From: a virus
Lineage: Duplodnaviria; Caudoviricetes
Virus record (IMG/VR): IMGVR_UViG_3300031972_001459
Coordinates: 1-62,526 of that record
Length of the DNA stretch: 62,526 nt
Strand: one strand, 5' to 3'
Part shown: one piece after another, positions 1-62,526 of the stretch
Numbering within the stretch: position 1 is the first letter of the stretch
Layout of the letters: each line of letters begins with the position of its first letter
Notes under the pieces: model-generated
Seen by the model: the letters and a program-made list of their open reading frames with translations, nothing else
Database searches by the model: none
Told to the model about the DNA's origin: nothing
Position numbers and translations under genes: made by a program

Positions 1-11
1 TGACTGATGAA

Positions 12-248
12 ATGTGCGAAGTGATCGCCACCGAAAAACAATGGGCTGACAACATTGGCGTTGTCCTCTTCCGCCATAGCGACATGCGTGCCGCTGCTGA
101 TTGGCAATTGGAGCAGGTTATTGAATGGATTAAGGAATGTCCAGACTGTTATGACCTTGATTTTCATTCCGAATCTCGAAGGATGATCGCAGACCTCAAA
201 CAAGCGATGCGCCCACAACAACAACATCAACAACTGGAGAACAACTGA
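12..248 (+). CDS. Phage hypothetical protein, 'MRAAADWQLEQV...AMRPQQQ' family (probably 5'-truncated by the window edge)
   Basis: ORF ending in the QQLENN junction; shares the MRAA.D motif with ORF 9295..9561. Confidence 0.65.
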   Translation: MCEVIATEKQWADNIGVVLFRHSDMRAAADWQLEQVIEWIKECPDCYDLDFHSESRRMIADLKQAMRPQQQHQQLENN

Positions 249-547
249 TGCCTGAAAAAATCACACTTGAGCAAGTGCTTGAACTTGTCAGCTTCATGCA
301 GGCCCACAAAGGTGGCTGGAAGGTTCTGACTGTCCATGGTAATGTCTTTGGTGATGTCCATGGTGATGTCCATGGTGATGTCTTTGGTTATGTCCATGGT
401 GATGTCCATGGTACTGTCAGGGGTACTATCAATGGCCACAGGTGGGGGTCCGTTGAGACTCCCCAAGAGAATCTTGAGCGTTTAATCCTGAAGTCTGGAG
501 ATCAAGAACTAATTGAAGCATTTAATCAACTACAGGAGAACAATTAA
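248..547 (+). CDS. Hypothetical protein with VHGD tetrapeptide repeats
   Basis: GGAG RBS and TGATG overlap; 12-bp tandem repeat GTCCATGGTGAT at ~330-415. Confidence 0.75.
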   Translation: MPEKITLEQVLELVSFMQAHKGGWKVLTVHGNVFGDVHGDVHGDVFGYVHGDVHGTVRGTINGHRWGSVETPQENLERLILKSGDQELIEAFNQLQENN

Positions 548-810
548 TGACTGAAACTTGGTATCTTTTGTACGGTGGCGATTCAGTAGACGGACGCGGA
601 CCGGGCGAATACGAAGGCCGAACCTGTAATGTCTTTGCTGCGGCCAAGCATTACATAAAAATCACCGATAACCCTTACTCAACAGGCTATGTCAAGGTGA
701 TTACTGACAAAGAAGTCGTTCAGTATTCCAGCATTCTTGGCTATAGCCCTGCTACCTCAGAACTAAAAGAAGCGATTAAACAACAACAACAGGAGAACAA
801 CAATGGTTGA
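547..810 (+). CDS. Hypothetical protein
   Basis: GGAG RBS, TAATG coupling, ends in the QQQQENN junction. Confidence 0.7.
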   Translation: MTETWYLLYGGDSVDGRGPGEYEGRTCNVFAAAKHYIKITDNPYSTGYVKVITDKEVVQYSSILGYSPATSELKEAIKQQQQENNNG

Positions 811-1006
811 CCCACAACACCCGCTCACACCACCGAAAGAGCTAATCAACGCATGGCGAGCCGAAGGCTACCATCAGGATTACTGTGAGGCTGACGACTA
901 TCTTTATCACAAAATTGCCGAATGGGGATGGCAACAACGTAACGCCACTGTTCCTCAAGAACTGCGGGAATCCGCTGATCAAGAGCTGGAGGCGAAGCTA
1001 CGTTAA
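803..1006 (+). CDS. Hypothetical protein (HPLTPP..L family), apparently truncated or frameshifted at the 3' end
   Basis: GGAG RBS; a tail IEDFKETMRPQQQENN continues in another frame to 1056. Confidence 0.6.
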   Translation: MVDPQHPLTPPKELINAWRAEGYHQDYCEADDYLYHKIAEWGWQQRNATVPQELRESADQELEAKLR

Positions 1007-1055
1007 TTGAAGATTTCAAGGAAACAATGCGCCCACAACAACAGGAGAACAACTA

Positions 1056-1241
1056 ATGAAACCCATGATTAATTTCCTCCGAGCATTCGACGAACTAGAC
1101 GAGGGAACCCAGTGCTGCTTTTTCTTTGTATTTATGTTCTGGTCGCTTTTCCTGCCTATTATCATATCCGCAGGTGTGGTCCATTTTAGTGACAAACTGA
1201 TCATCCAGAATCAACCAACCTGTGAAGAGATGGCACAATGA
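1056..1241 (+). CDS. Small putative membrane protein
   Basis: GGAG RBS; hydrophobic stretch FFFVFMFWSLFLPIIISAGVV. Confidence 0.6.
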   Translation: MKPMINFLRAFDELDEGTQCCFFFVFMFWSLFLPIIISAGVVHFSDKLIIQNQPTCEEMAQ

Positions 1242-1269
1242 CAGATAAAGAACAACAGGAGGACAACTA

Positions 1270-1539
1270 ATGACCTGGACTAACTACATTTTCAAACACC
1301 TCATTCCGGCCTGGTTTTATTCGTTTAAATGTAACTTCTATATGTGGAGTGATTTAATGGCCGGTGATTATGAAGGTTACGCTATATTGCCTGGTGATGA
1401 TCCTTACACTGAGTGTTATGAGTGGTTTTGGGCATCTCTCAGTATGGATGAAACCTATCCTAAGGAGTTCTTGGATGAACTCCAAGAGATAGTAGACATG
1501 ATTGATCAAAGCAAAATGACAAGAGAACAGCTCATCTAA
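1270..1539 (+). CDS. Cyanophage-type hypothetical protein
   Basis: GGAGG RBS, TAATG coupling; Trp/Tyr-rich (CYEWFWAS..DETYPKEFL). Confidence 0.7.
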   Translation: MTWTNYIFKHLIPAWFYSFKCNFYMWSDLMAGDYEGYAILPGDDPYTECYEWFWASLSMDETYPKEFLDELQEIVDMIDQSKMTREQLI

Positions 1540-1622
1540 GCAGTCAACCAACTGGAGGACAATTGAAGATTAAAGTTACTCACCTCCAATTGACCACTGT
1601 AGTGTAACCACGCAATCAACTC

Positions 1623-1964
1623 ATGACAATCACACAAACCAAGGCAGAGTTTCTAACAGAATCATTGATCGAAGTTCTTAACAATGACTGGAAAGTCTTG
1701 GCTGTTGAGAATGGACGTAACTTTCATTCTTATCTAACAATGGAAGTTGGTCGTAAGTACATCAAAGTGTGGCAATCAAAATGTTATGATGGTGTTGTCA
1801 GAGATGGTCGTAGTTGTTTTATGTTTGTAGATAAAGAGTCTGGTGCATGTTACAAACCAGCCAGTTATAAGGCACCAGCCAAAGGCATTCGTTTCTATAT
1901 CGATTTTCTGACTGATCACCCTGAAGTTATTGACCAATACGGCTCATTCCTTTATCTTCGTTGA
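1623..1964 (+). CDS. Conserved phage early hypothetical protein (GRKYIKV...FVDK..G..YKPAS.KAPAK)
   Basis: Follows repeat copy 1; motif recalled from T4-like cyanophage early regions. Confidence 0.8.
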   Translation: MTITQTKAEFLTESLIEVLNNDWKVLAVENGRNFHSYLTMEVGRKYIKVWQSKCYDGVVRDGRSCFMFVDKESGACYKPASYKAPAKGIRFYIDFLTDHPEVIDQYGSFLYLR

Positions 1965-2038
1965 TGTTTATGTTCCGCTTCTTTTATTACATTGCCGTCG
2001 GGGCATTCTTTGTAACCATTATCAAACACTTTTCTTAA
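1964..2038 (+). CDS. Putative 24-aa hydrophobic peptide MFMFRFFYYIAVGAFFVTIIKHFS
   Basis: TGATG overlap with the upstream gene; fills the gap; looks like a single TM helix. Confidence 0.4.
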   Translation: MFMFRFFYYIAVGAFFVTIIKHFS

Positions 2039-2043
2039 TTATC

Positions 2044-2247
2044 ATGGCACTTTCCGCAGTCACTGTATCACGTATTGCTGATGCACTCAAAGATGACATT
2101 ATCGAACACATTTACGCAAACGAGAAATATAACGAGGTTATGCGTCATTGTGTTCAAGAAGCATTAGACGCCAAAATGGGTGAGATGGATGAGGATCTAT
2201 ATTTTGACCTTGGTATGTGTTTATTCGAGAGAATTGAACTGAAATAG
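2044..2247 (+). CDS. Hypothetical protein (start re-assigned to MALSAVT)
   Basis: ATG at 2044; stop abuts repeat copy 2. Confidence 0.7.
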   Translation: MALSAVTVSRIADALKDDIIEHIYANEKYNEVMRHCVQEALDAKMGEMDEDLYFDLGMCLFERIELK

Positions 2248-2298
2248 AATTACTCACCTCCAAATGTCCCCTATAGTGTAACCACGCAATCAATTCAA

Positions 2299-2481
2299 AT
2301 GGAGTTTAGGATCATTGTTCCATCCGCTCGATATGAAGATGTAACCACAAATGATTTAGATCAAGCATGGCGTATTTGTTGTGATCTATCTGAAGAGTTT
2401 GGATATGCAGAAGTTAAACGTAATCTTTGTGGCCCTGAACCAATTCTAGGCTCTTTCACTAATGGTAAATCAGACAAATGA
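2299..2481 (+). CDS. Hypothetical protein (CDLSEEFGYAEV motif)
   Basis: Follows repeat copy 2. Confidence 0.7.
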   Translation: MEFRIIVPSARYEDVTTNDLDQAWRICCDLSEEFGYAEVKRNLCGPEPILGSFTNGKSDK

Positions 2482-2585
2482 TCTACAACATTGCATCAGA
2501 CATCAAGACCCACAAGATTGTGTGGATTGATTCAACAACACAGAAGGTAATGACTGCGGTTCAAGTATCAGCATCAACTCGCTAA
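2478..2585 (+). CDS. Small hypothetical protein (35 aa, MIYNIASDIK...)
   Basis: ATGA overlap with the upstream stop; translated manually. Confidence 0.5.
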   Translation: MIYNIASDIKTHKIVWIDSTTQKVMTAVQVSASTR

Positions 2586-2706
2586 TCTATGGGCATTTGT
2601 AATACAATTTCTGTGGTGGTTACAGTATTACAATGTAAGGCCCATATGGCGGACGACAAAGTTACTCACCTCTAAATGACCACTATAGTGTAACCCGCCA
2701 ATCATT

Positions 2707-2868
2707 ATGACACTCACTGAAAGGAATCAACAACAATACGATCTCCGCCAGGAGATGTATCTAGCCCAACAAAAGGCAGAATTCTGTAAAGAACAGATTG
2801 CACGACTAAATATGGAATATCAAGCACAGTTTGAAACTCCTCTGTTTGAAGAAATGTTTGGCGGTTAA
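2707..2868 (+). CDS. Small coiled-coil hypothetical protein (53 aa, ends PLFEEMFGG)
   Basis: ATG 11 nt after repeat copy 3; translated manually. Confidence 0.7.
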   Translation: MTLTERNQQQYDLRQEMYLAQQKAEFCKEQIARLNMEYQAQFETPLFEEMFGG

Positions 2869-2869
2869 T

Positions 2870-3100
2870 ATGAAATTAGTTACTCTATTTCCACTGGTAA
2901 TCCTCCTCTCCTTTCCTGGAGCATTACCAGTTCAGGCATATCCTGAAACTGAACAGATTCTAGACCTAATCGAGAGATTGGGTTCTGTTTGTGATAAAAT
3001 ACCACTAGATGAACCATTCAAATATGACAACTGCGTTGATGAACAATTAGAACAAAAATTGGGACGCAATTTGTTTGAACTAGAATCCACTCCTAACTAA
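2870..3100 (+). CDS. Hypothetical protein with a signal-peptide-like N-terminus
   Basis: MKLVTLFPLVILLSFPGALPVQA; start re-assigned to 2870. Confidence 0.55.
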   Translation: MKLVTLFPLVILLSFPGALPVQAYPETEQILDLIERLGSVCDKIPLDEPFKYDNCVDEQLEQKLGRNLFELESTPN

Positions 3101-3120
3101 ATCAATTCTTCTTTTTTATT

Positions 3121-3330
3121 ATGGCACAAATCACTTACACCTTCCGAGTTCCTTACACTGTACCGACAGAAGCTGGAACTCGTTATATGAATGTCGAAGC
3201 AATGTATAATGATGAGGCAATGAGACTTGTTGAAGGTATGATACCAAACTCAAGTGCAACTTGGCCAACAATTGTAAGAGAACACAACAGTGATAATGAT
3301 AGAAAAGGGTTCTTATCTTGGCTTTTCTAG
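3121..3330 (+). CDS. Hypothetical protein
   Basis: ORF whose stop abuts repeat copy 4. Confidence 0.65.
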   Translation: MAQITYTFRVPYTVPTEAGTRYMNVEAMYNDEAMRLVEGMIPNSSATWPTIVREHNSDNDRKGFLSWLF

Positions 3331-3379
3331 AATTACTCACCTCCAAATGTCCCCTATAGTGTAACCACGCTTTTTGATT

Positions 3380-3688
3380 ATGTTTGTTTCTGAAATGACC
3401 TTCGCCACTATGAACCCTGAATTCAATGGTGCATATCTTGCAGTCGCAGGTGGTGATATGTCAACATCGAAACTATTTGATGGTAAGGCTGAAATGTATG
3501 CTTGGATCAATGACATGATTGAGTATCAGGGCTATCCTTATGTTGAAACAACTGTTCTTGATAACAGTGGTGTTGTAGATGGTAAATTGATCAGTAAAGT
3601 TGCAACATATATGTCATCAGAAGATTGTTATAAAGGTGGCATTATTGAGCCAGTATGTGGTAATTCAATCTACGCAACTTATCAGTGA
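3380..3688 (+). CDS. Hypothetical protein
   Basis: ATG 13 nt after repeat copy 4 (alternative start 3395). Confidence 0.7.
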   Translation: MFVSEMTFATMNPEFNGAYLAVAGGDMSTSKLFDGKAEMYAWINDMIEYQGYPYVETTVLDNSGVVDGKLISKVATYMSSEDCYKGGIIEPVCGNSIYATYQ

Positions 3689-3740
3689 CAAAGTTACTCA
3701 CCTCCAAATGACCCCTATAGTGTAACCACACAATCAACTC

Positions 3741-4025
3741 ATGACTTCAACCTATCAGACCACAATCGAAGATACAACTTACAATGGATGGAGTACCTGG
3801 GAAACTTGGAACGCAAGTCTTTGGATTGGTAATAGTGAGTTTTTGTATAATACTGCCAAGGCATGTGTCAAGTTCTGTACCGTTGATGATACCCCATATG
3901 ATGCATTTGTTCGTTGTATGAATAACAGTGAAAGATTTGCTACAGGTGATGGAGTTAAGTGGAATGATCCTCTAATCAACTATGATGAGATGAATGAAAT
4001 GATGAACGAACTCGCAGGAGATTGA
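3741..4025 (+). CDS. Conserved phage hypothetical protein (YNGW..WETWN..LW family)
   Basis: Follows repeat copy 5; motif recalled from many phages. Confidence 0.75.
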   Translation: MTSTYQTTIEDTTYNGWSTWETWNASLWIGNSEFLYNTAKACVKFCTVDDTPYDAFVRCMNNSERFATGDGVKWNDPLINYDEMNEMMNELAGD

Positions 4026-4082
4026 TTCTACAGAGTTACTCACCTCCAAATGTCCCCTATAGTGTAACCACGTTTCTAAATC

Positions 4083-4340
4083 ATGTCTATCACCATCAAA
4101 TACGATTTTTTCTCTGATCATTCACTTACTGCAGTAGCAGAAGTATGTGAGATTGCAAATGTAACACCACTATCTGTCACATTCAATTCTACAATGCATG
4201 ACAATGTGGCAGTTGAGTTCAAGTCACATAGTGACGCAATCCTTTTCAGTGAGGTATATCTTGGATCAACAGATCCTTCTGATATTCGTGAGTATGTTGG
4301 TTCTGATACTCCTCTTGGAGAGGAAGTATATGGTGGTTAA
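4083..4340 (+). CDS. Hypothetical protein, paralog of 9896..10126
   Basis: Follows repeat copy 6; NVTPLSVT vs NITPLSIT. Confidence 0.7.
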   Translation: MSITIKYDFFSDHSLTAVAEVCEIANVTPLSVTFNSTMHDNVAVEFKSHSDAILFSEVYLGSTDPSDIREYVGSDTPLGEEVYGG

Positions 4341-4392
4341 TAAAGTTAGTAACCTCTAAAGTGTTTCTATAGTATAAGGTTCAGACAAACAA

Positions 4393-4656
4393 ATGACTTA
4401 TTCAAACCTCTCAAAAATCAAACCAAAGTTTCGTACTGAAGGTCAAATTACTGGTAATTGGGGAAAGAGTAAAGTGCGCACCAATGGTAACAGTGAATTA
4501 GGATATAGTACAAAGGAAAGTATCTCCACACCAGTTACAAAGAGTGAATATATTCAGAGAATGTATGAGGTATTAGATACAACGAGTGACCCTAAGATAC
4601 AGAGGTTTGCATATAATGAGATACGGAACTATTTGATACAAACTAATCAGTGGTGA
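4393..4656 (+). CDS. Cyanophage-type hypothetical protein (YSNLSKIKPKFRT.G.ITGN.G)
   Basis: Follows degenerate repeat copy 7. Confidence 0.75.
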   Translation: MTYSNLSKIKPKFRTEGQITGNWGKSKVRTNGNSELGYSTKESISTPVTKSEYIQRMYEVLDTTSDPKIQRFAYNEIRNYLIQTNQW

Positions 4657-4706
4657 CAGAGTTACTCACCTCCAAATGTCCCCTATAGTGTAACCACTGA
4701 ATTATT

Positions 4707-4868
4707 ATGAAAGAATCTAAGTTTCTGATCTACGGTGAACATCATCGTACTAATGGTTGGACAATGAGAGATTGTCTCGCTTACATTGCTTCTAGTAAAG
4801 AGGAAGCAATTGCGACTTGTAATCGAATTCAACCACAATTTGTAATCCAATCTGTTATTGAAGAATGA
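4707..4868 (+). CDS. Small hypothetical protein (53 aa, MKESKFLIYGEH...)
   Basis: ATG 11 nt after repeat copy 8; ATGA overlap with the next ORF. Confidence 0.7.
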   Translation: MKESKFLIYGEHHRTNGWTMRDCLAYIASSKEEAIATCNRIQPQFVIQSVIEE

Positions 4869-5071
4869 ACTACAACAATTTTTGGGATAATGTGTTAAAA
4901 CAAGAGGAATGGAATGATGATCTGAAACGGTGGGAAAATGCTCATCCTGAGTATGAACCATTCAAGGAAGATTCTGATTCACAACGTCAACAAAATCTCT
5001 TAATTAGTCTAACACAGAATTACTCACCTTCAAATGTCTCCTATAGTGTAACCAACCAATCAACATCATGA
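4865..5071 (+). CDS. Hypothetical protein reading through repeat copy 9
   Basis: ATGA overlaps at both ends. Confidence 0.5.
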   Translation: MNYNNFWDNVLKQEEWNDDLKRWENAHPEYEPFKEDSDSQRQQNLLISLTQNYSPSNVSYSVTNQSTS

Positions 5072-5409
5072 GAAAGATCGAAACCCAAATGAACACTGCC
5101 ATTCACAACCGTCAAGATTGGCAGTCAGGTAACACTATGGTGATACATTCTCACTGTAATGTATCAGGTAAGGTATCTCATGTGTTTCTTCACGGCAACA
5201 AGATTGCCGAGGTTGGTAATACTTTCGTGAGACTTATGGATGGCGGTTGGCAAAATGTTACCACTAAATCACGTCTAAATGCCATCCTAAGTGAGCATGG
5301 AGAATCAGGTGATTGTGTGTTTCAGAAAGATTTTCAGTGGTTCGTTCGTATGAACACTGTGGAAGGTTTAACGACCGTTCCTTTCTTTAACTCGATGAGG
5401 CTTGGTTGA
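5068..5409 (+). CDS. Conserved phage hypothetical protein (MRKIE..M / VFLHGN.IA / DGGW...TTKSRLNA family)
   Basis: Follows repeat copy 9; clear paralog of the next gene. Confidence 0.8.
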   Translation: MRKIETQMNTAIHNRQDWQSGNTMVIHSHCNVSGKVSHVFLHGNKIAEVGNTFVRLMDGGWQNVTTKSRLNAILSEHGESGDCVFQKDFQWFVRMNTVEGLTTVPFFNSMRLG

Positions 5410-5502
5410 TATTTGTCCTTTATTGTTTCTATATTATAATCAATGGTATTAAAGTTACTCACCTCCAAATGTCTCCTATAGTGTAACCACACAATCAACA
5501 TC

Positions 5503-5820
5503 ATGAGAAAGATCGAAACCCAAATGTGTTCCGCAGTTCACAACAACGCTAATTGGCAGTCTGCTAATACATCAGTTGTGACTGAAGATTCTACTTCTAA
5601 AGTATATCTTCATGGTAATCACATCGCTACTGTAGGTGATGACTATGTTGAAATCTTTGATGGTGGTTATCGATCAAATACTACTAAATCAAGACTCAAT
5701 GCACTCATCAACGAGTTCTGCGATGCAGTTACTGATGGTATCTTTCAAAAGGATTACACCTGGTATGTAAAAGATAACAACATCACCAAAAAGTTTACTA
5801 ACGGTTATATCTTCTCATGA
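5503..5820 (+). CDS. Paralog of 5068..5409
   Basis: Follows repeat copy 10; identical first 8 codons and the same motifs. Confidence 0.8.
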   Translation: MRKIETQMCSAVHNNANWQSANTSVVTEDSTSKVYLHGNHIATVGDDYVEIFDGGYRSNTTKSRLNALINEFCDAVTDGIFQKDYTWYVKDNNITKKFTNGYIFS

Positions 5821-5913
5821 TTAAGTATATCCTAGGAGCTATAGTTGCTCCTACCATGATACTCACACCATGGTTATTTGTTCTCTATTGTTTCTATCTA
5901 CAACTCACTGAAA

Positions 5914-6258
5914 ATGACAACAACCAAACAGTTTGATAAAGGTGAATTCTACACTATTGAAGCCTTTTACTTTACAGAAGAAGATGGTATCATTTATGGA
6001 GAGGATCGCAATGAAGAGGTTGATACTTATTGGCATATCAAACTTGACATTAACCTGATGGATTATGTGCTAGAACAATGTCAAACCAAACTCACTGAGC
6101 CATCGATTGTTGATGTCCTACCACGTAAATGGGCAGACTTCAATGATAAATATGAACTCGAAGATTGTGGCGATACATGTTATGGTATTGAACGCTATAT
6201 CTGGACAGGTAAGAAGTTAGTTACAGAGGAAGAGTACACTGAACTGGTGACTGTATGA
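5914..6258 (+). CDS. Acidic hypothetical protein
   Basis: ATG at 5914 preferred over the upstream TTG. Confidence 0.65.
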   Translation: MTTTKQFDKGEFYTIEAFYFTEEDGIIYGEDRNEEVDTYWHIKLDINLMDYVLEQCQTKLTEPSIVDVLPRKWADFNDKYELEDCGDTCYGIERYIWTGKKLVTEEEYTELVTV

Positions 6259-6482
6259 ACTACGACATCTATCACCTACGCAATACACGGATGGATGATA
6301 AACTAACCTATCAACTAAGTGGTATCATAGCAGCTTATAAACCCCACTCTGAACCACCCTCAATAGATGAGATGGATACAGATAGGGTTGACAATTCCTA
6401 TGTTTCAATGATAGACTTATGTCAACAGATAGGTGTTGATTACCGTGAAGTTCAGAGACAGAACAGGACAAAAGATAGGTAA
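6255..6482 (+). CDS. Hypothetical protein
   Basis: ATGA overlap with the upstream gene. Confidence 0.5.
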   Translation: MNYDIYHLRNTRMDDKLTYQLSGIIAAYKPHSEPPSIDEMDTDRVDNSYVSMIDLCQQIGVDYREVQRQNRTKDR

Positions 6483-7047
6483 GTTGACTGTTATTCAAAG
6501 AGTGTTATATCCGTCAAAAGATGTATACTGGGAATGTGAATGTGAGTGTGGTAATAGAACAATAGTAAGAGCAAACAAACTCAATGGGAGGACAACAAGT
6601 TGCGGATGTAATCAACATAACCCACAACACCATATAACACACGGTATGCAAAAGACACAAATTTATAAAGTATGGGCAGGGATGATTGCAAGGTGTAAAC
6701 ATAAACAATCTTACATAAGAAAGAATATACAAGTGTGTGAAGAGTGGAAAACATTTACACTTTTTTATCGTGATATGGGTGACATACCAGAGGGAATGAC
6801 GCTAGAGAGAGTTGATAATAGTAAGGGATATATGCCATCAAATGTTATATGGGCTGATAGGGTAATACAAGCAAACAACAGAGAAACTAATGTGTTTGTT
6901 GAATACCAAGGAAAGAGGCAAACTATCATACAGTGGAGTAGGGAGTTAGATATAGAACCGTCAACTATTAGAAGGAGAATTATATCTAACTTACCAACAG
7001 AACTTGTCTTATATCAAGGTGATTTACGGGGTAAGACTAACACATAG
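6445..7047 (+). CDS. Putative HNH-type homing endonuclease
   Basis: G.LTV..W.CECECG..TTSCGC N-terminus and TLERVDNSKGY.PSNV.WA...QANN; GTG start (6433 alternative). Confidence 0.75.
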   Translation: MKFRDRTGQKIGKLTVIQRVLYPSKDVYWECECECGNRTIVRANKLNGRTTSCGCNQHNPQHHITHGMQKTQIYKVWAGMIARCKHKQSYIRKNIQVCEEWKTFTLFYRDMGDIPEGMTLERVDNSKGYMPSNVIWADRVIQANNRETNVFVEYQGKRQTIIQWSRELDIEPSTIRRRIISNLPTELVLYQGDLRGKTNT

Positions 7048-7061
7048 TAGTTGCAGTCCTT

Positions 7062-7889
7062 TTACCCCATTATCATAGAGAGTGGTCTTCTCCCCTTTCT
7101 ACCACACTTTGTTCCTTGTAATTTTGCTGCTTCCTTTGCACTTTCAGATCCAAATCTATGTGGTGTTGATGGTGTAAAATCAGATGGTATTTCACCTCTC
7201 CATAGATACCAACCTTTACATTCAGATTTGTTATTATTAGGGGATTTAATTGATTTGCATATGTTGCCATTACCCTTTCTGTTTCCTTCTATATCTTCGG
7301 CACAATCTGCTTGACTATTCCAACACATAGTATCACCATCTTCACGAATACCATATATCTTACCTCTCGTATTCACTCTCGCTTTCTTGTCAACTAATTC
7401 ATCACCTTTCCAACTCCACCTATATCCACCAGATTGAAATGTAGTTCCTTTTATACAAGCAGTGAGACAAGCTTTGCTTATTCCTAACTCCTTTAATACT
7501 ATTCCCCTACTATCATAATCACGAATATGTTCTCCCTCTAATGTATAACAACTGACAGGTTTAATTCTATCATCATTCAGTCGATATATGTCCCTTGTGC
7601 AACCACTACCTCCAATCGTTGAGTTATATCCATTGTTGTAGGTGTCAAACTTTTTTATCCAATACTTTTCTCTTTCATTAATAATATCTTCATCACAGGT
7701 TTCTATTACATAGAAGGTAAATGCATCTACTCCTTCTTCCCTTATTGCATTACAGATAGTCATATTCTCATAAGGTAATCTAGACCTGTAGATATGTTCT
7801 TTCCATCGATAATGAGGGTCTTTCTTTCTTGTGCAACCAACATACTTTCTGGTAGTTTCTTTATTCTGGATGATGTAGATTGAAGCCAT
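7062..7889 (-). CDS. GIY-YIG homing endonuclease (Seg-like) with NUMOD-type DNA-binding repeats
   Basis: SIYII..KYVG, RWKEH, EREKYWI..GYNSTIGG; TATAAATA upstream on the minus strand. Confidence 0.85.
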   Translation of the reverse strand: MASIYIIQNKETTRKYVGCTRKKDPHYRWKEHIYRSRLPYENMTICNAIREEGVDAFTFYVIETCDEDIINEREKYWIKKFDTYNNGYNSTIGGSGCTRDIYRLNDDRIKPVSCYTLEGEHIRDYDSRGIVLKELGISKACLTACIKGTTFQSGGYRWSWKGDELVDKKARVNTRGKIYGIREDGDTMCWNSQADCAEDIEGNRKGNGNICKSIKSPNNNKSECKGWYLWRGEIPSDFTPSTPHRFGSESAKEAAKLQGTKCGRKGRRPLSMIMG

Positions 7890-7911
7890 GATAATAACAC
7901 TTGGATACATT

Positions 7912-7919
7912 TATTTATA
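7912..7919 (-). promoter_or_regulatory. T4-type late promoter TATAAATA for the GIY-YIG gene
   Basis: Exact gp55 consensus 22 nt upstream of ATG 7889. Confidence 0.7.
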
Positions 7920-7982
7920 TAGTGTAAGTGTTAAAAATCACCCCCCTAAATGACGATATAAATATAATGTTCTGTTGTAGAG

Positions 7983-8047
7983 TTCTCCACAATGGCTGTG
8001 GAATAGTAAGGTAAAATGTGTGAATAAGTGTTGTAATCTGTGGAAAA
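7983..8047. promoter_or_regulatory. Cluster of four DnaA-box-like 9-mers
   Basis: TTCTCCACA (+, 7983), TATTCCACA (-, 7997-8005), TTATTCACA (-, 8019-8027), TTTTCCACA (-, 8039-8047). Confidence 0.55.
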
Positions 8048-8121
8048 GGTGTTAGTAAATGGCTTCAGCAGTAGTGTTATTGACCTTATAAAGGCCAGAG
8101 CTTATTGTTATCTAAGGCCGT

Positions 8122-8150
8122 ATTCTATCAGGCCTTCCCAATAATGTCAA
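8122..8150 (-). promoter_or_regulatory. Sigma70-type promoter, leftward
   Basis: TTGACA-N17-TAGAAT on the minus strand. Confidence 0.65.
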
Positions 8151-8248
8151 CCCCCTCCCCCAAAATACTCTGAGACCCTCAAAGTTCACACCCCACAAAG
8201 TTACTCACCTTCAAATGACCCCTATAGTGTAACCACACAATCTACATC

Positions 8249-8611
8249 ATGATCATCAACGGCTACGAAATCAAACCAGGTGCTGATCTTGAAGGCGCTA
8301 ACCTTAAGGATGCTGTCCTTGAGGGTGCTAACCTTGAGTGGGTCGACCTTCGGGGTGCTAAACTTGAAGGTGCTAACCTTAAGGACGCTGACCTTAGTGG
8401 CGCTGACCTTAGTGGTGCTGACCTTAGTGGTGCTGACCTTAAAGGTACTGACCTTACGGGTGCTTACCTTGAGTGTGCTGACTTAAGGGGTGCTAACCTT
8501 AGTGGTGCTAAACTTGAGGGTGCTGACCTTTGGCATGCCAAACTTGAGCGTGCTGACCTTGTGGGTGCTGACCTTACGGGTGCTAACGTAAAAGGAACTA
8601 TTCTTGCATGA
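8249..8611 (+). CDS. Pentapeptide repeat protein
   Basis: A(D/N)LxG repeats along the whole length; follows repeat copy 11. Confidence 0.95.
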
Positions 8612-8727
8612 ATTCAACACAACAACTGCTACAGACCATTGACACTCTTAAGGCTCATGGTCACTACAAAGTAACAGTGACTGTGCTGCCCTCACAGATT
8701 AAGCGCAAACGCAAATCAGCGCTTTGA
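8608..8727 (+). CDS. Small basic hypothetical protein (39 aa, ends VLPSQIKRKRKSAL)
   Basis: ATGA overlap; translated manually. Confidence 0.5.
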   Translation: MNSTQQLLQTIDTLKAHGHYKVTVTVLPSQIKRKRKSAL

Positions 8728-8832
8728 TTCACATGCTCACTCTATTTTTATGTGTTACATATACGCACTAAAAAATAGAGTAAAGGCCTATCTCTCTAAA
8801 AACCTTTTGTATACTATTGTCTGCTGATGTGT

Positions 8833-9026
8833 CTCTCCTATGTGTTACTTACTGGTTGTGCTTAGTTGATACTGACTCTTGACCCCGTAGGAGAGTTCAG
8901 TTGTAATAACTAAAGCGCCGATAAGTGAACTCGTGGAACACATAACAGTATTATTTAGTATTAGCGCTAACTAACAGTCCGTAATGACTCTAAACTATCA
9001 CTAACTCACACACCACTAAGTAACAC
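8833..9026 (+). ncRNA. Candidate structured RNA / 5' leader
   Basis: GTGTTACTTA (8842) / TAAGTAACAC (9017) close a ~30-bp imperfect stem; several internal alternative helices; no ORF. Confidence 0.45.
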
Positions 9027-9033
9027 TTTTATT

Positions 9034-9183
9034 ATGACCAAATCTGTAATGATCTCACTGCTCCGTAAGGGTAACACTGGTTCACAGATTCTTGAAATTC
9101 TTGAGAGTATCTCCGAAGGCGCTAATGAACAACAAGTAGCACAAGTCGCTAATGAGCCAACACTTATGGAATTGGAGTTCTGA
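9034..9183 (+). CDS. Small cyanophage-type hypothetical protein (MTKSVMISLLRKGNTGSQILEIL, 49 aa)
   Basis: Translated manually; motif recalled from cyanomyophages. Confidence 0.7.
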   Translation: MTKSVMISLLRKGNTGSQILEILESISEGANEQQVAQVANEPTLMELEF

Positions 9184-9294
9184 TTACTAACTAAAGAAGT
9201 TCTCTAGAGGGCCATCATCAACTGGGCCCTAATGTCAACCCCCTTATAATACCTCACCTCCAAATGACCACTATAGTGTAACCCGCCAATCATT

Positions 9295-9561
9295 ATGACT
9301 CACCCACTAACTGATAAACTTTGTGATCAAATCGTATCCTCAACCCCTCCATTGCCTCGCGACCAACAGGACCGAATCCTCAGTTATGACGGCCGGATCC
9401 TCGATGGCATGTTTGAGGAATTTTTTGAAGAACAGAAGCATCAAATGCGTGCCGCTTATGACCTAGGCTGCGCTGAAGGTCGTGATGATATTTTGAGTAG
9501 AGTAACTGAATTGTTGATGAACTTTGTGAAGCAATGCGACCAAACTAACACCCCCTTATAA
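9295..9561 (+). CDS. Hypothetical protein (MTHPLTD...MRAAYD family)
   Basis: Follows repeat copy 12; related to ORFs 12..248 and 803..1006. Confidence 0.7.
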   Translation: MTHPLTDKLCDQIVSSTPPLPRDQQDRILSYDGRILDGMFEEFFEEQKHQMRAAYDLGCAEGRDDILSRVTELLMNFVKQCDQTNTPL

Positions 9562-9610
9562 TACCTCACCTCCAATTGTCCTCTCTAGTGTAACACCAAC
9601 CACACCACAC

Positions 9611-9841
9611 ATGTTATTCAAAAGAACACCGATTGCAGGGTCTTATAACACTATGACTGCTCTAGTATTTCATGAGTGTGATAATGACAGAAAGCTTAGT
9701 TATGACCGAGCTCGTAATGTTTCAATTGGATTTAACTTAGAGCGCTCTTTTGTTTTATCACATCAACCGCAAGAACGTGTTGATGCATGTGAACTATTAG
9801 AGTGGATTGATTGTCAAATACATAAGAAGATTTACGGTTGA
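9611..9841 (+). CDS. Hypothetical protein
   Basis: Follows repeat copy 13. Confidence 0.65.
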   Translation: MLFKRTPIAGSYNTMTALVFHECDNDRKLSYDRARNVSIGFNLERSFVLSHQPQERVDACELLEWIDCQIHKKIYG

Positions 9842-9895
9842 CAGAGTTACTCACCTCCAATTGTCTCCTATAGTGTAACCACACAATCAACTCTT

Positions 9896-10126
9896 ATGAA
9901 CAACACTTTCACTGATACATTCGATTGGTTGAATGAGGGTAATGTCACAGTATTTGACTACCTAAATGATATCAACATCACTCCACTAAGTATCACTGAA
10001 GAGGAAGGAAATAACTTCCCAGGATATAAGATAACCTTTCAATCTTTCGATGATATTATGACATTTTGTCGGGGTTATTATGGAGACCATAGTGATGAAG
10101 AAATCAAAGAGATTTATGGTTGGTAA
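9896..10126 (+). CDS. Hypothetical protein, paralog of 4083..4340
   Basis: Follows repeat copy 14. Confidence 0.7.
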   Translation: MNNTFTDTFDWLNEGNVTVFDYLNDINITPLSITEEEGNNFPGYKITFQSFDDIMTFCRGYYGDHSDEEIKEIYGW

Positions 10127-10158
10127 GTAACACATAGTCGTAGACAGAGTGTAACGAT

Positions 10159-10185
10159 AGGGGGACACATTGTCCCTCTTTTTTT
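10159..10185 (+). terminator. Intrinsic terminator closing the early cassette array
   Basis: AGGGGGACA-CAT-TGTCCCTCT hairpin plus T-run. Confidence 0.8.
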
Positions 10186-10196
10186 ATATCGAGGGG

Positions 10197-10225
10197 TTGA
10201 CATATTACAGTCCTTATGTTATAAT
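10197..10225 (+). promoter_or_regulatory. Consensus sigma70 promoter
   Basis: TTGACA-N17-TATAAT with extended -10 TG. Confidence 0.85.
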
Positions 10226-10377
10226 TAGTGAGGAACAGTTAATGTTACGAAACGACAGTATATTGGGGTTTTCGATGTTATCGCCGATGCGGCGTAGCGG
10301 TTGCCCTTAAAGAAAATGCGTGCTCGATAGGCTACAACGACACTCGATCGGCCTTGTTATATTTTGCGAATAAAAAA

Positions 10378-10770
10378 ATGTCAGCTGAAAAATTATATCC
10401 CACAGAGTTTCTTGGTTATTATGTCACTAAAACCGGCCGTGTATTTCGAGATGGTGTAAAAAAATCCGAGGAAAAATTTATGGAGATAAAACCATTTCTC
10501 CGAGGTGGTGCCGGAGTATCTAATAAGCAATATCCCTCTGTAAATATCTCGATAAAGAACTCCGAGGGTAAGACATTATATCAGAGGAAGGAGTATGTGC
10601 ATAGGATGGTCGCTGAGGCCCTGGTAGATAACCCTCACAGGTATACAGAGGTAGATCACATAGATAGAGACAAGCTCAATAATTGTGTAGACAATCTGAG
10701 GTGGTGTGATAGGAATACCAATCTCAGAGATAAACCTAGAGACATTAACGGGAGGTATTGTAAGGTATGA
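10378..10770 (+). CDS. HNH endonuclease (NUMOD4/HNH_3-like)
   Basis: VHRMVAEA..NP...EVDHIDRDKLNN.VDNLRW. Confidence 0.85.
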   Translation: MSAEKLYPTEFLGYYVTKTGRVFRDGVKKSEEKFMEIKPFLRGGAGVSNKQYPSVNISIKNSEGKTLYQRKEYVHRMVAEALVDNPHRYTEVDHIDRDKLNNCVDNLRWCDRNTNLRDKPRDINGRYCKV

Positions 10771-10961
10771 GTAGTTCAGAAGTTTATCACATTTATCTAA
10801 AGGATAGTTGTATACTTCCGTGTTTAACGAAGGAGAAATTTACAACTAGTTGGGAGTGTCTCAATTTGATGGTAGGGTTGATGAAGACAGATTACGTGGT
10901 GGAAGACCTGTCGTATGAAGTAGTAAGACCACTACAATCAAATGAGGAACAATCCTATTGA
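10767..10961 (+). CDS. Conserved cyanophage hypothetical protein
   Basis: YHIYLKD.C...MVGLMKTDY..DLSYE; ATGA overlap. Confidence 0.75.
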   Translation: MSSSEVYHIYLKDSCILPCLTKEKFTTSWECLNLMVGLMKTDYVVEDLSYEVVRPLQSNEEQSY

Positions 10962-10986
10962 CAAGTTCTAAATATCGAAGTATAAT
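10958..10986 (+). promoter_or_regulatory. Consensus sigma70 promoter
   Basis: TTGACA-N17-TATAAT upstream of 11016. Confidence 0.85.
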
Positions 10987-11015
10987 GAAAGTTGAAATGG
11001 AGTGATTTCTAACTC

Positions 11016-11798
11016 ATGGCTAAAGGATTTACAGTCAAGGCATCAACACCAAAGAAGAAAGAAGAAGGGCCTGCACCGTGGGACTATGATGCAATCAAAG
11101 AAAGAATGAGAGGAAAGGCAATTGTATTTTGTCTACCTGGAAGGGGATGTAGTTATGCATTCATGAAGAACTTTGTACAGTTATGTTTTGATCTTGTACA
11201 AAACCAGATGAGTATTCAGATTAGTCAGGATTACTCGTCTATGGTGAATTTCGCACGATGTAAGTGTCTCGGCGCCAATGTATTGAGAGGGCCTGACCAA
11301 ATTCCATGGGATGGTAAGTTACAGTATGATTATCAGTTATGGATTGACTCTGATATTATTTTTAATACTGAGAAGTTCTGGCAATTATGTGATGTGGCAT
11401 TAGATGCTGATGGAACGGAGCGTCCTATCAGCGCCGGGTGGTATTCGACTGAAGACGGTCGGACAACCTCTGTAGCACACTGGTTGGAAGAAGATGACTT
11501 CCGCAATAATGGTGGAGTAATGAATCATGAGATGGTAGATGGTATTAGTAAGCGTAAGAAGCCTTTTACTGTTGACTATACTGGTTTTGGATGGGTCATG
11601 ATTCAGAAGGGTGTCTTTGAGAATGAGGGTATGAAGTATCCATGGTTTGCTCCTAAGATGCAAGTCTTTGAAAGTGGTGCTGTTCAAGATATGTGTGGAG
11701 AGGATGTTTCGTTCTGTCTTGATGCAATTGAATCAGGATATGAGATTTGGTGTGATCCACGTATTCGTGTTGGTCATGAGAAAACCCGAGTTATCTAA
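11016..11798 (+). CDS. Glycosyltransferase-like (GT-A fold) protein
   Basis: LWIDSDI (DxD), TGFGWVMI, GEDVSFC, VGHEK motifs. Confidence 0.75.
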   Translation: MAKGFTVKASTPKKKEEGPAPWDYDAIKERMRGKAIVFCLPGRGCSYAFMKNFVQLCFDLVQNQMSIQISQDYSSMVNFARCKCLGANVLRGPDQIPWDGKLQYDYQLWIDSDIIFNTEKFWQLCDVALDADGTERPISAGWYSTEDGRTTSVAHWLEEDDFRNNGGVMNHEMVDGISKRKKPFTVDYTGFGWVMIQKGVFENEGMKYPWFAPKMQVFESGAVQDMCGEDVSFCLDAIESGYEIWCDPRIRVGHEKTRVI

Positions 11799-11804
11799 AC
11801 ACTA

Positions 11805-11960
11805 ATGGCAAATCAATTTAACGTTGATAGATCTGTAGAATTTGCTTCAAAGATGACACTTATCACTGAAACCAATAGTGATAAGTATTTGGAGCAATAT
11901 CGACAGAGTTTAAAGAACCGAGAACAATTAGAATCACTGTACAATCAAGAGAGTAATTAA
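11805..11960 (+). CDS. Small hypothetical protein (51 aa)
   Basis: Translated manually; fills the gap. Confidence 0.6.
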   Translation: MANQFNVDRSVEFASKMTLITETNSDKYLEQYRQSLKNREQLESLYNQESN

Positions 11961-11963
11961 ATT

Positions 11964-12113
11964 ATGGCAAAACTTAGAAAGTCCCTATTGGGACAAACAA
12001 TGATTGAATCTCAACCAAAGAAGACACGACAAGGTTGTGGTGCACATACCAAGTACGCTGCAAGTAGTCGTAATAACAAAAGGAAACGTTATCGTGGTCA
12101 AGGACGAGGATAG
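11964..12113 (+). CDS. Small basic cyanophage protein (PKKTRQG...RKRYRGQGR)
   Basis: Translated manually, 49 aa; motif recalled from cyanomyophages. Confidence 0.75.
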   Translation: MAKLRKSLLGQTMIESQPKKTRQGCGAHTKYAASSRNNKRKRYRGQGRG

Positions 12114-12693
12114 ATATAGCACAGAATATGAATGGGTATCAACTCATTCGTATGATCTGTGGGTCTATAATAAGTTACAAGTGAGTCGGGTATTAGGATA
12201 TGAGTGTGGACCAGCTGGTCTCGCCGTACCTAAACCCGATTTTTATATTGTTCGACCATGTATTAATTTCATGGGTATGAGTCGTCATGCTCGTATTGAA
12301 TATCTTGAAGGTGATACTGAACATCTACATCCAGCTGAGTTTTGGTGTGAAGTATTTGAAGGAGAACATATATCAGTTGATTATTATAAAGGACAACAAG
12401 AACTAACTGTAAAGGGTGTGAGAGACCCCCAGGACCCTCTATACAAGTGGAAGAAGTGGTATAAGGTAGATAGAGTAATACCATTACCCAAAGTGTTTGA
12501 GGAAGTTAGTCAGAGGTATGATTGGTTAAATTGTGAATATATTGATGGTAAGTTAATTGAGATACATTTAAGAGGTAATCCTAATTTTAATTATGGTGGC
12601 GACTCAATTACTCCAGTATGGGAAGGAGATGATGTGTCAGACTACATAGAACAAAGTAACTACAAGAGATTGGGGTTTATTATAGATGGATAA
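12094..12693 (+). CDS. ATP-grasp-like hypothetical protein (start uncertain)
   Basis: DLWVYNKL, YIVRP..N..GM, FWCEVFEGEHISVDY, N.EYIDGKLIEIH.R.NP; no nearby ATG. Confidence 0.6.
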   Translation: MVKDEDRYSTEYEWVSTHSYDLWVYNKLQVSRVLGYECGPAGLAVPKPDFYIVRPCINFMGMSRHARIEYLEGDTEHLHPAEFWCEVFEGEHISVDYYKGQQELTVKGVRDPQDPLYKWKKWYKVDRVIPLPKVFEEVSQRYDWLNCEYIDGKLIEIHLRGNPNFNYGGDSITPVWEGDDVSDYIEQSNYKRLGFIIDG

Positions 12694-12838
12694 GAATTTT
12701 CTAAGAGAGATTAATAACGATCAGAAGACACCAAAGAATACCAAGAAGGTACGTGAGGATGGATTCTATGAAGCATCTGAAGCTGATTGGAAAGACTTCT
12801 GGGAAAATGATGATAACAAGCAAACATTGATTGATTAA
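12686..12838 (+). CDS. Small hypothetical protein (50 aa)
   Basis: Translated manually (MDKNFLREIN...). Confidence 0.6.
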   Translation: MDKNFLREINNDQKTPKNTKKVREDGFYEASEADWKDFWENDDNKQTLID

Positions 12839-12889
12839 AACATTGGGTTTAGTGTAATAAATAACTCATAATTGTTGTAGAAAAATTAC

Positions 12890-13291
12890 GTGCCTGTCCA
12901 AAGAGTCAGTCAAGGTTTTAAAGATGTGAGTGCATCATTCAAAGTCAACCCGTTAAATCTTGATTTAATTACGTTGAGGAATGAGAATGCTATTGCACGA
13001 TCCATTCGTAACTTAATTTTTACCATACCTGGTGAGAAACCATTTCAACCTACTGTTGGTTGTAATGTCACTAAACTATTATTTGAGAATTTAGATAGAC
13101 TTACAGCTAGTTCAATTGAATCGGAAATTAGGAACACAGTTAATAACTTTGAACCGAGAGTCCGTTTGACAACTGTTATCGTCAATCCAAATTTCGATGA
13201 TAATATCTTTGAGGTAACTCTTAAGTATGACATTGTAGGTATAGATCTTCCTAGACAACAATTATCATTTGCATTACAGCCCACTAGGTAA
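12890..13291 (+). CDS. gp25: Baseplate wedge subunit
   Basis: AIARSIRNL..T.PGEKPF.P..G, FEPRV; synteny. Confidence 0.92.
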   Translation: MPVQRVSQGFKDVSASFKVNPLNLDLITLRNENAIARSIRNLIFTIPGEKPFQPTVGCNVTKLLFENLDRLTASSIESEIRNTVNNFEPRVRLTTVIVNPNFDDNIFEVTLKYDIVGIDLPRQQLSFALQPTR

Positions 13292-15349
13292 ATGCCCTTA
13301 GTCAATTTTAGCAACTTAGATTTTGATCAGATAAAGACATCCATTAAGGATTATCTCCGTGCGAATTCAAACTTCACGGACTATGACTTTGAGGGTTCTA
13401 ATCTATCAACTATTCTAGATACGTTAGCTTACAATACGTATATAACCTCATACAATGCCAATATGGTATCTAATGAGGTATTCATTGATAGTGCCACATT
13501 AAGAGAGAATGTGGTGTCTCTCGCACGTAACATAGGGTATGTTCCTCGTTCAAAGAAAGCTTCTGTTGCCAAAGTTTCTTTTACAGTAAACGTTTCAAAC
13601 ACCACAGCTGTAGCAGTGACACTTAAGGCTGGTGCTGTAATGGCATCTAGATCAGTTGGTGTGAATAGTACTAAGAACTTTATATTCTCAATTCCAAACG
13701 ATATTACAGTTCCAGTTAACTCTTCTGGGTTTGCAGACTTCTATAATATCGACGTATACGAAGGAACATATATTACACAAACATTTACTGTTGATAGTAG
13801 TAACGTTAATCAGAAATTTGTACTACCTAACTCTGGTATTGACACTGATCTATTATCTGTTGTCGTAAGAGATACCCAAGAATCAACTGTAACTAGAAAG
13901 TTCGAACTATTCAATAGTTTGTTTGATGTTACTTCATCGACTAGAGCATACTTTATTCAAGAGATTGGACAGGAGAGATACGAACTATTGTTTGGTGATG
14001 GAATATTTGGTGTCAAGTTAGATAATGATAATTTTGTTGAAGCAAGTTATATCATTACTAATGGAGAATCAGCAAACAATATTAACAAATTTGCATTTAT
14101 AGGTAACTTAAAGTCTAGTTCTGGAGATACGATTAGTTCTGGAGTATCTATTGTAACCACAGAGATATCTTCTGGTGGTGGTAAACCAATTGAATCTATT
14201 GACTCTGTTAAGAAGTATGCTCCTCAAATCTATGCATCACAGAATAGAGCAGTAACTGCTGCTGATTATGAAGCATTGATTCCACAAATCTACCCTGAAG
14301 CTGAATCAGTTTCTGCCTTTGGTGGTGAGGATTTGACTCCACCTTCATTTGGTAAGGTATTTGTAAGTATCAAACCATATAACGGTGTCTTCTTATCGAG
14401 TGCAATCAAACAAAACTTACAACAACAGATCAGGAAATACTCTGTTGCTGGTATTTTATCTGAGATTGTCGATCTAAAGTATTTGTATATTGAACCAAAC
14501 AGTAAGGTATACTACGATTCTAACCTTGCACCAACGGTATCATTCGTTCAAAACCTAGTTACAACCAATATCGTCAAGTATTCTGAATCATCTGATGTCA
14601 ATAAGTTTGGTGGAAGATTTAAATATTCACAATTCCAAAAAGTAATTGATCAAAGTCATGAGTCTGTGATGTCAAACATCACAAACATTGATATCAGAAG
14701 AGATATTAATGCCCAACTGAATACTTTTGTAGAGTATGAATTGTGTTATGGTAATCGGTTCTATGTAAAAAACCACGGACATAGTGCAAACTTCAATGGA
14801 AATCTCGTTGGGTATAATATTAAATCATCCGGTTTTACTGTCAGTGGTATTAGTGGAACTGTATACCTCGGTGATAGTTCGGTTGGTAATTTGAGTAAGG
14901 GTACAGTATTCCTATTCAAACTAAATTCTTCATCAGAACCATATATTGTAAGACAGAATGTAGGTACAATTGATTATGTTAAGGGTGAGATTAAACTTAA
15001 TCCCATTAATATTATATCAACACTAGTGAATAGAGGGACTCCTTTGGTCGAAGTTTCTGCAACTCCGTACTCAAATGACGTAATTGGTCTCCAGGATCTC
15101 TATCTACAATTGGATGTAAATAACACAGTAGTTAATGTTGTTACTGACAACATTTCTTCTGGAAATGACGTATCAGGAACCAACTATATTGTTTCTTCTA
15201 GTTACGGATCTAACGCTCTAGTTAGGGGTAACCCCATATTCCAAGTCGAAACAAACTCAGGACCAACAACATCTTCTTCCACAAATGTAACCACATCTGT
15301 TGAAGGTGTATCTACTACAAGTAGAAGAACCAGTTCATCATCTTACTAA
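13292..15349 (+). CDS. gp6: Baseplate wedge subunit
   Basis: LDFDQIK..F.DYDFEGSNLS, QNRAVTA.DY. Confidence 0.93.
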   Translation: MPLVNFSNLDFDQIKTSIKDYLRANSNFTDYDFEGSNLSTILDTLAYNTYITSYNANMVSNEVFIDSATLRENVVSLARNIGYVPRSKKASVAKVSFTVNVSNTTAVAVTLKAGAVMASRSVGVNSTKNFIFSIPNDITVPVNSSGFADFYNIDVYEGTYITQTFTVDSSNVNQKFVLPNSGIDTDLLSVVVRDTQESTVTRKFELFNSLFDVTSSTRAYFIQEIGQERYELLFGDGIFGVKLDNDNFVEASYIITNGESANNINKFAFIGNLKSSSGDTISSGVSIVTTEISSGGGKPIESIDSVKKYAPQIYASQNRAVTAADYEALIPQIYPEAESVSAFGGEDLTPPSFGKVFVSIKPYNGVFLSSAIKQNLQQQIRKYSVAGILSEIVDLKYLYIEPNSKVYYDSNLAPTVSFVQNLVTTNIVKYSESSDVNKFGGRFKYSQFQKVIDQSHESVMSNITNIDIRRDINAQLNTFVEYELCYGNRFYVKNHGHSANFNGNLVGYNIKSSGFTVSGISGTVYLGDSSVGNLSKGTVFLFKLNSSSEPYIVRQNVGTIDYVKGEIKLNPINIISTLVNRGTPLVEVSATPYSNDVIGLQDLYLQLDVNNTVVNVVTDNISSGNDVSGTNYIVSSSYGSNALVRGNPIFQVETNSGPTTSSSTNVTTSVEGVSTTSRRTSSSSY

Positions 15350-15367
15350 TAAGAAGTCAGAATACAA

Positions 15368-18300
15368 ATGACAGTAGATAGAGTTAAATTTCAAGAAATC
15401 GTTGAAAGTCAACTCCCTAGGTACGTTAGGGAAGACTTTCCTCTGTTAAGCGATTTTATAAAACAGTATTATATCTCTCAGGAAATTGAAAGTGGTCCTA
15501 TTGATATTCTTAATAACATTGATCAGTACGTAAAAGTAGATCAATTATGTGATATTGTTGACTCTACTACACTTGTTGATTCATTAGATACTATTGATAC
15601 TACTATTGTTGTAAATTCTACTGAAGGATTTTCAGATAACAATGGTATTATTCAAATTGATAATGAAATTATATACTATGGAACCAAAACTTCAACTACA
15701 TTTGTAGATTGTTCTAGAGGTTTTAGTGGAGTTACAACATATATTACCTCTGGTGCACCAGATGAACTAACATTTTCTTCAACAATCGCAGATTCTCACA
15801 CTACAGGTGCGACTGTTAAGAATTTAAATATACTTTTTCTTAAGCAATTCCTCACTAAACTTAAAAGACAGGTAACACCAGGGTTTACTGATAGGAACTT
15901 TTACACAGGATTGGATAAAAGAAACTTTATAATCAATTCTGACAGTTTTTATAAGTCAAAAGGTACTGAACAATCTTACGAAATACTCTTCCGAGCACTG
16001 TATGGGGAAGATGTTGAACTTATTCGTCCATCAAAGTTCCTTTTAACACCATCTAACGCCGATTACAAGGTCACTAAAGACTTTGTTGTAGAACAACTTC
16101 AGGGTGATCCGTTAAATTTAAAGAATCTTACGATATATCAAGACTTAACTAGTGCAAGAGGGTCTGTTACTAACGTTCAACAGATACCTTATGAGAACTT
16201 TCAGTACTATCAAATCAGTATTGACTCTGGTTTTGCGAGAGATAGTGATGTAAGTGGTTCTATCTACGGACAATTTAAACCAAATCCACTCACAAAAGTC
16301 CTAAATGACGTAAGTATTGGTTCAACTATCATTGATGTTGATTCTACAATTGGATTTCCCGAGACTGGTAGTCTTAGTGTACTGGATATTGACAACAATG
16401 AGTTATCTGTCGCATATAATGGTAAGACTTTAAACCAATTTTTCAATACAAGTGGTGTTAGTGGCAAAATTGTAAAGAAAACTAATATAACTTTAGACAC
16501 ATATTCGTATGCATACGTCGGTATTGACACTACTCAGCAGATAAGAGTCAGATTTACTGCTACAGTGAAGGATTTTATCCCCAATGAACTAAATTATTAC
16601 TATAAACCACATGATACCATAGAACTGAAGTCTCTTGGTTACGAATCTCCCACCAAAAAGGCAAATAATTACGTATTAAACGTAAAAACTAACTGGGATG
16701 TCGTAGAATCTAGTGTTATTGACGCAGATGCCTTTGTTTATCAGTTTGAATTTGCAAAAGAGCACTTTTTTAGAGAAGGTTATACCGTAAGATATGAAAA
16801 TTTAGACGGAACTTACTCTATTTTTGGCACAGTTTCCAGAGTTTTCTCTTCAACGGCCATTAGAGTGACTTTTTCGCAACAAATTAACCTGAAAGGTCAG
16901 TTTGTAATTGAAAATCAGACGTTGAAGGGTGCATCTCAGGCATATCCTTACCTGAATAATTATATTGCAAACGTTCAAAACACATATTCTAAGTATAATG
17001 ACGATGTAATTATTGCATCTAACTCTATTGCAAAGTATGATGACATTGAAACTGATCCATACGACAAAAAAATAACTTTTAGTGCAAATTTAACTTCAAC
17101 AGAAAATCTCACACTACCAGTTAATCCCACGTCAAGACCTGATCATGGTTTTTATACTGGTGATGCAGTATATTTTACCTCTGCAGGAAATGGTTTTGAG
17201 GGTATGCCATCAGCGTCTTACTTTGTTTTCAGAGTTGATGAGGAGACTATTAAACTTTCTAGAAGTAAGGCTGACTTGTCTAGAAAACTTTACATCACAT
17301 TTAATGGTTCTGTAGTTAATGCATCTCTTGCATATCTTGATTTCTACGATAAAGAGATAGAACCTCAGGGTTTGTATAGACAAATTCTAAAACCAATTAA
17401 TGACAATAAGTCTTATATCACTAGAGCTGGTTATACTGGCATATTCGTTAATGGTGTTGAACTATTAAACTACAAAGCACAAAGTAGTGTTTATTATGGA
17501 AAACTTAATAGTTTGTCCATGACAACTGGTGGTGGTGGGTATGACATCATCAATCCTCCAGTATTGTCAATTAAGGATGAAGTTGGTTATGGTGCTACTG
17601 GATTCTGTAACGTAAAGGGGTCACTCATAAGACTCGATGTTACAGATTCTGGTCTTGGTTATTATGAACCTCCCACAATCTCTATTAGTGGTGGTAATGG
17701 ATCTGGGGCTAAGGCAGAACCAAGAATGGTTTCTATTAAACATGAAAATTCATTCTTTGCAGATTTCCCGAGTCAAGTTGATCTAATCAATAACACAATT
17801 ATCTTCCCAAGTGATCATAAATTTTTGGATGGTGAAGAGATAATTTACGAACCAAGAGGAACAGAAGTCGTTTCTGGTCTTACAACAGGTGGTTCATACT
17901 ATGTTAGAGTTACTGGTCAAAAAAGTATGAAACTTCATACTAATAAAGGTGATGCCTTTGTTGGTATTAATACAGTCAATATTACAAAGTATGGATCTGG
18001 TACACAATACTTTGTTGCATCAGATCTAAAACTGGTTGTATCTTCGGTTGTAGTGACTGATCCGGGACAAAACTACGAGAACAAGAGAAGAACAATTCCT
18101 GCTATAGGTGTCAACACAGTATCTGATCAGGTAGAGATTGCAAATCATGGATATGAATCAAAAGAAATTGTAAGATATACGAAACCAGATGTTGGAGATA
18201 GTATTCAGGGACTATCTGAAAATACTGATTATTATGTTGTCAAGGTTAATGATAATGCATTCTCGTTGACAAATGTTGGAATTGATTCAGTTGCAACAGA

Positions 18301-21300
18301 TCATTATTATGATAATGGTATTATTATTAATTTCTCCAATGAAGGTTTGGGTTCTTTCAATTATCCACCGATTGTTGTAACCGTTGAAGGAGCTGCAGCA
18401 TCTTATGATAAGACATTTGTTGAAAATTTCCAGGAACTATTCATAATTGAATCACCAATTGAAGAAAATATTACAACTCCCGTGTTTGTTCTTGCATGGA
18501 CTGGTCCTGACGGTGGTCTAGCAGAAATTACACGTAATGGGACACAAACAGAAGAATTTTATGTTGAAGTAAATGAGGGTACTAACTGGTTGATTAGTGA
18601 TAATCCGTTTATTGGTAACATTCTTCTTTATGATGCCAAACTTCAACCGATCTTTAGAGGTTCTATTGAGACTATTGATTTAACTTCAACTGGTGTTGGT
18701 TATGGTTCCTCAGATATTGTCGATTTCGTAAGACAACCAGAAGTTACATTTGAAGCTGGTGTTAATGCAAAATTGACGCCTATCATCAATAATGGTGAAA
18801 TTGCAGAAGTTGTTATCAATACCCCAGGTAATGGTTATAATTCTCCACCAGATTTACAGATTGTAAGTGAAACTGGCAACTATGCGGTTCTGATTCCTAT
18901 TATTGAAAATGGTTCTATCAAAAATATAATCGTATCGAAAGGTGGTGCTGGTTATGTTACAGGAAAGACTAGTGTTAATGTAATACCGTCTGGCGGTGGT
19001 GCTAGAGTAAATGCGAATATTCAGGCTTGGAATATAAACTTGTTTGAGAAAAACTTCAATAATATACTCGATGATGATGGTGTTATTGAAGAGAATCTTT
19101 CTAATAAATCACTAGAGTATTGTGCAACATATCTACCCAGACCTCTTCGTAGGACTTTGAATGTAGTTAATGGTTTTGATAAGGATAATGAACTGTATGG
19201 TACTTTTGACCTAAGTTTTGATCAACAGACTGGTGAAGAAATTAATAGTATTTACCACTCACCCATTGTTGGATGGGCTTATGATGGTAATCCGATTTAT
19301 GGTCCATATGGATTTAAAAATATTGATGGTACCGGTGACATTTCTCGAATGGTATCTGGTTATAAATTGGCTAGAGTTCAAAAAGGTAGACCTTCTTATA
19401 ATTCATTTCCAAATGGTTTCTTTGCCAATGACTATATCTTTACTGGAGATGGTGATTTAGATGTTCATAATGGAAGATTCTGTGTAACACCCGATTACCC
19501 AAATGGGGTATACGCATATTTCTGTACTATCTCTGAAGGAATTGACACTGATGGTCCATTCACTAATTACAGAAGACCAGTATTTCCATATGCGATTGGT
19601 GACACATATAAGTCAACACCCATTGCGTTTAACTTCTTAGCAAGATCTAACCAGACTGATTATGATATTGAAGGTAAGGGTTGGTTTAGAAATACCAAGT
19701 ATTACTATACGAATGATGGACAGAGTGGATATGATTATATCTTTAACTCCAACACAGTAAGAAAGCAGACTATTGATGTTACTGCAACATCTGCAGGATC
19801 TGTTGATGACATTTCAATCTTTGATTCTGGTACTGATTACCGAGTCAATGATAGAGTGATATTTAATAATACTGGAACCAAAGGTAGTAATCTAAATATC
19901 AAGGTTTCTCAAGTTGGTGGTAAAAAAGTAAATAATGTGAGTCTTGCGACGACAGTCATCAATGATGTTGAATTTTATTCGAATAGTGTTTCTAGTCAAT
20001 TCGTTGGTTTAACTTCAGCACCACACAATTTTCTTCCTGGCAATATTATTTTTATTGATGGTATTTCTGAGTCATACAAGAATTTGCAAGGTTCTTATAG
20101 TGTTGGTGTAAGTAGTGACAGATGGTACACATCTTTGGGTATTAATACAGGACCAGTAACTGGTATTGTGACTTATGTGTATGTTTCTGGTTCACTTGAT
20201 GAATCTATCATTGCACCAGATGATATTTTAAGAATTGAATTTGAAAAACTTAAAGTTCTAAACATTGATAAAAAATCAAGTAGAATTAGAGTTTTGAGAG
20301 GTTACGATAATACTTTTGCTGTTACTCATAGTGCCGGTACATTAGTTAGAAATGATCCTAGAAAACTAGCATTTACTGCTACAGGTATTGTTACCACAAA
20401 ACAACTTGTAACAAACAGACAACTTTATTTTGAACCAAACGAGGCAATAGGTCTTGGTACTCAAACTGTTGGTACAGCAACCACATTAGTTTTTGCTAAT
20501 CCAGGTGTAGGTCAAACCCAGTTGAGAGTTGATCAACAACAAATCTATATCCCAGACCATAGATTGGGATTGAATACCCCTATAACCTATTATACTAATG
20601 GAGGAACATCAATTAGTGCATGGAGTGGTATTACTAGTTCTAATATATTCCAATTAGAGTCTACCAGAAATCTTTTTGCAGTTCCCATCAATAAGGACAT
20701 ACTTGGTATTGCAACTGTTCGTGTTGGTATTGATAGTATTTCTGGTGAATATGTTGGAGTTACTAGTGGAACCGGTGCACTTCTCTACTTCACAACATCT
20801 GCAGGTCTTGGTAGTTATCATAGTTTTAAAACTAATCTTCCGTCAGTATTGAGTGGTAGAGTTTCTAAAAATGTTGTTACTGTTTCTACTGCAAGTACTC
20901 ATGGCATAAAACCTGGTGATAGAGTTGAGATTGATGTAAATCCAACTACAACTACAGAAATAACTGTCGTCTATGATGATTATAATAGGAGAATGGTATT
21001 TGATCCCGATACTATCGAACCTAGTGGAATCAACACTGCATTTAATACATTTACTGTACCCAACAATAAGTATCAAGTTGGTGACAAGATTATCTATAGT
21101 TCAGTAATACCTGATCCTAGTCTTTCCAACAAAGGTCTATATTATGTTTATGTCTTTAAGAATGATCAAATCAAATTGGTCGAGTATGCTTCAGAATTAG
21201 GAAAAGAGAACCCAACATTTGTCAATATTGGAACTGCACATACTACAACAATCTCTAGAATTAATCCTGCAATTAAGGTTCAAAAGAATCAGAATTTAAG

Positions 21301-24300
21301 ATTCAATCTTTCTGATAACTCTCTGTCATTCACTAATGCTGGTGCAACATTTCCAGCATTTGATATGTTTATCTTAAGTGATTCATCATATACAAACAAA
21401 TTCTGGATTTCGCAAAATTCCGATTCATTCGAAGTTACGAAATCTGGTATTATTGGTGTTGACACCAGTGCAAACCTGACTCTTAAGGTTACTGAGGACA
21501 TTCCTACTAATTTGTGGTATAACTTTGAAGTTGATAATGTAGATATTAATCTTCCGGTGAAGACAAGAAAGTATACTGATACTTCAGTTTATAATAATAA
21601 TCAAATTAATGTTGTTGGTAATAAATTTGATGGTGCTTACAGTGTTGTAGGTATAACATCTATGACTTTTGATTATAACATACCTTACAACAGAGATACT
21701 ACGAATCTATACGATTCGACTAATGCAGTTATTAGTTACAATACAAACTCTTCTGGTACAGTTGGTCCGATTTCGAGATTAAGTATCCTGAATGGTGGTA
21801 GAGGTTACAGATCTCTTCCTGGATTTACCTCGGTAAGAAGTTTGACAGGTTCTGGTGCACTATTACAACCAACCAGTACTTCTATTGGTAATATCATATC
21901 AACAAAAGTTAACTATATTGGTTTTGGTTACCCTTCAGATACAACTCTCAATGCTGCTGGTAACTTACCTGAGATTTTGAGAATTGAACCTTTGGCTTCA
22001 TTCGATTATATTGGTATTAGTTCTGCTGGTTTGAATTACTACGAGGTTCCTGAACTTGTCGTAGTTGATGGAGTATCAAAACTACAAATAACTGATGTAA
22101 AATTAGATTATGAGTTGGATGATACTGAAGTTACAATTATTCAGAACACAATTTCTTTGAATAATGTTACTCCATCGATTATTCCGATCAATAACTCGAA
22201 TGGATTTAGTATTAGTTCTATTACTTACAATTCCGTATCAAAAATTGTAAGACTTTCTCTATCTAAACAGTTTAGTGACCCTCAGGAGTGGCCATTTAAA
22301 GTTGGTGAGACAGTAATTGTTGAAAATATTGCCATTGGTTTTAATACCACTGGAAAAGGTTATAATTCAGAGAATTATGAATATGCATTATTCAGTTTGA
22401 CTGCGACTGACAGTAATTTAGGTGGTTCTGGTTCATATATCGAGTATGATCTTTCAGATTATCTTGGTGACGGAGAATTTCCAGGTCAAATAACATCTTT
22501 TGCGGCAGCAAAAGTAACACCAAAGACATATTTCCCAATTTTTGACATTAAACTCAAAATTTCCAATTTCTTTGATGGAGAAAAAGTAATAAATGATGAT
22601 GCTGTAGGTATTGTAGAAAGATGGGATCCTGTTAGTGAGTATCTGTTTGTTTCTACTAATTCTGATTTCGAAGTCGGTAGTATTATTGAGTCTGAAACCT
22701 CTCAAATTAAGTCTAGAGTCAAATCTAAGATTGATTTTAACTCAACTATCAGTATTGGTGCAGGAACAACATTTATTGATGGTTGGCAATCCAACTCTGG
22801 TATGTTGAATGACAATCTTCAAGTCATTCCCAATAATGAGTACTACCAGAACTTCTCATATTCACTCAAGTCGAGAGTTCCTTACAAGACTTGGGATGAC
22901 CCAGTAAGTTCCCTCAATCATACTGCTGGTTTTGATAAATTTGCAGATTTGGTTATCGATAACAATGCTGCTGGTATTGCATCAGCAAAAGAAGTAACTA
23001 TCGATACAGTGGTTGATCTTATCGGTGAGGGTGATCTATATTGTTTCCCTGATTTTGACGGTGCAACAGAAACCACGATTGATGTCATTAATGGTAAGAC
23101 TGTATCTGACCAAATTATATTCGAAAATCGAATTTTACTAGATTACTTTGAATCTAGAGGAAATAGAGTATTAGAACTGGATGATCTTAGTGGTCAATTT
23201 AATAGTAATCCAAGAGATACAAGATATTCTATTGTAGACTTCTTTGACAACAAATTCTACTTCAATAAGTTCTTTACCTTGGTTCAGGACAGTGAAGTTA
23301 GAAACAGAAAACAATCTAGTATTGTTTCTGTAGTACAAGATGGAACTAGAGGTTTTGTTAACCAATATGGTACTTTAGATACTGCAATGCCTTTGGGTTA
23401 TTTTGATTACATTGGTGCAGGAACTAGTTCATGGGGTCTAACATTCTATCCAACTCTGTTCAAGTATAATAACTACGACATATCTTACTTCACCTTTAGT
23501 GGATTGAATGATGTAACTGGAATTGCGACTCAACAACTTGGTGATGTAGTTAGAATTTCTACTGCGAGTACTAATGTATCTGTTGGAACCACTACTAATC
23601 TGGTATCAATTTCTTCTACCTATAGATCTGCAAAACTTCTTATTCAAATGGAAGATGCAGAAAATAACTATTACGGTAATGAACTAAACATACTTCACGA
23701 TGGAACAAATGTAACCACTCTTCAATATGGTGCAAATGACAACAAAGTTGGTCTTGCAGGTCTACCAAGTTCTGGATTTGGAACCTACAATGCATACATC
23801 TCTGGTGGATTAGTAAAAGTTGACATTATTCCAACTGTAGGGACTGCGGTTACTGCAAATGTGAGTATTGTTTCTATTGCAGACAATAGTGCTTCTGGAG
23901 TTTCTACATCAAATCTTGTAGTTACAAATCTATCATCCTATTCTAAATCTATTGTATCTTCAGGTTCTCCTGTTGAAAATATTGTTGCTTCTTACACATC
24001 TCCATTCAATTCTGAATACTTTATTGTATCAGTAGAAGATACTACAAACAATGAGTATGAGATGTTTGAGGTAAATGTCCTTGATAATGATGGGGTAAAC
24101 AGAATCGTCAAATATGGTGATATTAGAACCTACGTAGGTCTTGGAACAGTTGGGGTTACGAATGATAGTACCGAAACTCATCTTGTATACACACCAAATC
24201 CAAATATCAATGTTCAAATAAGAGCGTTTGGTATTTCTCTTAAGAATTTCGACAATATTGTTGGTATTTCTTCGATTGATCTTAATAACAACATTCTATT

Positions 24301-27300
24301 CTCGGAATATGGTACTTACACAGGTACAGAATTCGATAAGAAAACTTCATTCAGATTGAAATCAAATAATCTGGACGTATTTGAGAGGAGTTTTGTAGGA
24401 AACAGTACTTCTGTAGTTAATACTACTACCAACCAAGTTACTTTAAAAGATCACTATTTTGTAACTGGTGAGAAGGTTACTTATAGTTACGAGAACTCTA
24501 TTCTATCAACTGCAAACGCTATTGGGATTGGAACTACAAATATTGCCGGTGTATCTACCGACAAACTTCCATCTACTCTTTATATCGTCAAGTATAATGA
24601 AAAATCTGTAGGTTTTGCAAAAAGTGCAGCTGATGCATTGAACGTAGTTCCTACCGTACTTGATATTACTTCAATTGGTATCGGCACATTCCACAAAATT
24701 ACAGCAACCAACCAAAATGCTAGAGCATTGTTGGCAGTTGATAATATGATTCAGTCACCGGTAACCGAAGTGAATATTGAAACAAGTTTGAGTGAAAATA
24801 TCGTATTTGATGTAGACTTTGATGTTGCAGGAATTGCATCATTCAGGGCAAATGATTTACTTAAGATTGATGATGAAATTATGCTAGTCCAGAACACTGG
24901 AGTTTCTTCTGAGAATAGTCTCAGAGTTTTGAGAGCACAATTGGGAACAGAAGTTGCATCACATAATATAGGAACCTCAGTTAATCTACTTGGTGGCAAC
25001 TATAATATTGTTGATAATACGGTCCACTTTGCTTCTGCCCCGTTTGGAGCAACTCCAATTGGAACAACTACAGCAGGTCCTGATAATGTAGATTGGGTTG
25101 GTGTTACCACATACTCAAGTTTCCAAGGTAGAACGTTTATGAGAAGTGGTATTCTCAATGATGATAGAGATACTTATAGTACAAACTACACCTTTGACAA
25201 TATTCAAAGTGGATTTAATGGTCAGAGAAGGATCTTTACTTTGACTCAGAACGGTGAGAACTTAGTTGGATTTGCAACCAATCAGGCAATCATATTAAAT
25301 TCAAACATTCTTCAAGAACCACTGGGTGGTCAGATAACATCTGGAGACTATAGTTTCCTTGAAGTTGCTGGTGTTACAAGTATCACATATCTTGGTGATA
25401 GTGTTTCATCTGAAGAAGATCCCAATAAAGCATCAATTCCTAGAGGAGGAACACTTATTTCTGTTGGTTCTACTCCAGGATTTGGTTTCCAACCATTAGT
25501 TGGTGCTGGTGCTTCAGTATTCGTCAACTCTGGTGGTACAATCAACTCGATTAGTATTGGTAATAGTGGTTCTGGTTATAGAACTGGTATTCAAACTAAT
25601 GTAGGTGTTGGTATTATTACATCTTCTACTGGAGATGTAAAGGTTATTGGTATTGGTACTGCAAATATTGTTGATGGTTATGTAGATAGTATTGATCTTT
25701 ATAATCTTGGCTCTAACCTCGACTCCAATAATCCACCTGTTGTTGTAATAGACAAACCTCTTGGTTATTCAAATATTCCTTTGGTCTACAGTTCTGATTC
25801 TGCACCTGGTGTTGGAACTGGTGCAAGAGTTGATATTGTTGTTGGACAAGGTTCTAGTGTTATCAATTTTGATATTGTAAGTGGTGGTTTTGGATATAAT
25901 ATTGGTGATAAACTCAATATTGCCATTGGTGGTACAACAGGTGTTAAGACTGACTCAAGTCTTCCATTCATTCCGTTTGAATTGAATGTCATTGATGTAT
26001 ATCGTGATACCTTCAACGGTTTTACTGTTGGTGAACTTGAAGCATTTGATAGTGTTAACGAACTGTTTGATGGTTTATCTACTAAATTCCCTCTTACGAT
26101 TTCCCAACAACAGTTTGCGATAGAATCTAAGAAAGGTTCTAACATTAGCCTATCTCAAGCATTGATTATAACGATCAATGATGTCCTACAAGTTCCCGAA
26201 ATTGCGTATACCTTCACTGGTGGTGGTTATGTAGAATTTGCAGAACCTCCGAAAAAAGGCGATACTTGCAAAATTATCTTTTATAAGGGTACTCCAGATG
26301 TTGATGTTGTCTTTGTCGATATTCTTGAGACCGTTAAAATTGGTGATACATTACAACTGAAGAACGATATTTCAAAAGGTCAAACTTTCGGTTTATATCA
26401 AGACCCAAGAGTAGTAACTGGTATTACTACACTCGATACTGCAACAACTCTTGCTTATAATGGTCCTGGTGTTACTACGAATACTGCTCTCGTAAGACCT
26501 GTTACTTGGTGTAAACAGACTGATGATATTACCATTAATGGTGATTTTGTAACTAAGGATAGAATTGACCAAGAACCTTATATTTACCCTGCAGCATATC
26601 TAACATCTTATGTTGGGTTTACCAGTGTATATGGTTATGTTGATAGTATTAGACCATTGTTTAATTCTAGTCGTGAAACAAATCTTCTGGATTATCAGGA
26701 TAAGGTTGTAATTATTGATCAGGGAGCCATTGATGTTGCAACTGCTACTGCATCTACGGGTTCTGGTGGAATAATCACATCATTTACCGTAAGTAATGTT
26801 GGTGCCGGTTATTCTTATCTAACAACTCCTTCAGTATCAGTATCTTTGCCAGATGATATTAATGGAACCCGAGCAACAGGTATTGCATCAGTAACTGGTG
26901 ATGGAGTGGTATCTATTTCTGTCTCTAATGCAGGAACAGGATACACTCAGGCACCTAGTGTTCTTATTCAACAACCTTCCGTTAGAAGAGAACAGATTGG
27001 TGTTACATCATACTTTGGTGACTATGGTAATATCGTTGGTTATGCACATTCTGGTATCAATACTGCGTTTATTGAACTTTATATCCCAGAAGATTCTTAC
27101 ATGAGAGATGACACTATTTCTGGTGTTGCTGTTACAGTCAGTCAATTGATTCCAGGTGACTTCTTCGTAGTTAATGATTCAAATGTAGGTATATTTACTG
27201 GCAATAACTTTGACGGAATTTATTATGTTAAGAACGCAGAAAATGTTACCAAGAATCTTTCAAGTATTGGTCTTGGTGTCACTGTTGTTAGAAGAATTGA

Positions 27301-27505
27301 ATTTACAAGTCAAGGATATTCTTCTGGTTCTGGTACATTCGATAACTCACGTATTTTCGGTGAGTATACATGGGGTAAAGTACAGTTCATAAACAGAGTT
27401 CCTGCAACTGCGTTACAGTTCTTCCCTGAAGGTTATACTGGATTGTCGTCATCCCCTCTCGTACAGAGATTGGAACCTTTGAAATTCAATAATTATAATG
27501 TTTAG
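15368..27505 (+). CDS. gp7: Giant baseplate wedge initiator / virion structural protein (gp7-like) with a YHYH-like segment
   Basis: FY.SKGT..S..ILFR.LYGE; lies between gp6 and gp8; HSPIVGWAYDG.PIYGPYG. Confidence 0.8.
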   Translation: MTVDRVKFQEIVESQLPRYVREDFPLLSDFIKQYYISQEIESGPIDILNNIDQYVKVDQLCDIVDSTTLVDSLDTIDTTIVVNSTEGFSDNNGIIQIDNEIIYYGTKTSTTFVDCSRGFSGVTTYITSGAPDELTFSSTIADSHTTGATVKNLNILFLKQFLTKLKRQVTPGFTDRNFYTGLDKRNFIINSDSFYKSKGTEQSYEILFRALYGEDVELIRPSKFLLTPSNADYKVTKDFVVEQLQGDPLNLKNLTIYQDLTSARGSVTNVQQIPYENFQYYQISIDSGFARDSDVSGSIYGQFKPNPLTKVLNDVSIGSTIIDVDSTIGFPETGSLSVLDIDNNELSVAYNGKTLNQFFNTSGVSGKIVKKTNITLDTYSYAYVGIDTTQQIRVRFTATVKDFIPNELNYYYKPHDTIELKSLGYESPTKKANNYVLNVKTNWDVVESSVIDADAFVYQFEFAKEHFFREGYTVRYENLDGTYSIFGTVSRVFSSTAIRVTFSQQINLKGQFVIENQTLKGASQAYPYLNNYIANVQNTYSKYNDDVIIASNSIAKYDDIETDPYDKKITFSANLTSTENLTLPVNPTSRPDHGFYTGDAVYFTSAGNGFEGMPSASYFVFRVDEETIKLSRSKADLSRKLYITFNGSVVNASLAYLDFYDKEIEPQGLYRQILKPINDNKSYITRAGYTGIFVNGVELLNYKAQSSVYYGKLNSLSMTTGGGGYDIINPPVLSIKDEVGYGATGFCNVKGSLIRLDVTDSGLGYYEPPTISISGGNGSGAKAEPRMVSIKHENSFFADFPSQVDLINNTIIFPSDHKFLDGEEIIYEPRGTEVVSGLTTGGSYYVRVTGQKSMKLHTNKGDAFVGINTVNITKYGSGTQYFVASDLKLVVSSVVVTDPGQNYENKRRTIPAIGVNTVSDQVEIANHGYESKEIVRYTKPDVGDSIQGLSENTDYYVVKVNDNAFSLTNVGIDSVATDHYYDNGIIINFSNEGLGSFNYPPIVVTVEGAAASYDKTFVENFQELFIIESPIEENITTPVFVLAWTGPDGGLAEITRNGTQTEEFYVEVNEGTNWLISDNPFIGNILLYDAKLQPIFRGSIETIDLTSTGVGYGSSDIVDFVRQPEVTFEAGVNAKLTPIINNGEIAEVVINTPGNGYNSPPDLQIVSETGNYAVLIPIIENGSIKNIIVSKGGAGYVTGKTSVNVIPSGGGARVNANIQAWNINLFEKNFNNILDDDGVIEENLSNKSLEYCATYLPRPLRRTLNVVNGFDKDNELYGTFDLSFDQQTGEEINSIYHSPIVGWAYDGNPIYGPYGFKNIDGTGDISRMVSGYKLARVQKGRPSYNSFPNGFFANDYIFTGDGDLDVHNGRFCVTPDYPNGVYAYFCTISEGIDTDGPFTNYRRPVFPYAIGDTYKSTPIAFNFLARSNQTDYDIEGKGWFRNTKYYYTNDGQSGYDYIFNSNTVRKQTIDVTATSAGSVDDISIFDSGTDYRVNDRVIFNNTGTKGSNLNIKVSQVGGKKVNNVSLATTVINDVEFYSNSVSSQFVGLTSAPHNFLPGNIIFIDGISESYKNLQGSYSVGVSSDRWYTSLGINTGPVTGIVTYVYVSGSLDESIIAPDDILRIEFEKLKVLNIDKKSSRIRVLRGYDNTFAVTHSAGTLVRNDPRKLAFTATGIVTTKQLVTNRQLYFEPNEAIGLGTQTVGTATTLVFANPGVGQTQLRVDQQQIYIPDHRLGLNTPITYYTNGGTSISAWSGITSSNIFQLESTRNLFAVPINKDILGIATVRVGIDSISGEYVGVTSGTGALLYFTTSAGLGSYHSFKTNLPSVLSGRVSKNVVTVSTASTHGIKPGDRVEIDVNPTTTTEITVVYDDYNRRMVFDPDTIEPSGINTAFNTFTVPNNKYQVGDKIIYSSVIPDPSLSNKGLYYVYVFKNDQIKLVEYASELGKENPTFVNIGTAHTTTISRINPAIKVQKNQNLRFNLSDNSLSFTNAGATFPAFDMFILSDSSYTNKFWISQNSDSFEVTKSGIIGVDTSANLTLKVTEDIPTNLWYNFEVDNVDINLPVKTRKYTDTSVYNNNQINVVGNKFDGAYSVVGITSMTFDYNIPYNRDTTNLYDSTNAVISYNTNSSGTVGPISRLSILNGGRGYRSLPGFTSVRSLTGSGALLQPTSTSIGNIISTKVNYIGFGYPSDTTLNAAGNLPEILRIEPLASFDYIGISSAGLNYYEVPELVVVDGVSKLQITDVKLDYELDDTEVTIIQNTISLNNVTPSIIPINNSNGFSISSITYNSVSKIVRLSLSKQFSDPQEWPFKVGETVIVENIAIGFNTTGKGYNSENYEYALFSLTATDSNLGGSGSYIEYDLSDYLGDGEFPGQITSFAAAKVTPKTYFPIFDIKLKISNFFDGEKVINDDAVGIVERWDPVSEYLFVSTNSDFEVGSIIESETSQIKSRVKSKIDFNSTISIGAGTTFIDGWQSNSGMLNDNLQVIPNNEYYQNFSYSLKSRVPYKTWDDPVSSLNHTAGFDKFADLVIDNNAAGIASAKEVTIDTVVDLIGEGDLYCFPDFDGATETTIDVINGKTVSDQIIFENRILLDYFESRGNRVLELDDLSGQFNSNPRDTRYSIVDFFDNKFYFNKFFTLVQDSEVRNRKQSSIVSVVQDGTRGFVNQYGTLDTAMPLGYFDYIGAGTSSWGLTFYPTLFKYNNYDISYFTFSGLNDVTGIATQQLGDVVRISTASTNVSVGTTTNLVSISSTYRSAKLLIQMEDAENNYYGNELNILHDGTNVTTLQYGANDNKVGLAGLPSSGFGTYNAYISGGLVKVDIIPTVGTAVTANVSIVSIADNSASGVSTSNLVVTNLSSYSKSIVSSGSPVENIVASYTSPFNSEYFIVSVEDTTNNEYEMFEVNVLDNDGVNRIVKYGDIRTYVGLGTVGVTNDSTETHLVYTPNPNINVQIRAFGISLKNFDNIVGISSIDLNNNILFSEYGTYTGTEFDKKTSFRLKSNNLDVFERSFVGNSTSVVNTTTNQVTLKDHYFVTGEKVTYSYENSILSTANAIGIGTTNIAGVSTDKLPSTLYIVKYNEKSVGFAKSAADALNVVPTVLDITSIGIGTFHKITATNQNARALLAVDNMIQSPVTEVNIETSLSENIVFDVDFDVAGIASFRANDLLKIDDEIMLVQNTGVSSENSLRVLRAQLGTEVASHNIGTSVNLLGGNYNIVDNTVHFASAPFGATPIGTTTAGPDNVDWVGVTTYSSFQGRTFMRSGILNDDRDTYSTNYTFDNIQSGFNGQRRIFTLTQNGENLVGFATNQAIILNSNILQEPLGGQITSGDYSFLEVAGVTSITYLGDSVSSEEDPNKASIPRGGTLISVGSTPGFGFQPLVGAGASVFVNSGGTINSISIGNSGSGYRTGIQTNVGVGIITSSTGDVKVIGIGTANIVDGYVDSIDLYNLGSNLDSNNPPVVVIDKPLGYSNIPLVYSSDSAPGVGTGARVDIVVGQGSSVINFDIVSGGFGYNIGDKLNIAIGGTTGVKTDSSLPFIPFELNVIDVYRDTFNGFTVGELEAFDSVNELFDGLSTKFPLTISQQQFAIESKKGSNISLSQALIITINDVLQVPEIAYTFTGGGYVEFAEPPKKGDTCKIIFYKGTPDVDVVFVDILETVKIGDTLQLKNDISKGQTFGLYQDPRVVTGITTLDTATTLAYNGPGVTTNTALVRPVTWCKQTDDITINGDFVTKDRIDQEPYIYPAAYLTSYVGFTSVYGYVDSIRPLFNSSRETNLLDYQDKVVIIDQGAIDVATATASTGSGGIITSFTVSNVGAGYSYLTTPSVSVSLPDDINGTRATGIASVTGDGVVSISVSNAGTGYTQAPSVLIQQPSVRREQIGVTSYFGDYGNIVGYAHSGINTAFIELYIPEDSYMRDDTISGVAVTVSQLIPGDFFVVNDSNVGIFTGNNFDGIYYVKNAENVTKNLSSIGLGVTVVRRIEFTSQGYSSGSGTFDNSRIFGEYTWGKVQFINRVPATALQFFPEGYTGLSSSPLVQRLEPLKFNNYNV

Positions 27506-27541
27506 ATAAATACAAACATAGAAAAGGATTCTGTATAAAAG

Positions 27542-28189
27542 ATGGCATACCAAGGTATTAATACGGGTTCATCTCCCAATAGTGGAACAGGTGACTCACT
27601 TATTGAAGGTGCCGAAAAGATTAATAGTAACTTTGTTGAACTTTACAACGTAGTAGGTAATGGAACTACTACCTTTGTTGGGGTTGTAACTCAAATTACT
27701 GCAGGTACTAATGTAAGTATTAGTACCTCATATGGTTCTGTTCAAATATCTGCACCTACACCATCACAGATAACCATCACAAACTTGAATGTAAGTGGTG
27801 TCTCTACTCTCGGTGTTGTGACCAGTGCAACATATTATGGTGATGCATCCAATATCACTTCAGGTAAATGGAATCTTGGGGCAGATGGTAGTACCCACTA
27901 TCAATTCACTGGTCCTGGTGGTTTAAATGCTACGGCTGATCCGGTAATATACCTTGCAAGAGGTCAATCATATGAGTTTGTAAATAACATGGGTGCACAT
28001 CCATTTGAGATTCGTTCATCGAATGGTGGTTCTGCATTCTCGACAGGTGTTACCAATAATGCGGTTTCAAATGGAACACTTAGATTTGATGTCCCATTTG
28101 ATGCACCAAACTCATTGTACTATCAATGCACTTCTCATGCGGGTATGGGTGGAACTGTTGTGATATATCCCGACCTGTTTACAGTCTAA
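27542..28189 (+). CDS. Virion structural protein with a cupredoxin-like C-terminal domain
   Basis: N-terminal PNSGTGDSL..GAEKINSNF.ELY; C-terminal HPF...LYYQCTSHAGM. Confidence 0.7.
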   Translation: MAYQGINTGSSPNSGTGDSLIEGAEKINSNFVELYNVVGNGTTTFVGVVTQITAGTNVSISTSYGSVQISAPTPSQITITNLNVSGVSTLGVVTSATYYGDASNITSGKWNLGADGSTHYQFTGPGGLNATADPVIYLARGQSYEFVNNMGAHPFEIRSSNGGSAFSTGVTNNAVSNGTLRFDVPFDAPNSLYYQCTSHAGMGGTVVIYPDLFTV

Positions 28190-28211
28190 ATAAAAAAAAA
28201 GTCCGGTAAAA

Positions 28212-29771
28212 ATGGCTGCGATAATTACAGATCAATTACGTATTCTGAATGCGAAGAATTTTGTGGATGATGTCCAGAATTCTTCTAATTCTTATTACGC
28301 ATGGATTGGTTTACCAGACCCTGCGGACTTCCAAAGTGACTGGGATTCAAACCCCCCAGCACCTAAGGATAGTTTAGACCAATCTAATGATTATTGGGAT
28401 ACGATGTTGGCTCTTAAGAGAATCAACTCTACTGATGTAAGCCAGGTTGTTAGAAAAATCATATGGCAATCTGGAACCACATATGACATGTGGAGAAATG
28501 ATATTACAAGGGACAACCCATCTCTTCCTTCTAATTCATACGACATTTATGACTCAAATTTCTATGTAATGAATAGTGAGTATAAAGTTTATATTTGTCT
28601 GTTCAATAATGCAAATCCAGAGAATAGTTACAGAGGTGGTCCATCACTGGATGAGCCAAACTTCACTGACCTAGAGCCTAGAGAGGCTGGTAGTAGTGGT
28701 GATGGTTATATCTGGAAGTATCTTTATACCATCAAACCAAATCAAATTATCAAATTTGATTCTACAAGTTATATAGCAGTACCAACTGATTGGAATACTA
28801 ATGCATCTTATGCTCCGGTAAAGGAGAATGCTACAAACAGTGGTCAAATCAAGATTGTAACGATTAGAAATCGTGGTGTTGGTATTGGAACTGCAAATGT
28901 TACTTACACCAGAGTACCTATTCTAGGTAATGGTAGAGGAGCAGAAGCCACGGTTGTTATTAACAATGACGCAAAGGTAGAATCTGTCACCGTTTCTAGG
29001 GGTGGTCATGGTTATACTTTTGGTACATTAGACCTGAAGAGTGGTGGTGTACCAAATGGAACAATTGCACCGATTTTTGATGTAATCATTCCTCCTCCCG
29101 GAGGTCATGGTGCTGATATTTACTCTGAACTGGGTGCATATAATGTTCTATCTTATGCAAGATTTGAAAATGATACTCAAAACCCTGACTTTATTACTGG
29201 AAACCAATTTGCCCGAGTAGGGATTGTAAAAAATCCAACAAACCACAGTTCTTCATCAAATCTTACCAAAGATAAAGCAAGTGCACTATATGCACTTAAA
29301 TTGGTAGGTACTGGTTATAGTGAAGCAGTATTCACTGCAGACTCCTTCGTAACTCAAACTGTTGGTCTTGGCTCTACTGCGGTTGGAAAAGTTGTTTCTT
29401 ATGACAATCAAACTGGTGTTCTAAAGTACTGGCAAGATAGAAGAACTGCTGGTTTTAATACTGATGGAACAAAAAACACTGTTCCAGTCTATGGATTTAA
29501 TCAATTAGAATTTACTGCGTCTCCAACCAATGGTGGTAGTATCAGTATTATTCCTACTTCAGGTAATACATTAAATATTGATACCGACTTTACTGGCGTT
29601 TCTACGGCAATAAATAGTAGGACATACTACTTGGGTCAGGAATTCACGAAAGGAGTATCGAACCCAGAATCACAAAAATATTCTGGCGATATCATCTATG
29701 TTGATAATAGACCTTCTGTTACCCGATCCTCTTCTCAGAAAGAAGATGTTAAAGTTATCTTGCAATTCTAA
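28212..29771 (+). CDS. gp8: Baseplate wedge subunit
   Basis: MAAIITDQ.R, VY.C..N, DGYIWKYLYTI, SGDIIYVDNR. Confidence 0.9.
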   Translation: MAAIITDQLRILNAKNFVDDVQNSSNSYYAWIGLPDPADFQSDWDSNPPAPKDSLDQSNDYWDTMLALKRINSTDVSQVVRKIIWQSGTTYDMWRNDITRDNPSLPSNSYDIYDSNFYVMNSEYKVYICLFNNANPENSYRGGPSLDEPNFTDLEPREAGSSGDGYIWKYLYTIKPNQIIKFDSTSYIAVPTDWNTNASYAPVKENATNSGQIKIVTIRNRGVGIGTANVTYTRVPILGNGRGAEATVVINNDAKVESVTVSRGGHGYTFGTLDLKSGGVPNGTIAPIFDVIIPPPGGHGADIYSELGAYNVLSYARFENDTQNPDFITGNQFARVGIVKNPTNHSSSSNLTKDKASALYALKLVGTGYSEAVFTADSFVTQTVGLGSTAVGKVVSYDNQTGVLKYWQDRRTAGFNTDGTKNTVPVYGFNQLEFTASPTNGGSISIIPTSGNTLNIDTDFTGVSTAINSRTYYLGQEFTKGVSNPESQKYSGDIIYVDNRPSVTRSSSQKEDVKVILQF

Positions 29772-29776
29772 GAGAT

Positions 29777-32700
29777 ATGCCACAGGAAACTAATCTAAAC
29801 GTCGCTCCTTATTTTGACGACTTTGATCCTAAACAAAATTATTATAAGATTCTTTTTAAACCTGGCTATCCAGTTCAGGCTAGAGAACTAACTGGTCTGC
29901 AGTCAATTCTTCAGAATCAAGTTGAAGATATGGGTAACCATTTCTTCAAAGAAGGTGCTAAGGTTATTCCTGGTGACTTGACTTATGTCAAAAACTTTTA
30001 TGGAATTCAGATTGAGCCCGAGTTTCTTGGTATACCTGTAGGTATATATCTAGAACAACTGGTTGGGACGATTATCACTGGACAATCGTCGAATGTAACT
30101 GCACGTGTTGTAACTTATATTACGGATGACGAATCGGATAGAGGAACTTATACACTATACGTTAACTATGAGAACTCATCTTCTGAAGAAGATGTAAGTA
30201 CTTTTATAAGTGGTGAAGTTTTAACCACGAGTACAAATATTAATTATGCATCAACTTTCATTGTATCTGGTGAAGGATTTTGTTCCACAATTCCTCAAAA
30301 CGCTCCTGTCATTGGTTCGTCTTTCAATCTTTCGCAAGGAATTTATTTCTTGAGAGGTTATTTTGTTGATGTTGCAACTCAGACTCTAATTCTTGACCAG
30401 TATAGTAATACTCCATCTTACAGAGTTGGTCTTGATATTATTGAAGAGATTATTTCTTCTGATGTTGACCCATCGTTGAATGATAATGCACAAGGATTTA
30501 ATAATTATACGGCACCAGGTGCAGATAGACTTAAGATAACCCCAGTATTAGCTAAAAAACCTCTCGACAATTTTGATGAAAGTAACTTTGTTCAACTTTC
30601 AGAAGTTAGTAATGGTATTCTGAGAGTAATCAATAGAAATACTGAATACAACTTTATAGGTGACGAGTTCGCAAGAAGAACTTTTGACGAATCTGGTCAT
30701 TATTATGTGAAAGAATTTGTTACTACTGTAAAAAACAGTCTGAACAACGAAGAAGGAAACAGAGGAATATACAATCCTGGACAAACCACTCAGTCTGGAA
30801 ATACCCCCGACGATAATATCGGAGTCTATAAGATTTCTCCGGGTAAAGCATATGTCAGGGGTTACGAAGTAGAAACTATAGTACCCTCATTAATTGACTT
30901 TGTAAAACCAAGAGCAACTAAGCAATTAAAAAATCAAGGTATTAATTTTGGTTTTGGTCCGACCATAGCACTCAACAGAGTCTATGGATCTCCATCTATT
31001 GGTATCAATACTACAAATACTTTGAGTCTTAGAAGTCTAAGAGTTGGTTCAAATCAAGAAACTGCACCAGGTAAAGAAATTGGTATTGCAAGAATCTACG
31101 ACTTTGCACTTGAGTCTGGTTCTTATGATACAAACTTCCCAAACCTAAATGTTTGGGACCTGTCTCTATTTGATGTTCAAACATATACAGACATTACTGT
31201 TAACGAACCAGTAACACTTAACACCTCCGCATATATTAAAGGAGAATCAAGTGGTGCAACAGGTTTCCTTAAGTATTCTGTAAGTGCAGGAACTGCAATC
31301 ACTGCATATAGTGTTGAGGGTGATTTCTTCAAAGGTGAGAGACTCCTATTCAATGGAACACTTGATGATGCAAGATTCGTTACTGAGTCAACTAATTTCT
31401 CACTCTCAGATACTAAGTCAGTATTTGGTATTGTAGGAACTGGCAACACATTTACTGCAGATATTATTCAAACTCCGGTTTATGATATTGGTAACGCAAC
31501 TTGTTCACCTCAGATTGCAAATTCTTCAAGAATTTCAATTCCAGTAGATCCCGGTTTCTCTTTCGTTGGTATTGTCACTGTCGGTAACCTTGTAAGGTTC
31601 TCTAGAACTAATCTTGATACTGCAACATTTGCAAGAGTAACAGGAGTTGGTAGAACCAATATTACAGTTAGTGGTGTAACAACAGTTACGGGTATCTGTG
31701 ATGGTGGTCTTCCTTCAGGAACTGAAACAGTTTCAAATGTACAAATAATCAGTACCAGAGCTCAACGTAATACTGGTTCTGGTAATATTACTGATAATGA
31801 ATCACTATACAGTGCATTCCCAAAAACTAATGTTGCATCTGTAGATCTGATTGATTCTGAGATTGTTATTAGAAGACAGTATAATACAAATATTACGACT
31901 AACTCTACTCCTGTAATTAATGCGGGAGATAATGAGTCATTCTTACCTTTCGATGAGGAAAGATATACTCTAATCAGATCAAATGGTCAGACTGAAGTAC
32001 TTACTGAAGATAGGTTTGTATTTACCAATTCTTTCAAGTCTGTTCAAATTACTGGTCTAGGTGCTGATGATGTTAACACCAAACTCATAACTACGATTCA
32101 GAAGAATAACGTCACATCTAAAACTAAACTGAATTCTGTTTCTAATAGTATTATTATTGACAAGTCAAGTTCATCTGCTTCTGGTATTGGTTCTACAACT
32201 CTACAAGATGGACTAGTTTCTGGAAATTACCCCTTTGGTACAAGAGTACAAGACGAAGTTATTTGTCTGAATACTCCTGATGTAACTAAAATTTATGGTG
32301 TATTCCAATCTGACGATGTAGGAGAACCTACTGCACCATATATGACACTATCTCAGATGGATGGTGTTAGTGGGACAACTAACGATTTGATTGTTGGTGA
32401 GACACTCTCTGGTCAAACTAGTGGTGCCAAGGCAATATACATTGAGAAGTTTACAGATACTAAAGTATATTTCATCTACTTAAATAGTTCGACTTTCCAA
32501 AACGGTGAAATTGTATCTGGAAGTCTATCATCAACTAATGGTATTGTCAATAGTGCAAAACTCGGTTCTAAAAATATCACCAGAGATTTCAAGTTCTCCA
32601 ATGGACAGAAAGGTGGATATTACGACTATTCAAGAATTATTAGAAAAGGTTCTGCAGGAATCCCATCCAGACAACTGAAAGTTTATTATCAGACTGCAAA

Positions 32701-35700
32701 TTATGATCCTGCCGACCAGGGTGATATCACCACAGCAAATTCTTACAATAATTTTGATTATGCAAAACTATCTACTGTAAATGGACATAGAAATTCTGAT
32801 ATCATTGATGCAAGACCTAGGGTAAGTGATTATATTGTTGCTGCTGGTTCAAGGTCACCATTAGAATTTGATGGTAGAAATTTTGCAGACGGTGTTGATG
32901 GTAATCAACATAGTTCTAAGCACATTATTGCTTCCGATGAAGTAATGACTCTTGGTTATGAGTACTATCTTCCAAGAGCAGATAGAATTTATATTGATAA
33001 AATAGGTTCTATAAGTGTAATTCAAGGTACTCCTCAGGATCAACCAAGACTTCCTGATAGTATCAGTGGAGCAATGAATATTGCTAATGTATTTTTACCT
33101 GCATACCTATACAAGACATCTGATGCAAAAATTAACTTTGTAGAGCACAAGAGATATCAGATGACTGATATTGCTAAACTCGAACAAAGAATTAAAAATC
33201 TTGAGTATTATACTTCATTGAGTCAAATTGAGACAAATACTCTTAATTTGTTTGTAGAAGATGCAAACGGTAATAATAAGTTCAAGTCTGGTATTTTTGT
33301 AGATAACTTCTCTTCTCTTGAACCCCAAGATTCTACAATCGGTATTAAGAATAGTGTCGATACTAGAAAAGGTATCCTGAGACCTTCTCACTACACTACT
33401 GCACTTAATCTTCAACTAGGAACAACTGCAATTACTGGAATTGGTGCAACTTCTGATGCAAACCAAGACTCACAATTTGCCGATATTGTTGGTAACAATA
33501 TCAAACAGACAGGAAGAGTTATTACTCTTGACTATACTGATCAATCTTGGCTGACACAACCATATGCAACAAGAATTGAAAGTGTCACTCCTTTCCTGAT
33601 TCAGTTCTGGCAAGGTACAATCAAATTGACACCAGATGTTGATGTTTGGATTGATGTCAATAGACTTGAAATCAATAACGTAATGATGGAGGGTTCGTTC
33701 CAAGGTATTGCAGAATCTCTTGGTGCGGAAGTAACAACCAATGCAGATGGTTCAAGAACTGGTGTAAGTCCTGTTCTGTGGAATTCGTGGGAAACTGTTG
33801 GTGTCAACTTGGATATGTCATTGTCAAATGTCCAACAATTCCTTCAAGGTGCATCTGATGTAGTATCAAATGGTCTTGTAGATAATCTTCTTCGTGGAAG
33901 AGATGTTGGTGTCGATCGAATTGTTGATGCAAGTGATGCAATTGTCAATAACATTTCTGCAGGTGGTGGAATTACATTAGATCAACAAAGATCTGGAACA
34001 CAATCAACAGTCAATGAAGTAATTGAGACCGAATCTCTTGGAGATAGAGTTGTAAGAAGAGATATCATTCACTTTATGAGATCTCGTAACATTGATGTTA
34101 CTGCAACAAAATTCAGGCCATTTACAAGACTTTATTCATTCTTTGATCAAGTAGATGTCAACAAATTTATTGTACCTAAGTTGATTGAAATTGAAATGAT
34201 CCATGGGTCATTCTCTATTGGTGAGACAGTCTTTGGTAGATTGAATAATGGTGGTTCTCAACAAAACAATTCGAGTTCTGTTCCACGTATAGACTTTAGA
34301 GTTGCAACATCTAATCATAAGTATGGTCCATACAACAACCCAACAGACATTTATGATGAAAGTCCATATGACAGAAACGTTTTTGTCAATTCGGCCTATT
34401 CAGAATCTTCTAATACTGTAAACATTGATACATTCAGTCTTTCGTCTGAAGATTTCCCACAGTTTAGTGGATACATCTCAAGTGGGATGATTTTGACCGG
34501 TAGAACTAGTGGTGCTCAAGCAAAAGTTACTAATGTAAGACTCATTAGTGATAAGAATGGTACTTTACAGGCATCATTCAGAGTACCTGATGGTGCGAAT
34601 AATGCCAACCCAACGTTTGAAACTGGTAGATCAAGATTTAGACTCACCAGTAGTAAAATTAATAGTCAAATTGAAGGTGCTGTCTCGACTGCAGGAGAAG
34701 GGACATTCTATTCACAAGGTGATGTAGATACAACTCAAGAAGCAACACTTTCTTTGAGAAATGCTGTAGTTGGCATTGAGGACCTTAGTCAACAAAGAAA
34801 TATTAATATTAATGATAACTTCACAACTAATACTATTGCGGTTGAAAGTGGATTTGATGTTATAACTACAATCGAACAAGATATTACAAATATAACGAAT
34901 ATAACTAATGTTGTACAACCACGACGACCAACACCACCACCTCGTCCTCGGCCGCAGGGAGGAGACCCTCTCGCACAAACATTCCGAGTTGATGATGAGA
35001 CTGGAATCTTTGTTACTAAGATCAATGTATTCTTCCAAGCAAAAGATGACACCGTTCCCGCAACTTTCCAGTTGAGAGAATGTAAACTTGGAACACCTAC
35101 AGAAACAGTTCTTCCTTTCTCGGAAATTGATATCAATCCTGCGGATGTAACACTCAGTAATGATGGTTCTGTTCCATATACCATTACATTGGATTCTCCA
35201 GTGTATCTAAATGGTGGAACCGAATATGCTATGGTTCTGTTGTCACATTCCGTTGAGTGGAAAGTATGGATTAGTAGACTGGGTGAGGCTGATGTAAGAA
35301 CTATAGATCAAGAGGCTGGTCAGATTCTTGTAACAGAACAACCACTCCTTGGTTCTTTGTTTAAATCTCAAAATGCTTCAGTATGGACTCCAAGTCAGTA
35401 TGAAGATCTTAAGTTTGAGATGTTTAGATCCTCGTTCAGACCATCTGGTAACGTACAATTCTTTAATCCAAATCTACCATCTTCTCTTTCACAGATCGAT
35501 CCAACTGGTCTTTCTATGAATTCTAGAGAGATTAGAGTTGGTCTTGGTACTACTGTTCAAGATAGTGATTTGGTATTGGGTAACACTGTCAAACAACTCA
35601 ATATTGGTGCAACAGGAACACTAGTTGCCTTTGCTGGATCTGCAACATCAAATCTTTCTATTACTAATAGTGGTAGTGGATATGTACCTGCAAGTGGTAG

Positions 35701-37441
35701 TCAATCTTATACTGGAGTTGCCCTAACATCAATTACTGGTAAAGGACTAGATGCTACTGCAAATATTACCATCACTAACGGTTCTGCTACAGCAGCAACT
35801 ATAAACAATGGTGGTGTTGGTTACGTAGTCGGTGATGTTCTGACACCTGTCAATCTAGGTGGTGTCAATCTTGGTTCTGGGATGCAACTTTCTGTTGAAT
35901 CTATTCTTGGAAATAACACTCTTGTATTGGAAAATGTTCAGGGTAACTTTGTTTCCAATTCTAGTTATCCATTATATTTTGATAATAATAGTGGTATTAC
36001 AACAGAACTCAACAGCACTGTAGGTGGAGATGTAATTCCCCTATCACCCATAACTACGGTTACTAATGGTGACTACATCAAAGTATTCCAAAGAAATCAC
36101 GGTCTATATTCTAATGTAGATAGACTCAATATTGATGGAGTATCGAGTGATGGGGCACCAACTACTTTGACTCAAGAATATCCATTCAATTCTACATCAT
36201 TCATCATTCTTGAGGGTGTTATAACTGATTTCGCAACATTTGAGAATATTGGAGTTGGTGCTACTAACCCTGGATATATCAAGGTTGGAGAAGAAATTAT
36301 TAGTTACACTGGAACTAATGGTAGAACATTGACCGGTATTGTAAGAGGAGTTGATAATACAACATTAGCAACTCACGATTTGGGTGAAATCGTTACTAAG
36401 TACGAACTGAATGGTGTTTCGTTGAGAAGAATTAATAGACAACACCTACTATCAAATGTTAATGCAAGTGATTTGGTAGAAGCTCCGATTGGATTGGATT
36501 ACTACTACATTAAAGTTCAAATGAATATTGGTGGTGTCAATAGAGCACCTGGTAATGCAGATGGTTTCCCACCACTATACTTCAATGAAAGAACTGTCGG
36601 TGGTGGTCCAAATGTAACAGGTACTTACAACCTACCATTCTCATTGATTACACCCAAGGTAACCACAATTACACCAACTGCGACTAATCTTATTACTCAG
36701 GTAAGAACAATTTCGGCATCAAGTATTTCTGGAAATCAACAGTCATACCTTGATGAGGGTTATGAGCAGGTCAATTTGTTTAGTAAAAATTACTTTGATT
36801 CTCAAAGAATGATTCCATCACCACTCAATGAGTCTCTATATTTGAATAGTGACCAATTCCCTGGTCAAAAGTCATTCTCTATGTTGTTCAGTATGTTTAC
36901 TACTGATGAAAGATTGAGTCCTGCAATTGACTTGGATAACGCATCTGTAGTCTTTACTTCAAATAGAATAGATAGACCTGTTACTAATTATGCATCTGAC
37001 TTTAGAGTCAATGGCACTGAGAACGATCCAAATTCGTTTGTATATGTTTCCAAGAATATTATTCTTGAAAATCCTGCAACATCTCTCCAAGTCATATTGG
37101 ATGCATACATTTCTAATAACAATGATATTAGATTGTTCTATGCATTGAATCAAGATACTAAACCAGAAGAGACTGTTTTTGTACCATTCCCTGGATATTC
37201 AAATATCGCGAGTAACGGTTCTATTATTGATATCTCAAACAATAATGGTACATCTGATGTAAGAGTACCCTCTATTGATTCCTATCAACCAGAACCGTCT
37301 GTGAACCTCTACAAGGAGTATAAATTCACAATTGATGAGTTGATACCATTTACATCTTTCCGTATCAAGATCGTTGGTACATCGATCGATCAGTCCAATG
37401 CTCCACTGATAAGAAACCTTCGTGCAATTTCGTTCGCTTGA
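29777..37441 (+). CDS. Large virion structural protein (DUF4815/VrlC-like)
   Basis: LNVAPYFDDFD, LFKPGYPVQARELT, APGADRLKI, DPLAQTF. Confidence 0.8.
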   Translation: MPQETNLNVAPYFDDFDPKQNYYKILFKPGYPVQARELTGLQSILQNQVEDMGNHFFKEGAKVIPGDLTYVKNFYGIQIEPEFLGIPVGIYLEQLVGTIITGQSSNVTARVVTYITDDESDRGTYTLYVNYENSSSEEDVSTFISGEVLTTSTNINYASTFIVSGEGFCSTIPQNAPVIGSSFNLSQGIYFLRGYFVDVATQTLILDQYSNTPSYRVGLDIIEEIISSDVDPSLNDNAQGFNNYTAPGADRLKITPVLAKKPLDNFDESNFVQLSEVSNGILRVINRNTEYNFIGDEFARRTFDESGHYYVKEFVTTVKNSLNNEEGNRGIYNPGQTTQSGNTPDDNIGVYKISPGKAYVRGYEVETIVPSLIDFVKPRATKQLKNQGINFGFGPTIALNRVYGSPSIGINTTNTLSLRSLRVGSNQETAPGKEIGIARIYDFALESGSYDTNFPNLNVWDLSLFDVQTYTDITVNEPVTLNTSAYIKGESSGATGFLKYSVSAGTAITAYSVEGDFFKGERLLFNGTLDDARFVTESTNFSLSDTKSVFGIVGTGNTFTADIIQTPVYDIGNATCSPQIANSSRISIPVDPGFSFVGIVTVGNLVRFSRTNLDTATFARVTGVGRTNITVSGVTTVTGICDGGLPSGTETVSNVQIISTRAQRNTGSGNITDNESLYSAFPKTNVASVDLIDSEIVIRRQYNTNITTNSTPVINAGDNESFLPFDEERYTLIRSNGQTEVLTEDRFVFTNSFKSVQITGLGADDVNTKLITTIQKNNVTSKTKLNSVSNSIIIDKSSSSASGIGSTTLQDGLVSGNYPFGTRVQDEVICLNTPDVTKIYGVFQSDDVGEPTAPYMTLSQMDGVSGTTNDLIVGETLSGQTSGAKAIYIEKFTDTKVYFIYLNSSTFQNGEIVSGSLSSTNGIVNSAKLGSKNITRDFKFSNGQKGGYYDYSRIIRKGSAGIPSRQLKVYYQTANYDPADQGDITTANSYNNFDYAKLSTVNGHRNSDIIDARPRVSDYIVAAGSRSPLEFDGRNFADGVDGNQHSSKHIIASDEVMTLGYEYYLPRADRIYIDKIGSISVIQGTPQDQPRLPDSISGAMNIANVFLPAYLYKTSDAKINFVEHKRYQMTDIAKLEQRIKNLEYYTSLSQIETNTLNLFVEDANGNNKFKSGIFVDNFSSLEPQDSTIGIKNSVDTRKGILRPSHYTTALNLQLGTTAITGIGATSDANQDSQFADIVGNNIKQTGRVITLDYTDQSWLTQPYATRIESVTPFLIQFWQGTIKLTPDVDVWIDVNRLEINNVMMEGSFQGIAESLGAEVTTNADGSRTGVSPVLWNSWETVGVNLDMSLSNVQQFLQGASDVVSNGLVDNLLRGRDVGVDRIVDASDAIVNNISAGGGITLDQQRSGTQSTVNEVIETESLGDRVVRRDIIHFMRSRNIDVTATKFRPFTRLYSFFDQVDVNKFIVPKLIEIEMIHGSFSIGETVFGRLNNGGSQQNNSSSVPRIDFRVATSNHKYGPYNNPTDIYDESPYDRNVFVNSAYSESSNTVNIDTFSLSSEDFPQFSGYISSGMILTGRTSGAQAKVTNVRLISDKNGTLQASFRVPDGANNANPTFETGRSRFRLTSSKINSQIEGAVSTAGEGTFYSQGDVDTTQEATLSLRNAVVGIEDLSQQRNININDNFTTNTIAVESGFDVITTIEQDITNITNITNVVQPRRPTPPPRPRPQGGDPLAQTFRVDDETGIFVTKINVFFQAKDDTVPATFQLRECKLGTPTETVLPFSEIDINPADVTLSNDGSVPYTITLDSPVYLNGGTEYAMVLLSHSVEWKVWISRLGEADVRTIDQEAGQILVTEQPLLGSLFKSQNASVWTPSQYEDLKFEMFRSSFRPSGNVQFFNPNLPSSLSQIDPTGLSMNSREIRVGLGTTVQDSDLVLGNTVKQLNIGATGTLVAFAGSATSNLSITNSGSGYVPASGSQSYTGVALTSITGKGLDATANITITNGSATAATINNGGVGYVVGDVLTPVNLGGVNLGSGMQLSVESILGNNTLVLENVQGNFVSNSSYPLYFDNNSGITTELNSTVGGDVIPLSPITTVTNGDYIKVFQRNHGLYSNVDRLNIDGVSSDGAPTTLTQEYPFNSTSFIILEGVITDFATFENIGVGATNPGYIKVGEEIISYTGTNGRTLTGIVRGVDNTTLATHDLGEIVTKYELNGVSLRRINRQHLLSNVNASDLVEAPIGLDYYYIKVQMNIGGVNRAPGNADGFPPLYFNERTVGGGPNVTGTYNLPFSLITPKVTTITPTATNLITQVRTISASSISGNQQSYLDEGYEQVNLFSKNYFDSQRMIPSPLNESLYLNSDQFPGQKSFSMLFSMFTTDERLSPAIDLDNASVVFTSNRIDRPVTNYASDFRVNGTENDPNSFVYVSKNIILENPATSLQVILDAYISNNNDIRLFYALNQDTKPEETVFVPFPGYSNIASNGSIIDISNNNGTSDVRVPSIDSYQPEPSVNLYKEYKFTIDELIPFTSFRIKIVGTSIDQSNAPLIRNLRAISFA

Positions 37442-37442
37442 T

Positions 37443-37685
37443 ATGAAACATTTAATACCAGTAGAAGGAATGGATGGTTATTTTAGAGACTCCTCAACCG
37501 GGGCCATTGTCAACAAAAATAACCTTGAGTTCCAAGCCTATGTAAAGAATAGGGAAAAAATGAATGAAGAGAGAGAAAGACTTAATTCTCTCCAAACAGA
37601 AGTTTCATCTCTAAAGGATGATATGAGTGATATTAAGAGTTTACTTTCAAACATTACATCGATGTTGAAACCGAACTATAAATAG
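37443..37685 (+). CDS. Small coiled-coil hypothetical protein
   Basis: RD..TGAIVN motif; start re-assigned to ATG 37443. Confidence 0.75.
   Translation: MKHLIPVEGMDGYFRDSSTGAIVNKNNLEFQAYVKNREKMNEERERLNSLQTEVSSLKDDMSDIKSLLSNITSMLKPNYK
37677..37684 (+). promoter_or_regulatory. T4-type late promoter
   Basis: TATAAATA upstream of gp13. Confidence 0.7.
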
Positions 37686-37708
37686 TCAATATAGAAGTTC
37701 TTATATAA

Positions 37709-38581
37709 ATGGCTCAGCCTACCACCAGACAAGAATTCACTGATTATGTTTTGAGACAACTTGGTGCTCCTATTTTGGAGGTCAATGTTGCTGACGAACA
37801 GGTTCAGGATTTGATTGATGATGCCATTCAATATTTTAACGAGAGACACTTTGATGGTGTTACACAGGTATACTTAAAGTATCAGGTAACTCAAGAAGAT
37901 ATTAATAGAGGTAGAGCAAGACCACCTGGTGCTCCTCAAAATCAGAATGGGACTGTTGGTATGGCATCAACATCCGCTACCGCAAGTATTGTAGGGACTG
38001 CCACTACATTTACATACTATCAGAATAGCAATTATATACAAATTCCACCTTCAATTATTGGAGTGAATAAAGCATTCCAGTTTGGTGGCGGAATGGGGCA
38101 AGGTATGTTCAATGTCAGATATCAAATGATGTTGAATGACTTTATTGGTCTTAATGGATGGGGTGCATCTGGATATGATTTGACATCGTATTCGATGACG
38201 ATGAGTTATTTGGAGACAGTTAACTTTATTCTGAATACTCACAAACAGATTAGATTTAATCAGAGAACTGATAGGTTGTATTTGGATATTGACTGGAGTG
38301 AGTTGCAGGTTGGTGAGTTTCTTGTTATTGATTGTTGGGCTGCAAATGATCCCAACGAGTATTCAAGAATTTGGAACGATTCGTTCCTGAAACCATATGT
38401 AACTGCTCTTGTTAAAAAGCAGTGGGGTCAGAATTTGATTAAGTTCCAGGGTGTGAAACTTCCAGGTGGTATTGAATTTAATGGGAGACAAATATATGAA
38501 GACGGTCAAGCAGATCTTGATAAGATCCAAGAAAAGATGATGAGTACATATGAACTTCCACCTTTAGATCTTATTGGCTAA
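37709..38581 (+). CDS. gp13: Neck protein
   Basis: LGAP..EVNV..EQ..D, QWGQNL.KF.GV.LPGG. Confidence 0.92.
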   Translation: MAQPTTRQEFTDYVLRQLGAPILEVNVADEQVQDLIDDAIQYFNERHFDGVTQVYLKYQVTQEDINRGRARPPGAPQNQNGTVGMASTSATASIVGTATTFTYYQNSNYIQIPPSIIGVNKAFQFGGGMGQGMFNVRYQMMLNDFIGLNGWGASGYDLTSYSMTMSYLETVNFILNTHKQIRFNQRTDRLYLDIDWSELQVGEFLVIDCWAANDPNEYSRIWNDSFLKPYVTALVKKQWGQNLIKFQGVKLPGGIEFNGRQIYEDGQADLDKIQEKMMSTYELPPLDLIG

Positions 38582-38587
38582 TACATT

Positions 38588-40057
38588 ATGCTCAACCCAT
38601 TTTTCCTGAACGGTAGTCAAACTGAGCAGAGTCTAGTCCAGAGTCTTATCAACGAACAGTTGAGGATGTATGGAATAGAAGTTTATTACTTACCCAGAAG
38701 GTATGTTACAACTAATACAGTTATAAAAGAAGTCATTCAGTCTGACTTTACTAATGCATATCCAATTGAGGCATATGTAGATAACTACGATGGATATACT
38801 GGTCAAGGAAGTATTCTATCGAAGTTTGGTATTGAAAATAGAGATGACTTACAACTCATAATTTCAAAAGAAAGATATGAAAATTATATTACACCACTGA
38901 TTAAAGATATTCCTGATATTGAACTTTCAACAAGACCAAAAGAAGGTGATTTGATTTACTTCCCTCTTGGGGATAGGTTATTTGAAATTAAGTTTGTAGA
39001 ACATGAACAACCTTTCTATCAACTCAAGAAGACATATGTCTATGAGTTAAGATGTGAACTCTTCCGTTATGAAGATGAAGTTATTGATACTGGTATTGAA
39101 GATATTGATGATGAGATTGCACAGATTGGTTATATTCAGACACTGGCACTAATTGGTGCTGGTAGGTCTGCAACAGCAACCGCACAGGTATGTCCCGCAG
39201 GTGCAGTTAGTCAGGTGACCATTACCAATATGGGTAAAGATTATGTGACACAACCTCAAGTCGGTTTCTCTTCAGCACCTCCAGGAGGAATTACTGCCAC
39301 AGGTATTGCATCACTATCTTATGACTATCCAAATTGTAATGGTGTAGGTGGTAGAATTTCCGCCATTCATATGACAGATGCTGGTTGCGGATATGTAGTT
39401 CCCCCTTGGGTATCAATAACTGGTGATACTGGTGTTGGTGCAGCTGCTACTACTGGTATTTCTACAGACGGTTCTGTTCGTAAAATTACAGTTACCGATG
39501 GTGGTTCTGGATATATTAAACCGCCCAAGGTTTCTATTGGTTTAACTGCAGGAACTTATCCACTATTCAGTGATACTAATTACTATTGGGATTCTTCTAC
39601 TACTACCTTTGACTCATTCTACCCATCACCATCTAGATATGCTGTTGGTCTTGCAACAATTAGTGCAGGTATTGTTACTGCAATTTATGTTATAGATGGT
39701 GGTTCTGGATATGATACTAACCCAGTTGTAGTTATTGACCCACCGTTTGTTGATAACCCCAACATTAGTGTCGGTGGAATGTTTGTGTTCAATGAAATTG
39801 TGACTGGTTCTGTATCTGGAACAACTGCAAGAGTTAAGGAATGGAATGGTACTACAAACATTATTGAAATCAGTATTGTAAGCGGTAGTTTTGTTCCACA
39901 AGAATATCTAACCGGTAGTACATCTGGAGCCAGGTATGTAATTGGTTCTGTAAATACTGACGATTTAGTAACTCCTTTCGCAGATAATGATAACATTGAA
40001 TCAGAAGCAAAAACAATTTTGGATTTCTCAACATCCAATCCGTTTGGTATGCCCTGA
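38588..40057 (+). CDS. gp14: Neck protein / head closure, with internal extension
   Basis: YG..VYYLPR, SKFG, RPKEGDLIYFP, DFS.SNPFG. Confidence 0.9.
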   Translation: MLNPFFLNGSQTEQSLVQSLINEQLRMYGIEVYYLPRRYVTTNTVIKEVIQSDFTNAYPIEAYVDNYDGYTGQGSILSKFGIENRDDLQLIISKERYENYITPLIKDIPDIELSTRPKEGDLIYFPLGDRLFEIKFVEHEQPFYQLKKTYVYELRCELFRYEDEVIDTGIEDIDDEIAQIGYIQTLALIGAGRSATATAQVCPAGAVSQVTITNMGKDYVTQPQVGFSSAPPGGITATGIASLSYDYPNCNGVGGRISAIHMTDAGCGYVVPPWVSITGDTGVGAAATTGISTDGSVRKITVTDGGSGYIKPPKVSIGLTAGTYPLFSDTNYYWDSSTTTFDSFYPSPSRYAVGLATISAGIVTAIYVIDGGSGYDTNPVVVIDPPFVDNPNISVGGMFVFNEIVTGSVSGTTARVKEWNGTTNIIEISIVSGSFVPQEYLTGSTSGARYVIGSVNTDDLVTPFADNDNIESEAKTILDFSTSNPFGMP

Positions 40058-40084
40058 TAAATAGAAGTATACGTCTTCAAAGTA

Positions 40085-41086
40085 ATGTTTGAGTATTTTT
40101 ACAATGAGATCTTTAGATCTGTAATTATTGGATTTGGTTCATTGTTCAATGGAATCGAAATTCAACATAAGGACGAGAATGATTCTACTTTTAGTGTCAT
40201 TAAAGTTCCTCTTGCTTACGGACCTACTCAGAAATTTCTTGCAAGACTAAAACAAAACCCGGACTTGAATACACCGGTTCAAATGACACTTCCAAGGATG
40301 TCATTTGAGTTTACGAATCTCGCATATGATTCTTCGAGAAAATCAACTCAAACACAGACTGTAGTTTATACAAATCCTGACGGAACAGAGACGAAGAAAG
40401 GATATCTTCCCGTTCCATATAACATGACAATCACTCTTTCAATTTACACAAAATTGAACGATGATATGCTTCAAATCATCGAACAGATTGTTCCATACTT
40501 TCAACCAGGTTATACACTCCCCATCAAGTTCTTGGGAAATTTGAATGAAGTAATCAATGTTCCTGTTCAACTTGATAACATTGATATGAGTGATGATTAT
40601 GAAGGTAATTTTGATACAAGAAGAGCACTAATTTATACTATAACATTTACTGCAAAGACTTATGTCTTTGGTCCTCTCAAAGATGTTTCTTCCGATATCA
40701 TCAAGAAGGTTACTGTTGGATATGTTGCTGGTTCGACCAGTGGTAATTCTTATCAGAGAGATGTTACTTATCAAGTTACACCAAGAGCAGTCAAAGATTA
40801 TGATGGTGTGGTTGCAACTCTTCTTTCAGAGAATGTGGATATGGTAGAAACTGTAATTGATGTTGATGATGGAACTAAAATTCCAGAGAAATCTTATATT
40901 TACATCGGTCAAGAAGAGATGTATGTAGAGAATGTGACAGGTAATAGGTTATTAGTTAAGAGAGCTCAAGATAAGTCACCACTACAAAATCATTTACTTG
41001 GGGAAAAGGTATATACGATAACCCAAGCAGATAATGCACAAATCGAAGTTGGTGACAATTTCGGTTTTGACGGAAATCTTTTCTGA
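40085..41086 (+). CDS. gp15: Tail sheath stabilizer / terminator
   Basis: FGSLFN, VPLAYGP.QKFLAR, LPRMSFE. Confidence 0.92.
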   Translation: MFEYFYNEIFRSVIIGFGSLFNGIEIQHKDENDSTFSVIKVPLAYGPTQKFLARLKQNPDLNTPVQMTLPRMSFEFTNLAYDSSRKSTQTQTVVYTNPDGTETKKGYLPVPYNMTITLSIYTKLNDDMLQIIEQIVPYFQPGYTLPIKFLGNLNEVINVPVQLDNIDMSDDYEGNFDTRRALIYTITFTAKTYVFGPLKDVSSDIIKKVTVGYVAGSTSGNSYQRDVTYQVTPRAVKDYDGVVATLLSENVDMVETVIDVDDGTKIPEKSYIYIGQEEMYVENVTGNRLLVKRAQDKSPLQNHLLGEKVYTITQADNAQIEVGDNFGFDGNLF

Positions 41087-41094
41087 GGTAAATC

Positions 41095-41520
41095 ATGGAT
41101 AAGTATGAAAAGCTCAATGAAACTTTTGATGTTGAACCAATAGAAGTAATACCAGAAAAAAATGCTATCGAAAAAAAGATAGAGCATTATAAAAATTCTA
41201 AAGAAGATATTCGTAAAGACTACGAATATACCAGAGGTAATTTGTATTCGATTATCGAAAAAGGACAAGAAGCAATTAATGGTATTCTTGAACTTGCACA
41301 AGAAAGTGAGATGCCTCGTGCATATGAAGTTGCAGGACAATTGATTAAGAGTGTCTCTGATGCAACTGATAAATTGATGGACCTTCAGAAAAAACTGAAG
41401 GATGTTAACAAGGAAGAGGAATCGAAAGGACCAACTACTGTCAATAATGCACTTTTTGTAGGTTCAACAGCAGACCTTCAAAAGATGTTAAAGAATGCTG
41501 GTAAAGACATAAATACCTAA
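41095..41520 (+). CDS. gp16: Terminase small subunit
   Basis: DYEYTR.NL, PRAYEV, NNALFVGSTADL. Confidence 0.92.
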   Translation: MDKYEKLNETFDVEPIEVIPEKNAIEKKIEHYKNSKEDIRKDYEYTRGNLYSIIEKGQEAINGILELAQESEMPRAYEVAGQLIKSVSDATDKLMDLQKKLKDVNKEEESKGPTTVNNALFVGSTADLQKMLKNAGKDINT

Positions 41521-41530
41521 AAAGATTGAA

Positions 41531-41866
41531 ATGGCTGTCGAATCTATTAATATACAAATTGATAAGGGAACAGATTTTTCACAAAATTTTGTGATGAAGA
41601 ACCCTGACCAGACCATTATCGATTTGACTGGATATACAGGGGTATCTAAAGTAAGAAAGTATCCTGAAGATTCTAGTAACGTTCAAAGTTTTGCTGTAGG
41701 TATTGCATCAACTACTGGAACAATTACGTTATCAATGGGTACTACAGTTACATCGAATTTGACAGTAGGTAGAAACTACTATGACATCCTTGTAACATCA
41801 GGTTCTAGTGTAGTTTCTAAGGTATTTGAGGGTTCTGTTATGGTAAATGCTACTATATCTGTGTAA
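41531..41866 (+). CDS. Hypothetical virion-associated protein
   Basis: I.IDKGTDF, DLTGYT, GR.YYD.L; lies in the late operon. Confidence 0.75.
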   Translation: MAVESINIQIDKGTDFSQNFVMKNPDQTIIDLTGYTGVSKVRKYPEDSSNVQSFAVGIASTTGTITLSMGTTVTSNLTVGRNYYDILVTSGSSVVSKVFEGSVMVNATISV

Positions 41867-41868
41867 AA

Positions 41869-42471
41869 ATGGACAACTTAGGAGATTTCTTTTCTCTTAT
41901 TGGTGAAGAGAAGAAAAAAGACAAAGAAAAGACTAAAGAAATACTTGGAGAGGTATCCCTTGGAGACCTTTTCTCAAGTTTGAGTGAAGAAAAAAAGAAG
42001 GTTAAAGAAAAAAATTTAAAAAAAGAAAAAGAATTAGAAAAAATTAAAAAAGACGCAAAGATTTTTGAAACGTTTTTGTTTAATGAGACCCCGAGAGTAG
42101 AACAAAGTGCGATAAATGCAGTAAAGGTTCTAGAAACTGAACTGCTAAATCTTAAAAGTACATCTCATAAGTCAATTGATAGACTTATGAGAGGGATTAG
42201 TGCAGAGTATAATATTACACCAACCAAATTACATAATCAATTTAAAGAAAAACATAATCTTATACCTGATGATTGGGTAAAACAACAGAAGGAAGAAGTA
42301 GATACTAGTAACTGGAAGGATGATTATAAACCTCTTGAGATAGAAACTGAAGATATTATCAAACCAGAGCCTCTTAAACCATCAAAACCTATCGTAGATA
42401 TTAAAGAACTTGGGGAGGGTATAGAAGAATTGGAGACTCTTGCAAAAATAAGAGATGATGTTGATGTATAG
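41869..42471 (+). CDS. Hypothetical protein, N-part of a possibly split gene
   Basis: Ends in TAG in frame with the next ORF. Confidence 0.65.
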   Translation: MDNLGDFFSLIGEEKKKDKEKTKEILGEVSLGDLFSSLSEEKKKVKEKNLKKEKELEKIKKDAKIFETFLFNETPRVEQSAINAVKVLETELLNLKSTSHKSIDRLMRGISAEYNITPTKLHNQFKEKHNLIPDDWVKQQKEEVDTSNWKDDYKPLEIETEDIIKPEPLKPSKPIVDIKELGEGIEELETLAKIRDDVDV

Positions 42472-42489
42472 GTTGATAATTCTACTAAT

Positions 42490-42948
42490 ATGTTGAAGAG
42501 TATTGAGATTCTGGATAAGTTGACTCCAGATGAAGAGATTGATAGTGATGGAAAGGATAGTGAATTTAATAGACTGAGAAGAGAAATAGACCAACTGCGT
42601 AAGATGGTCTATGAAAGTGTCAGACATACCTCTACTATTGGAGGTGGTGGTGCTGGATTCATCAAGGATCTTGATGATGTTAATATTGCTGGTCTTCAGA
42701 ATGGTTACATACTGTCATATAATTCCACTACTCAAAAGTGGGACGTAATTGAAAATCAAAGTACTGGTGGGGTAACAAATGGTATTAGAGTTCTTACTAC
42801 TGTAGAGAGAGATGCGTTAACACCAGTAGCAGGAGCTTTGATTTACAATTCTACTACTGATGTTGTTCAAGTTTATACTGGAACTGCCTGGGTAGGTGTT
42901 GCTCCTGATGAAGATGCAATTATTGATGGTTCTGTTACTATTACATAG
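42490..42948 (+). CDS. Hypothetical protein, C-part of a possibly split gene
   Basis: GGGGAG.I.DLDDV and tail-fibre-like LTT.ERDAL..GALIYN motifs. Confidence 0.65.
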   Translation: MLKSIEILDKLTPDEEIDSDGKDSEFNRLRREIDQLRKMVYESVRHTSTIGGGGAGFIKDLDDVNIAGLQNGYILSYNSTTQKWDVIENQSTGGVTNGIRVLTTVERDALTPVAGALIYNSTTDVVQVYTGTAWVGVAPDEDAIIDGSVTIT

Positions 42949-42982
42949 TAATAAATAATAAAACAGAACTCTTTCTATTGAT

Positions 42983-44362
42983 ATGCAGGAAGGTAATCTA
43001 CATAAGTGGTTTAAGGGATCCAAGTCTAAAGACGGTAAGTCTGGTTGGGTCAATGTGGTCACTGGTGGTACATGTGCTAGCGATAAACCAGGTGAAGGAA
43101 CACCCAAGTGTGTATCTTCTTCAAAGAGGGCTAGTATGACTCCTGCCGAAAGAAAGTCTGCACAAAGCAGAAAGAAGAAAGCAGACCCAAACCAACAATC
43201 AAAGTCTGGTGCTGCAAAACCAACTTACGTTTCAACTGACAAACCAAAGAAAAAAATGAAAGAAGAAATGGAAATCAATGAAGCGGACAAGAAGGGTAAA
43301 GGTAGTGGTAAGAAGGATGCATGTTACCATAAGGTAAAGGCATCTGCTTCTGTATGGCCTTCTGCTTATGCTTCTGGTCGTTTGGTTCAGTGCCGTAAGA
43401 AAGGTGCTGCCAATTACGGTAAGTCAAAGAAGAACGAAGAGTTTATGGCTCTTCCAGAGTTGACTGACCTTCAAATCAGGTGTATGGAAGCAGCAGGTAT
43501 TGAAGTAGAAGTTCTTGATGAGAAGTGTTGGGTTGGGTATACCCAGAAGGGTATGAAGAAGAAGGGTAAAAAAGTAGTTCCCAATTGTGTTCCTGTTGGT
43601 GAAGGATATGCTCCTGGTGATGTCGATCAGAAGGTTGGTGCTGTAACTCCTATTCCCAAAGATGAGAGAGAAGCAGCAAAACAAAGATTACTTGCCAAGA
43701 CAAAGGCAAAACGTGAAAAGATGAAGGAAGAAAATAATATTGAAGAGGCTACAAGAATTCCTGCACAGAGTGGTAACTGTTACTTGGTAGGATTTACCTG
43801 GAGAGGTAAATACATGATGATGAAATTATTCTTCCCAGATGTAAAGAGACCTTCTAGAACTGAAGTTCAAGATACACTTGAGAAAGTATATCCAGGTTCT
43901 TATGTTCAAAGGTTTGACCTTACCCAATATAACCCTAACGAACCAATGTTGAATGTTGGTGTTCGTGAAGAACATGATAAATCTAATAAGAGTTGTTCTA
44001 AAGGTGAATACTATTGTAAGGACTCTAAAAAATGTAAGCCAATACCTAAAGGTCATCATGTAATGCCAAATGGTGATTTGATGAAAGATGAGGATCATGA
44101 TGAAGGTGGTGATATGAGTGAAGGTGCTGCTTGGACTCGCAAAGAAGGTCAGAACCCTGAAGGTGGTTTAAATGAGAAAGGAAGAAAGTCTGCGAAAGCA
44201 GATGGACATAACTTAAAACGACCATCTAAAGTGAAGGGTAATAAGAGAAGAGCATCATTCTGTGCTAGAATGAGTGGAATGAAAAAGAAACTCACCTCCA
44301 AGAAAACTGCTAATGATCCTGATTCCAGGATCAACAAATCACTTAGAGCGTGGGACTGCTGA
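42983..44362 (+). CDS. Multi-module Lys/Cys-rich protein (DUF5872/DUF6321-like modules)
   Basis: KDACYHKVK..WPSAYASG, KCW.GY..VPNCV, RRASFCARM..SLRAWDC. Confidence 0.75.
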   Translation: MQEGNLHKWFKGSKSKDGKSGWVNVVTGGTCASDKPGEGTPKCVSSSKRASMTPAERKSAQSRKKKADPNQQSKSGAAKPTYVSTDKPKKKMKEEMEINEADKKGKGSGKKDACYHKVKASASVWPSAYASGRLVQCRKKGAANYGKSKKNEEFMALPELTDLQIRCMEAAGIEVEVLDEKCWVGYTQKGMKKKGKKVVPNCVPVGEGYAPGDVDQKVGAVTPIPKDEREAAKQRLLAKTKAKREKMKEENNIEEATRIPAQSGNCYLVGFTWRGKYMMMKLFFPDVKRPSRTEVQDTLEKVYPGSYVQRFDLTQYNPNEPMLNVGVREEHDKSNKSCSKGEYYCKDSKKCKPIPKGHHVMPNGDLMKDEDHDEGGDMSEGAAWTRKEGQNPEGGLNEKGRKSAKADGHNLKRPSKVKGNKRRASFCARMSGMKKKLTSKKTANDPDSRINKSLRAWDC

Positions 44363-44368
44363 TAAATT

Positions 44369-46036
44369 ATGAGTAATGATGTTTATTTAGGAAATCCTTT
44401 GCTCAAAAAGGCGAATACCCCCATTGAGTTTACACAAGAAGATATTGAAGAATATATTAAGTGTAAGCAGGACCCAGTATACTTTGCAAATAATTATGTA
44501 AAGATTGTGACCTTGGACCATGGTTTGCAACCTTTCAAGACTTATGACTTCCAAGATAAGTTAATTAGTAACTTCCATAACAACAGATTTAATATCTGTA
44601 AGATGCCTAGACAGACTGGTAAGTCTACTACTTGTGTATCGTATCTACTTCATTATGCTATCTTCAATGATAGTGTCAACATTGGTATTCTGGCTAACAA
44701 GGCTACAACTGCTAGAGAACTACTTGCAAGACTGGCTACTGCATATGAGAACTTACCCAAGTGGATGCAACAGGGTATTCTTGTATGGAACAAAGGTAAT
44801 ATTGAGTTAGAGAACGGTAGTAAGATACTTGCAGCTTCTACTTCAGCATCAGCTGTTAGAGGTATGTCTTTCAACATCCTCTTCTTGGACGAATTTGCAT
44901 TCGTTCCAAATCATGTTGCTGACGCATTCTTTGCATCTGTTTATCCTACGATTACTTCTGGTAAATCAACGAAGGTAATCATTGTTTCTACGCCTCACGG
45001 CATGAACCACTTCTATCGAATGTGGCATGATGCAGAGAAGGCAAAGAATGAATATATTCCAACCGATGTTCATTGGTCAGAAGTTCCTGGTAGAGATGAG
45101 GTCTGGAAAGAACAGACAATCAAGAACACTTCTGAACAACAGTTCAAGATTGAGTTCGAGTGTGAATTCCTTGGGTCTGTTGATACATTGATTGCACCAA
45201 GTAAACTCAAAACTATGGTGTATGATAATCCAATTCAAACAAGTGCAGGACTAGATGTTCATTTTGCACCAATTCCTGACCACGATTATATCGTAACTGT
45301 TGACGTTGCTAGAGGGGTAGGTAATGACTACTCTGCATTTATTATTACAGATATTACTTCGTTCCCACATAGAGTTGTTGCAAAGTATAGGAACAATGAA
45401 ATCAAACCGATGTTGTTTCCTAACATTATTTTCCAGTTAGCAAAGAAATACAATAATGCATTTGTTCTTTGTGAGGTTAATGATATTGGAGACCAGGTTG
45501 CAAGTATTCTTCAATATGATTTGGAGTATCAGAATGTTCTGATGTGTGCAATGAGGGGTAGGGCAGGACAAGTTGTAGGTCAAGGTTTCTCTGGAACTAA
45601 AACACAACTTGGTGTCAAGATGTCCAAGACAGTCAAGAAGATTGGGTCACTCAATCTCAAGACAATGATTGAAGAAGATAAACTTATCTTCAATGACTAC
45701 GAGATTATTTCAGAATTGACAACCTTTATTTCAAAGAGTAATTCATTCGAGGCAGAAGAAGGTTGTAATGATGACCTTGCAATGTGTCTGGTCATTTATG
45801 CATGGTTGGTTGCACAGGATTACTTCAAAGAACTGACAGACCAAGATGTTCGTAAGAGATTGTATGAAGAACAGAAAAACCAGATTGAACAAGACATGGC
45901 ACCGTTTGGTTTTATGAATGACGGTTTAGATGAAGGAACCTTTGTAGATAGCGAAGGAGATAGATGGTATACCAAGAGTAATGAGTATGATGAGTATGGA
46001 ACAGCCGCTGGTGGTTGGGAACTCTGGAACTACTGA
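44369..46036 (+). CDS. gp17: Terminase large subunit
   Basis: PRQTGKST Walker A, FLDEFAF Walker B, DDLAM nuclease motif. Confidence 0.97.
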   Translation: MSNDVYLGNPLLKKANTPIEFTQEDIEEYIKCKQDPVYFANNYVKIVTLDHGLQPFKTYDFQDKLISNFHNNRFNICKMPRQTGKSTTCVSYLLHYAIFNDSVNIGILANKATTARELLARLATAYENLPKWMQQGILVWNKGNIELENGSKILAASTSASAVRGMSFNILFLDEFAFVPNHVADAFFASVYPTITSGKSTKVIIVSTPHGMNHFYRMWHDAEKAKNEYIPTDVHWSEVPGRDEVWKEQTIKNTSEQQFKIEFECEFLGSVDTLIAPSKLKTMVYDNPIQTSAGLDVHFAPIPDHDYIVTVDVARGVGNDYSAFIITDITSFPHRVVAKYRNNEIKPMLFPNIIFQLAKKYNNAFVLCEVNDIGDQVASILQYDLEYQNVLMCAMRGRAGQVVGQGFSGTKTQLGVKMSKTVKKIGSLNLKTMIEEDKLIFNDYEIISELTTFISKSNSFEAEEGCNDDLAMCLVIYAWLVAQDYFKELTDQDVRKRLYEEQKNQIEQDMAPFGFMNDGLDEGTFVDSEGDRWYTKSNEYDEYGTAAGGWELWNY

Positions 46037-46266
46037 TGGACTTTGATGAACAACTAGAACTAGGTCATTTACTCTTAAATGATAGAAAATGTAAAAGTTG
46101 TGGTGAAGTAAAAAATCTTGTAGATGACTTTTACAGAACAAGAAAGGATAGAGGTGCAGTTCCTTCTTCATATTCATATGTCTGTAAAGATTGTTTTATT
46201 GAGTATGTCAAGGAAAATAAAAAGAATAGAAGTCCAAAATCTAGATGGGAATACCCAGATTGGTGA
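46036..46266 (+). CDS. Small CxxC...CxxC zinc-finger protein
   Basis: RKCKSCGEVK..DFY..YSYVCKDC; TGATG overlap. Confidence 0.7.
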   Translation: MDFDEQLELGHLLLNDRKCKSCGEVKNLVDDFYRTRKDRGAVPSSYSYVCKDCFIEYVKENKKNRSPKSRWEYPDW

Positions 46267-46347
46267 GTTTTCGTCACGTTTACCCTATCAAAACCGGGAT
46301 ATTCATAAATATTTTTAGTTAAATGAGTAACAAAGGAGAGAGAAAAC

Positions 46348-48768
46348 ATGGCTACTCCTCAACTATCTCCAGGAGTTTTAGTCAGGGAAGTTGACTTAAC
46401 TGTTGGAAGAGCTGAGAATGTTCTTGACAACATTGGCGCAATTGCAGGACCCTTTTCACTGGGACCAGTAAATGAACCAATTACGATTGAGACACAGCAA
46501 CAATTCCTTGATACTTTTGGTAAGCCAATTGGAACTGATAGACAGTATGAGTACTGGATGTCTGGAAATTCATTCCTCTCCTACGGTGGTATTCTAAAAG
46601 TTGTTAGAGTTGGTGGCGACACCCTCAATAATGGTAATGCAGGAACTCAACAAGCTTCAGAAGCTGTTAGAATTGATAACCTAGATGATTACGAACAGAA
46701 TCATACTACGGATTCTAGTTTCTACTGGGCAGCAAGAAACCCTGGTACATGGTCGAACAGTCTGAAAGTTTGCACCATTGATAACAAGTCGGACCAATCT
46801 GTAGGTATTGCTACTACTAACCCTAGTGCACTCGGACTGGTAGTTGGTTATGGTGTTTCTACTGCAAAGAACGCAGTATCTATTCCAGGTAATGGTTCTG
46901 TTAATACCTTCACAGGTAACCTGAAGGGTATCATCACTGGTGTTACCACGGATGCAGTAAACGGAAATAGTTCGATTGAAGTTAAGGTACTTGCAAGAGT
47001 TAACCCGACTACACAATCCACTACAAACATTGGATTTACTACAATAAGTAGTATTGGCGCCGCAGGTACAACAGTACTTTCTGTCAATAGTACATCTGGT
47101 ATTACTACAGGAACGATTTGTGTTACACAAAATAATGGTGGTATTGATGTTGTAAGTTTTGGTTCTTCTACGGTCACATTGTCTGTAGGTATTGCTCAAT
47201 CTGCATTGGTTGGTACAGCTGTTACCTATCAAACACTGACATCGATTGCAGGAACTGAAACTCCGATTACTTATCAGAATTACAATCCAGCAAATTCATT
47301 CTCTGCTGGTGATGTACTCACCATCACTCCAGGAACTGGTGGAACACCAACTACTTCTAGTACTTCTACAGTATCTGACTGGTATGACGAACAGACACTT
47401 GGTCTTACAAACTCTACAGTTTATTGGAGAAACATTGCTCCTAGACCAGTAGCTAACAGATTTGTAACTGAAAGGTCTGGCTCTAACGACGCAATTCACG
47501 TAGTTGTTGTAGACGACACGGGTGATGTTACCGGAGTTCAGGGTAATATTGTTGAGAGATTTGTATCGTTGTCTAAGGCTTCTGATGCTACTGCTGATGG
47601 AGACAATCCCACTAGGACTTACTATAAGGACTTCATTGCAAACAACTCGAAGTTTGCCTTTGCTGGTTTCAACCCATCGAATGCAGAAGATACTTATTGG
47701 AATACGATTCCAACAGCATCTGGTTTCTCAACTTCCTTCACACCTTACACAAACGCTCAAGGCCTTTGGGGTCAAGAAGCACAGGGTATTAGTTTCTCCT
47801 CACTGGGAAATGTAAGTTACACTTTGACTGGTGGTGTTGACTACAGTGCTAATAAGGGTATGGCTGCTGACCTTCCTGGTATTTTGGCTGGTTACAATCT
47901 ATTCGCAAATAGAGATGAGATTGCTGTTGATTATCTAATCATGGGTCCTGGACTCGCTGTAGAAAATCAATCACAAGCAAAGGCAAATCTTCTAATCTCT
48001 ATTGCCGAACAGAGAAAGGATTGTATTGCAACCATCTCTCCACACAGAGCTAACGTTGTAAATGTAACCAACACTACAACACAAACCTCGAATGTCCTAG
48101 GATTCTATTCACCTCTTCAATCATCGTCTTATGCGGTGTTTGATACTGGTTATAAGTACACCTACGATAGATTCAATAACGCATTCCGTTACATCCCAAC
48201 CAATGGTGATACTGCTGGTTTGATGGTAAGAACTGCACTTAATGCATATCCTTGGTTCTCACCTGCTGGTCTCCAGAGAGGTGTTCTGAATAATGCAGTT
48301 AAGATGGCATACAACCCATCCAAGAATCAGAGAGATGAACTCTACGGTTCAAGAATTAACTCCATCATCAACCAAAGAGGTTCTGGTATTGCACTTTACG
48401 GTGACAAGACTGCTCTTGCTTATTCTTCGGCCTTCGATAGAATTAACGTAAGAAGACTGTTCTTGACTGTAGAACAAGCTCTTGAGGGAGCCGCAAACGA
48501 TCAGTTGTTCGAACTCAATGACTCTAACACTAGAGCAAACTTTGTTAACATTGTCGAACCCTACTTGAGAGATGTTCAAGCTAAGAGAGGTATTTACGAT
48601 TTCAGAGTTATTTGTGACGAAACCAATAACACTCCAAATGTCATTGACAACAATGAATTTAGAGCTGATATCTTCCTGAAGCCAACCAAGTCTATCAACT
48701 TCGTCACCTTGACGTTCGTTGCTACCAGAACTGGTGTTGACTTCGAAGAAGTAATTGGTACTGTTTGA
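46348..48768 (+). CDS. gp18: Tail sheath protein
   Basis: SPGV.VREVDLT, PWFSPAG..RG, FDRINVRRLF. Confidence 0.96.
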   Translation: MATPQLSPGVLVREVDLTVGRAENVLDNIGAIAGPFSLGPVNEPITIETQQQFLDTFGKPIGTDRQYEYWMSGNSFLSYGGILKVVRVGGDTLNNGNAGTQQASEAVRIDNLDDYEQNHTTDSSFYWAARNPGTWSNSLKVCTIDNKSDQSVGIATTNPSALGLVVGYGVSTAKNAVSIPGNGSVNTFTGNLKGIITGVTTDAVNGNSSIEVKVLARVNPTTQSTTNIGFTTISSIGAAGTTVLSVNSTSGITTGTICVTQNNGGIDVVSFGSSTVTLSVGIAQSALVGTAVTYQTLTSIAGTETPITYQNYNPANSFSAGDVLTITPGTGGTPTTSSTSTVSDWYDEQTLGLTNSTVYWRNIAPRPVANRFVTERSGSNDAIHVVVVDDTGDVTGVQGNIVERFVSLSKASDATADGDNPTRTYYKDFIANNSKFAFAGFNPSNAEDTYWNTIPTASGFSTSFTPYTNAQGLWGQEAQGISFSSLGNVSYTLTGGVDYSANKGMAADLPGILAGYNLFANRDEIAVDYLIMGPGLAVENQSQAKANLLISIAEQRKDCIATISPHRANVVNVTNTTTQTSNVLGFYSPLQSSSYAVFDTGYKYTYDRFNNAFRYIPTNGDTAGLMVRTALNAYPWFSPAGLQRGVLNNAVKMAYNPSKNQRDELYGSRINSIINQRGSGIALYGDKTALAYSSAFDRINVRRLFLTVEQALEGAANDQLFELNDSNTRANFVNIVEPYLRDVQAKRGIYDFRVICDETNNTPNVIDNNEFRADIFLKPTKSINFVTLTFVATRTGVDFEEVIGTV

Positions 48769-48800
48769 TTATATTAAATAACTACTAGGAGGATCAAAAA

Positions 48801-49433
48801 ATGGCAGAGACCAAATCACTATCACAATTCAAATCTAGATTAGCGGGCGGTGGCGCCCGCCCCAATCTATTTGAAGTTTCAATTCCATCATTCCCATCAG
48901 CAATTTCTGATGCCTGGGGTAGTGGAGACCAGTCTGAGAATGGAACATTTAAGTTCCTTTGTAAGGCTGCAGCCCTTCCAGCTTCAAACACACCTTCATT
49001 CAATGTACCTTTTAGGGGTAGACAATTGAAGGTTGCTGGAGACAGAACGTTCGATCCATGGGAAGTTACAATCATCAATGATGAGGACTTCCAACTTAGA
49101 ACAGCGTTCGAGAGATGGGCAAACACTATCAGTAAGCTCGATGATGCAACTGGTGTTACCAACCCATCATCGTATATGACTGACGCATATGTTCAACAAC
49201 TCGGTAGAGGTGCTGAAAGATTTGCAACCACCAATGAAGGTGGTCAGTCCGCGGTTCTGAGGACGTATAAGTTCTTCGATATTTTCCCAACAAATATCAG
49301 TCAAATCGCACTGTCATACGATAGTGGAGATGCGTTAGAAGAATTTACGGTATCATTCGATGTTCAATATTATACTATCGGCAACTCACTGGAGTCTTCT
49401 GGTAGTAATAATGGTGAAGTTTTGATTGAATGA
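48801..49433 (+). CDS. gp19: Tail tube protein
   Basis: GGGARPNLFEV, VPFRGR.LKVAGDRTF. Confidence 0.96.
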   Translation: MAETKSLSQFKSRLAGGGARPNLFEVSIPSFPSAISDAWGSGDQSENGTFKFLCKAAALPASNTPSFNVPFRGRQLKVAGDRTFDPWEVTIINDEDFQLRTAFERWANTISKLDDATGVTNPSSYMTDAYVQQLGRGAERFATTNEGGQSAVLRTYKFFDIFPTNISQIALSYDSGDALEEFTVSFDVQYYTIGNSLESSGSNNGEVLIE

Positions 49434-49472
49434 TAAATAACTAGGAGATACACTTCTAGTAAATATATTGCA

Positions 49473-51149
49473 ATGGCGAGACTATTTGGTTACTCAATTG
49501 AAGATAGCGAAAAGACACCGCCTAGCGTAGTATCTCCGGTTCCACCCAATAATCAGGATGGATCGGAGAACTATGTTAGTAGCGGTTTTTTTGGTAGCTA
49601 CGTAGATATTGAAGGGGTATATAAAAACGAGACCGATCTCATCAGACGGTATCGTCAGATGGCACTCTATCCAGAATGTGATAGTGCAATCGAAGATATT
49701 GTAAACGAAGCAATTGTTTCAGACACAAATGATACTCCGGTATCAATCGAACTGTCTAATCTAAGTGCAAGTGATAACATCAAGAAAAAGGTAAGAGAAG
49801 AGTTTAGATACATTCTCGAACTTCTTGACTTTGATAAGAAGGCACACGAAATCTTTAGGAATTGGTATATTGACGGAAGACTTTACTACAATAAAGTCAT
49901 TGACCAAAAGAAACCACAAGATGGTATTCAAGAGCTGAGGTATATTGACTCAGCCAAAATGCGTTATGTTCGTAAGTTGAAGAAGAAGGGTCCTGATAGT
50001 GTTCAGACCGCACAAACCGCATTTACGAATAACAATGAAACTGCATACGATTTTCCAGAGATAGAAGAGTTCTTCATCTATACTCCAGATGCTCGTACTG
50101 GTACTGGGTACGGTGGTAATCCACAGAAGGGAGTCAAGATGACTCGTGATTCTGTTACCTATTGTACGTCTGGTCTGGTAGATAGGAACAAAGGACTTAC
50201 ATTGTCCTGGATGCATAAGGCAATCAAACCACTCAATCAGTTGATGATGATTGAGGATAGTTTGGTTATCTACAGACTATCAAGAGCACCAGAACGTAGA
50301 ATCTTCTACATTGACGTTGGCAATCTTCCTAAGCAGAAGGCAGAACAGTATCTGCGTGATGTCATGATGCGTTATAGAAACAAACTTGTATATGATGCAA
50401 ACACTGGTGAACTTCGTGATGATAAGAAGTTCATGTCTATGATGGAAGACTTCTGGTTGCCTAGAAGAGAAGGTGGTCGTGGTACTGAAATTACAACACT
50501 TCCTGGTGGTCAGAACCTTGGTGAAATTACTGACATCAACTACTTTCAGAGAAAACTTTATAGAGCTCTGAATGTTCCTGAAACCAGAATTGAAGGTGAA
50601 GGTTCTGGTATGTCATTGGGTCGTTCTTCTGAAATCTTGAGAGATGAAGTTAAGTTCTCCAAGTTTGTCGGAAGAATGAGAAAGAGATTCTCTGATATGT
50701 TTAACGACATGTTGAGAACTCAACTACTTCTGAAGAATATTGTGACTCCCGAAGATTGGGAGTACATGGCAGACCATATTCAATATGACTTCCTGTATGA
50801 CAATCACTTTGCAGAACTCAAAGATGCAGAGTTGATGACAGAGAGAATCAATCTTGCAACAATGATGGAACCATATATCGGTAAATATTACTCTTCTGAG
50901 TATGTAAGAAGAAATATCTTCCGTCAGACTGATGATGAAATCATTGAACAAGATAAACTGATTGAAAAAGAAATTGAAAATGGTGTAATTCCTGACCCCA
51001 ATGCAATTGCAATGGACCCTGAAATGGGTGGTGCTCCAGGAATGGGTGGTGCAATTCCACCTGATACTGGTGGTGGTGATGCAATTCAATCACCAGAAGT
51101 ACCTAAAGATCCTGCAGGACAAAAGAATCCAGCGGGTGGCATAATCTAA
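49473..51149 (+). CDS. gp20: Portal vertex protein
   Basis: RAPERRIFYIDVGNLPK, EDFWLPRREGGRGTEI. Confidence 0.97.
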   Translation: MARLFGYSIEDSEKTPPSVVSPVPPNNQDGSENYVSSGFFGSYVDIEGVYKNETDLIRRYRQMALYPECDSAIEDIVNEAIVSDTNDTPVSIELSNLSASDNIKKKVREEFRYILELLDFDKKAHEIFRNWYIDGRLYYNKVIDQKKPQDGIQELRYIDSAKMRYVRKLKKKGPDSVQTAQTAFTNNNETAYDFPEIEEFFIYTPDARTGTGYGGNPQKGVKMTRDSVTYCTSGLVDRNKGLTLSWMHKAIKPLNQLMMIEDSLVIYRLSRAPERRIFYIDVGNLPKQKAEQYLRDVMMRYRNKLVYDANTGELRDDKKFMSMMEDFWLPRREGGRGTEITTLPGGQNLGEITDINYFQRKLYRALNVPETRIEGEGSGMSLGRSSEILRDEVKFSKFVGRMRKRFSDMFNDMLRTQLLLKNIVTPEDWEYMADHIQYDFLYDNHFAELKDAELMTERINLATMMEPYIGKYYSSEYVRRNIFRQTDDEIIEQDKLIEKEIENGVIPDPNAIAMDPEMGGAPGMGGAIPPDTGGGDAIQSPEVPKDPAGQKNPAGGII

Positions 51150-51177
51150 ATAAACTTTAAAGTAATCATTAATCAAC

Positions 51178-51357
51178 ATGGATGACCTTATGGACATGCT
51201 CGTCAAAGATGACGAGTCTGCATCACAAATCAGTGATAAAATCAAAGACATTTTGTTTGCAAAGAGTGCAGAACAGATTGAAACTATCAGACCAAACGTT
51301 GCTGCATCAATTTTTGATGAGCCTGTTTCGGATGAGGAAATTGAATCTGAGGTATAA
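51178..51357 (+). CDS. Small acidic protein at the gp67-like prohead-core position
   Basis: Translated manually, 59 aa; frame stays open to 51381 after the TAA. Confidence 0.7.
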   Translation: MDDLMDMLVKDDESASQISDKIKDILFAKSAEQIETIRPNVAASIFDEPVSDEEIESEV

Positions 51358-51420
51358 GTAGAACCTTCAGAAGAAGAGTAATACTAAATACCTTTATAAG
51401 TAACTATTGTAATTAAAATA

Positions 51421-51969
51421 ATGGGAGCGACACGACCAGTAGGAGTCAATACTACTTTTGCAACAAGTACTTCTTCTACTCAAACATCAGCAATTCCGCA
51501 ACAATCTGATACTATTAGAGTTGTAGCAGTGGGTGCAGGGGTTCATATTGCATATGGTAATAACCCAACTGCAACTTCTTCAAATTTCTTTGTAGCTACA
51601 ACGGATACTGCAGAGATTTCACTTGGACCTGTAGCATCTCAAAGAGTTGTTGCATATACTAAAGGAACTACTACGACTCTAGATTTTCCAGAAGGAACTG
51701 GATGTCCTTTTGGTCCAGGAGAAGCCGTATCGTTGACTGTTGATGGTCAAGCAGCATTTGATTTTGAACATCAAAACGTTCTATCAGTTAATAACACATC
51801 TGGTCGTGATGGATTTTTTGGTACACGATGTGTCATTGATTATAATTCTTCCTCTGTTGTAGGAACATTTGATCCAAAATATGCGACATTGAGAAGGTCA
51901 ATTAAGGTTGCCGCAGTTACAGCATCTGGAACTGGCACCGTTCACATCCAACAAGTACAAAGATCCTGA
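51421..51969 (+). CDS. Conserved cyanophage hypothetical protein
   Basis: ORF between gp20 and gp21. Confidence 0.75.
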   Translation: MGATRPVGVNTTFATSTSSTQTSAIPQQSDTIRVVAVGAGVHIAYGNNPTATSSNFFVATTDTAEISLGPVASQRVVAYTKGTTTTLDFPEGTGCPFGPGEAVSLTVDGQAAFDFEHQNVLSVNNTSGRDGFFGTRCVIDYNSSSVVGTFDPKYATLRRSIKVAAVTASGTGTVHIQQVQRS

Positions 51970-51974
51970 GAACA

Positions 51975-52625
51975 ATGAGACTTATCAGAGAAGAAATCGA
52001 AACAGTTGATTTTATCGTTGAAGAAAAGAACGGTAAAAAGAGTATGTTCATTGAAGGTATCTTCCTTCAAGGAGACATCTGTAATCGTAATGGAAGAATG
52101 TATCAAATGGAGGGCCTGAGAAAGGAAGTCCAACGATACACAGAAAACCATATTGATTGTGGTAGGGCCCTTGGAGAACTAGGCCACCCAGATGGCCCAA
52201 CAGTAAACTTGGATCGTGTCAGTCACAAAATTGTTTCATTAAGAGAAAGTGGGACAAACTTTATTGGTAAGGCCAAAATTCTTTCAACCCCAATGGGTCA
52301 GATTGCACAATCACTTATTGGTGAAGGTGTCAAATTGGGTGTTTCTTCTAGAGGCATCGGATCACTGACCCAAACTAAAGAAGGTATCAACGTTGTTGGT
52401 TCCGACTTTATGTTGGCAACCGCTGCTGACATTGTAGCAGACCCTTCTGCACCTGATGCTTTCGTTGAAGGTATCATGGAAGGTAAAGAATGGATCTGGG
52501 ATGGTGGCATCCTTAGGGAACAACAAGCCGCCAAAACTTACAAGCATATCAATACACTTGTAACAACTAAGCAACTTGACGAGCAAAAGCTCGACCTTTT
52601 CAACAACTTTTTGAACAATCTTTAA
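51975..52625 (+). CDS. gp21: Prohead protease
   Basis: NRNGR.Y, ALGELGHP, LGVSSRG.GSL, D.VADPSAPDAFV. Confidence 0.96.
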   Translation: MRLIREEIETVDFIVEEKNGKKSMFIEGIFLQGDICNRNGRMYQMEGLRKEVQRYTENHIDCGRALGELGHPDGPTVNLDRVSHKIVSLRESGTNFIGKAKILSTPMGQIAQSLIGEGVKLGVSSRGIGSLTQTKEGINVVGSDFMLATAADIVADPSAPDAFVEGIMEGKEWIWDGGILREQQAAKTYKHINTLVTTKQLDEQKLDLFNNFLNNL

Positions 52626-52646
52626 AAGGTATTGAAATAAACAAAT

Positions 52647-52654
52647 TATAAATA
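52647..52654 (+). promoter_or_regulatory. T4-type late promoter
   Basis: TATAAATA upstream of gp22. Confidence 0.7.
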
Positions 52655-52691
52655 AATATAGATTAAAAAAGGTTAATCGGAGTACCCTCAA

Positions 52692-53741
52692 ATGTCTCGT
52701 GGAGATTTACAAGAAATGGAGCAATCTAAAACTGCTGTGAACGCCAACGCTAAATCTGCTGAACCAATGCAGAAGCTATCAAATCCCGGCGAAGGTCTTT
52801 CACCTTCTTACGAGGATTTGGGCGGTCCAACACCAGAAAACTACAAAGTTGACGATGATTCGGCAAAGCTCAAAGAGCCTATGATCAAAACAGTTAACGA
52901 TGTAGTTAATTCAAAAGTCGCCAAGGCTGATGCAATGAAAAAAATGGCTAAGGAAGAAATCGAATCTACTGAAGAAGAAGTTCTTGAAGAAGAAGAGATT
53001 GTTTCTGAAGACGAAGGCATCGACATTGAAGAAGATGTAAACGCACTTCTCGGTGGCGAAGAGCTCTCCGAAGAATTCAAAGAAAAGGCTAAGGTCATCT
53101 TTGAAGCCGCACTAACCTCTAAAATCAAAGAAATCCAGGAAACCCTGGAAGTTCAGTTTGAAGCCAAACTGGACGAAGAAAGAGAAGCCCTTAAGGAATC
53201 TCTTACTGAAAGAGTTGACTCTTATCTTGAGTATGTCTGCGAAGAGTGGATGAAAGAGAATGAGTTGGCAATCGAACATGGTCTCAAGACCGAAATGACA
53301 GAATCCTTCCTCTCTGGAATGAAGGGTCTATTTGAAGAGCATTATGTAACAATCCCTGAAGAGAAATATGATGTTCTTGAGAGCATGGTAGACAAACTTG
53401 ATGATATGGAGACAAAACTCAACGAGCAAATCGATAAGAATATCGGCCTGAACAAGCGTCTTGCCGAGTCAGTTTCTGATAATATTCTTGATAACGTTTC
53501 TGAAGGCCTTGCAGCCACACAGAAAGAGAAGCTCGCTTCACTCGCTGAAAGTATTGAGTTTGAAAGTGAAGAAGAATATCGTGAAAAGCTGGAAACACTG
53601 AAGGAGTCTTACTTCTCCAGAACTCCAACTACAAAATCTGACGCTCCCCAAACCCTTTCCGAGGGTGTGGATAGTACCCCTGCTCCTGTTGCAGGAACCA
53701 TGGATGCATATCTCAGAACACTGGGTGCGTTCAAAAACTGA
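52692..53741 (+). CDS. gp22: Prohead core scaffolding protein
   Basis: Glu-rich; KA..IFEAA, VDSYLEYV.EEW..EN. Confidence 0.92.
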   Translation: MSRGDLQEMEQSKTAVNANAKSAEPMQKLSNPGEGLSPSYEDLGGPTPENYKVDDDSAKLKEPMIKTVNDVVNSKVAKADAMKKMAKEEIESTEEEVLEEEEIVSEDEGIDIEEDVNALLGGEELSEEFKEKAKVIFEAALTSKIKEIQETLEVQFEAKLDEEREALKESLTERVDSYLEYVCEEWMKENELAIEHGLKTEMTESFLSGMKGLFEEHYVTIPEEKYDVLESMVDKLDDMETKLNEQIDKNIGLNKRLAESVSDNILDNVSEGLAATQKEKLASLAESIEFESEEEYREKLETLKESYFSRTPTTKSDAPQTLSEGVDSTPAPVAGTMDAYLRTLGAFKN

Positions 53742-53784
53742 ATTTAACATTCATTCAAACAAAACAAACTATTAGGTAAAGCAA

Positions 53785-55209
53785 ATGTTTCAATCTGAGC
53801 ATCTGCAGGAAAAGTGGAGTCCACTTCTCGACTATGAAGGCCTTGATCCAATCAAGGATTCACACCGTAGAAGCGTAACCGCAGTCCTGCTCGAGAACCA
53901 AGAAAAATTCCTCCGTGAGGAAGCAGCATTCAGTCAGGGTATCAACCTGATGGAATCCCCCACTAACTCTGCAGGTAGTAACCCTACTGGTTTCTCCGCA
54001 AACGCAACCGCAACAGGACCTGTTGCTGGTTTCGACCCCGTTCTGATCTCCTTGATCAGACGTGCAATGCCTAACCTGGTCGCATATGACCTGGCTGGCG
54101 TTCAGCCAATGAACGGTCCTACTGGACTCATCTTCGCGATGCGTTCACGTTACGAGAATCAGTCTGGTACCGAAGCACTGTTCGACGAGGCAAATACAGC
54201 ATTCGCTGGTCAGGATGACGGCTTCAATCTTGAAGGTGGTTTCTCTGACGGTCCTGTTGGTCTTGGTACTACGGCACAGAATGGTCCTAACCCCGCAGTT
54301 CTGAACCCCGTTGGTACTGCAACCACGAACCCCTCACCATATAACGTTGGTGAAGGAATGCAGACCGGTGATGCTGAGAACCTTGGTTCTGCGGCCGGCG
54401 ATCAGTTCAACCAGATGGCCTTCTCGATCGAGAAAGTCACCGTAACCGCCAAGTCTAGAGCTCTGAAAGCAGAGTACAGCTTGGAACTGGCACAAGACCT
54501 TAAGGCCATCCACGGTCTTAACGCTGAAGCCGAACTGGCTAACATCCTCTCTACTGAAATCCTTGCGGAAATCAACAGAGAAGTCATCCGTACCATCTAC
54601 AAAGTTGCTGAGCAAGGCGCTGTTTCTAACACCGCAACTGCTGGTATCTTCGACCTGGACGTTGACTCTAATGGTCGTTGGTCCGTTGAGAAGTTCAAAG
54701 GTCTTCTGTTCCAAATCGAGAGAGACGCTAACGCGATTGCTCAAAGAACTCGTAGAGGAAAGGGCAACATGGTTCTGTGTTCCGCAGACGTTGCTTCCGC
54801 ACTGACCATGGCTGGTATCCTTGATTACACCCCAGCACTGAATGCAAACCTGAATGTCGATGACACGGGTAACACATTCGCTGGTACGATCAACGGTAAG
54901 TTCCGTGTATACATCGACCCCTATTCTGCTAACCTCACCGCTGCTAACGCTGCTGGTGGTAATCAGTACTACGTCGTTGGTTATAAGGGTTCTTCCCCTT
55001 ATGACGCTGGTTTGTTCTATTGTCCTTATGTGCCGCTCCAGATGGTTCGTGCCGTTGGAGAAAATACATTTCAGCCTAAAATTGGTTTCAAGACGCGCTA
55101 TGGTCTTGTTGCTAATCCATTCGCTGAAGGTACTACTCAAGGTCTTGGCAGACTCCGCATCAACTCCAACCGTTACTACAGACGTGTAGCAGTCAAGAAT
55201 TTGATGTAG
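53785..55209 (+). CDS. gp23: Major capsid protein
   Basis: GVQPM.GPTGLIFAMR, LSTEILAEINRE, FQPKIGFKTRYG. Confidence 0.98.
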   Translation: MFQSEHLQEKWSPLLDYEGLDPIKDSHRRSVTAVLLENQEKFLREEAAFSQGINLMESPTNSAGSNPTGFSANATATGPVAGFDPVLISLIRRAMPNLVAYDLAGVQPMNGPTGLIFAMRSRYENQSGTEALFDEANTAFAGQDDGFNLEGGFSDGPVGLGTTAQNGPNPAVLNPVGTATTNPSPYNVGEGMQTGDAENLGSAAGDQFNQMAFSIEKVTVTAKSRALKAEYSLELAQDLKAIHGLNAEAELANILSTEILAEINREVIRTIYKVAEQGAVSNTATAGIFDLDVDSNGRWSVEKFKGLLFQIERDANAIAQRTRRGKGNMVLCSADVASALTMAGILDYTPALNANLNVDDTGNTFAGTINGKFRVYIDPYSANLTAANAAGGNQYYVVGYKGSSPYDAGLFYCPYVPLQMVRAVGENTFQPKIGFKTRYGLVANPFAEGTTQGLGRLRINSNRYYRRVAVKNLM

Positions 55210-55232
55210 GCTCTAGCCTCATTGATTATCTG

Positions 55233-55256
55233 GAGACCCGAAAGGGTCTCTTTTTT
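55233..55256 (+). terminator. Intrinsic terminator after gp23
   Basis: GAGACCC-GAAA-GGGTCTC plus T6. Confidence 0.9.
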
Positions 55257-55267
55257 ATGCATACTCT

Positions 55268-55275
55268 TATAAATA
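55268..55275 (+). promoter_or_regulatory. T4-type late promoter
   Basis: TATAAATA 22 nt upstream of the GIY-YIG gene. Confidence 0.7.
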
Positions 55276-55297
55276 AGTTAAGAAGCTAAAAATAATC

Positions 55298-55789
55298 ATG
55301 GCATATATTTACCAGGCCGTTAATAAAAAGAATGGTAAATCCTATATTGGTCGCACCACTTATAAACGTTTGAGGCAGAGAGAAAGCACACACTGGTGGT
55401 ATGCAAATAATAAAGGATATAACCACCCTTTCCCTAATGCACTTATCAAGTATGGTAGAGATATGTTTGAGTGGAGTATATTAGAGGAGTGTAGTAAAGA
55501 AGACCAGGGTACTAGGGAGGTATATTGGATTGATAAAATTAAACCAGAGTATAACGCAACCCTTGGTGGAGACGGTGGTAGTTATGGTATCCCCTGTTCG
55601 GAAGAGAAGAAAAAAATCCTATCAAAAGCTGTGGCCAAATCAGTAATAAACCTTGATACCGAAGAAGTATTTGATAGTTTGCAGGATGCCGCAAATTTTG
55701 CGGGTGTGTCTGTCAGTATGATAAGTATGGCATGTAGTGGTAAAAGGAAGACAGCTGGTAGTTATAGATGGAAACTGATTGATAAATAG
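55298..55789 (+). CDS. GIY-YIG homing endonuclease (Seg-like)
   Basis: YIY..NGKSYIG, REVYWI..PEYN...GGDG; NUMOD1-like C-terminus. Confidence 0.88.
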   Translation: MAYIYQAVNKKNGKSYIGRTTYKRLRQRESTHWWYANNKGYNHPFPNALIKYGRDMFEWSILEECSKEDQGTREVYWIDKIKPEYNATLGGDGGSYGIPCSEEKKKILSKAVAKSVINLDTEEVFDSLQDAANFAGVSVSMISMACSGKRKTAGSYRWKLIDK

Positions 55790-55840
55790 TAAAAAGTATC
55801 TTTGATTGACTAATAAATAATACATCACTGCCTTAAAGTA

Positions 55841-55999
55841 ATGGCATCTTATATTAAAAAAATCGTTTGTAACAAAGAAGTTTATTATAAAGGTAACGAT
55901 CAGTGGACAGAAACGTTTGTTGAAAGAAAACGATTCAATAATGAAGGAGATGCCAATGAGGAACATCACAGATATTCTGGAGTTGTAATTAACGAATAA
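55841..55999 (+). CDS. Small hypothetical protein (52 aa)
   Basis: Translated manually (VYYKG..QW....RK.F); TAATG coupling to gp3. Confidence 0.65.
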   Translation: MASYIKKIVCNKEVYYKGNDQWTETFVERKRFNNEGDANEEHHRYSGVVINE

Positions 56000-56547
56000 T
56001 GACAAACTCATTCGCAGGACAAGTTACCGATAGAAACTTCTTACAGGCAACTGGATTTAGATTTTCGGTAGCAAAAGCTGATAAGGTTGGTTTTTTCGGT
56101 AACGCAATTAACGTTCCTGGATTTACACTCGGTTCTCCAGACCAACCTAGTTATCTCAAGATGATACCTAGAGTTGGTGATATCTTAGATTATAATGATT
56201 TAAGAATAAGATTTTTGATTGATCAAAATCTTGAAAACTATATGCAAATCCAAAACTGGATGAGGGGTATTGGATTTCCAGATAGTCTAGATGAGATTTA
56301 TAAATTTCAAAACTCTTGGGATGTACCTAAAGAAGAACGAAGTGAGATTAACTTAACTTCTGATGGAACTCTGACAATACTTAGTTCAATAAATACCCCA
56401 TTGTTTGCAGTCAAATTCTTAGACATGTTTCCTACGAGTCTTTCTGACATTAACTTTGACTCAACATTAACCGATGTGGAATACTTGACAGCTGAGGTTA
56501 GTTTCAAGTATCTTAACTATACGATAGAACCATTTGATTGTTGTTAA
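55999..56547 (+). CDS. gp3: Tail completion / tube terminator protein
   Basis: NFL...GF.F, F..D.NLENY..I.NW, SDGTL, FPTSLS; synteny. Confidence 0.85.
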   Translation: MTNSFAGQVTDRNFLQATGFRFSVAKADKVGFFGNAINVPGFTLGSPDQPSYLKMIPRVGDILDYNDLRIRFLIDQNLENYMQIQNWMRGIGFPDSLDEIYKFQNSWDVPKEERSEINLTSDGTLTILSSINTPLFAVKFLDMFPTSLSDINFDSTLTDVEYLTAEVSFKYLNYTIEPFDCC

Positions 56548-56982
56548 ATGATTGACTTGACCGGAATCCAAGAGATGTGGGAAAAGGATTCTAAAATTGA
56601 TATTGATAACTTACATACAGAATCTATAAACATTCCCGTTCTACATGCAAAATATTATGACATTTATAATAACCTTATGTTGTTGAGGAAGAAAGCAGAA
56701 CAACAAAAGAAAAACATTCGTCACGAAAGATATGAGTTTTATTCAGGTAAAGCAGATCCCGATGTTTATATCGAAACTCCGTTTCCCAAAAAGATCCGAG
56801 ATAAAGACACTCTTCAAAAATATCTTGACGCAGATGAGAAACTCTCAGGAGTTTCGTTAAAAATAGACTACTACGAAGTGATGCTCAAATACATTGAAGA
56901 GATTTTAAAACAGATAACACAAAGAAATTACCAAATTAAAAACACCATAGATTTTATGAGGTTTACATCTGGAGCAGGTTAA
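56548..56982 (+). CDS. uvsY: Recombination mediator
   Basis: WEKDS.ID, IP.LH.KY, YLDAD, R.YQIKN.I. Confidence 0.88.
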   Translation: MIDLTGIQEMWEKDSKIDIDNLHTESINIPVLHAKYYDIYNNLMLLRKKAEQQKKNIRHERYEFYSGKADPDVYIETPFPKKIRDKDTLQKYLDADEKLSGVSLKIDYYEVMLKYIEEILKQITQRNYQIKNTIDFMRFTSGAG

Positions 56983-57164
56983 TGGATGAAGAGGGTTATT
57001 ACCATATAGAATTACCCATTGAAGGTATTCGTCTTATTCATACAGGTCTATCTCAGGCAGTACAGAGATGGCCTGGAGGAGATGCTGAAGAACAGGAAAG
57101 TCTTATTATGATGAGAGATAATTTTTATAGAATTATATTAGAACATCAGTTTGACAGTATGTAA
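56982..57164 (+). CDS. Hypothetical protein (WPGG..EQ)
   Basis: TAATG coupling. Confidence 0.65.
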   Translation: MDEEGYYHIELPIEGIRLIHTGLSQAVQRWPGGDAEEQESLIMMRDNFYRIILEHQFDSM

Positions 57165-57192
57165 TAAATAATAGTAACTAAAAAGTTACATT

Positions 57193-58659
57193 ATGTCTCA
57201 TTTGACAATTGAGAAGGTAAATGAAGTATATCTAAAAATAACAACTGAACCGCATGTTGAGCATGAGTTGCGGGACAAATTCACCTTCGAGGTCGAGAAC
57301 AAAAAGTTTATGCCGCAATACCGTAATAAGTATTGGGATGGTTATGTGCATCTTTATAATATGAAGACCAAGAGAATATATGTTGGTCTATTAGATAAAA
57401 TTATAGCATTTTGCGAGACTGCAGGTTATACATATAAATTTGAAAATAACAAATATTATGGGCCGCCCTTTGAAGTAAATGACTTTGTAAGTCGAGGTGG
57501 TGTAAAAGATTATATGAAAAGTATTGCGCCGGATATATCACCTAGAGATTATCAGATAGATGCGGTATATGAGGCTCTACGATACAATAGAAAGTTATTG
57601 ATATCACCTACGGCATCTGGTAAGTCATTTATGATTTACTCTGTTGTGCGATACCATGTGGCACGCGGTAATAAAATCTTACTGGTTGTGCCCACTACCT
57701 CGCTCGTTGAGCAAATGTATAAAGATTTTGAGAGTTACTCTTGGGATGCTTCAAACCACTGTCACCGTATCTACGCAGGACGTGAGAGAGTCAATACAAA
57801 CTCTGTAACTATAACTACTTGGCAGTCTGTTTATCAGTTAGATAGGAAGTTCTTTGAGGACTATGATGTCATCATTGGTGATGAGGCACACTTGTTTAAG
57901 AGTAAGTCTCTTGTAGGGATTATGGACAAGTTACATCATGCAAAGTATAGATATGGGTTCACAGGAACATTAGACGGGACACAGACCCATAAGTGGGTGT
58001 TAGAGGGACTGTTTGGTCCATCATATAAAGTTACAGGAACAAAGAAACTCATTGATGAAGGTCATCTTGCAACACTTGATATTCAGTGTCTTGTATTGAA
58101 GTATAAACCAAAGAAGTTTGATACATACGAAGATGAGATTCAGTATCTTATTTCTCACGAAATAAGAAATAAATTTATTACTAATCTTTCTTGTACTATG
58201 AAAGGTAACACACTTGTATTATTCAGTCGTGTTGAATCTCATGGTGCAATTTTATATGAGATGATAAATAATAAGGTAAGTGAAGGAAGAAGAGTATTCT
58301 TTATTCACGGTGGTGTTGGTGCAGAAGATAGGGAACAGGTCAGACTTATTACTGAATCACAACAAGACGCTATCATTGTTGCATCATACGGAACATTTAG
58401 TACCGGCATTAATATTAAAAATCTACACAATGTAATATTTGCCTCTCCATCCAAATCTCGTATTCGGAACTTACAGAGTATTGGTAGAGTCCTACGTAAA
58501 GGCAAAGATAAAGTGAGTGCAAAACTTTATGATATTGCTGATGACTTTACAATTGGTTCAAGAAAAAACTATACACTGAATCATTTTATTGAGCGGATTA
58601 AAATTTATGTTTCTGAACAATTCAATTACGATATTTTAACTATTGATATAAAAGATTAA
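57193..58659 (+). CDS. uvsW: RNA-DNA/DNA helicase
   Basis: SPTASGKS, DEAH, GFTGT, QSIGRVLR. Confidence 0.95.
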   Translation: MSHLTIEKVNEVYLKITTEPHVEHELRDKFTFEVENKKFMPQYRNKYWDGYVHLYNMKTKRIYVGLLDKIIAFCETAGYTYKFENNKYYGPPFEVNDFVSRGGVKDYMKSIAPDISPRDYQIDAVYEALRYNRKLLISPTASGKSFMIYSVVRYHVARGNKILLVVPTTSLVEQMYKDFESYSWDASNHCHRIYAGRERVNTNSVTITTWQSVYQLDRKFFEDYDVIIGDEAHLFKSKSLVGIMDKLHHAKYRYGFTGTLDGTQTHKWVLEGLFGPSYKVTGTKKLIDEGHLATLDIQCLVLKYKPKKFDTYEDEIQYLISHEIRNKFITNLSCTMKGNTLVLFSRVESHGAILYEMINNKVSEGRRVFFIHGGVGAEDREQVRLITESQQDAIIVASYGTFSTGINIKNLHNVIFASPSKSRIRNLQSIGRVLRKGKDKVSAKLYDIADDFTIGSRKNYTLNHFIERIKIYVSEQFNYDILTIDIKD

Positions 58660-58672
58660 ACAAGGAGAGTAT

Positions 58673-59056
58673 ATGATAGAAGATGACTTTTTCGCCACCA
58701 TAAAACTTAAATGTGGTGATGAGATATTTGCTAAGGTAGCAGCATCTGATGAAGATGATAGAACGATGTTACTACTATCAAATCCTATTATGATAGAACC
58801 TGTGAAGAGTAGAGGTTCTATTACTGGATATAAGTTTGAACCTTGGTTAAAGACTTCTCATGAAGATTTGTTTGTAATCAATCTAGATGATGTTCTTACG
58901 ATGTCTGAATCAGAGAATCTTGAGATGATTATGAACTATCAAGAGTACATAAGAAAATCTACTAAAACTAACTTTCAGAAGTTAGATAGAAAGATGGGAT
59001 ACATTTCTAGTGTCCATGATGCTAAAGAAGTTCTAGAGAAACTCTATAATCTCTAA
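58673..59056 (+). CDS. Conserved T4-like hypothetical protein (Sm-like)
   Basis: IKL..G.EIFA.V; sits between uvsW and gp55. Confidence 0.75.
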   Translation: MIEDDFFATIKLKCGDEIFAKVAASDEDDRTMLLLSNPIMIEPVKSRGSITGYKFEPWLKTSHEDLFVINLDDVLTMSESENLEMIMNYQEYIRKSTKTNFQKLDRKMGYISSVHDAKEVLEKLYNL

Positions 59057-59123
59057 GAACCTATAACTTATCTATCAAACGGGACAAGCCTAGTCTATGT
59101 GGCATTTGTATTCTTGTCAACAC

Positions 59124-59152
59124 TTGTCGAACTGATAAGATCATGTTATAAT
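59124..59152 (+). promoter_or_regulatory. Sigma70 promoter for gp55
   Basis: TTGTCG-N17-TATAAT with extended -10 TG. Confidence 0.7.
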
Positions 59153-59192
59153 AAGTACAACACATTATTCGGGTTAAAGACTTGAAACCATT

Positions 59193-59672
59193 ATGCCAAA
59201 ACCAAGAAGTACAGAACACTATGTAAACAACAAGGAATTTCTGAATGCTCTTGAGAATTACTTTGCACAGGTTGCAACAGCAAAACTTAATGACCAACCC
59301 AAACCAGTTATTCCTAGGTATATTGGTGAATGTTTCCTGAAGATTGCAAACCATCTATCATACAAACCTAACTTCGTGAACTACATGTTCAAGGATGATA
59401 TGATTTGTGATGGTATTGAAAATTGTGTAAGATATATTCATAACTTTAATCCAGAGAAGTCAAAGAATCCTTTTGCATACTTCACTCAGATTATCTACTA
59501 TGCATTCCTGAGACGTATCTCTCAAGAGAAGAAGCAACTAGAAATTAAAAATAAGATTCTTGATAAGAGTGACTTCGATGAAGTCTTTGACTCCAATGAA
59601 CTTGACAGTGGTAACTACTCTGACTATAACTCGATAAAAGATGCAGTGCACCAGAAACTGAGAGGTGGTTGA
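59193..59672 (+). CDS. gp55: Late-transcription sigma factor
   Basis: HYVNNKEF, IGECFLKIA, MI.DGIENC, NPFAYFTQI. Confidence 0.96.
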   Translation: MPKPRSTEHYVNNKEFLNALENYFAQVATAKLNDQPKPVIPRYIGECFLKIANHLSYKPNFVNYMFKDDMICDGIENCVRYIHNFNPEKSKNPFAYFTQIIYYAFLRRISQEKKQLEIKNKILDKSDFDEVFDSNELDSGNYSDYNSIKDAVHQKLRGG

Positions 59673-59725
59673 CTATTACTATAATACTTGACATTATAAA
59701 TAAATAATGGTATTATAATAATAAA

Positions 59726-60208
59726 ATGACTAAAACATTTATTGGTAAACCTTGTAGAAGTTGCGGTGGGACTGAAAGATATCTTAGTGGTAACAAAGGA
59801 TGTGTTGCTTGTGCTAAGGAGAACTCTAAACGCCGTGTTACTGCATCAGCTGAATGGAAGAGAGAAAATAAAGATAGGGTAAATAAAAACAATAGGCTTA
59901 GATATAACAGTCTAAGCCCAGAAGAAAAGAAAGAAAGAATGAGGCGTCAACAAATGGCCCTCTATGGATTGACCTTAGAAGATTACGACAAGATGTTACA
60001 GGAGCAAGGTGGTGTTTGTGCCTGTTGTGGAAAGCCTGAACTAAAAGAAGGTCGCACAAATCTATGCGTTGACCACAATCACGAAACAGGGAAAGTTCGA
60101 GCGTTACTGTGCGATTATTGCAACAGGGGTATCGGATATTTTACTGACAATATTGACAAGCTACGCAATTGTGTGTTATACTTAGAGAAATACGATGGAG
60201 GTGGTTGA
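59726..60208 (+). CDS. Endonuclease VII-type free-standing homing endonuclease
   Basis: YGLT..Y...Q.G.CACC..L.VDHNHETGKVRALLC..CNRGIG. Confidence 0.88.
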   Translation: MTKTFIGKPCRSCGGTERYLSGNKGCVACAKENSKRRVTASAEWKRENKDRVNKNNRLRYNSLSPEEKKERMRRQQMALYGLTLEDYDKMLQEQGGVCACCGKPELKEGRTNLCVDHNHETGKVRALLCDYCNRGIGYFTDNIDKLRNCVLYLEKYDGGG

Positions 60209-60210
60209 TT

Positions 60211-60585
60211 ATGAATGGGAGTCTTGACCCAGAAGAGCGTATCCTAGATGAACCAACTATCAATGAACTAGTTGCTGGTTATGTTGAAAAACTTGGTTGG
60301 TCTGTGGATGATGAAATCACGGTAGAACTTGGTGGTACTCAGGTCTCAGGTATTGATGTTGGTGAGGAGTATAACAAGAAGTGGCAGTCACCTATTGGTA
60401 CTCGTAAGTACAATAAAGATTGTTTCATCGTTATCAAAAACCAATCACGTAGAGATTTGACTGGATCTCTACCTATGGATAGGGAACACAAACCACGTCA
60501 TCCATGTACACCTGTTGAACCAAAAGATATTGTTGTCAACATGGATGGTGGTGTTGGAGGGTCTTGGGAAGTTAAAGAAGAATGA
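60211..60585 (+). CDS. Conserved cyanophage hypothetical protein
   Basis: GGAGG RBS; start re-assigned to 60211. Confidence 0.7.
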   Translation: MNGSLDPEERILDEPTINELVAGYVEKLGWSVDDEITVELGGTQVSGIDVGEEYNKKWQSPIGTRKYNKDCFIVIKNQSRRDLTGSLPMDREHKPRHPCTPVEPKDIVVNMDGGVGGSWEVKEE

Positions 60586-61622
60586 AGATTGGTATCATAA
60601 CTGACACCCACTACGGTGCTCGTAAAAACTCTAAACTCTTTCATGATTACTTTGAAAAGTTTTATCGAGATGTCTTCTTTCCTACTCTGGAAAAGGAAGG
60701 TATCGACACCGTAGTGCATATGGGTGATGCATTTGATAGTCGTAAGGGTATCGAATTCAAAGCACTTAAGTGGTCCAAGAGAGTTGTGTTTGACCCTCTT
60801 AAGGAACGTGGTATCAAGATGCATCTTATGGTTGGTAATCATGATGCATACTACAAGAACACAAACGAAGTTAACGCAGTAGACCTTCTACTGAAAGAAT
60901 ATGATAATGTTGAGGTTTATTCTTCTCCTACAGAGGTGTCTTTGGGTAATCTCAAAACTCTCTTCATTCCTTGGATCAATGAAGATAACCAAAAAGAAAC
61001 AAACAAGATCATCAGTAAGACCAAGTGTCCAGTCGCGATGGGACACCTTGAACTCAATGGGTTCAAAGTCAATAACCAAATCGTCATGGACCACGGTCAC
61101 GACAGTAGATCCTTTGATAAGTTCAAAAAAGTATTCTCGGGACATTATCACACTAGATCCGACAATGGGACCGTTTATTATCTCGGTAATCCCTATGAAA
61201 TGTTCTGGAGTGATGTCAAAGATTCCAGAGGTTTCACTATTTTTGATACAGAATCTCTAGAACATACTCCAATCAACAATCCTTATAGATTATTCTATAA
61301 CATCTACTACGAAGATACTGACCATCAAACATTCAATACTACAGAGTATGAGAATAAGATTGTCAAGGTCATCGTAAGAAAGAAAAGTGACATCAAGAAG
61401 TTTGAAAAGTTTATTGACAAACTTTATGCAACTGGTGTTGCAGACCTTAAGATTGTAGAGAACTTTCAACTCGTTGAGAGTGAAGAGTTTGAAGCAGAAG
61501 AGTCGGAAGATACCATGTCTATTTTAAGTCGGTATATTGACGAGTCTGAAACTGAGTTAAATAAACCACTAATCCAATCACTGATTAAAGAAATATATCA
61601 GGAAGCGTGTGAGGTTATTTGA
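60582..61622 (+). CDS. gp47: Recombination endonuclease subunit (Mre11/SbcD-like)
   Basis: TDTHYG, GD.FD.R, GNHD, GH.E, SGHYH. Confidence 0.95.
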   Translation: MKIGIITDTHYGARKNSKLFHDYFEKFYRDVFFPTLEKEGIDTVVHMGDAFDSRKGIEFKALKWSKRVVFDPLKERGIKMHLMVGNHDAYYKNTNEVNAVDLLLKEYDNVEVYSSPTEVSLGNLKTLFIPWINEDNQKETNKIISKTKCPVAMGHLELNGFKVNNQIVMDHGHDSRSFDKFKKVFSGHYHTRSDNGTVYYLGNPYEMFWSDVKDSRGFTIFDTESLEHTPINNPYRLFYNIYYEDTDHQTFNTTEYENKIVKVIVRKKSDIKKFEKFIDKLYATGVADLKIVENFQLVESEEFEAEESEDTMSILSRYIDESETELNKPLIQSLIKEIYQEACEVI

Positions 61623-61894
61623 TGCATATTATCACAGTCGTAGGTAAAGAGAAGGAAGGAGCATATTCTGTTATCGATGAAGATGGAGAACAGGTTCTTT
61701 ATATTTTCATGGAAGAGGATGACGCCACAAGATACTCTATGCAATTAGAAGAACTTGGTTATCCTGAGATGACTGTGTTAGAAGTAGATGATGAAGTGAT
61801 GATAAAAACTTGTGAAATGCACGATCACCGTTATACTGTGATCACCCCCAATGACATTGTAATTCCACCTGACGAAGAATATGATAACCTTTGA
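61622..61894 (+). CDS. Conserved cyanophage hypothetical protein
   Basis: EGAYSV, F.EEDDA.RY, ITPNDIVIPP. Confidence 0.75.
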   Translation: MHIITVVGKEKEGAYSVIDEDGEQVLYIFMEEDDATRYSMQLEELGYPEMTVLEVDDEVMIKTCEMHDHRYTVITPNDIVIPPDEEYDNL

Positions 61895-61948
61895 CGATTG
61901 ACGACTAACATAGTAGAATAACTAAATAGTATTAGTAATCGTCCTACT

Positions 61949-62407
61949 ATGAAAGTCTGTAGAGAATGTGGTGCCAGTAAACCCTTAGAAGAATACCATA
62001 CCTCTAGGAACGGTAAAGGCGGAAAAGTATACAGAAAAAATATCTGTAAGGTATGTCAAAATGAATATGCCAGATCGAAATACCATAATCTGTCTGAGGA
62101 AGTAAAGAAAGAACGGAGAAGGAAAAACCCCTGTAACACCCCCGAATGGCATAAAGAGTATAAGTTACGAACACAGTTCGGGTTGACAACCGAAGAATAT
62201 CGTGGTATGATTACCATACAAAACAATCGGTGCATTACTTGTGGAACAGAGTTTGACGAACAAATAAAACCACAGGTAGACCATTGTCACAACACAGGTA
62301 AGGTAAGGGGGCTCCTTTGCAGACCGTGTAATACTAGTTTAGGTTTACTAAAAGAAAACCCCGAAACATTGAAGAACTTGATTACTTACCTACATGATAA
62401 CCTTTAA
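61949..62407 (+). CDS. Endonuclease VII-type free-standing homing endonuclease
   Basis: N-terminal CxxC/CxxC; Q...C..C..VDHCHNTGKVRGLLC..CN..LG. Confidence 0.88.
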   Translation: MKVCRECGASKPLEEYHTSRNGKGGKVYRKNICKVCQNEYARSKYHNLSEEVKKERRRKNPCNTPEWHKEYKLRTQFGLTTEEYRGMITIQNNRCITCGTEFDEQIKPQVDHCHNTGKVRGLLCRPCNTSLGLLKENPETLKNLITYLHDNL

Positions 62408-62526
62408 GAAAATTTCCTGGGCCAATTTTTTGAGCACTGGTAATCAACCAACCGAAGTTATTCTTGACGGGACTGCAACTACCCTAATCATTGGTGCCAA
62501 TGGTGCGGGTAAGTCAACTATTCTTG
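62394..62526 (+). CDS. gp46: Recombination ATPase subunit (Rad50/SbcC-like), partial
   Basis: MITFKKISWANFLSTGN...GANGAGKST Walker A; runs off the window. Confidence 0.9.
   Translation, partial: MITFKKISWANFLSTGNQPTEVILDGTATTLIIGANGAGKSTIL

Follow-up and report, generated by a model that had tools for sequence, protein, structure and literature searches.

A repeated promoter-like element at gene boundaries in the small-gene region of T4-like cyanomyophages

Promoter-early stem-loop (PeSL) cassettes have been described in the T4-type phages RB49/phi1, T4/PST, and KVP40/nt-1 (Arbiol 2010, PMC2839356; Comeau 2014, PMC4122927). In T4, early promoters possess GTTTAC at −36 to −31, an A-rich UP region, and TATAAT, and middle promoters comprise a MotA box, 11–13 bp, and TAtaAT (PMC1524935). 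In cyanomyoviruses, early and middle control is described as unresolved, and Alt, ModA, and ModB are given as absent (PMC2984593). The intergenic repeats of the halovirus HF2 were shown to be promoters (PMC8707807).

The stretch of DNA analyzed here (the window) is a whole contig, a 62.5-kb fragment of the genome of a marine Synechococcus T4-like cyanomyophage with relatives S-B05, RN05-S, RB11-B, and S-B43. It harbors an array of small genes, mostly ORFans, plus DUF7717, DUF7249, two Kyano_Gp96 genes, and one pentapeptide-repeat gene; the labels “early” and “host-takeover” for these genes we only infer. The repeat found in this array is probably, judging from sequence comparison, a boundary module of the hyperplastic small-gene region in one T4-like cyanomyophage lineage and a hairpin-less relative of the PeSL early-promoter cassettes; recombination would take place between its copies. 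The features of the region are as follows.

1575..1609, + strand: element copy 1, AATTGACCAC spacer subtype, 13 nt ahead of ATG 1623 (DUF7717 gene)
2249..2283, + strand: element copy 2, precedes gene 2299-2481
2661..2695, + strand: element copy 3, precedes gene 2707-2868
3332..3366, + strand: element copy 4, precedes gene 3380-3688; same as copy 2 over 43 nt
3693..3727, + strand: element copy 5, precedes gene 3741-4025 (DUF7249)
4035..4069, + strand: element copy 6, exact consensus, precedes gene 4083-4340
4345..4379, + strand: element copy 7, divergent, SynMITS9220M01 spacer subtype (CTCTAAAGTGT..CTATAGTATAAG), precedes gene 4393-4656
4661..4695, + strand: element copy 8, precedes gene 4707-4868; relative L024 has the cassette at copy 2 instead
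5019..5053, + strand: element copy 9, within the 3' end of ORF 4865-5071, precedes Kyano_Gp96 gene 5068-5409
5454..5488, + strand: element copy 10, precedes the second Kyano_Gp96 paralogue 5503-5820
7062..7910, − strand: free-standing GIY-YIG homing-endonuclease-like gene within the array; sigma-70-like promoter at 8150-8122 (reverse strand); missing from relative L036
8200..8234, + strand: element copy 11, first + strand signal past the GIY-YIG gene, precedes pentapeptide-repeat gene 8249-8611
9249..9283, + strand: element copy 12, ATACC start, precedes gene 9295-9561 (paralogous to gene 12-248); left partner in the L036 hybrid element
9561..9595, + strand: element copy 13, CTCTAGT for CTATAGT, precedes gene 9611-9841
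9846..9880, + strand: element copy 14, precedes gene 9896-10126; right partner of the L036 hybrid element
10159..10185, + strand: intrinsic-terminator-like hairpin of 9 pairs with T-run, array end
10197..10225, + strand: perfect TTGACA-17-TATAAT promoter after the array, precedes HNH_3-like gene 10378-10770
10958..10986, + strand: second perfect sigma-70 consensus promoter, precedes conserved 260-aa gene 11016-11798

The initial annotation had listed these 14 copies, all in a single orientation. The 35-mer gave 10 matches at ≤3 mismatches vs. 0 in 100 shuffles, and the core CTATAGTGTAAC gave 13 sites at ≤1 mismatch vs. 0.39 expected; a degenerate 30-mer matched 13 times in the forward direction, with 0 reverse and 0 control matches over the whole contig. 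A weight matrix trained on the 13 strong copies scored them at 42.7–57.1 and the copy at 4345 at 13.5, and no site on the reverse strand of the window reached 8. Taken together, the matrix, core, and 30-mer matches mean that all 14 positions hold, each on the + strand (14/14; 0 expected by chance). The copy at 4345 is not decayed but represents the spacer subtype that characterizes the phage SynMITS9220M01. The array-closing terminator (10159-10179 followed by the T-run) and the two perfect sigma-70 promoters, at 10197 and 10958 (12/12 consensus positions each), were likewise recovered.

The unit runs from the upstream stop codon through A-rich bases, an invariant 10-bp box TTACTCACCT at about −34 to −25, 12 bp, TATAGT, and a C/A-rich leader of 9–16 nt to the ATG. 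As had been noted, no GGAG-type Shine–Dalgarno site is visible in the leaders, and in the 12 window copies for which this distance was tabulated, the next ATG follows the end of the element by 11–15 nt. The supposed start near the upstream stop applies to 6 of these 12 (stop 1–4 nt ahead) and to the copy at 9561 (1 nt inside), but not to those with stops 35, 44, 65, and 1152 nt away, nor to the copy at 5019 lying inside ORF 4865-5071. Over the window and 45 loci, a + strand gene starts 5–25 nt downstream in 184/240 unique copies, and an upstream stop is found at −3 to +10 nt in 150/240; none of the 45 loci contains copies in both orientations.

Conservation had been ascribed to the whole element. 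Among 232 unique copies, box positions 2–11 and TATAGT are indeed near-invariant, but positions 12–23 split into lineage-specific subtypes (e.g., TTGA in 11/11 L018 copies and A.GT in 12/12 S-B05 copies), which point to concerted evolution of the copies. Conservation extends through the leader as far as the ATG. No stem-loop is present in the element, nor does it adopt a fold that is stable or conserved (minimum free energy between −2.1 and −8.4 kcal/mol, z-scores from +0.72 to −0.85), and no Rfam family matches it.

The place, direction, and spacing of the element ahead of the small genes are promoter-like, as had been surmised, and suggest a promoter function. TATAGT agrees with the −10 consensus at 5/6 positions. 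The −35 region had been called poor; this is true of the hexamer (only 3/6 positions vs. TTGACA, and no copy among the 31 sites of a simple sigma-70 scan), but GTTAC ends at −31, exactly where the T4 early −35 sequence GTTTAC does (PMC1524935). The distance from the end of GTTAC to TATAGT is 18 nt, with A-rich bases upstream of GTTAC. At the same time, sigma-70 contacts give no explanation for the invariant CACCT at −29 to −25. Since CACCT is left unexplained and the phage S-SM2 swaps the whole box for an unrelated G-rich sequence, the box is perhaps no −35 element at all.

A motif search across genomes and viromes recovered the element in at least 117 IMG/VR stretches and 5 cultured phages; hence, the family is wider than was initially supposed. 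The pattern TTACTCACCY-N12-TATAGT occurs in these ≥117 stretches, many with 2–10 co-oriented copies, and an N13 spacing variant in 23 IMG/VR stretches, a single copy in each. Four complete genomes harbor 8–14 copies apiece, grouped in one or two clusters. The window-type element was not found in the genomes of Syn9 and S-PM2. S-SM2 possesses a sister element, AAAGGGGGGTCGCCTAAAGCGTCCCTATAGTGTAAGC, with the 3' half in common and a G-rich hairpin in place of the box (11 occurrences of the G-rich box in S-SM2, none in four other genomes), and S-PM2 possesses another, G5-loop-C5 followed by CCCCTATAAT. In both, the G/C hairpin lies directly ahead of the common CCC(C)TATA(G/A)T, and both occupy the syntenic helicase-to-purM small-gene region ahead of homologous genes, e.g., Kyano_Gp96. 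A G/C hairpin directly before the −10 is the layout of PeSLs; therefore, the family is tied to that layout, and the view of the initial annotation that the system is distinct from PeSLs is not supported.

Cargo order in close relatives is not identical: cassette indels and relocations were seen. Additions, deletions, and reordering of genes all occur with junctions inside the repeat, suggesting that it may be the unit of these changes, as had been proposed. Among sequence pairs ≥93% identical, 13 indels were found, 4 of which start and end within elements and retain a single element at the junction (window/L036, 563 nt; window/L024; L015/L028, 1189 nt; L018/L028, 2261 nt). In these four, the flanking alignments overlap by 34–44 nt within the same element, and the element left at the junction in L036 is a hybrid between copies 12 (9249) and 14 (9846) of the window; all four junctions come from metagenome assemblies, the contig names of L024 and L036 bearing the same metagenome number. 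Copy 2 (2249..2283) is the junction site of the L024 relocated cassette and of a deletion in a Logan contig. The slot after gene 9034 exhibits nested states across contigs whose names indicate at least 5 metagenomes, and the order of genes 3741/4083/4393 differs among contigs. One cultured-phage indel, RN05-S/RB11-B (289 nt), was first scored as clean and then rejected as an element–element junction, since inspection places the join at leader/ATG microhomology.

The same downstream neighbor is retained in 653/1658 pairs across element junctions vs. 1982/3665 across element-less junctions, and the per-family mean conservation is 0.49 vs. 0.65 (Mann–Whitney p = 0.03), with redundant contigs counted in these statistics; the lowering of adjacency is modest.

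The favored course of events would be the following. Each copy would carry a T4-early-type −35 region (GTTAC to −31) inside the box, the 12-bp spacer, and the TATAGT −10, and the host RNA polymerase carrying its primary sigma factor would start about 6–8 nt past TATAGT; thus, every cassette, whether it holds one or several small genes, would have its own start. The near-identity of 35–50 bp over about 8 kb, judged by comparison only, might double as dispersed homology. Crossovers between copies would delete, insert, and move cassettes, leaving one element, sometimes a hybrid, and repeated exchange would keep the copies alike within a lineage. The machinery is presumably general homologous recombination of the phage (UvsX-type) or copy-choice, because a site-specific recombinase is absent: neither the window nor two complete element-bearing genomes yielded a tyrosine or serine recombinase/integrase.

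Three other readings deserve consideration. The box TTACTCACCT might bind a phage-lineage-specific activator or sigma-appropriation factor in a T4-middle architecture and define a temporal class rather than serve as a plain sigma-70 −35. The idea of a factor is kept alive by the invariance of the 10-bp box next to a diverged spacer and by its wholesale replacement in S-SM2 with the 3' half retained; it also accords with the strict 12-bp spacing, with the T4 middle consensus (PMC1524935) and the unresolved cyanomyovirus control (PMC2984593), and with the perfect sigma-70 promoters beside the array, which imply that the phage uses canonical promoters too. Still, this reading appears unlikely. 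Searches run without positive controls detected neither MotA nor AsiA domains in the window, S-B05, SynMITS9220M01, or S-SM2, nor a T7-like RNA polymerase in S-B05 or S-B43; a screen for a lineage-specific factor yielded 13 SynMITS9220M01 ORFs present in S-B05 but not S-SM2, and 0/10 scanned had a DNA-binding Pfam domain. Moreover, the S-SM2 hairpin is explicable as a PeSL-type terminator without any factor, and the first genes after infection need the host polymerase unless the factor is injected. Distinctly doubtful is the notion that the element is a promoter or other gene-boundary signal playing no mechanistic part in rearrangement, only joins at gene boundaries surviving selection and turnover being driven by free-standing homing endonucleases and illegitimate joining. 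Elements fill 160/331 unique intergenic gaps of ≥40 nt within arrays, so many breakpoints at them are already expected; recombination also occurs away from elements (neither end of 5/13 indels lies in one, and 19/28 replacements touch none, although many of these are just diverged equal-length stretches or lie outside arrays), GIY-YIG and HNH-like genes are variably present within and beside the array, and the cultured-phage indel joins near an ATG. On the other hand, the 34–44 nt shared in the four clean events and the hybrid junction look like crossover products rather than end-joining, elements make up only 8% of array bases, neighbors are less conserved across them, and copies are homogenized within lineages.

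Finally, it is highly improbable that the element is no promoter but acts between cistrons as an RNA signal in transcripts reading through from upstream, e.g., a processing site, an initiation region without a Shine–Dalgarno sequence, or an anti-Shine–Dalgarno mimic. The box does include UCACCUCC, which we take to be identical to the 3' end of 16S rRNA, the conservation reaches the ATG, and read-through is conceivable because the genes of the array form a single long co-directional run. This is countered by the lack of a fold or Rfam match noted above, by the CC of the mimic varying between copies, and by S-SM2 lacking the mimic altogether; furthermore, the TATAGT region with its fixed spacing is the part most widely common to phage genera, and at 8200, as well as where the S-B05 array begins, + strand genes resume with the element after a reverse-strand gene. 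Of 5 unique strand-switch genes, only 3 have the element, which counts against the preferred reading.

Returning to the preferred reading, a recombining early-promoter cassette, the locus can be set against the known systems. Integrons are built of IntI, attC, and a common Pc promoter. Their cassettes resemble the array in being small, variable, co-directional, and separated by a repeated site; however, the array shows no integrase and no attC-type hairpin, and every cassette comes with a promoter-like element of its own, hence no shared promoter driving promoterless cassettes, so the integron-like label proposed initially is not supported. HF2, too, is a virus with repeated elements between genes, but it is archaeal, with unrelated sequence and transcription machinery (PMC8707807). 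With T4 early promoters (PMC1524935), the element shares TTAC at −34 to −31, A-rich bases upstream, a −10 (here TATAGT), and a position before small early-region genes, and differs in G for T at −35 and the extra invariant CACCT. With T4 middle promoters (PMC1524935), it shares a box of about 10 bp centered near −30 and a fixed 12 bp to a sigma-70-type −10, whereas the box sequence is unrelated and no MotA/AsiA homologue was found in a search without positive control.

The closest likeness is to PeSLs. Unlike these, the window copies lack a stem-loop (the S-SM2 and S-PM2 sister elements have a G/C hairpin where the window has TTACTCACCT) and a Shine–Dalgarno site, their −35 is weak vs. the E. 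coli consensus, they are far more uniform (near-identical over 35–50 nt) and contain an invariant box specific to the lineage, and their hosts are cyanobacteria; cyanophages go unmentioned in PMC4122927. In common with PeSLs (PMC2839356; PMC4122927), the element is a repeated intergenic unit with an A-rich start at the upstream stop codon, an early-type promoter (predicted here), and an end at the next start codon; both are concentrated ahead of ORFans in a hyperplastic region, and in both, relatives differ by unit-bounded cassettes, with one chimeric unit at a deletion.

The window represents a complete viral contig of 62.5 kb, with an estimated completeness of 29% and a G+C content of 37.6%. 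Its small-gene region resembles, in short pieces of 96–99% identity, that of S-B05, RN05-S, RB11-B and S-B43, i.e., T4-like cyanomyophages of the Kyanoviridae hosted by Synechococcus MW02. All 14 positions (1575–9880, + strand) at which the initial annotation placed a 35-bp promoter-like repeat heading small-gene cassettes (hereafter, the element) were recovered by searches with the 35-mer, its core, a degenerate pattern and a weight matrix. The 35-mer had 10 sites with at most 3 mismatches vs. none in 100 shuffles, the core 13 sites with at most 1 mismatch vs. 0.39 expected, and a degenerate 30-mer 13 forward matches and no reverse ones. The weight matrix scored 13 copies at 42.7–57.1 and the copy at 4345 at 13.5; no reverse-strand site reached 8, in line with the single orientation ascribed to all copies. 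The terminator at 10159 and the two sigma-70 promoters (10197, 10958; 12/12 consensus matches) are likewise as described. The cargo with Pfam names comprises DUF7717, DUF7249, two Kyano_Gp96 paralogues and a pentapeptide-repeat protein; most of the cargo has no Pfam family (ORFans). It also includes a GIY-YIG endonuclease gene on the reverse strand, and an HNH_3-like gene lies just beyond the array.

In an alignment with flanks, conservation spans from ~3 nt 5′ of the 35-mer to the start codon, and the first conserved bases frequently include the stop of the preceding gene (TAA-A, TAG-A, TGA-CAGA). The unit reads aaA-GTTACTCACCTCCAAATGTCCCCTATAGTGTAACC-ACaCAATCAAc-ATG. In 232 unique copies of the window and related DNA, TTACTCACCT (positions 2–11, hereafter, the box), AA and C.CTATAGT.TAA are near-invariant. 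A + strand gene starts 5–25 nt (mostly 9–16 nt) 3′ of the element in 184 of 240 unique copies, and an upstream stop is found at −3 to +10 nt in 150 of 240. No Shine–Dalgarno site is visible in the aligned leaders, which agrees with the A/C-rich, Shine–Dalgarno-less leader originally noted before the next ATG; if transcription started ~7 nt after TATAGT, the leaders would be ~10–16 nt long. A stable fold of the element was not found in five foldings (−2.1 to −8.4 kcal/mol, z from +0.72 to −0.85), and Rfam gave no family match in window 1–12000. The conservation had been thought to cover the entire element; this is true of the box and TATAGT, but the spacer (positions 12–23) differs among lineages and is uniform inside each. 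Thus, spacer positions 16–19 read TTGA in 11/11 copies of the related locus L018 and A.GT in 12/12 copies of S-B05, the window being a mixture, and SynMITS9220M01 has the subtype CTAAAGTGTCCC, to which the odd 4345 copy of the window belongs. In the SynMITS9220M01 locus (L046), annotated start codons at locus positions 6903, 7836, 8574 and 10296 adjoin TATAGT; in at least two of these genes, an in-frame ATG 15 nt downstream fits better, one such ATG being the start of the window homologue (MTLTERNQ), and the deposited starts are probably too long.

An exact degenerate search retrieved 41 IMG/VR stretches, and the pattern TTACTCACCY-N12-TATAGT at least 117, many with 2–10 co-oriented copies, whereas the N13 spacing control yielded 23 stretches with one copy each. 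The element is carried, as the proposed motif search across cyanomyophage genomes and viromes was to establish, both by environmental contigs and by cultured phages: 14 copies are present in S-B05, 8 in S-B43, 13 in RN05-S and 12 in RB11-B, in one or two clusters per genome, and ~12 in SynMITS9220M01. All copies within a locus are co-oriented in 45 of 45 loci. With up to 3 mismatches allowed, the element was absent from Syn9 and S-PM2, both as a whole and as its 3′ half. In S-B05, copies at 156039 and 156967 (+) lie ~115 kb from the main array at 31684–40367 (−), and those found in RN05-S and RB11-B form one same-strand cluster; the S-B05 layout may reflect a large rearrangement in which one breakpoint adjoined an element.

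A sister element occurs in S-SM2, a phage of a third genus, in the syntenic helicase-to-purM region. It has the 3′ half CTAAAGCGTCCCTATAGTGTAAGC in common with that of the window, the box being replaced by AAAGGGGGGTCGC; GGGGGGTCG[CT] is found 11 times in S-SM2, always on the + strand, and never in four other genomes. Together with the following GCGTCCC, the S-SM2 box can form a hairpin of −11 to −15 kcal/mol, a stability not exceeding that of shuffled sequences with identical G-rich composition (z −0.4 to −1.3). In S-PM2, G5-loop-C5 hairpins directly followed by CCCCTATAAT are situated upstream of homologues of window genes. Since the hairpins of both phages abut a −10-like sequence, the GTCCCC preceding TATAGT in the window looks like the surviving 3′ arm of a hairpin. 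The window type would have lost the hairpin when a T4-early-like −35 box replaced the 5′ arm, if the change went in this direction.

As a putative promoter, the element combines a TATAGT matching the −10 consensus in 5/6 positions with a −35 (GTTACT) that is indeed as poor as had been noted, i.e., 3/6 at a 17-bp spacer, and a simple sigma-70 consensus scan listed none of the 14 copies. Still, if TATAGT is taken as the −10, the last base of GTTAC lies at −31, in the same register as the T4 early −35 GTTTAC, which occupies −36 to −31 and is preceded by A-rich bases (PMC1524935); both the A-rich upstream bases and the −35 register are common to the two. Metatranscriptome contigs from one run (X19) covered 18 of 30 bins of window 1–12000, although such contigs carry neither start nor strand information and their coverage does not in itself imply transcription. 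In the proposed working of the system, the host RNA polymerase, carrying its primary sigma factor, would use each copy as a promoter early after infection, so that every cassette would have its own start and a short leader devoid of a Shine–Dalgarno site.

The strict spacing of box, N12 and TATAGT also fits the architecture of T4 middle promoters, where a MotA box near −30 is separated by 11–13 bp from a sigma-70 −10, even if the box sequence of the element is unrelated to the MotA box. A factor-dependent promoter of this layout, which we regard as rather improbable, would account for two features left over by the host-promoter reading, namely the invariant CACCT at −29 to −25 and the entirely different box of S-SM2. 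The searches for such a factor argue against it: MotA and AsiA (PF09114, PF09010) were found in none of four records each, no control genome matching either, and the T7-like polymerase (PF00940) in neither of the two complete genomes S-B05 and S-B43, a search run without a positive control, leaving no support for a T7-like promoter, although CACTATAG resembles T7/SP6 promoters. Two screens for a lineage-specific factor gave no DNA-binding candidate. Of the 13 SynMITS9220M01 ORFs common with S-B05 and absent from S-SM2, 10 were scanned; three had Pfam matches (DUF7483 with Laminin_G_3, SET and DUF7243) and seven none. The gene of a 260-aa protein behind the promoter at 10958 was rejected as well, as it is also present in S-SM2, which has a different box, and hence is not box-specific. 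According to a review, cyanomyoviruses lack Alt, ModA/ModB, MotA and AsiA, and their early and middle gene control is unresolved (PMC2984593).

The more specific notion that the box (−34 to −25, 12 bp from TATAGT, hundreds of copies) is the operator of a lineage-specific factor appears unlikely, a shade more so than factor dependence in general. If true, this factor would be the functional analogue of T4 MotA/AsiA in cyanomyophages, and the element would control when an entire class of accessory genes is expressed, acting at the same time as a portable junction through which any newly captured gene enters that class. 5-Carboxymethylcytosine has been reported in the DNA of S-B43 (PMC12783734), and a modified C in the C-rich element could be relevant to protein binding. 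The 260-aa protein itself, which has no Pfam family, is encoded between the array and purM (window 10958–11798); homologues are found in S-SM2 (59228–59992) and SynMITS9220M01 (50670–51434), each of the three genes being preceded by a consensus-like sigma-70 promoter, and are absent from Syn9 and S-PM2.

The comparison of cargo order between close relatives, suggested along with the original claim of cassette shuffling, revealed element-bounded indels, a relocated cassette and a variable gene order. In BLAST alignments of the window with all related loci (each designated L with a number), alignment ends pile up at element borders. Such a pile-up is also expected wherever a conserved repeat flanks conserved genes; hence, near-identical pairs (at least 93% identity) were examined, giving 41 non-redundant discontinuities (13 indels and 28 replacements). 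A script flagged five of the 13 indels as having both ends in elements, and four were clean on inspection: window/L036 (563 nt, two cassettes), window/L024, L015/L028 (1189 nt) and L018/L028 (2261 nt). All four come from metagenome assemblies, L024 and L036 carrying the same metagenome number. In each, the flanking alignments overlap by 34–44 nt, corresponding to the element itself. The 289-nt indel between the cultured RN05-S and RB11-B was discarded as an element–element event, its ends being joined at a leader/ATG microhomology. Three other indels had one end at an element and five none; nine replacements touched an element at one end and 19 at neither, many of the latter being equal-length diverged stretches or located outside the arrays, in tail-fibre genes. 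Including margins, elements make up 8% of array bases.

The junction element of L036 is a hybrid: its leader is that of window copy 14 (9846), its interior and left flank those of copy 12 (9249). In L024, the cassette of gene 4707 is located at copy 2 (2249), both joints lying within elements. Gene-order strings displayed nested cassette states after gene 9034, and the order of genes 3741, 4083 and 4393 varies among contigs; judging from the numbers in the contig names, five or more metagenomes are represented.

Order of cassettes in the variable slot downstream of gene 9034, in the window and related contigs
Window: paralogue of gene 12; 9611; 9896
L020: f145; 9611; 9896
L029: 9611; 9896
L021: 9611, without 9896
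L036, L022 and L014: 9896

The downstream neighbour was kept in 653 of 1658 pairs with an element at both junctions vs. 1982 of 3665 with an element at neither, counted over all loci including redundant contigs; the per-family means were 0.49 (35 families) and 0.65 (96 families), respectively (Mann–Whitney p = 0.03). Alternatively, only junctions at gene boundaries would survive selection, and breakpoints at elements would follow from that alone. Of the 331 unique intergenic gaps measuring at least 40 nt, 160 contain an element, so that such a model already places many breakpoints at elements. The linkage check was uninformative as to the crossover position: where the other flank differs, the element interior follows neither flanking gene. 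An element was present at three of five unique strand-switch genes, too few to weigh. Among Logan DNA contigs, one filed under runs X5 and X6 with identical figures, probably one data set filed twice, joins 2244 to 3328 over 43 shared letters without a mismatch; this repeat is longer than the assembler word, presumably a 31-mer, so the join may be false and gives but a faint hint of a deletion at the repeat. Logan joints that run backwards (8604 to 1259, 8270 to 1570 and 1627 to 1) fit circles and other gene orders alike.

Several further features were recorded in and around the array. Window 4707–5054 is 97% identical to positions 15930–16277 of the S-B05 locus (L001), the neighbouring homologous genes having ~66–72% identity, which would suggest a recent transfer of a single cassette; the match stops precisely where element copy 9 (5019) ends. 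The tandem Kyano_Gp96 paralogues (5068–5409 and 5503–5820), each with its own element copy and both starting with MRKIETQM, are represented in L036 by a single copy at the corresponding junction. The pentapeptide-repeat gene 8249–8611 follows element copy 11 (8200); in L018, five consecutive ORFs elsewhere in the array belong to this family. The array is interrupted by two genes, both absent from the 97%-identical L036:

6433–7047: ORF with no Pfam family
7062–7910, reverse strand: GIY-YIG endonuclease gene with its own 11/12 sigma-70-like promoter at 8122–8150

Upstream of the array, a second junction repeat, CAACAGGAGAACAACTAATG, links six genes in window 225–1272 (and ~1546–1565), with five copies at up to 3 mismatches vs. 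0.02 expected. It contains a GGAG Shine–Dalgarno site and encodes a common C-terminal tail (...QQENN*); the spacer 1007–1055 looks like the leftover end of a gene of this type. Genes 12–248 and 9295–9561 are paralogues of one family, one being situated in the Shine–Dalgarno-type block and the other behind an element copy, and the family takes other slots in relatives.

In the reading we prefer, the dispersed 35–50 bp of identity would also be the substrate for phage homologous recombination, by which cassettes would be deleted, inserted and moved, and such exchanges would also account for the uniformity of the copies in each lineage. Given the anatomy, distribution, strict spacing, lineage subtypes and junctions documented here, we consider it reasonably probable that the element is both a host-polymerase promoter and a homologous-recombination module; the promoter part and the recombination part each seem likelier by themselves than jointly. 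For the early and middle control of T4-like cyanophages, the element provides a sharply defined signal, with 8–14 copies in every one of the four complete MW02-phage genomes searched, a presence in at least 117 viral contigs, and cultured phages in which it can be studied. It marks the sites where accessory ORFans are swapped, aiding the reading of microdiversity in marine viromes, and repeats of 35–50 bp can cause short-read assemblies of such phages to fragment or to be joined wrongly.

Comparison with known modular systems upheld the promoter-like recombination module of the initial annotation but not its being integron-like or distinct from the promoter-early stem-loop (PeSL) cassettes of T4-type phages such as RB49. 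Tyrosine recombinases (PF00589) were found in none of three records (window, S-B05 and SynMITS9220M01) vs. 14 of 14 control genomes, and serine recombinases (PF00239) in none of the same three, the control genomes being matched; exchange would hence proceed via general recombination or copy-choice. Moreover, integron attC sites fold as imperfect inverted repeats and the window element does not fold, and integron cassettes are promoterless behind a single Pc, whereas each window cassette has a promoter-like element of its own. An integron was therefore rejected.

Literature searches combining PeSL and cyanophages gave no description of the element, and text searches with motif strings, covering neither supplements nor the Syn9 transcriptome paper, gave no phage-context paper among the matches listed. 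A 2014 PeSL paper does not mention cyanophages (PMC4122927), and a 2015 S-PM2 paper notes a few stem-loops and judges PeSL-mediated acquisition unlikely there (PMC4503421). A published promoter logo (Doron 2016, Syn9, or supplements) may bear on the element, although Syn9 itself lacks it.

As described in PMC2839356, a PeSL comprises a sigma-70-like early promoter whose A/T-rich 5′ portion includes the upstream stop, a variously placed stem-loop, often with G and C runs, and a 3′ end with a Shine–Dalgarno site and start codon. PeSLs precede ORFans in hyperplastic regions, their indels between close relatives leave one chimeric unit, and promoter and terminator activity as well as mini-circles were experimentally shown (PMC2839356). 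The element shares with them its clustering before ORFans in a hyperplastic region of variable gene order, in 150 of 240 unique copies a stop codon close to its 5′ end and, in metagenome contigs, element-bounded indels with one hybrid junction unit; unlike them, it has no stem-loop and no Shine–Dalgarno site. With the features of location and indels present, the stop codon in place in part of the copies, and the stem-loop and Shine–Dalgarno site lacking, the element is PeSL-like in its working, a variant rather than a textbook PeSL, the hairpin-bearing sisters of S-SM2 and S-PM2 coming closer to the definition. Overall, modular shuffling of the PeSL type, so far described from phages of enterobacteria and vibrios, is thereby extended to the abundant marine cyanophages.
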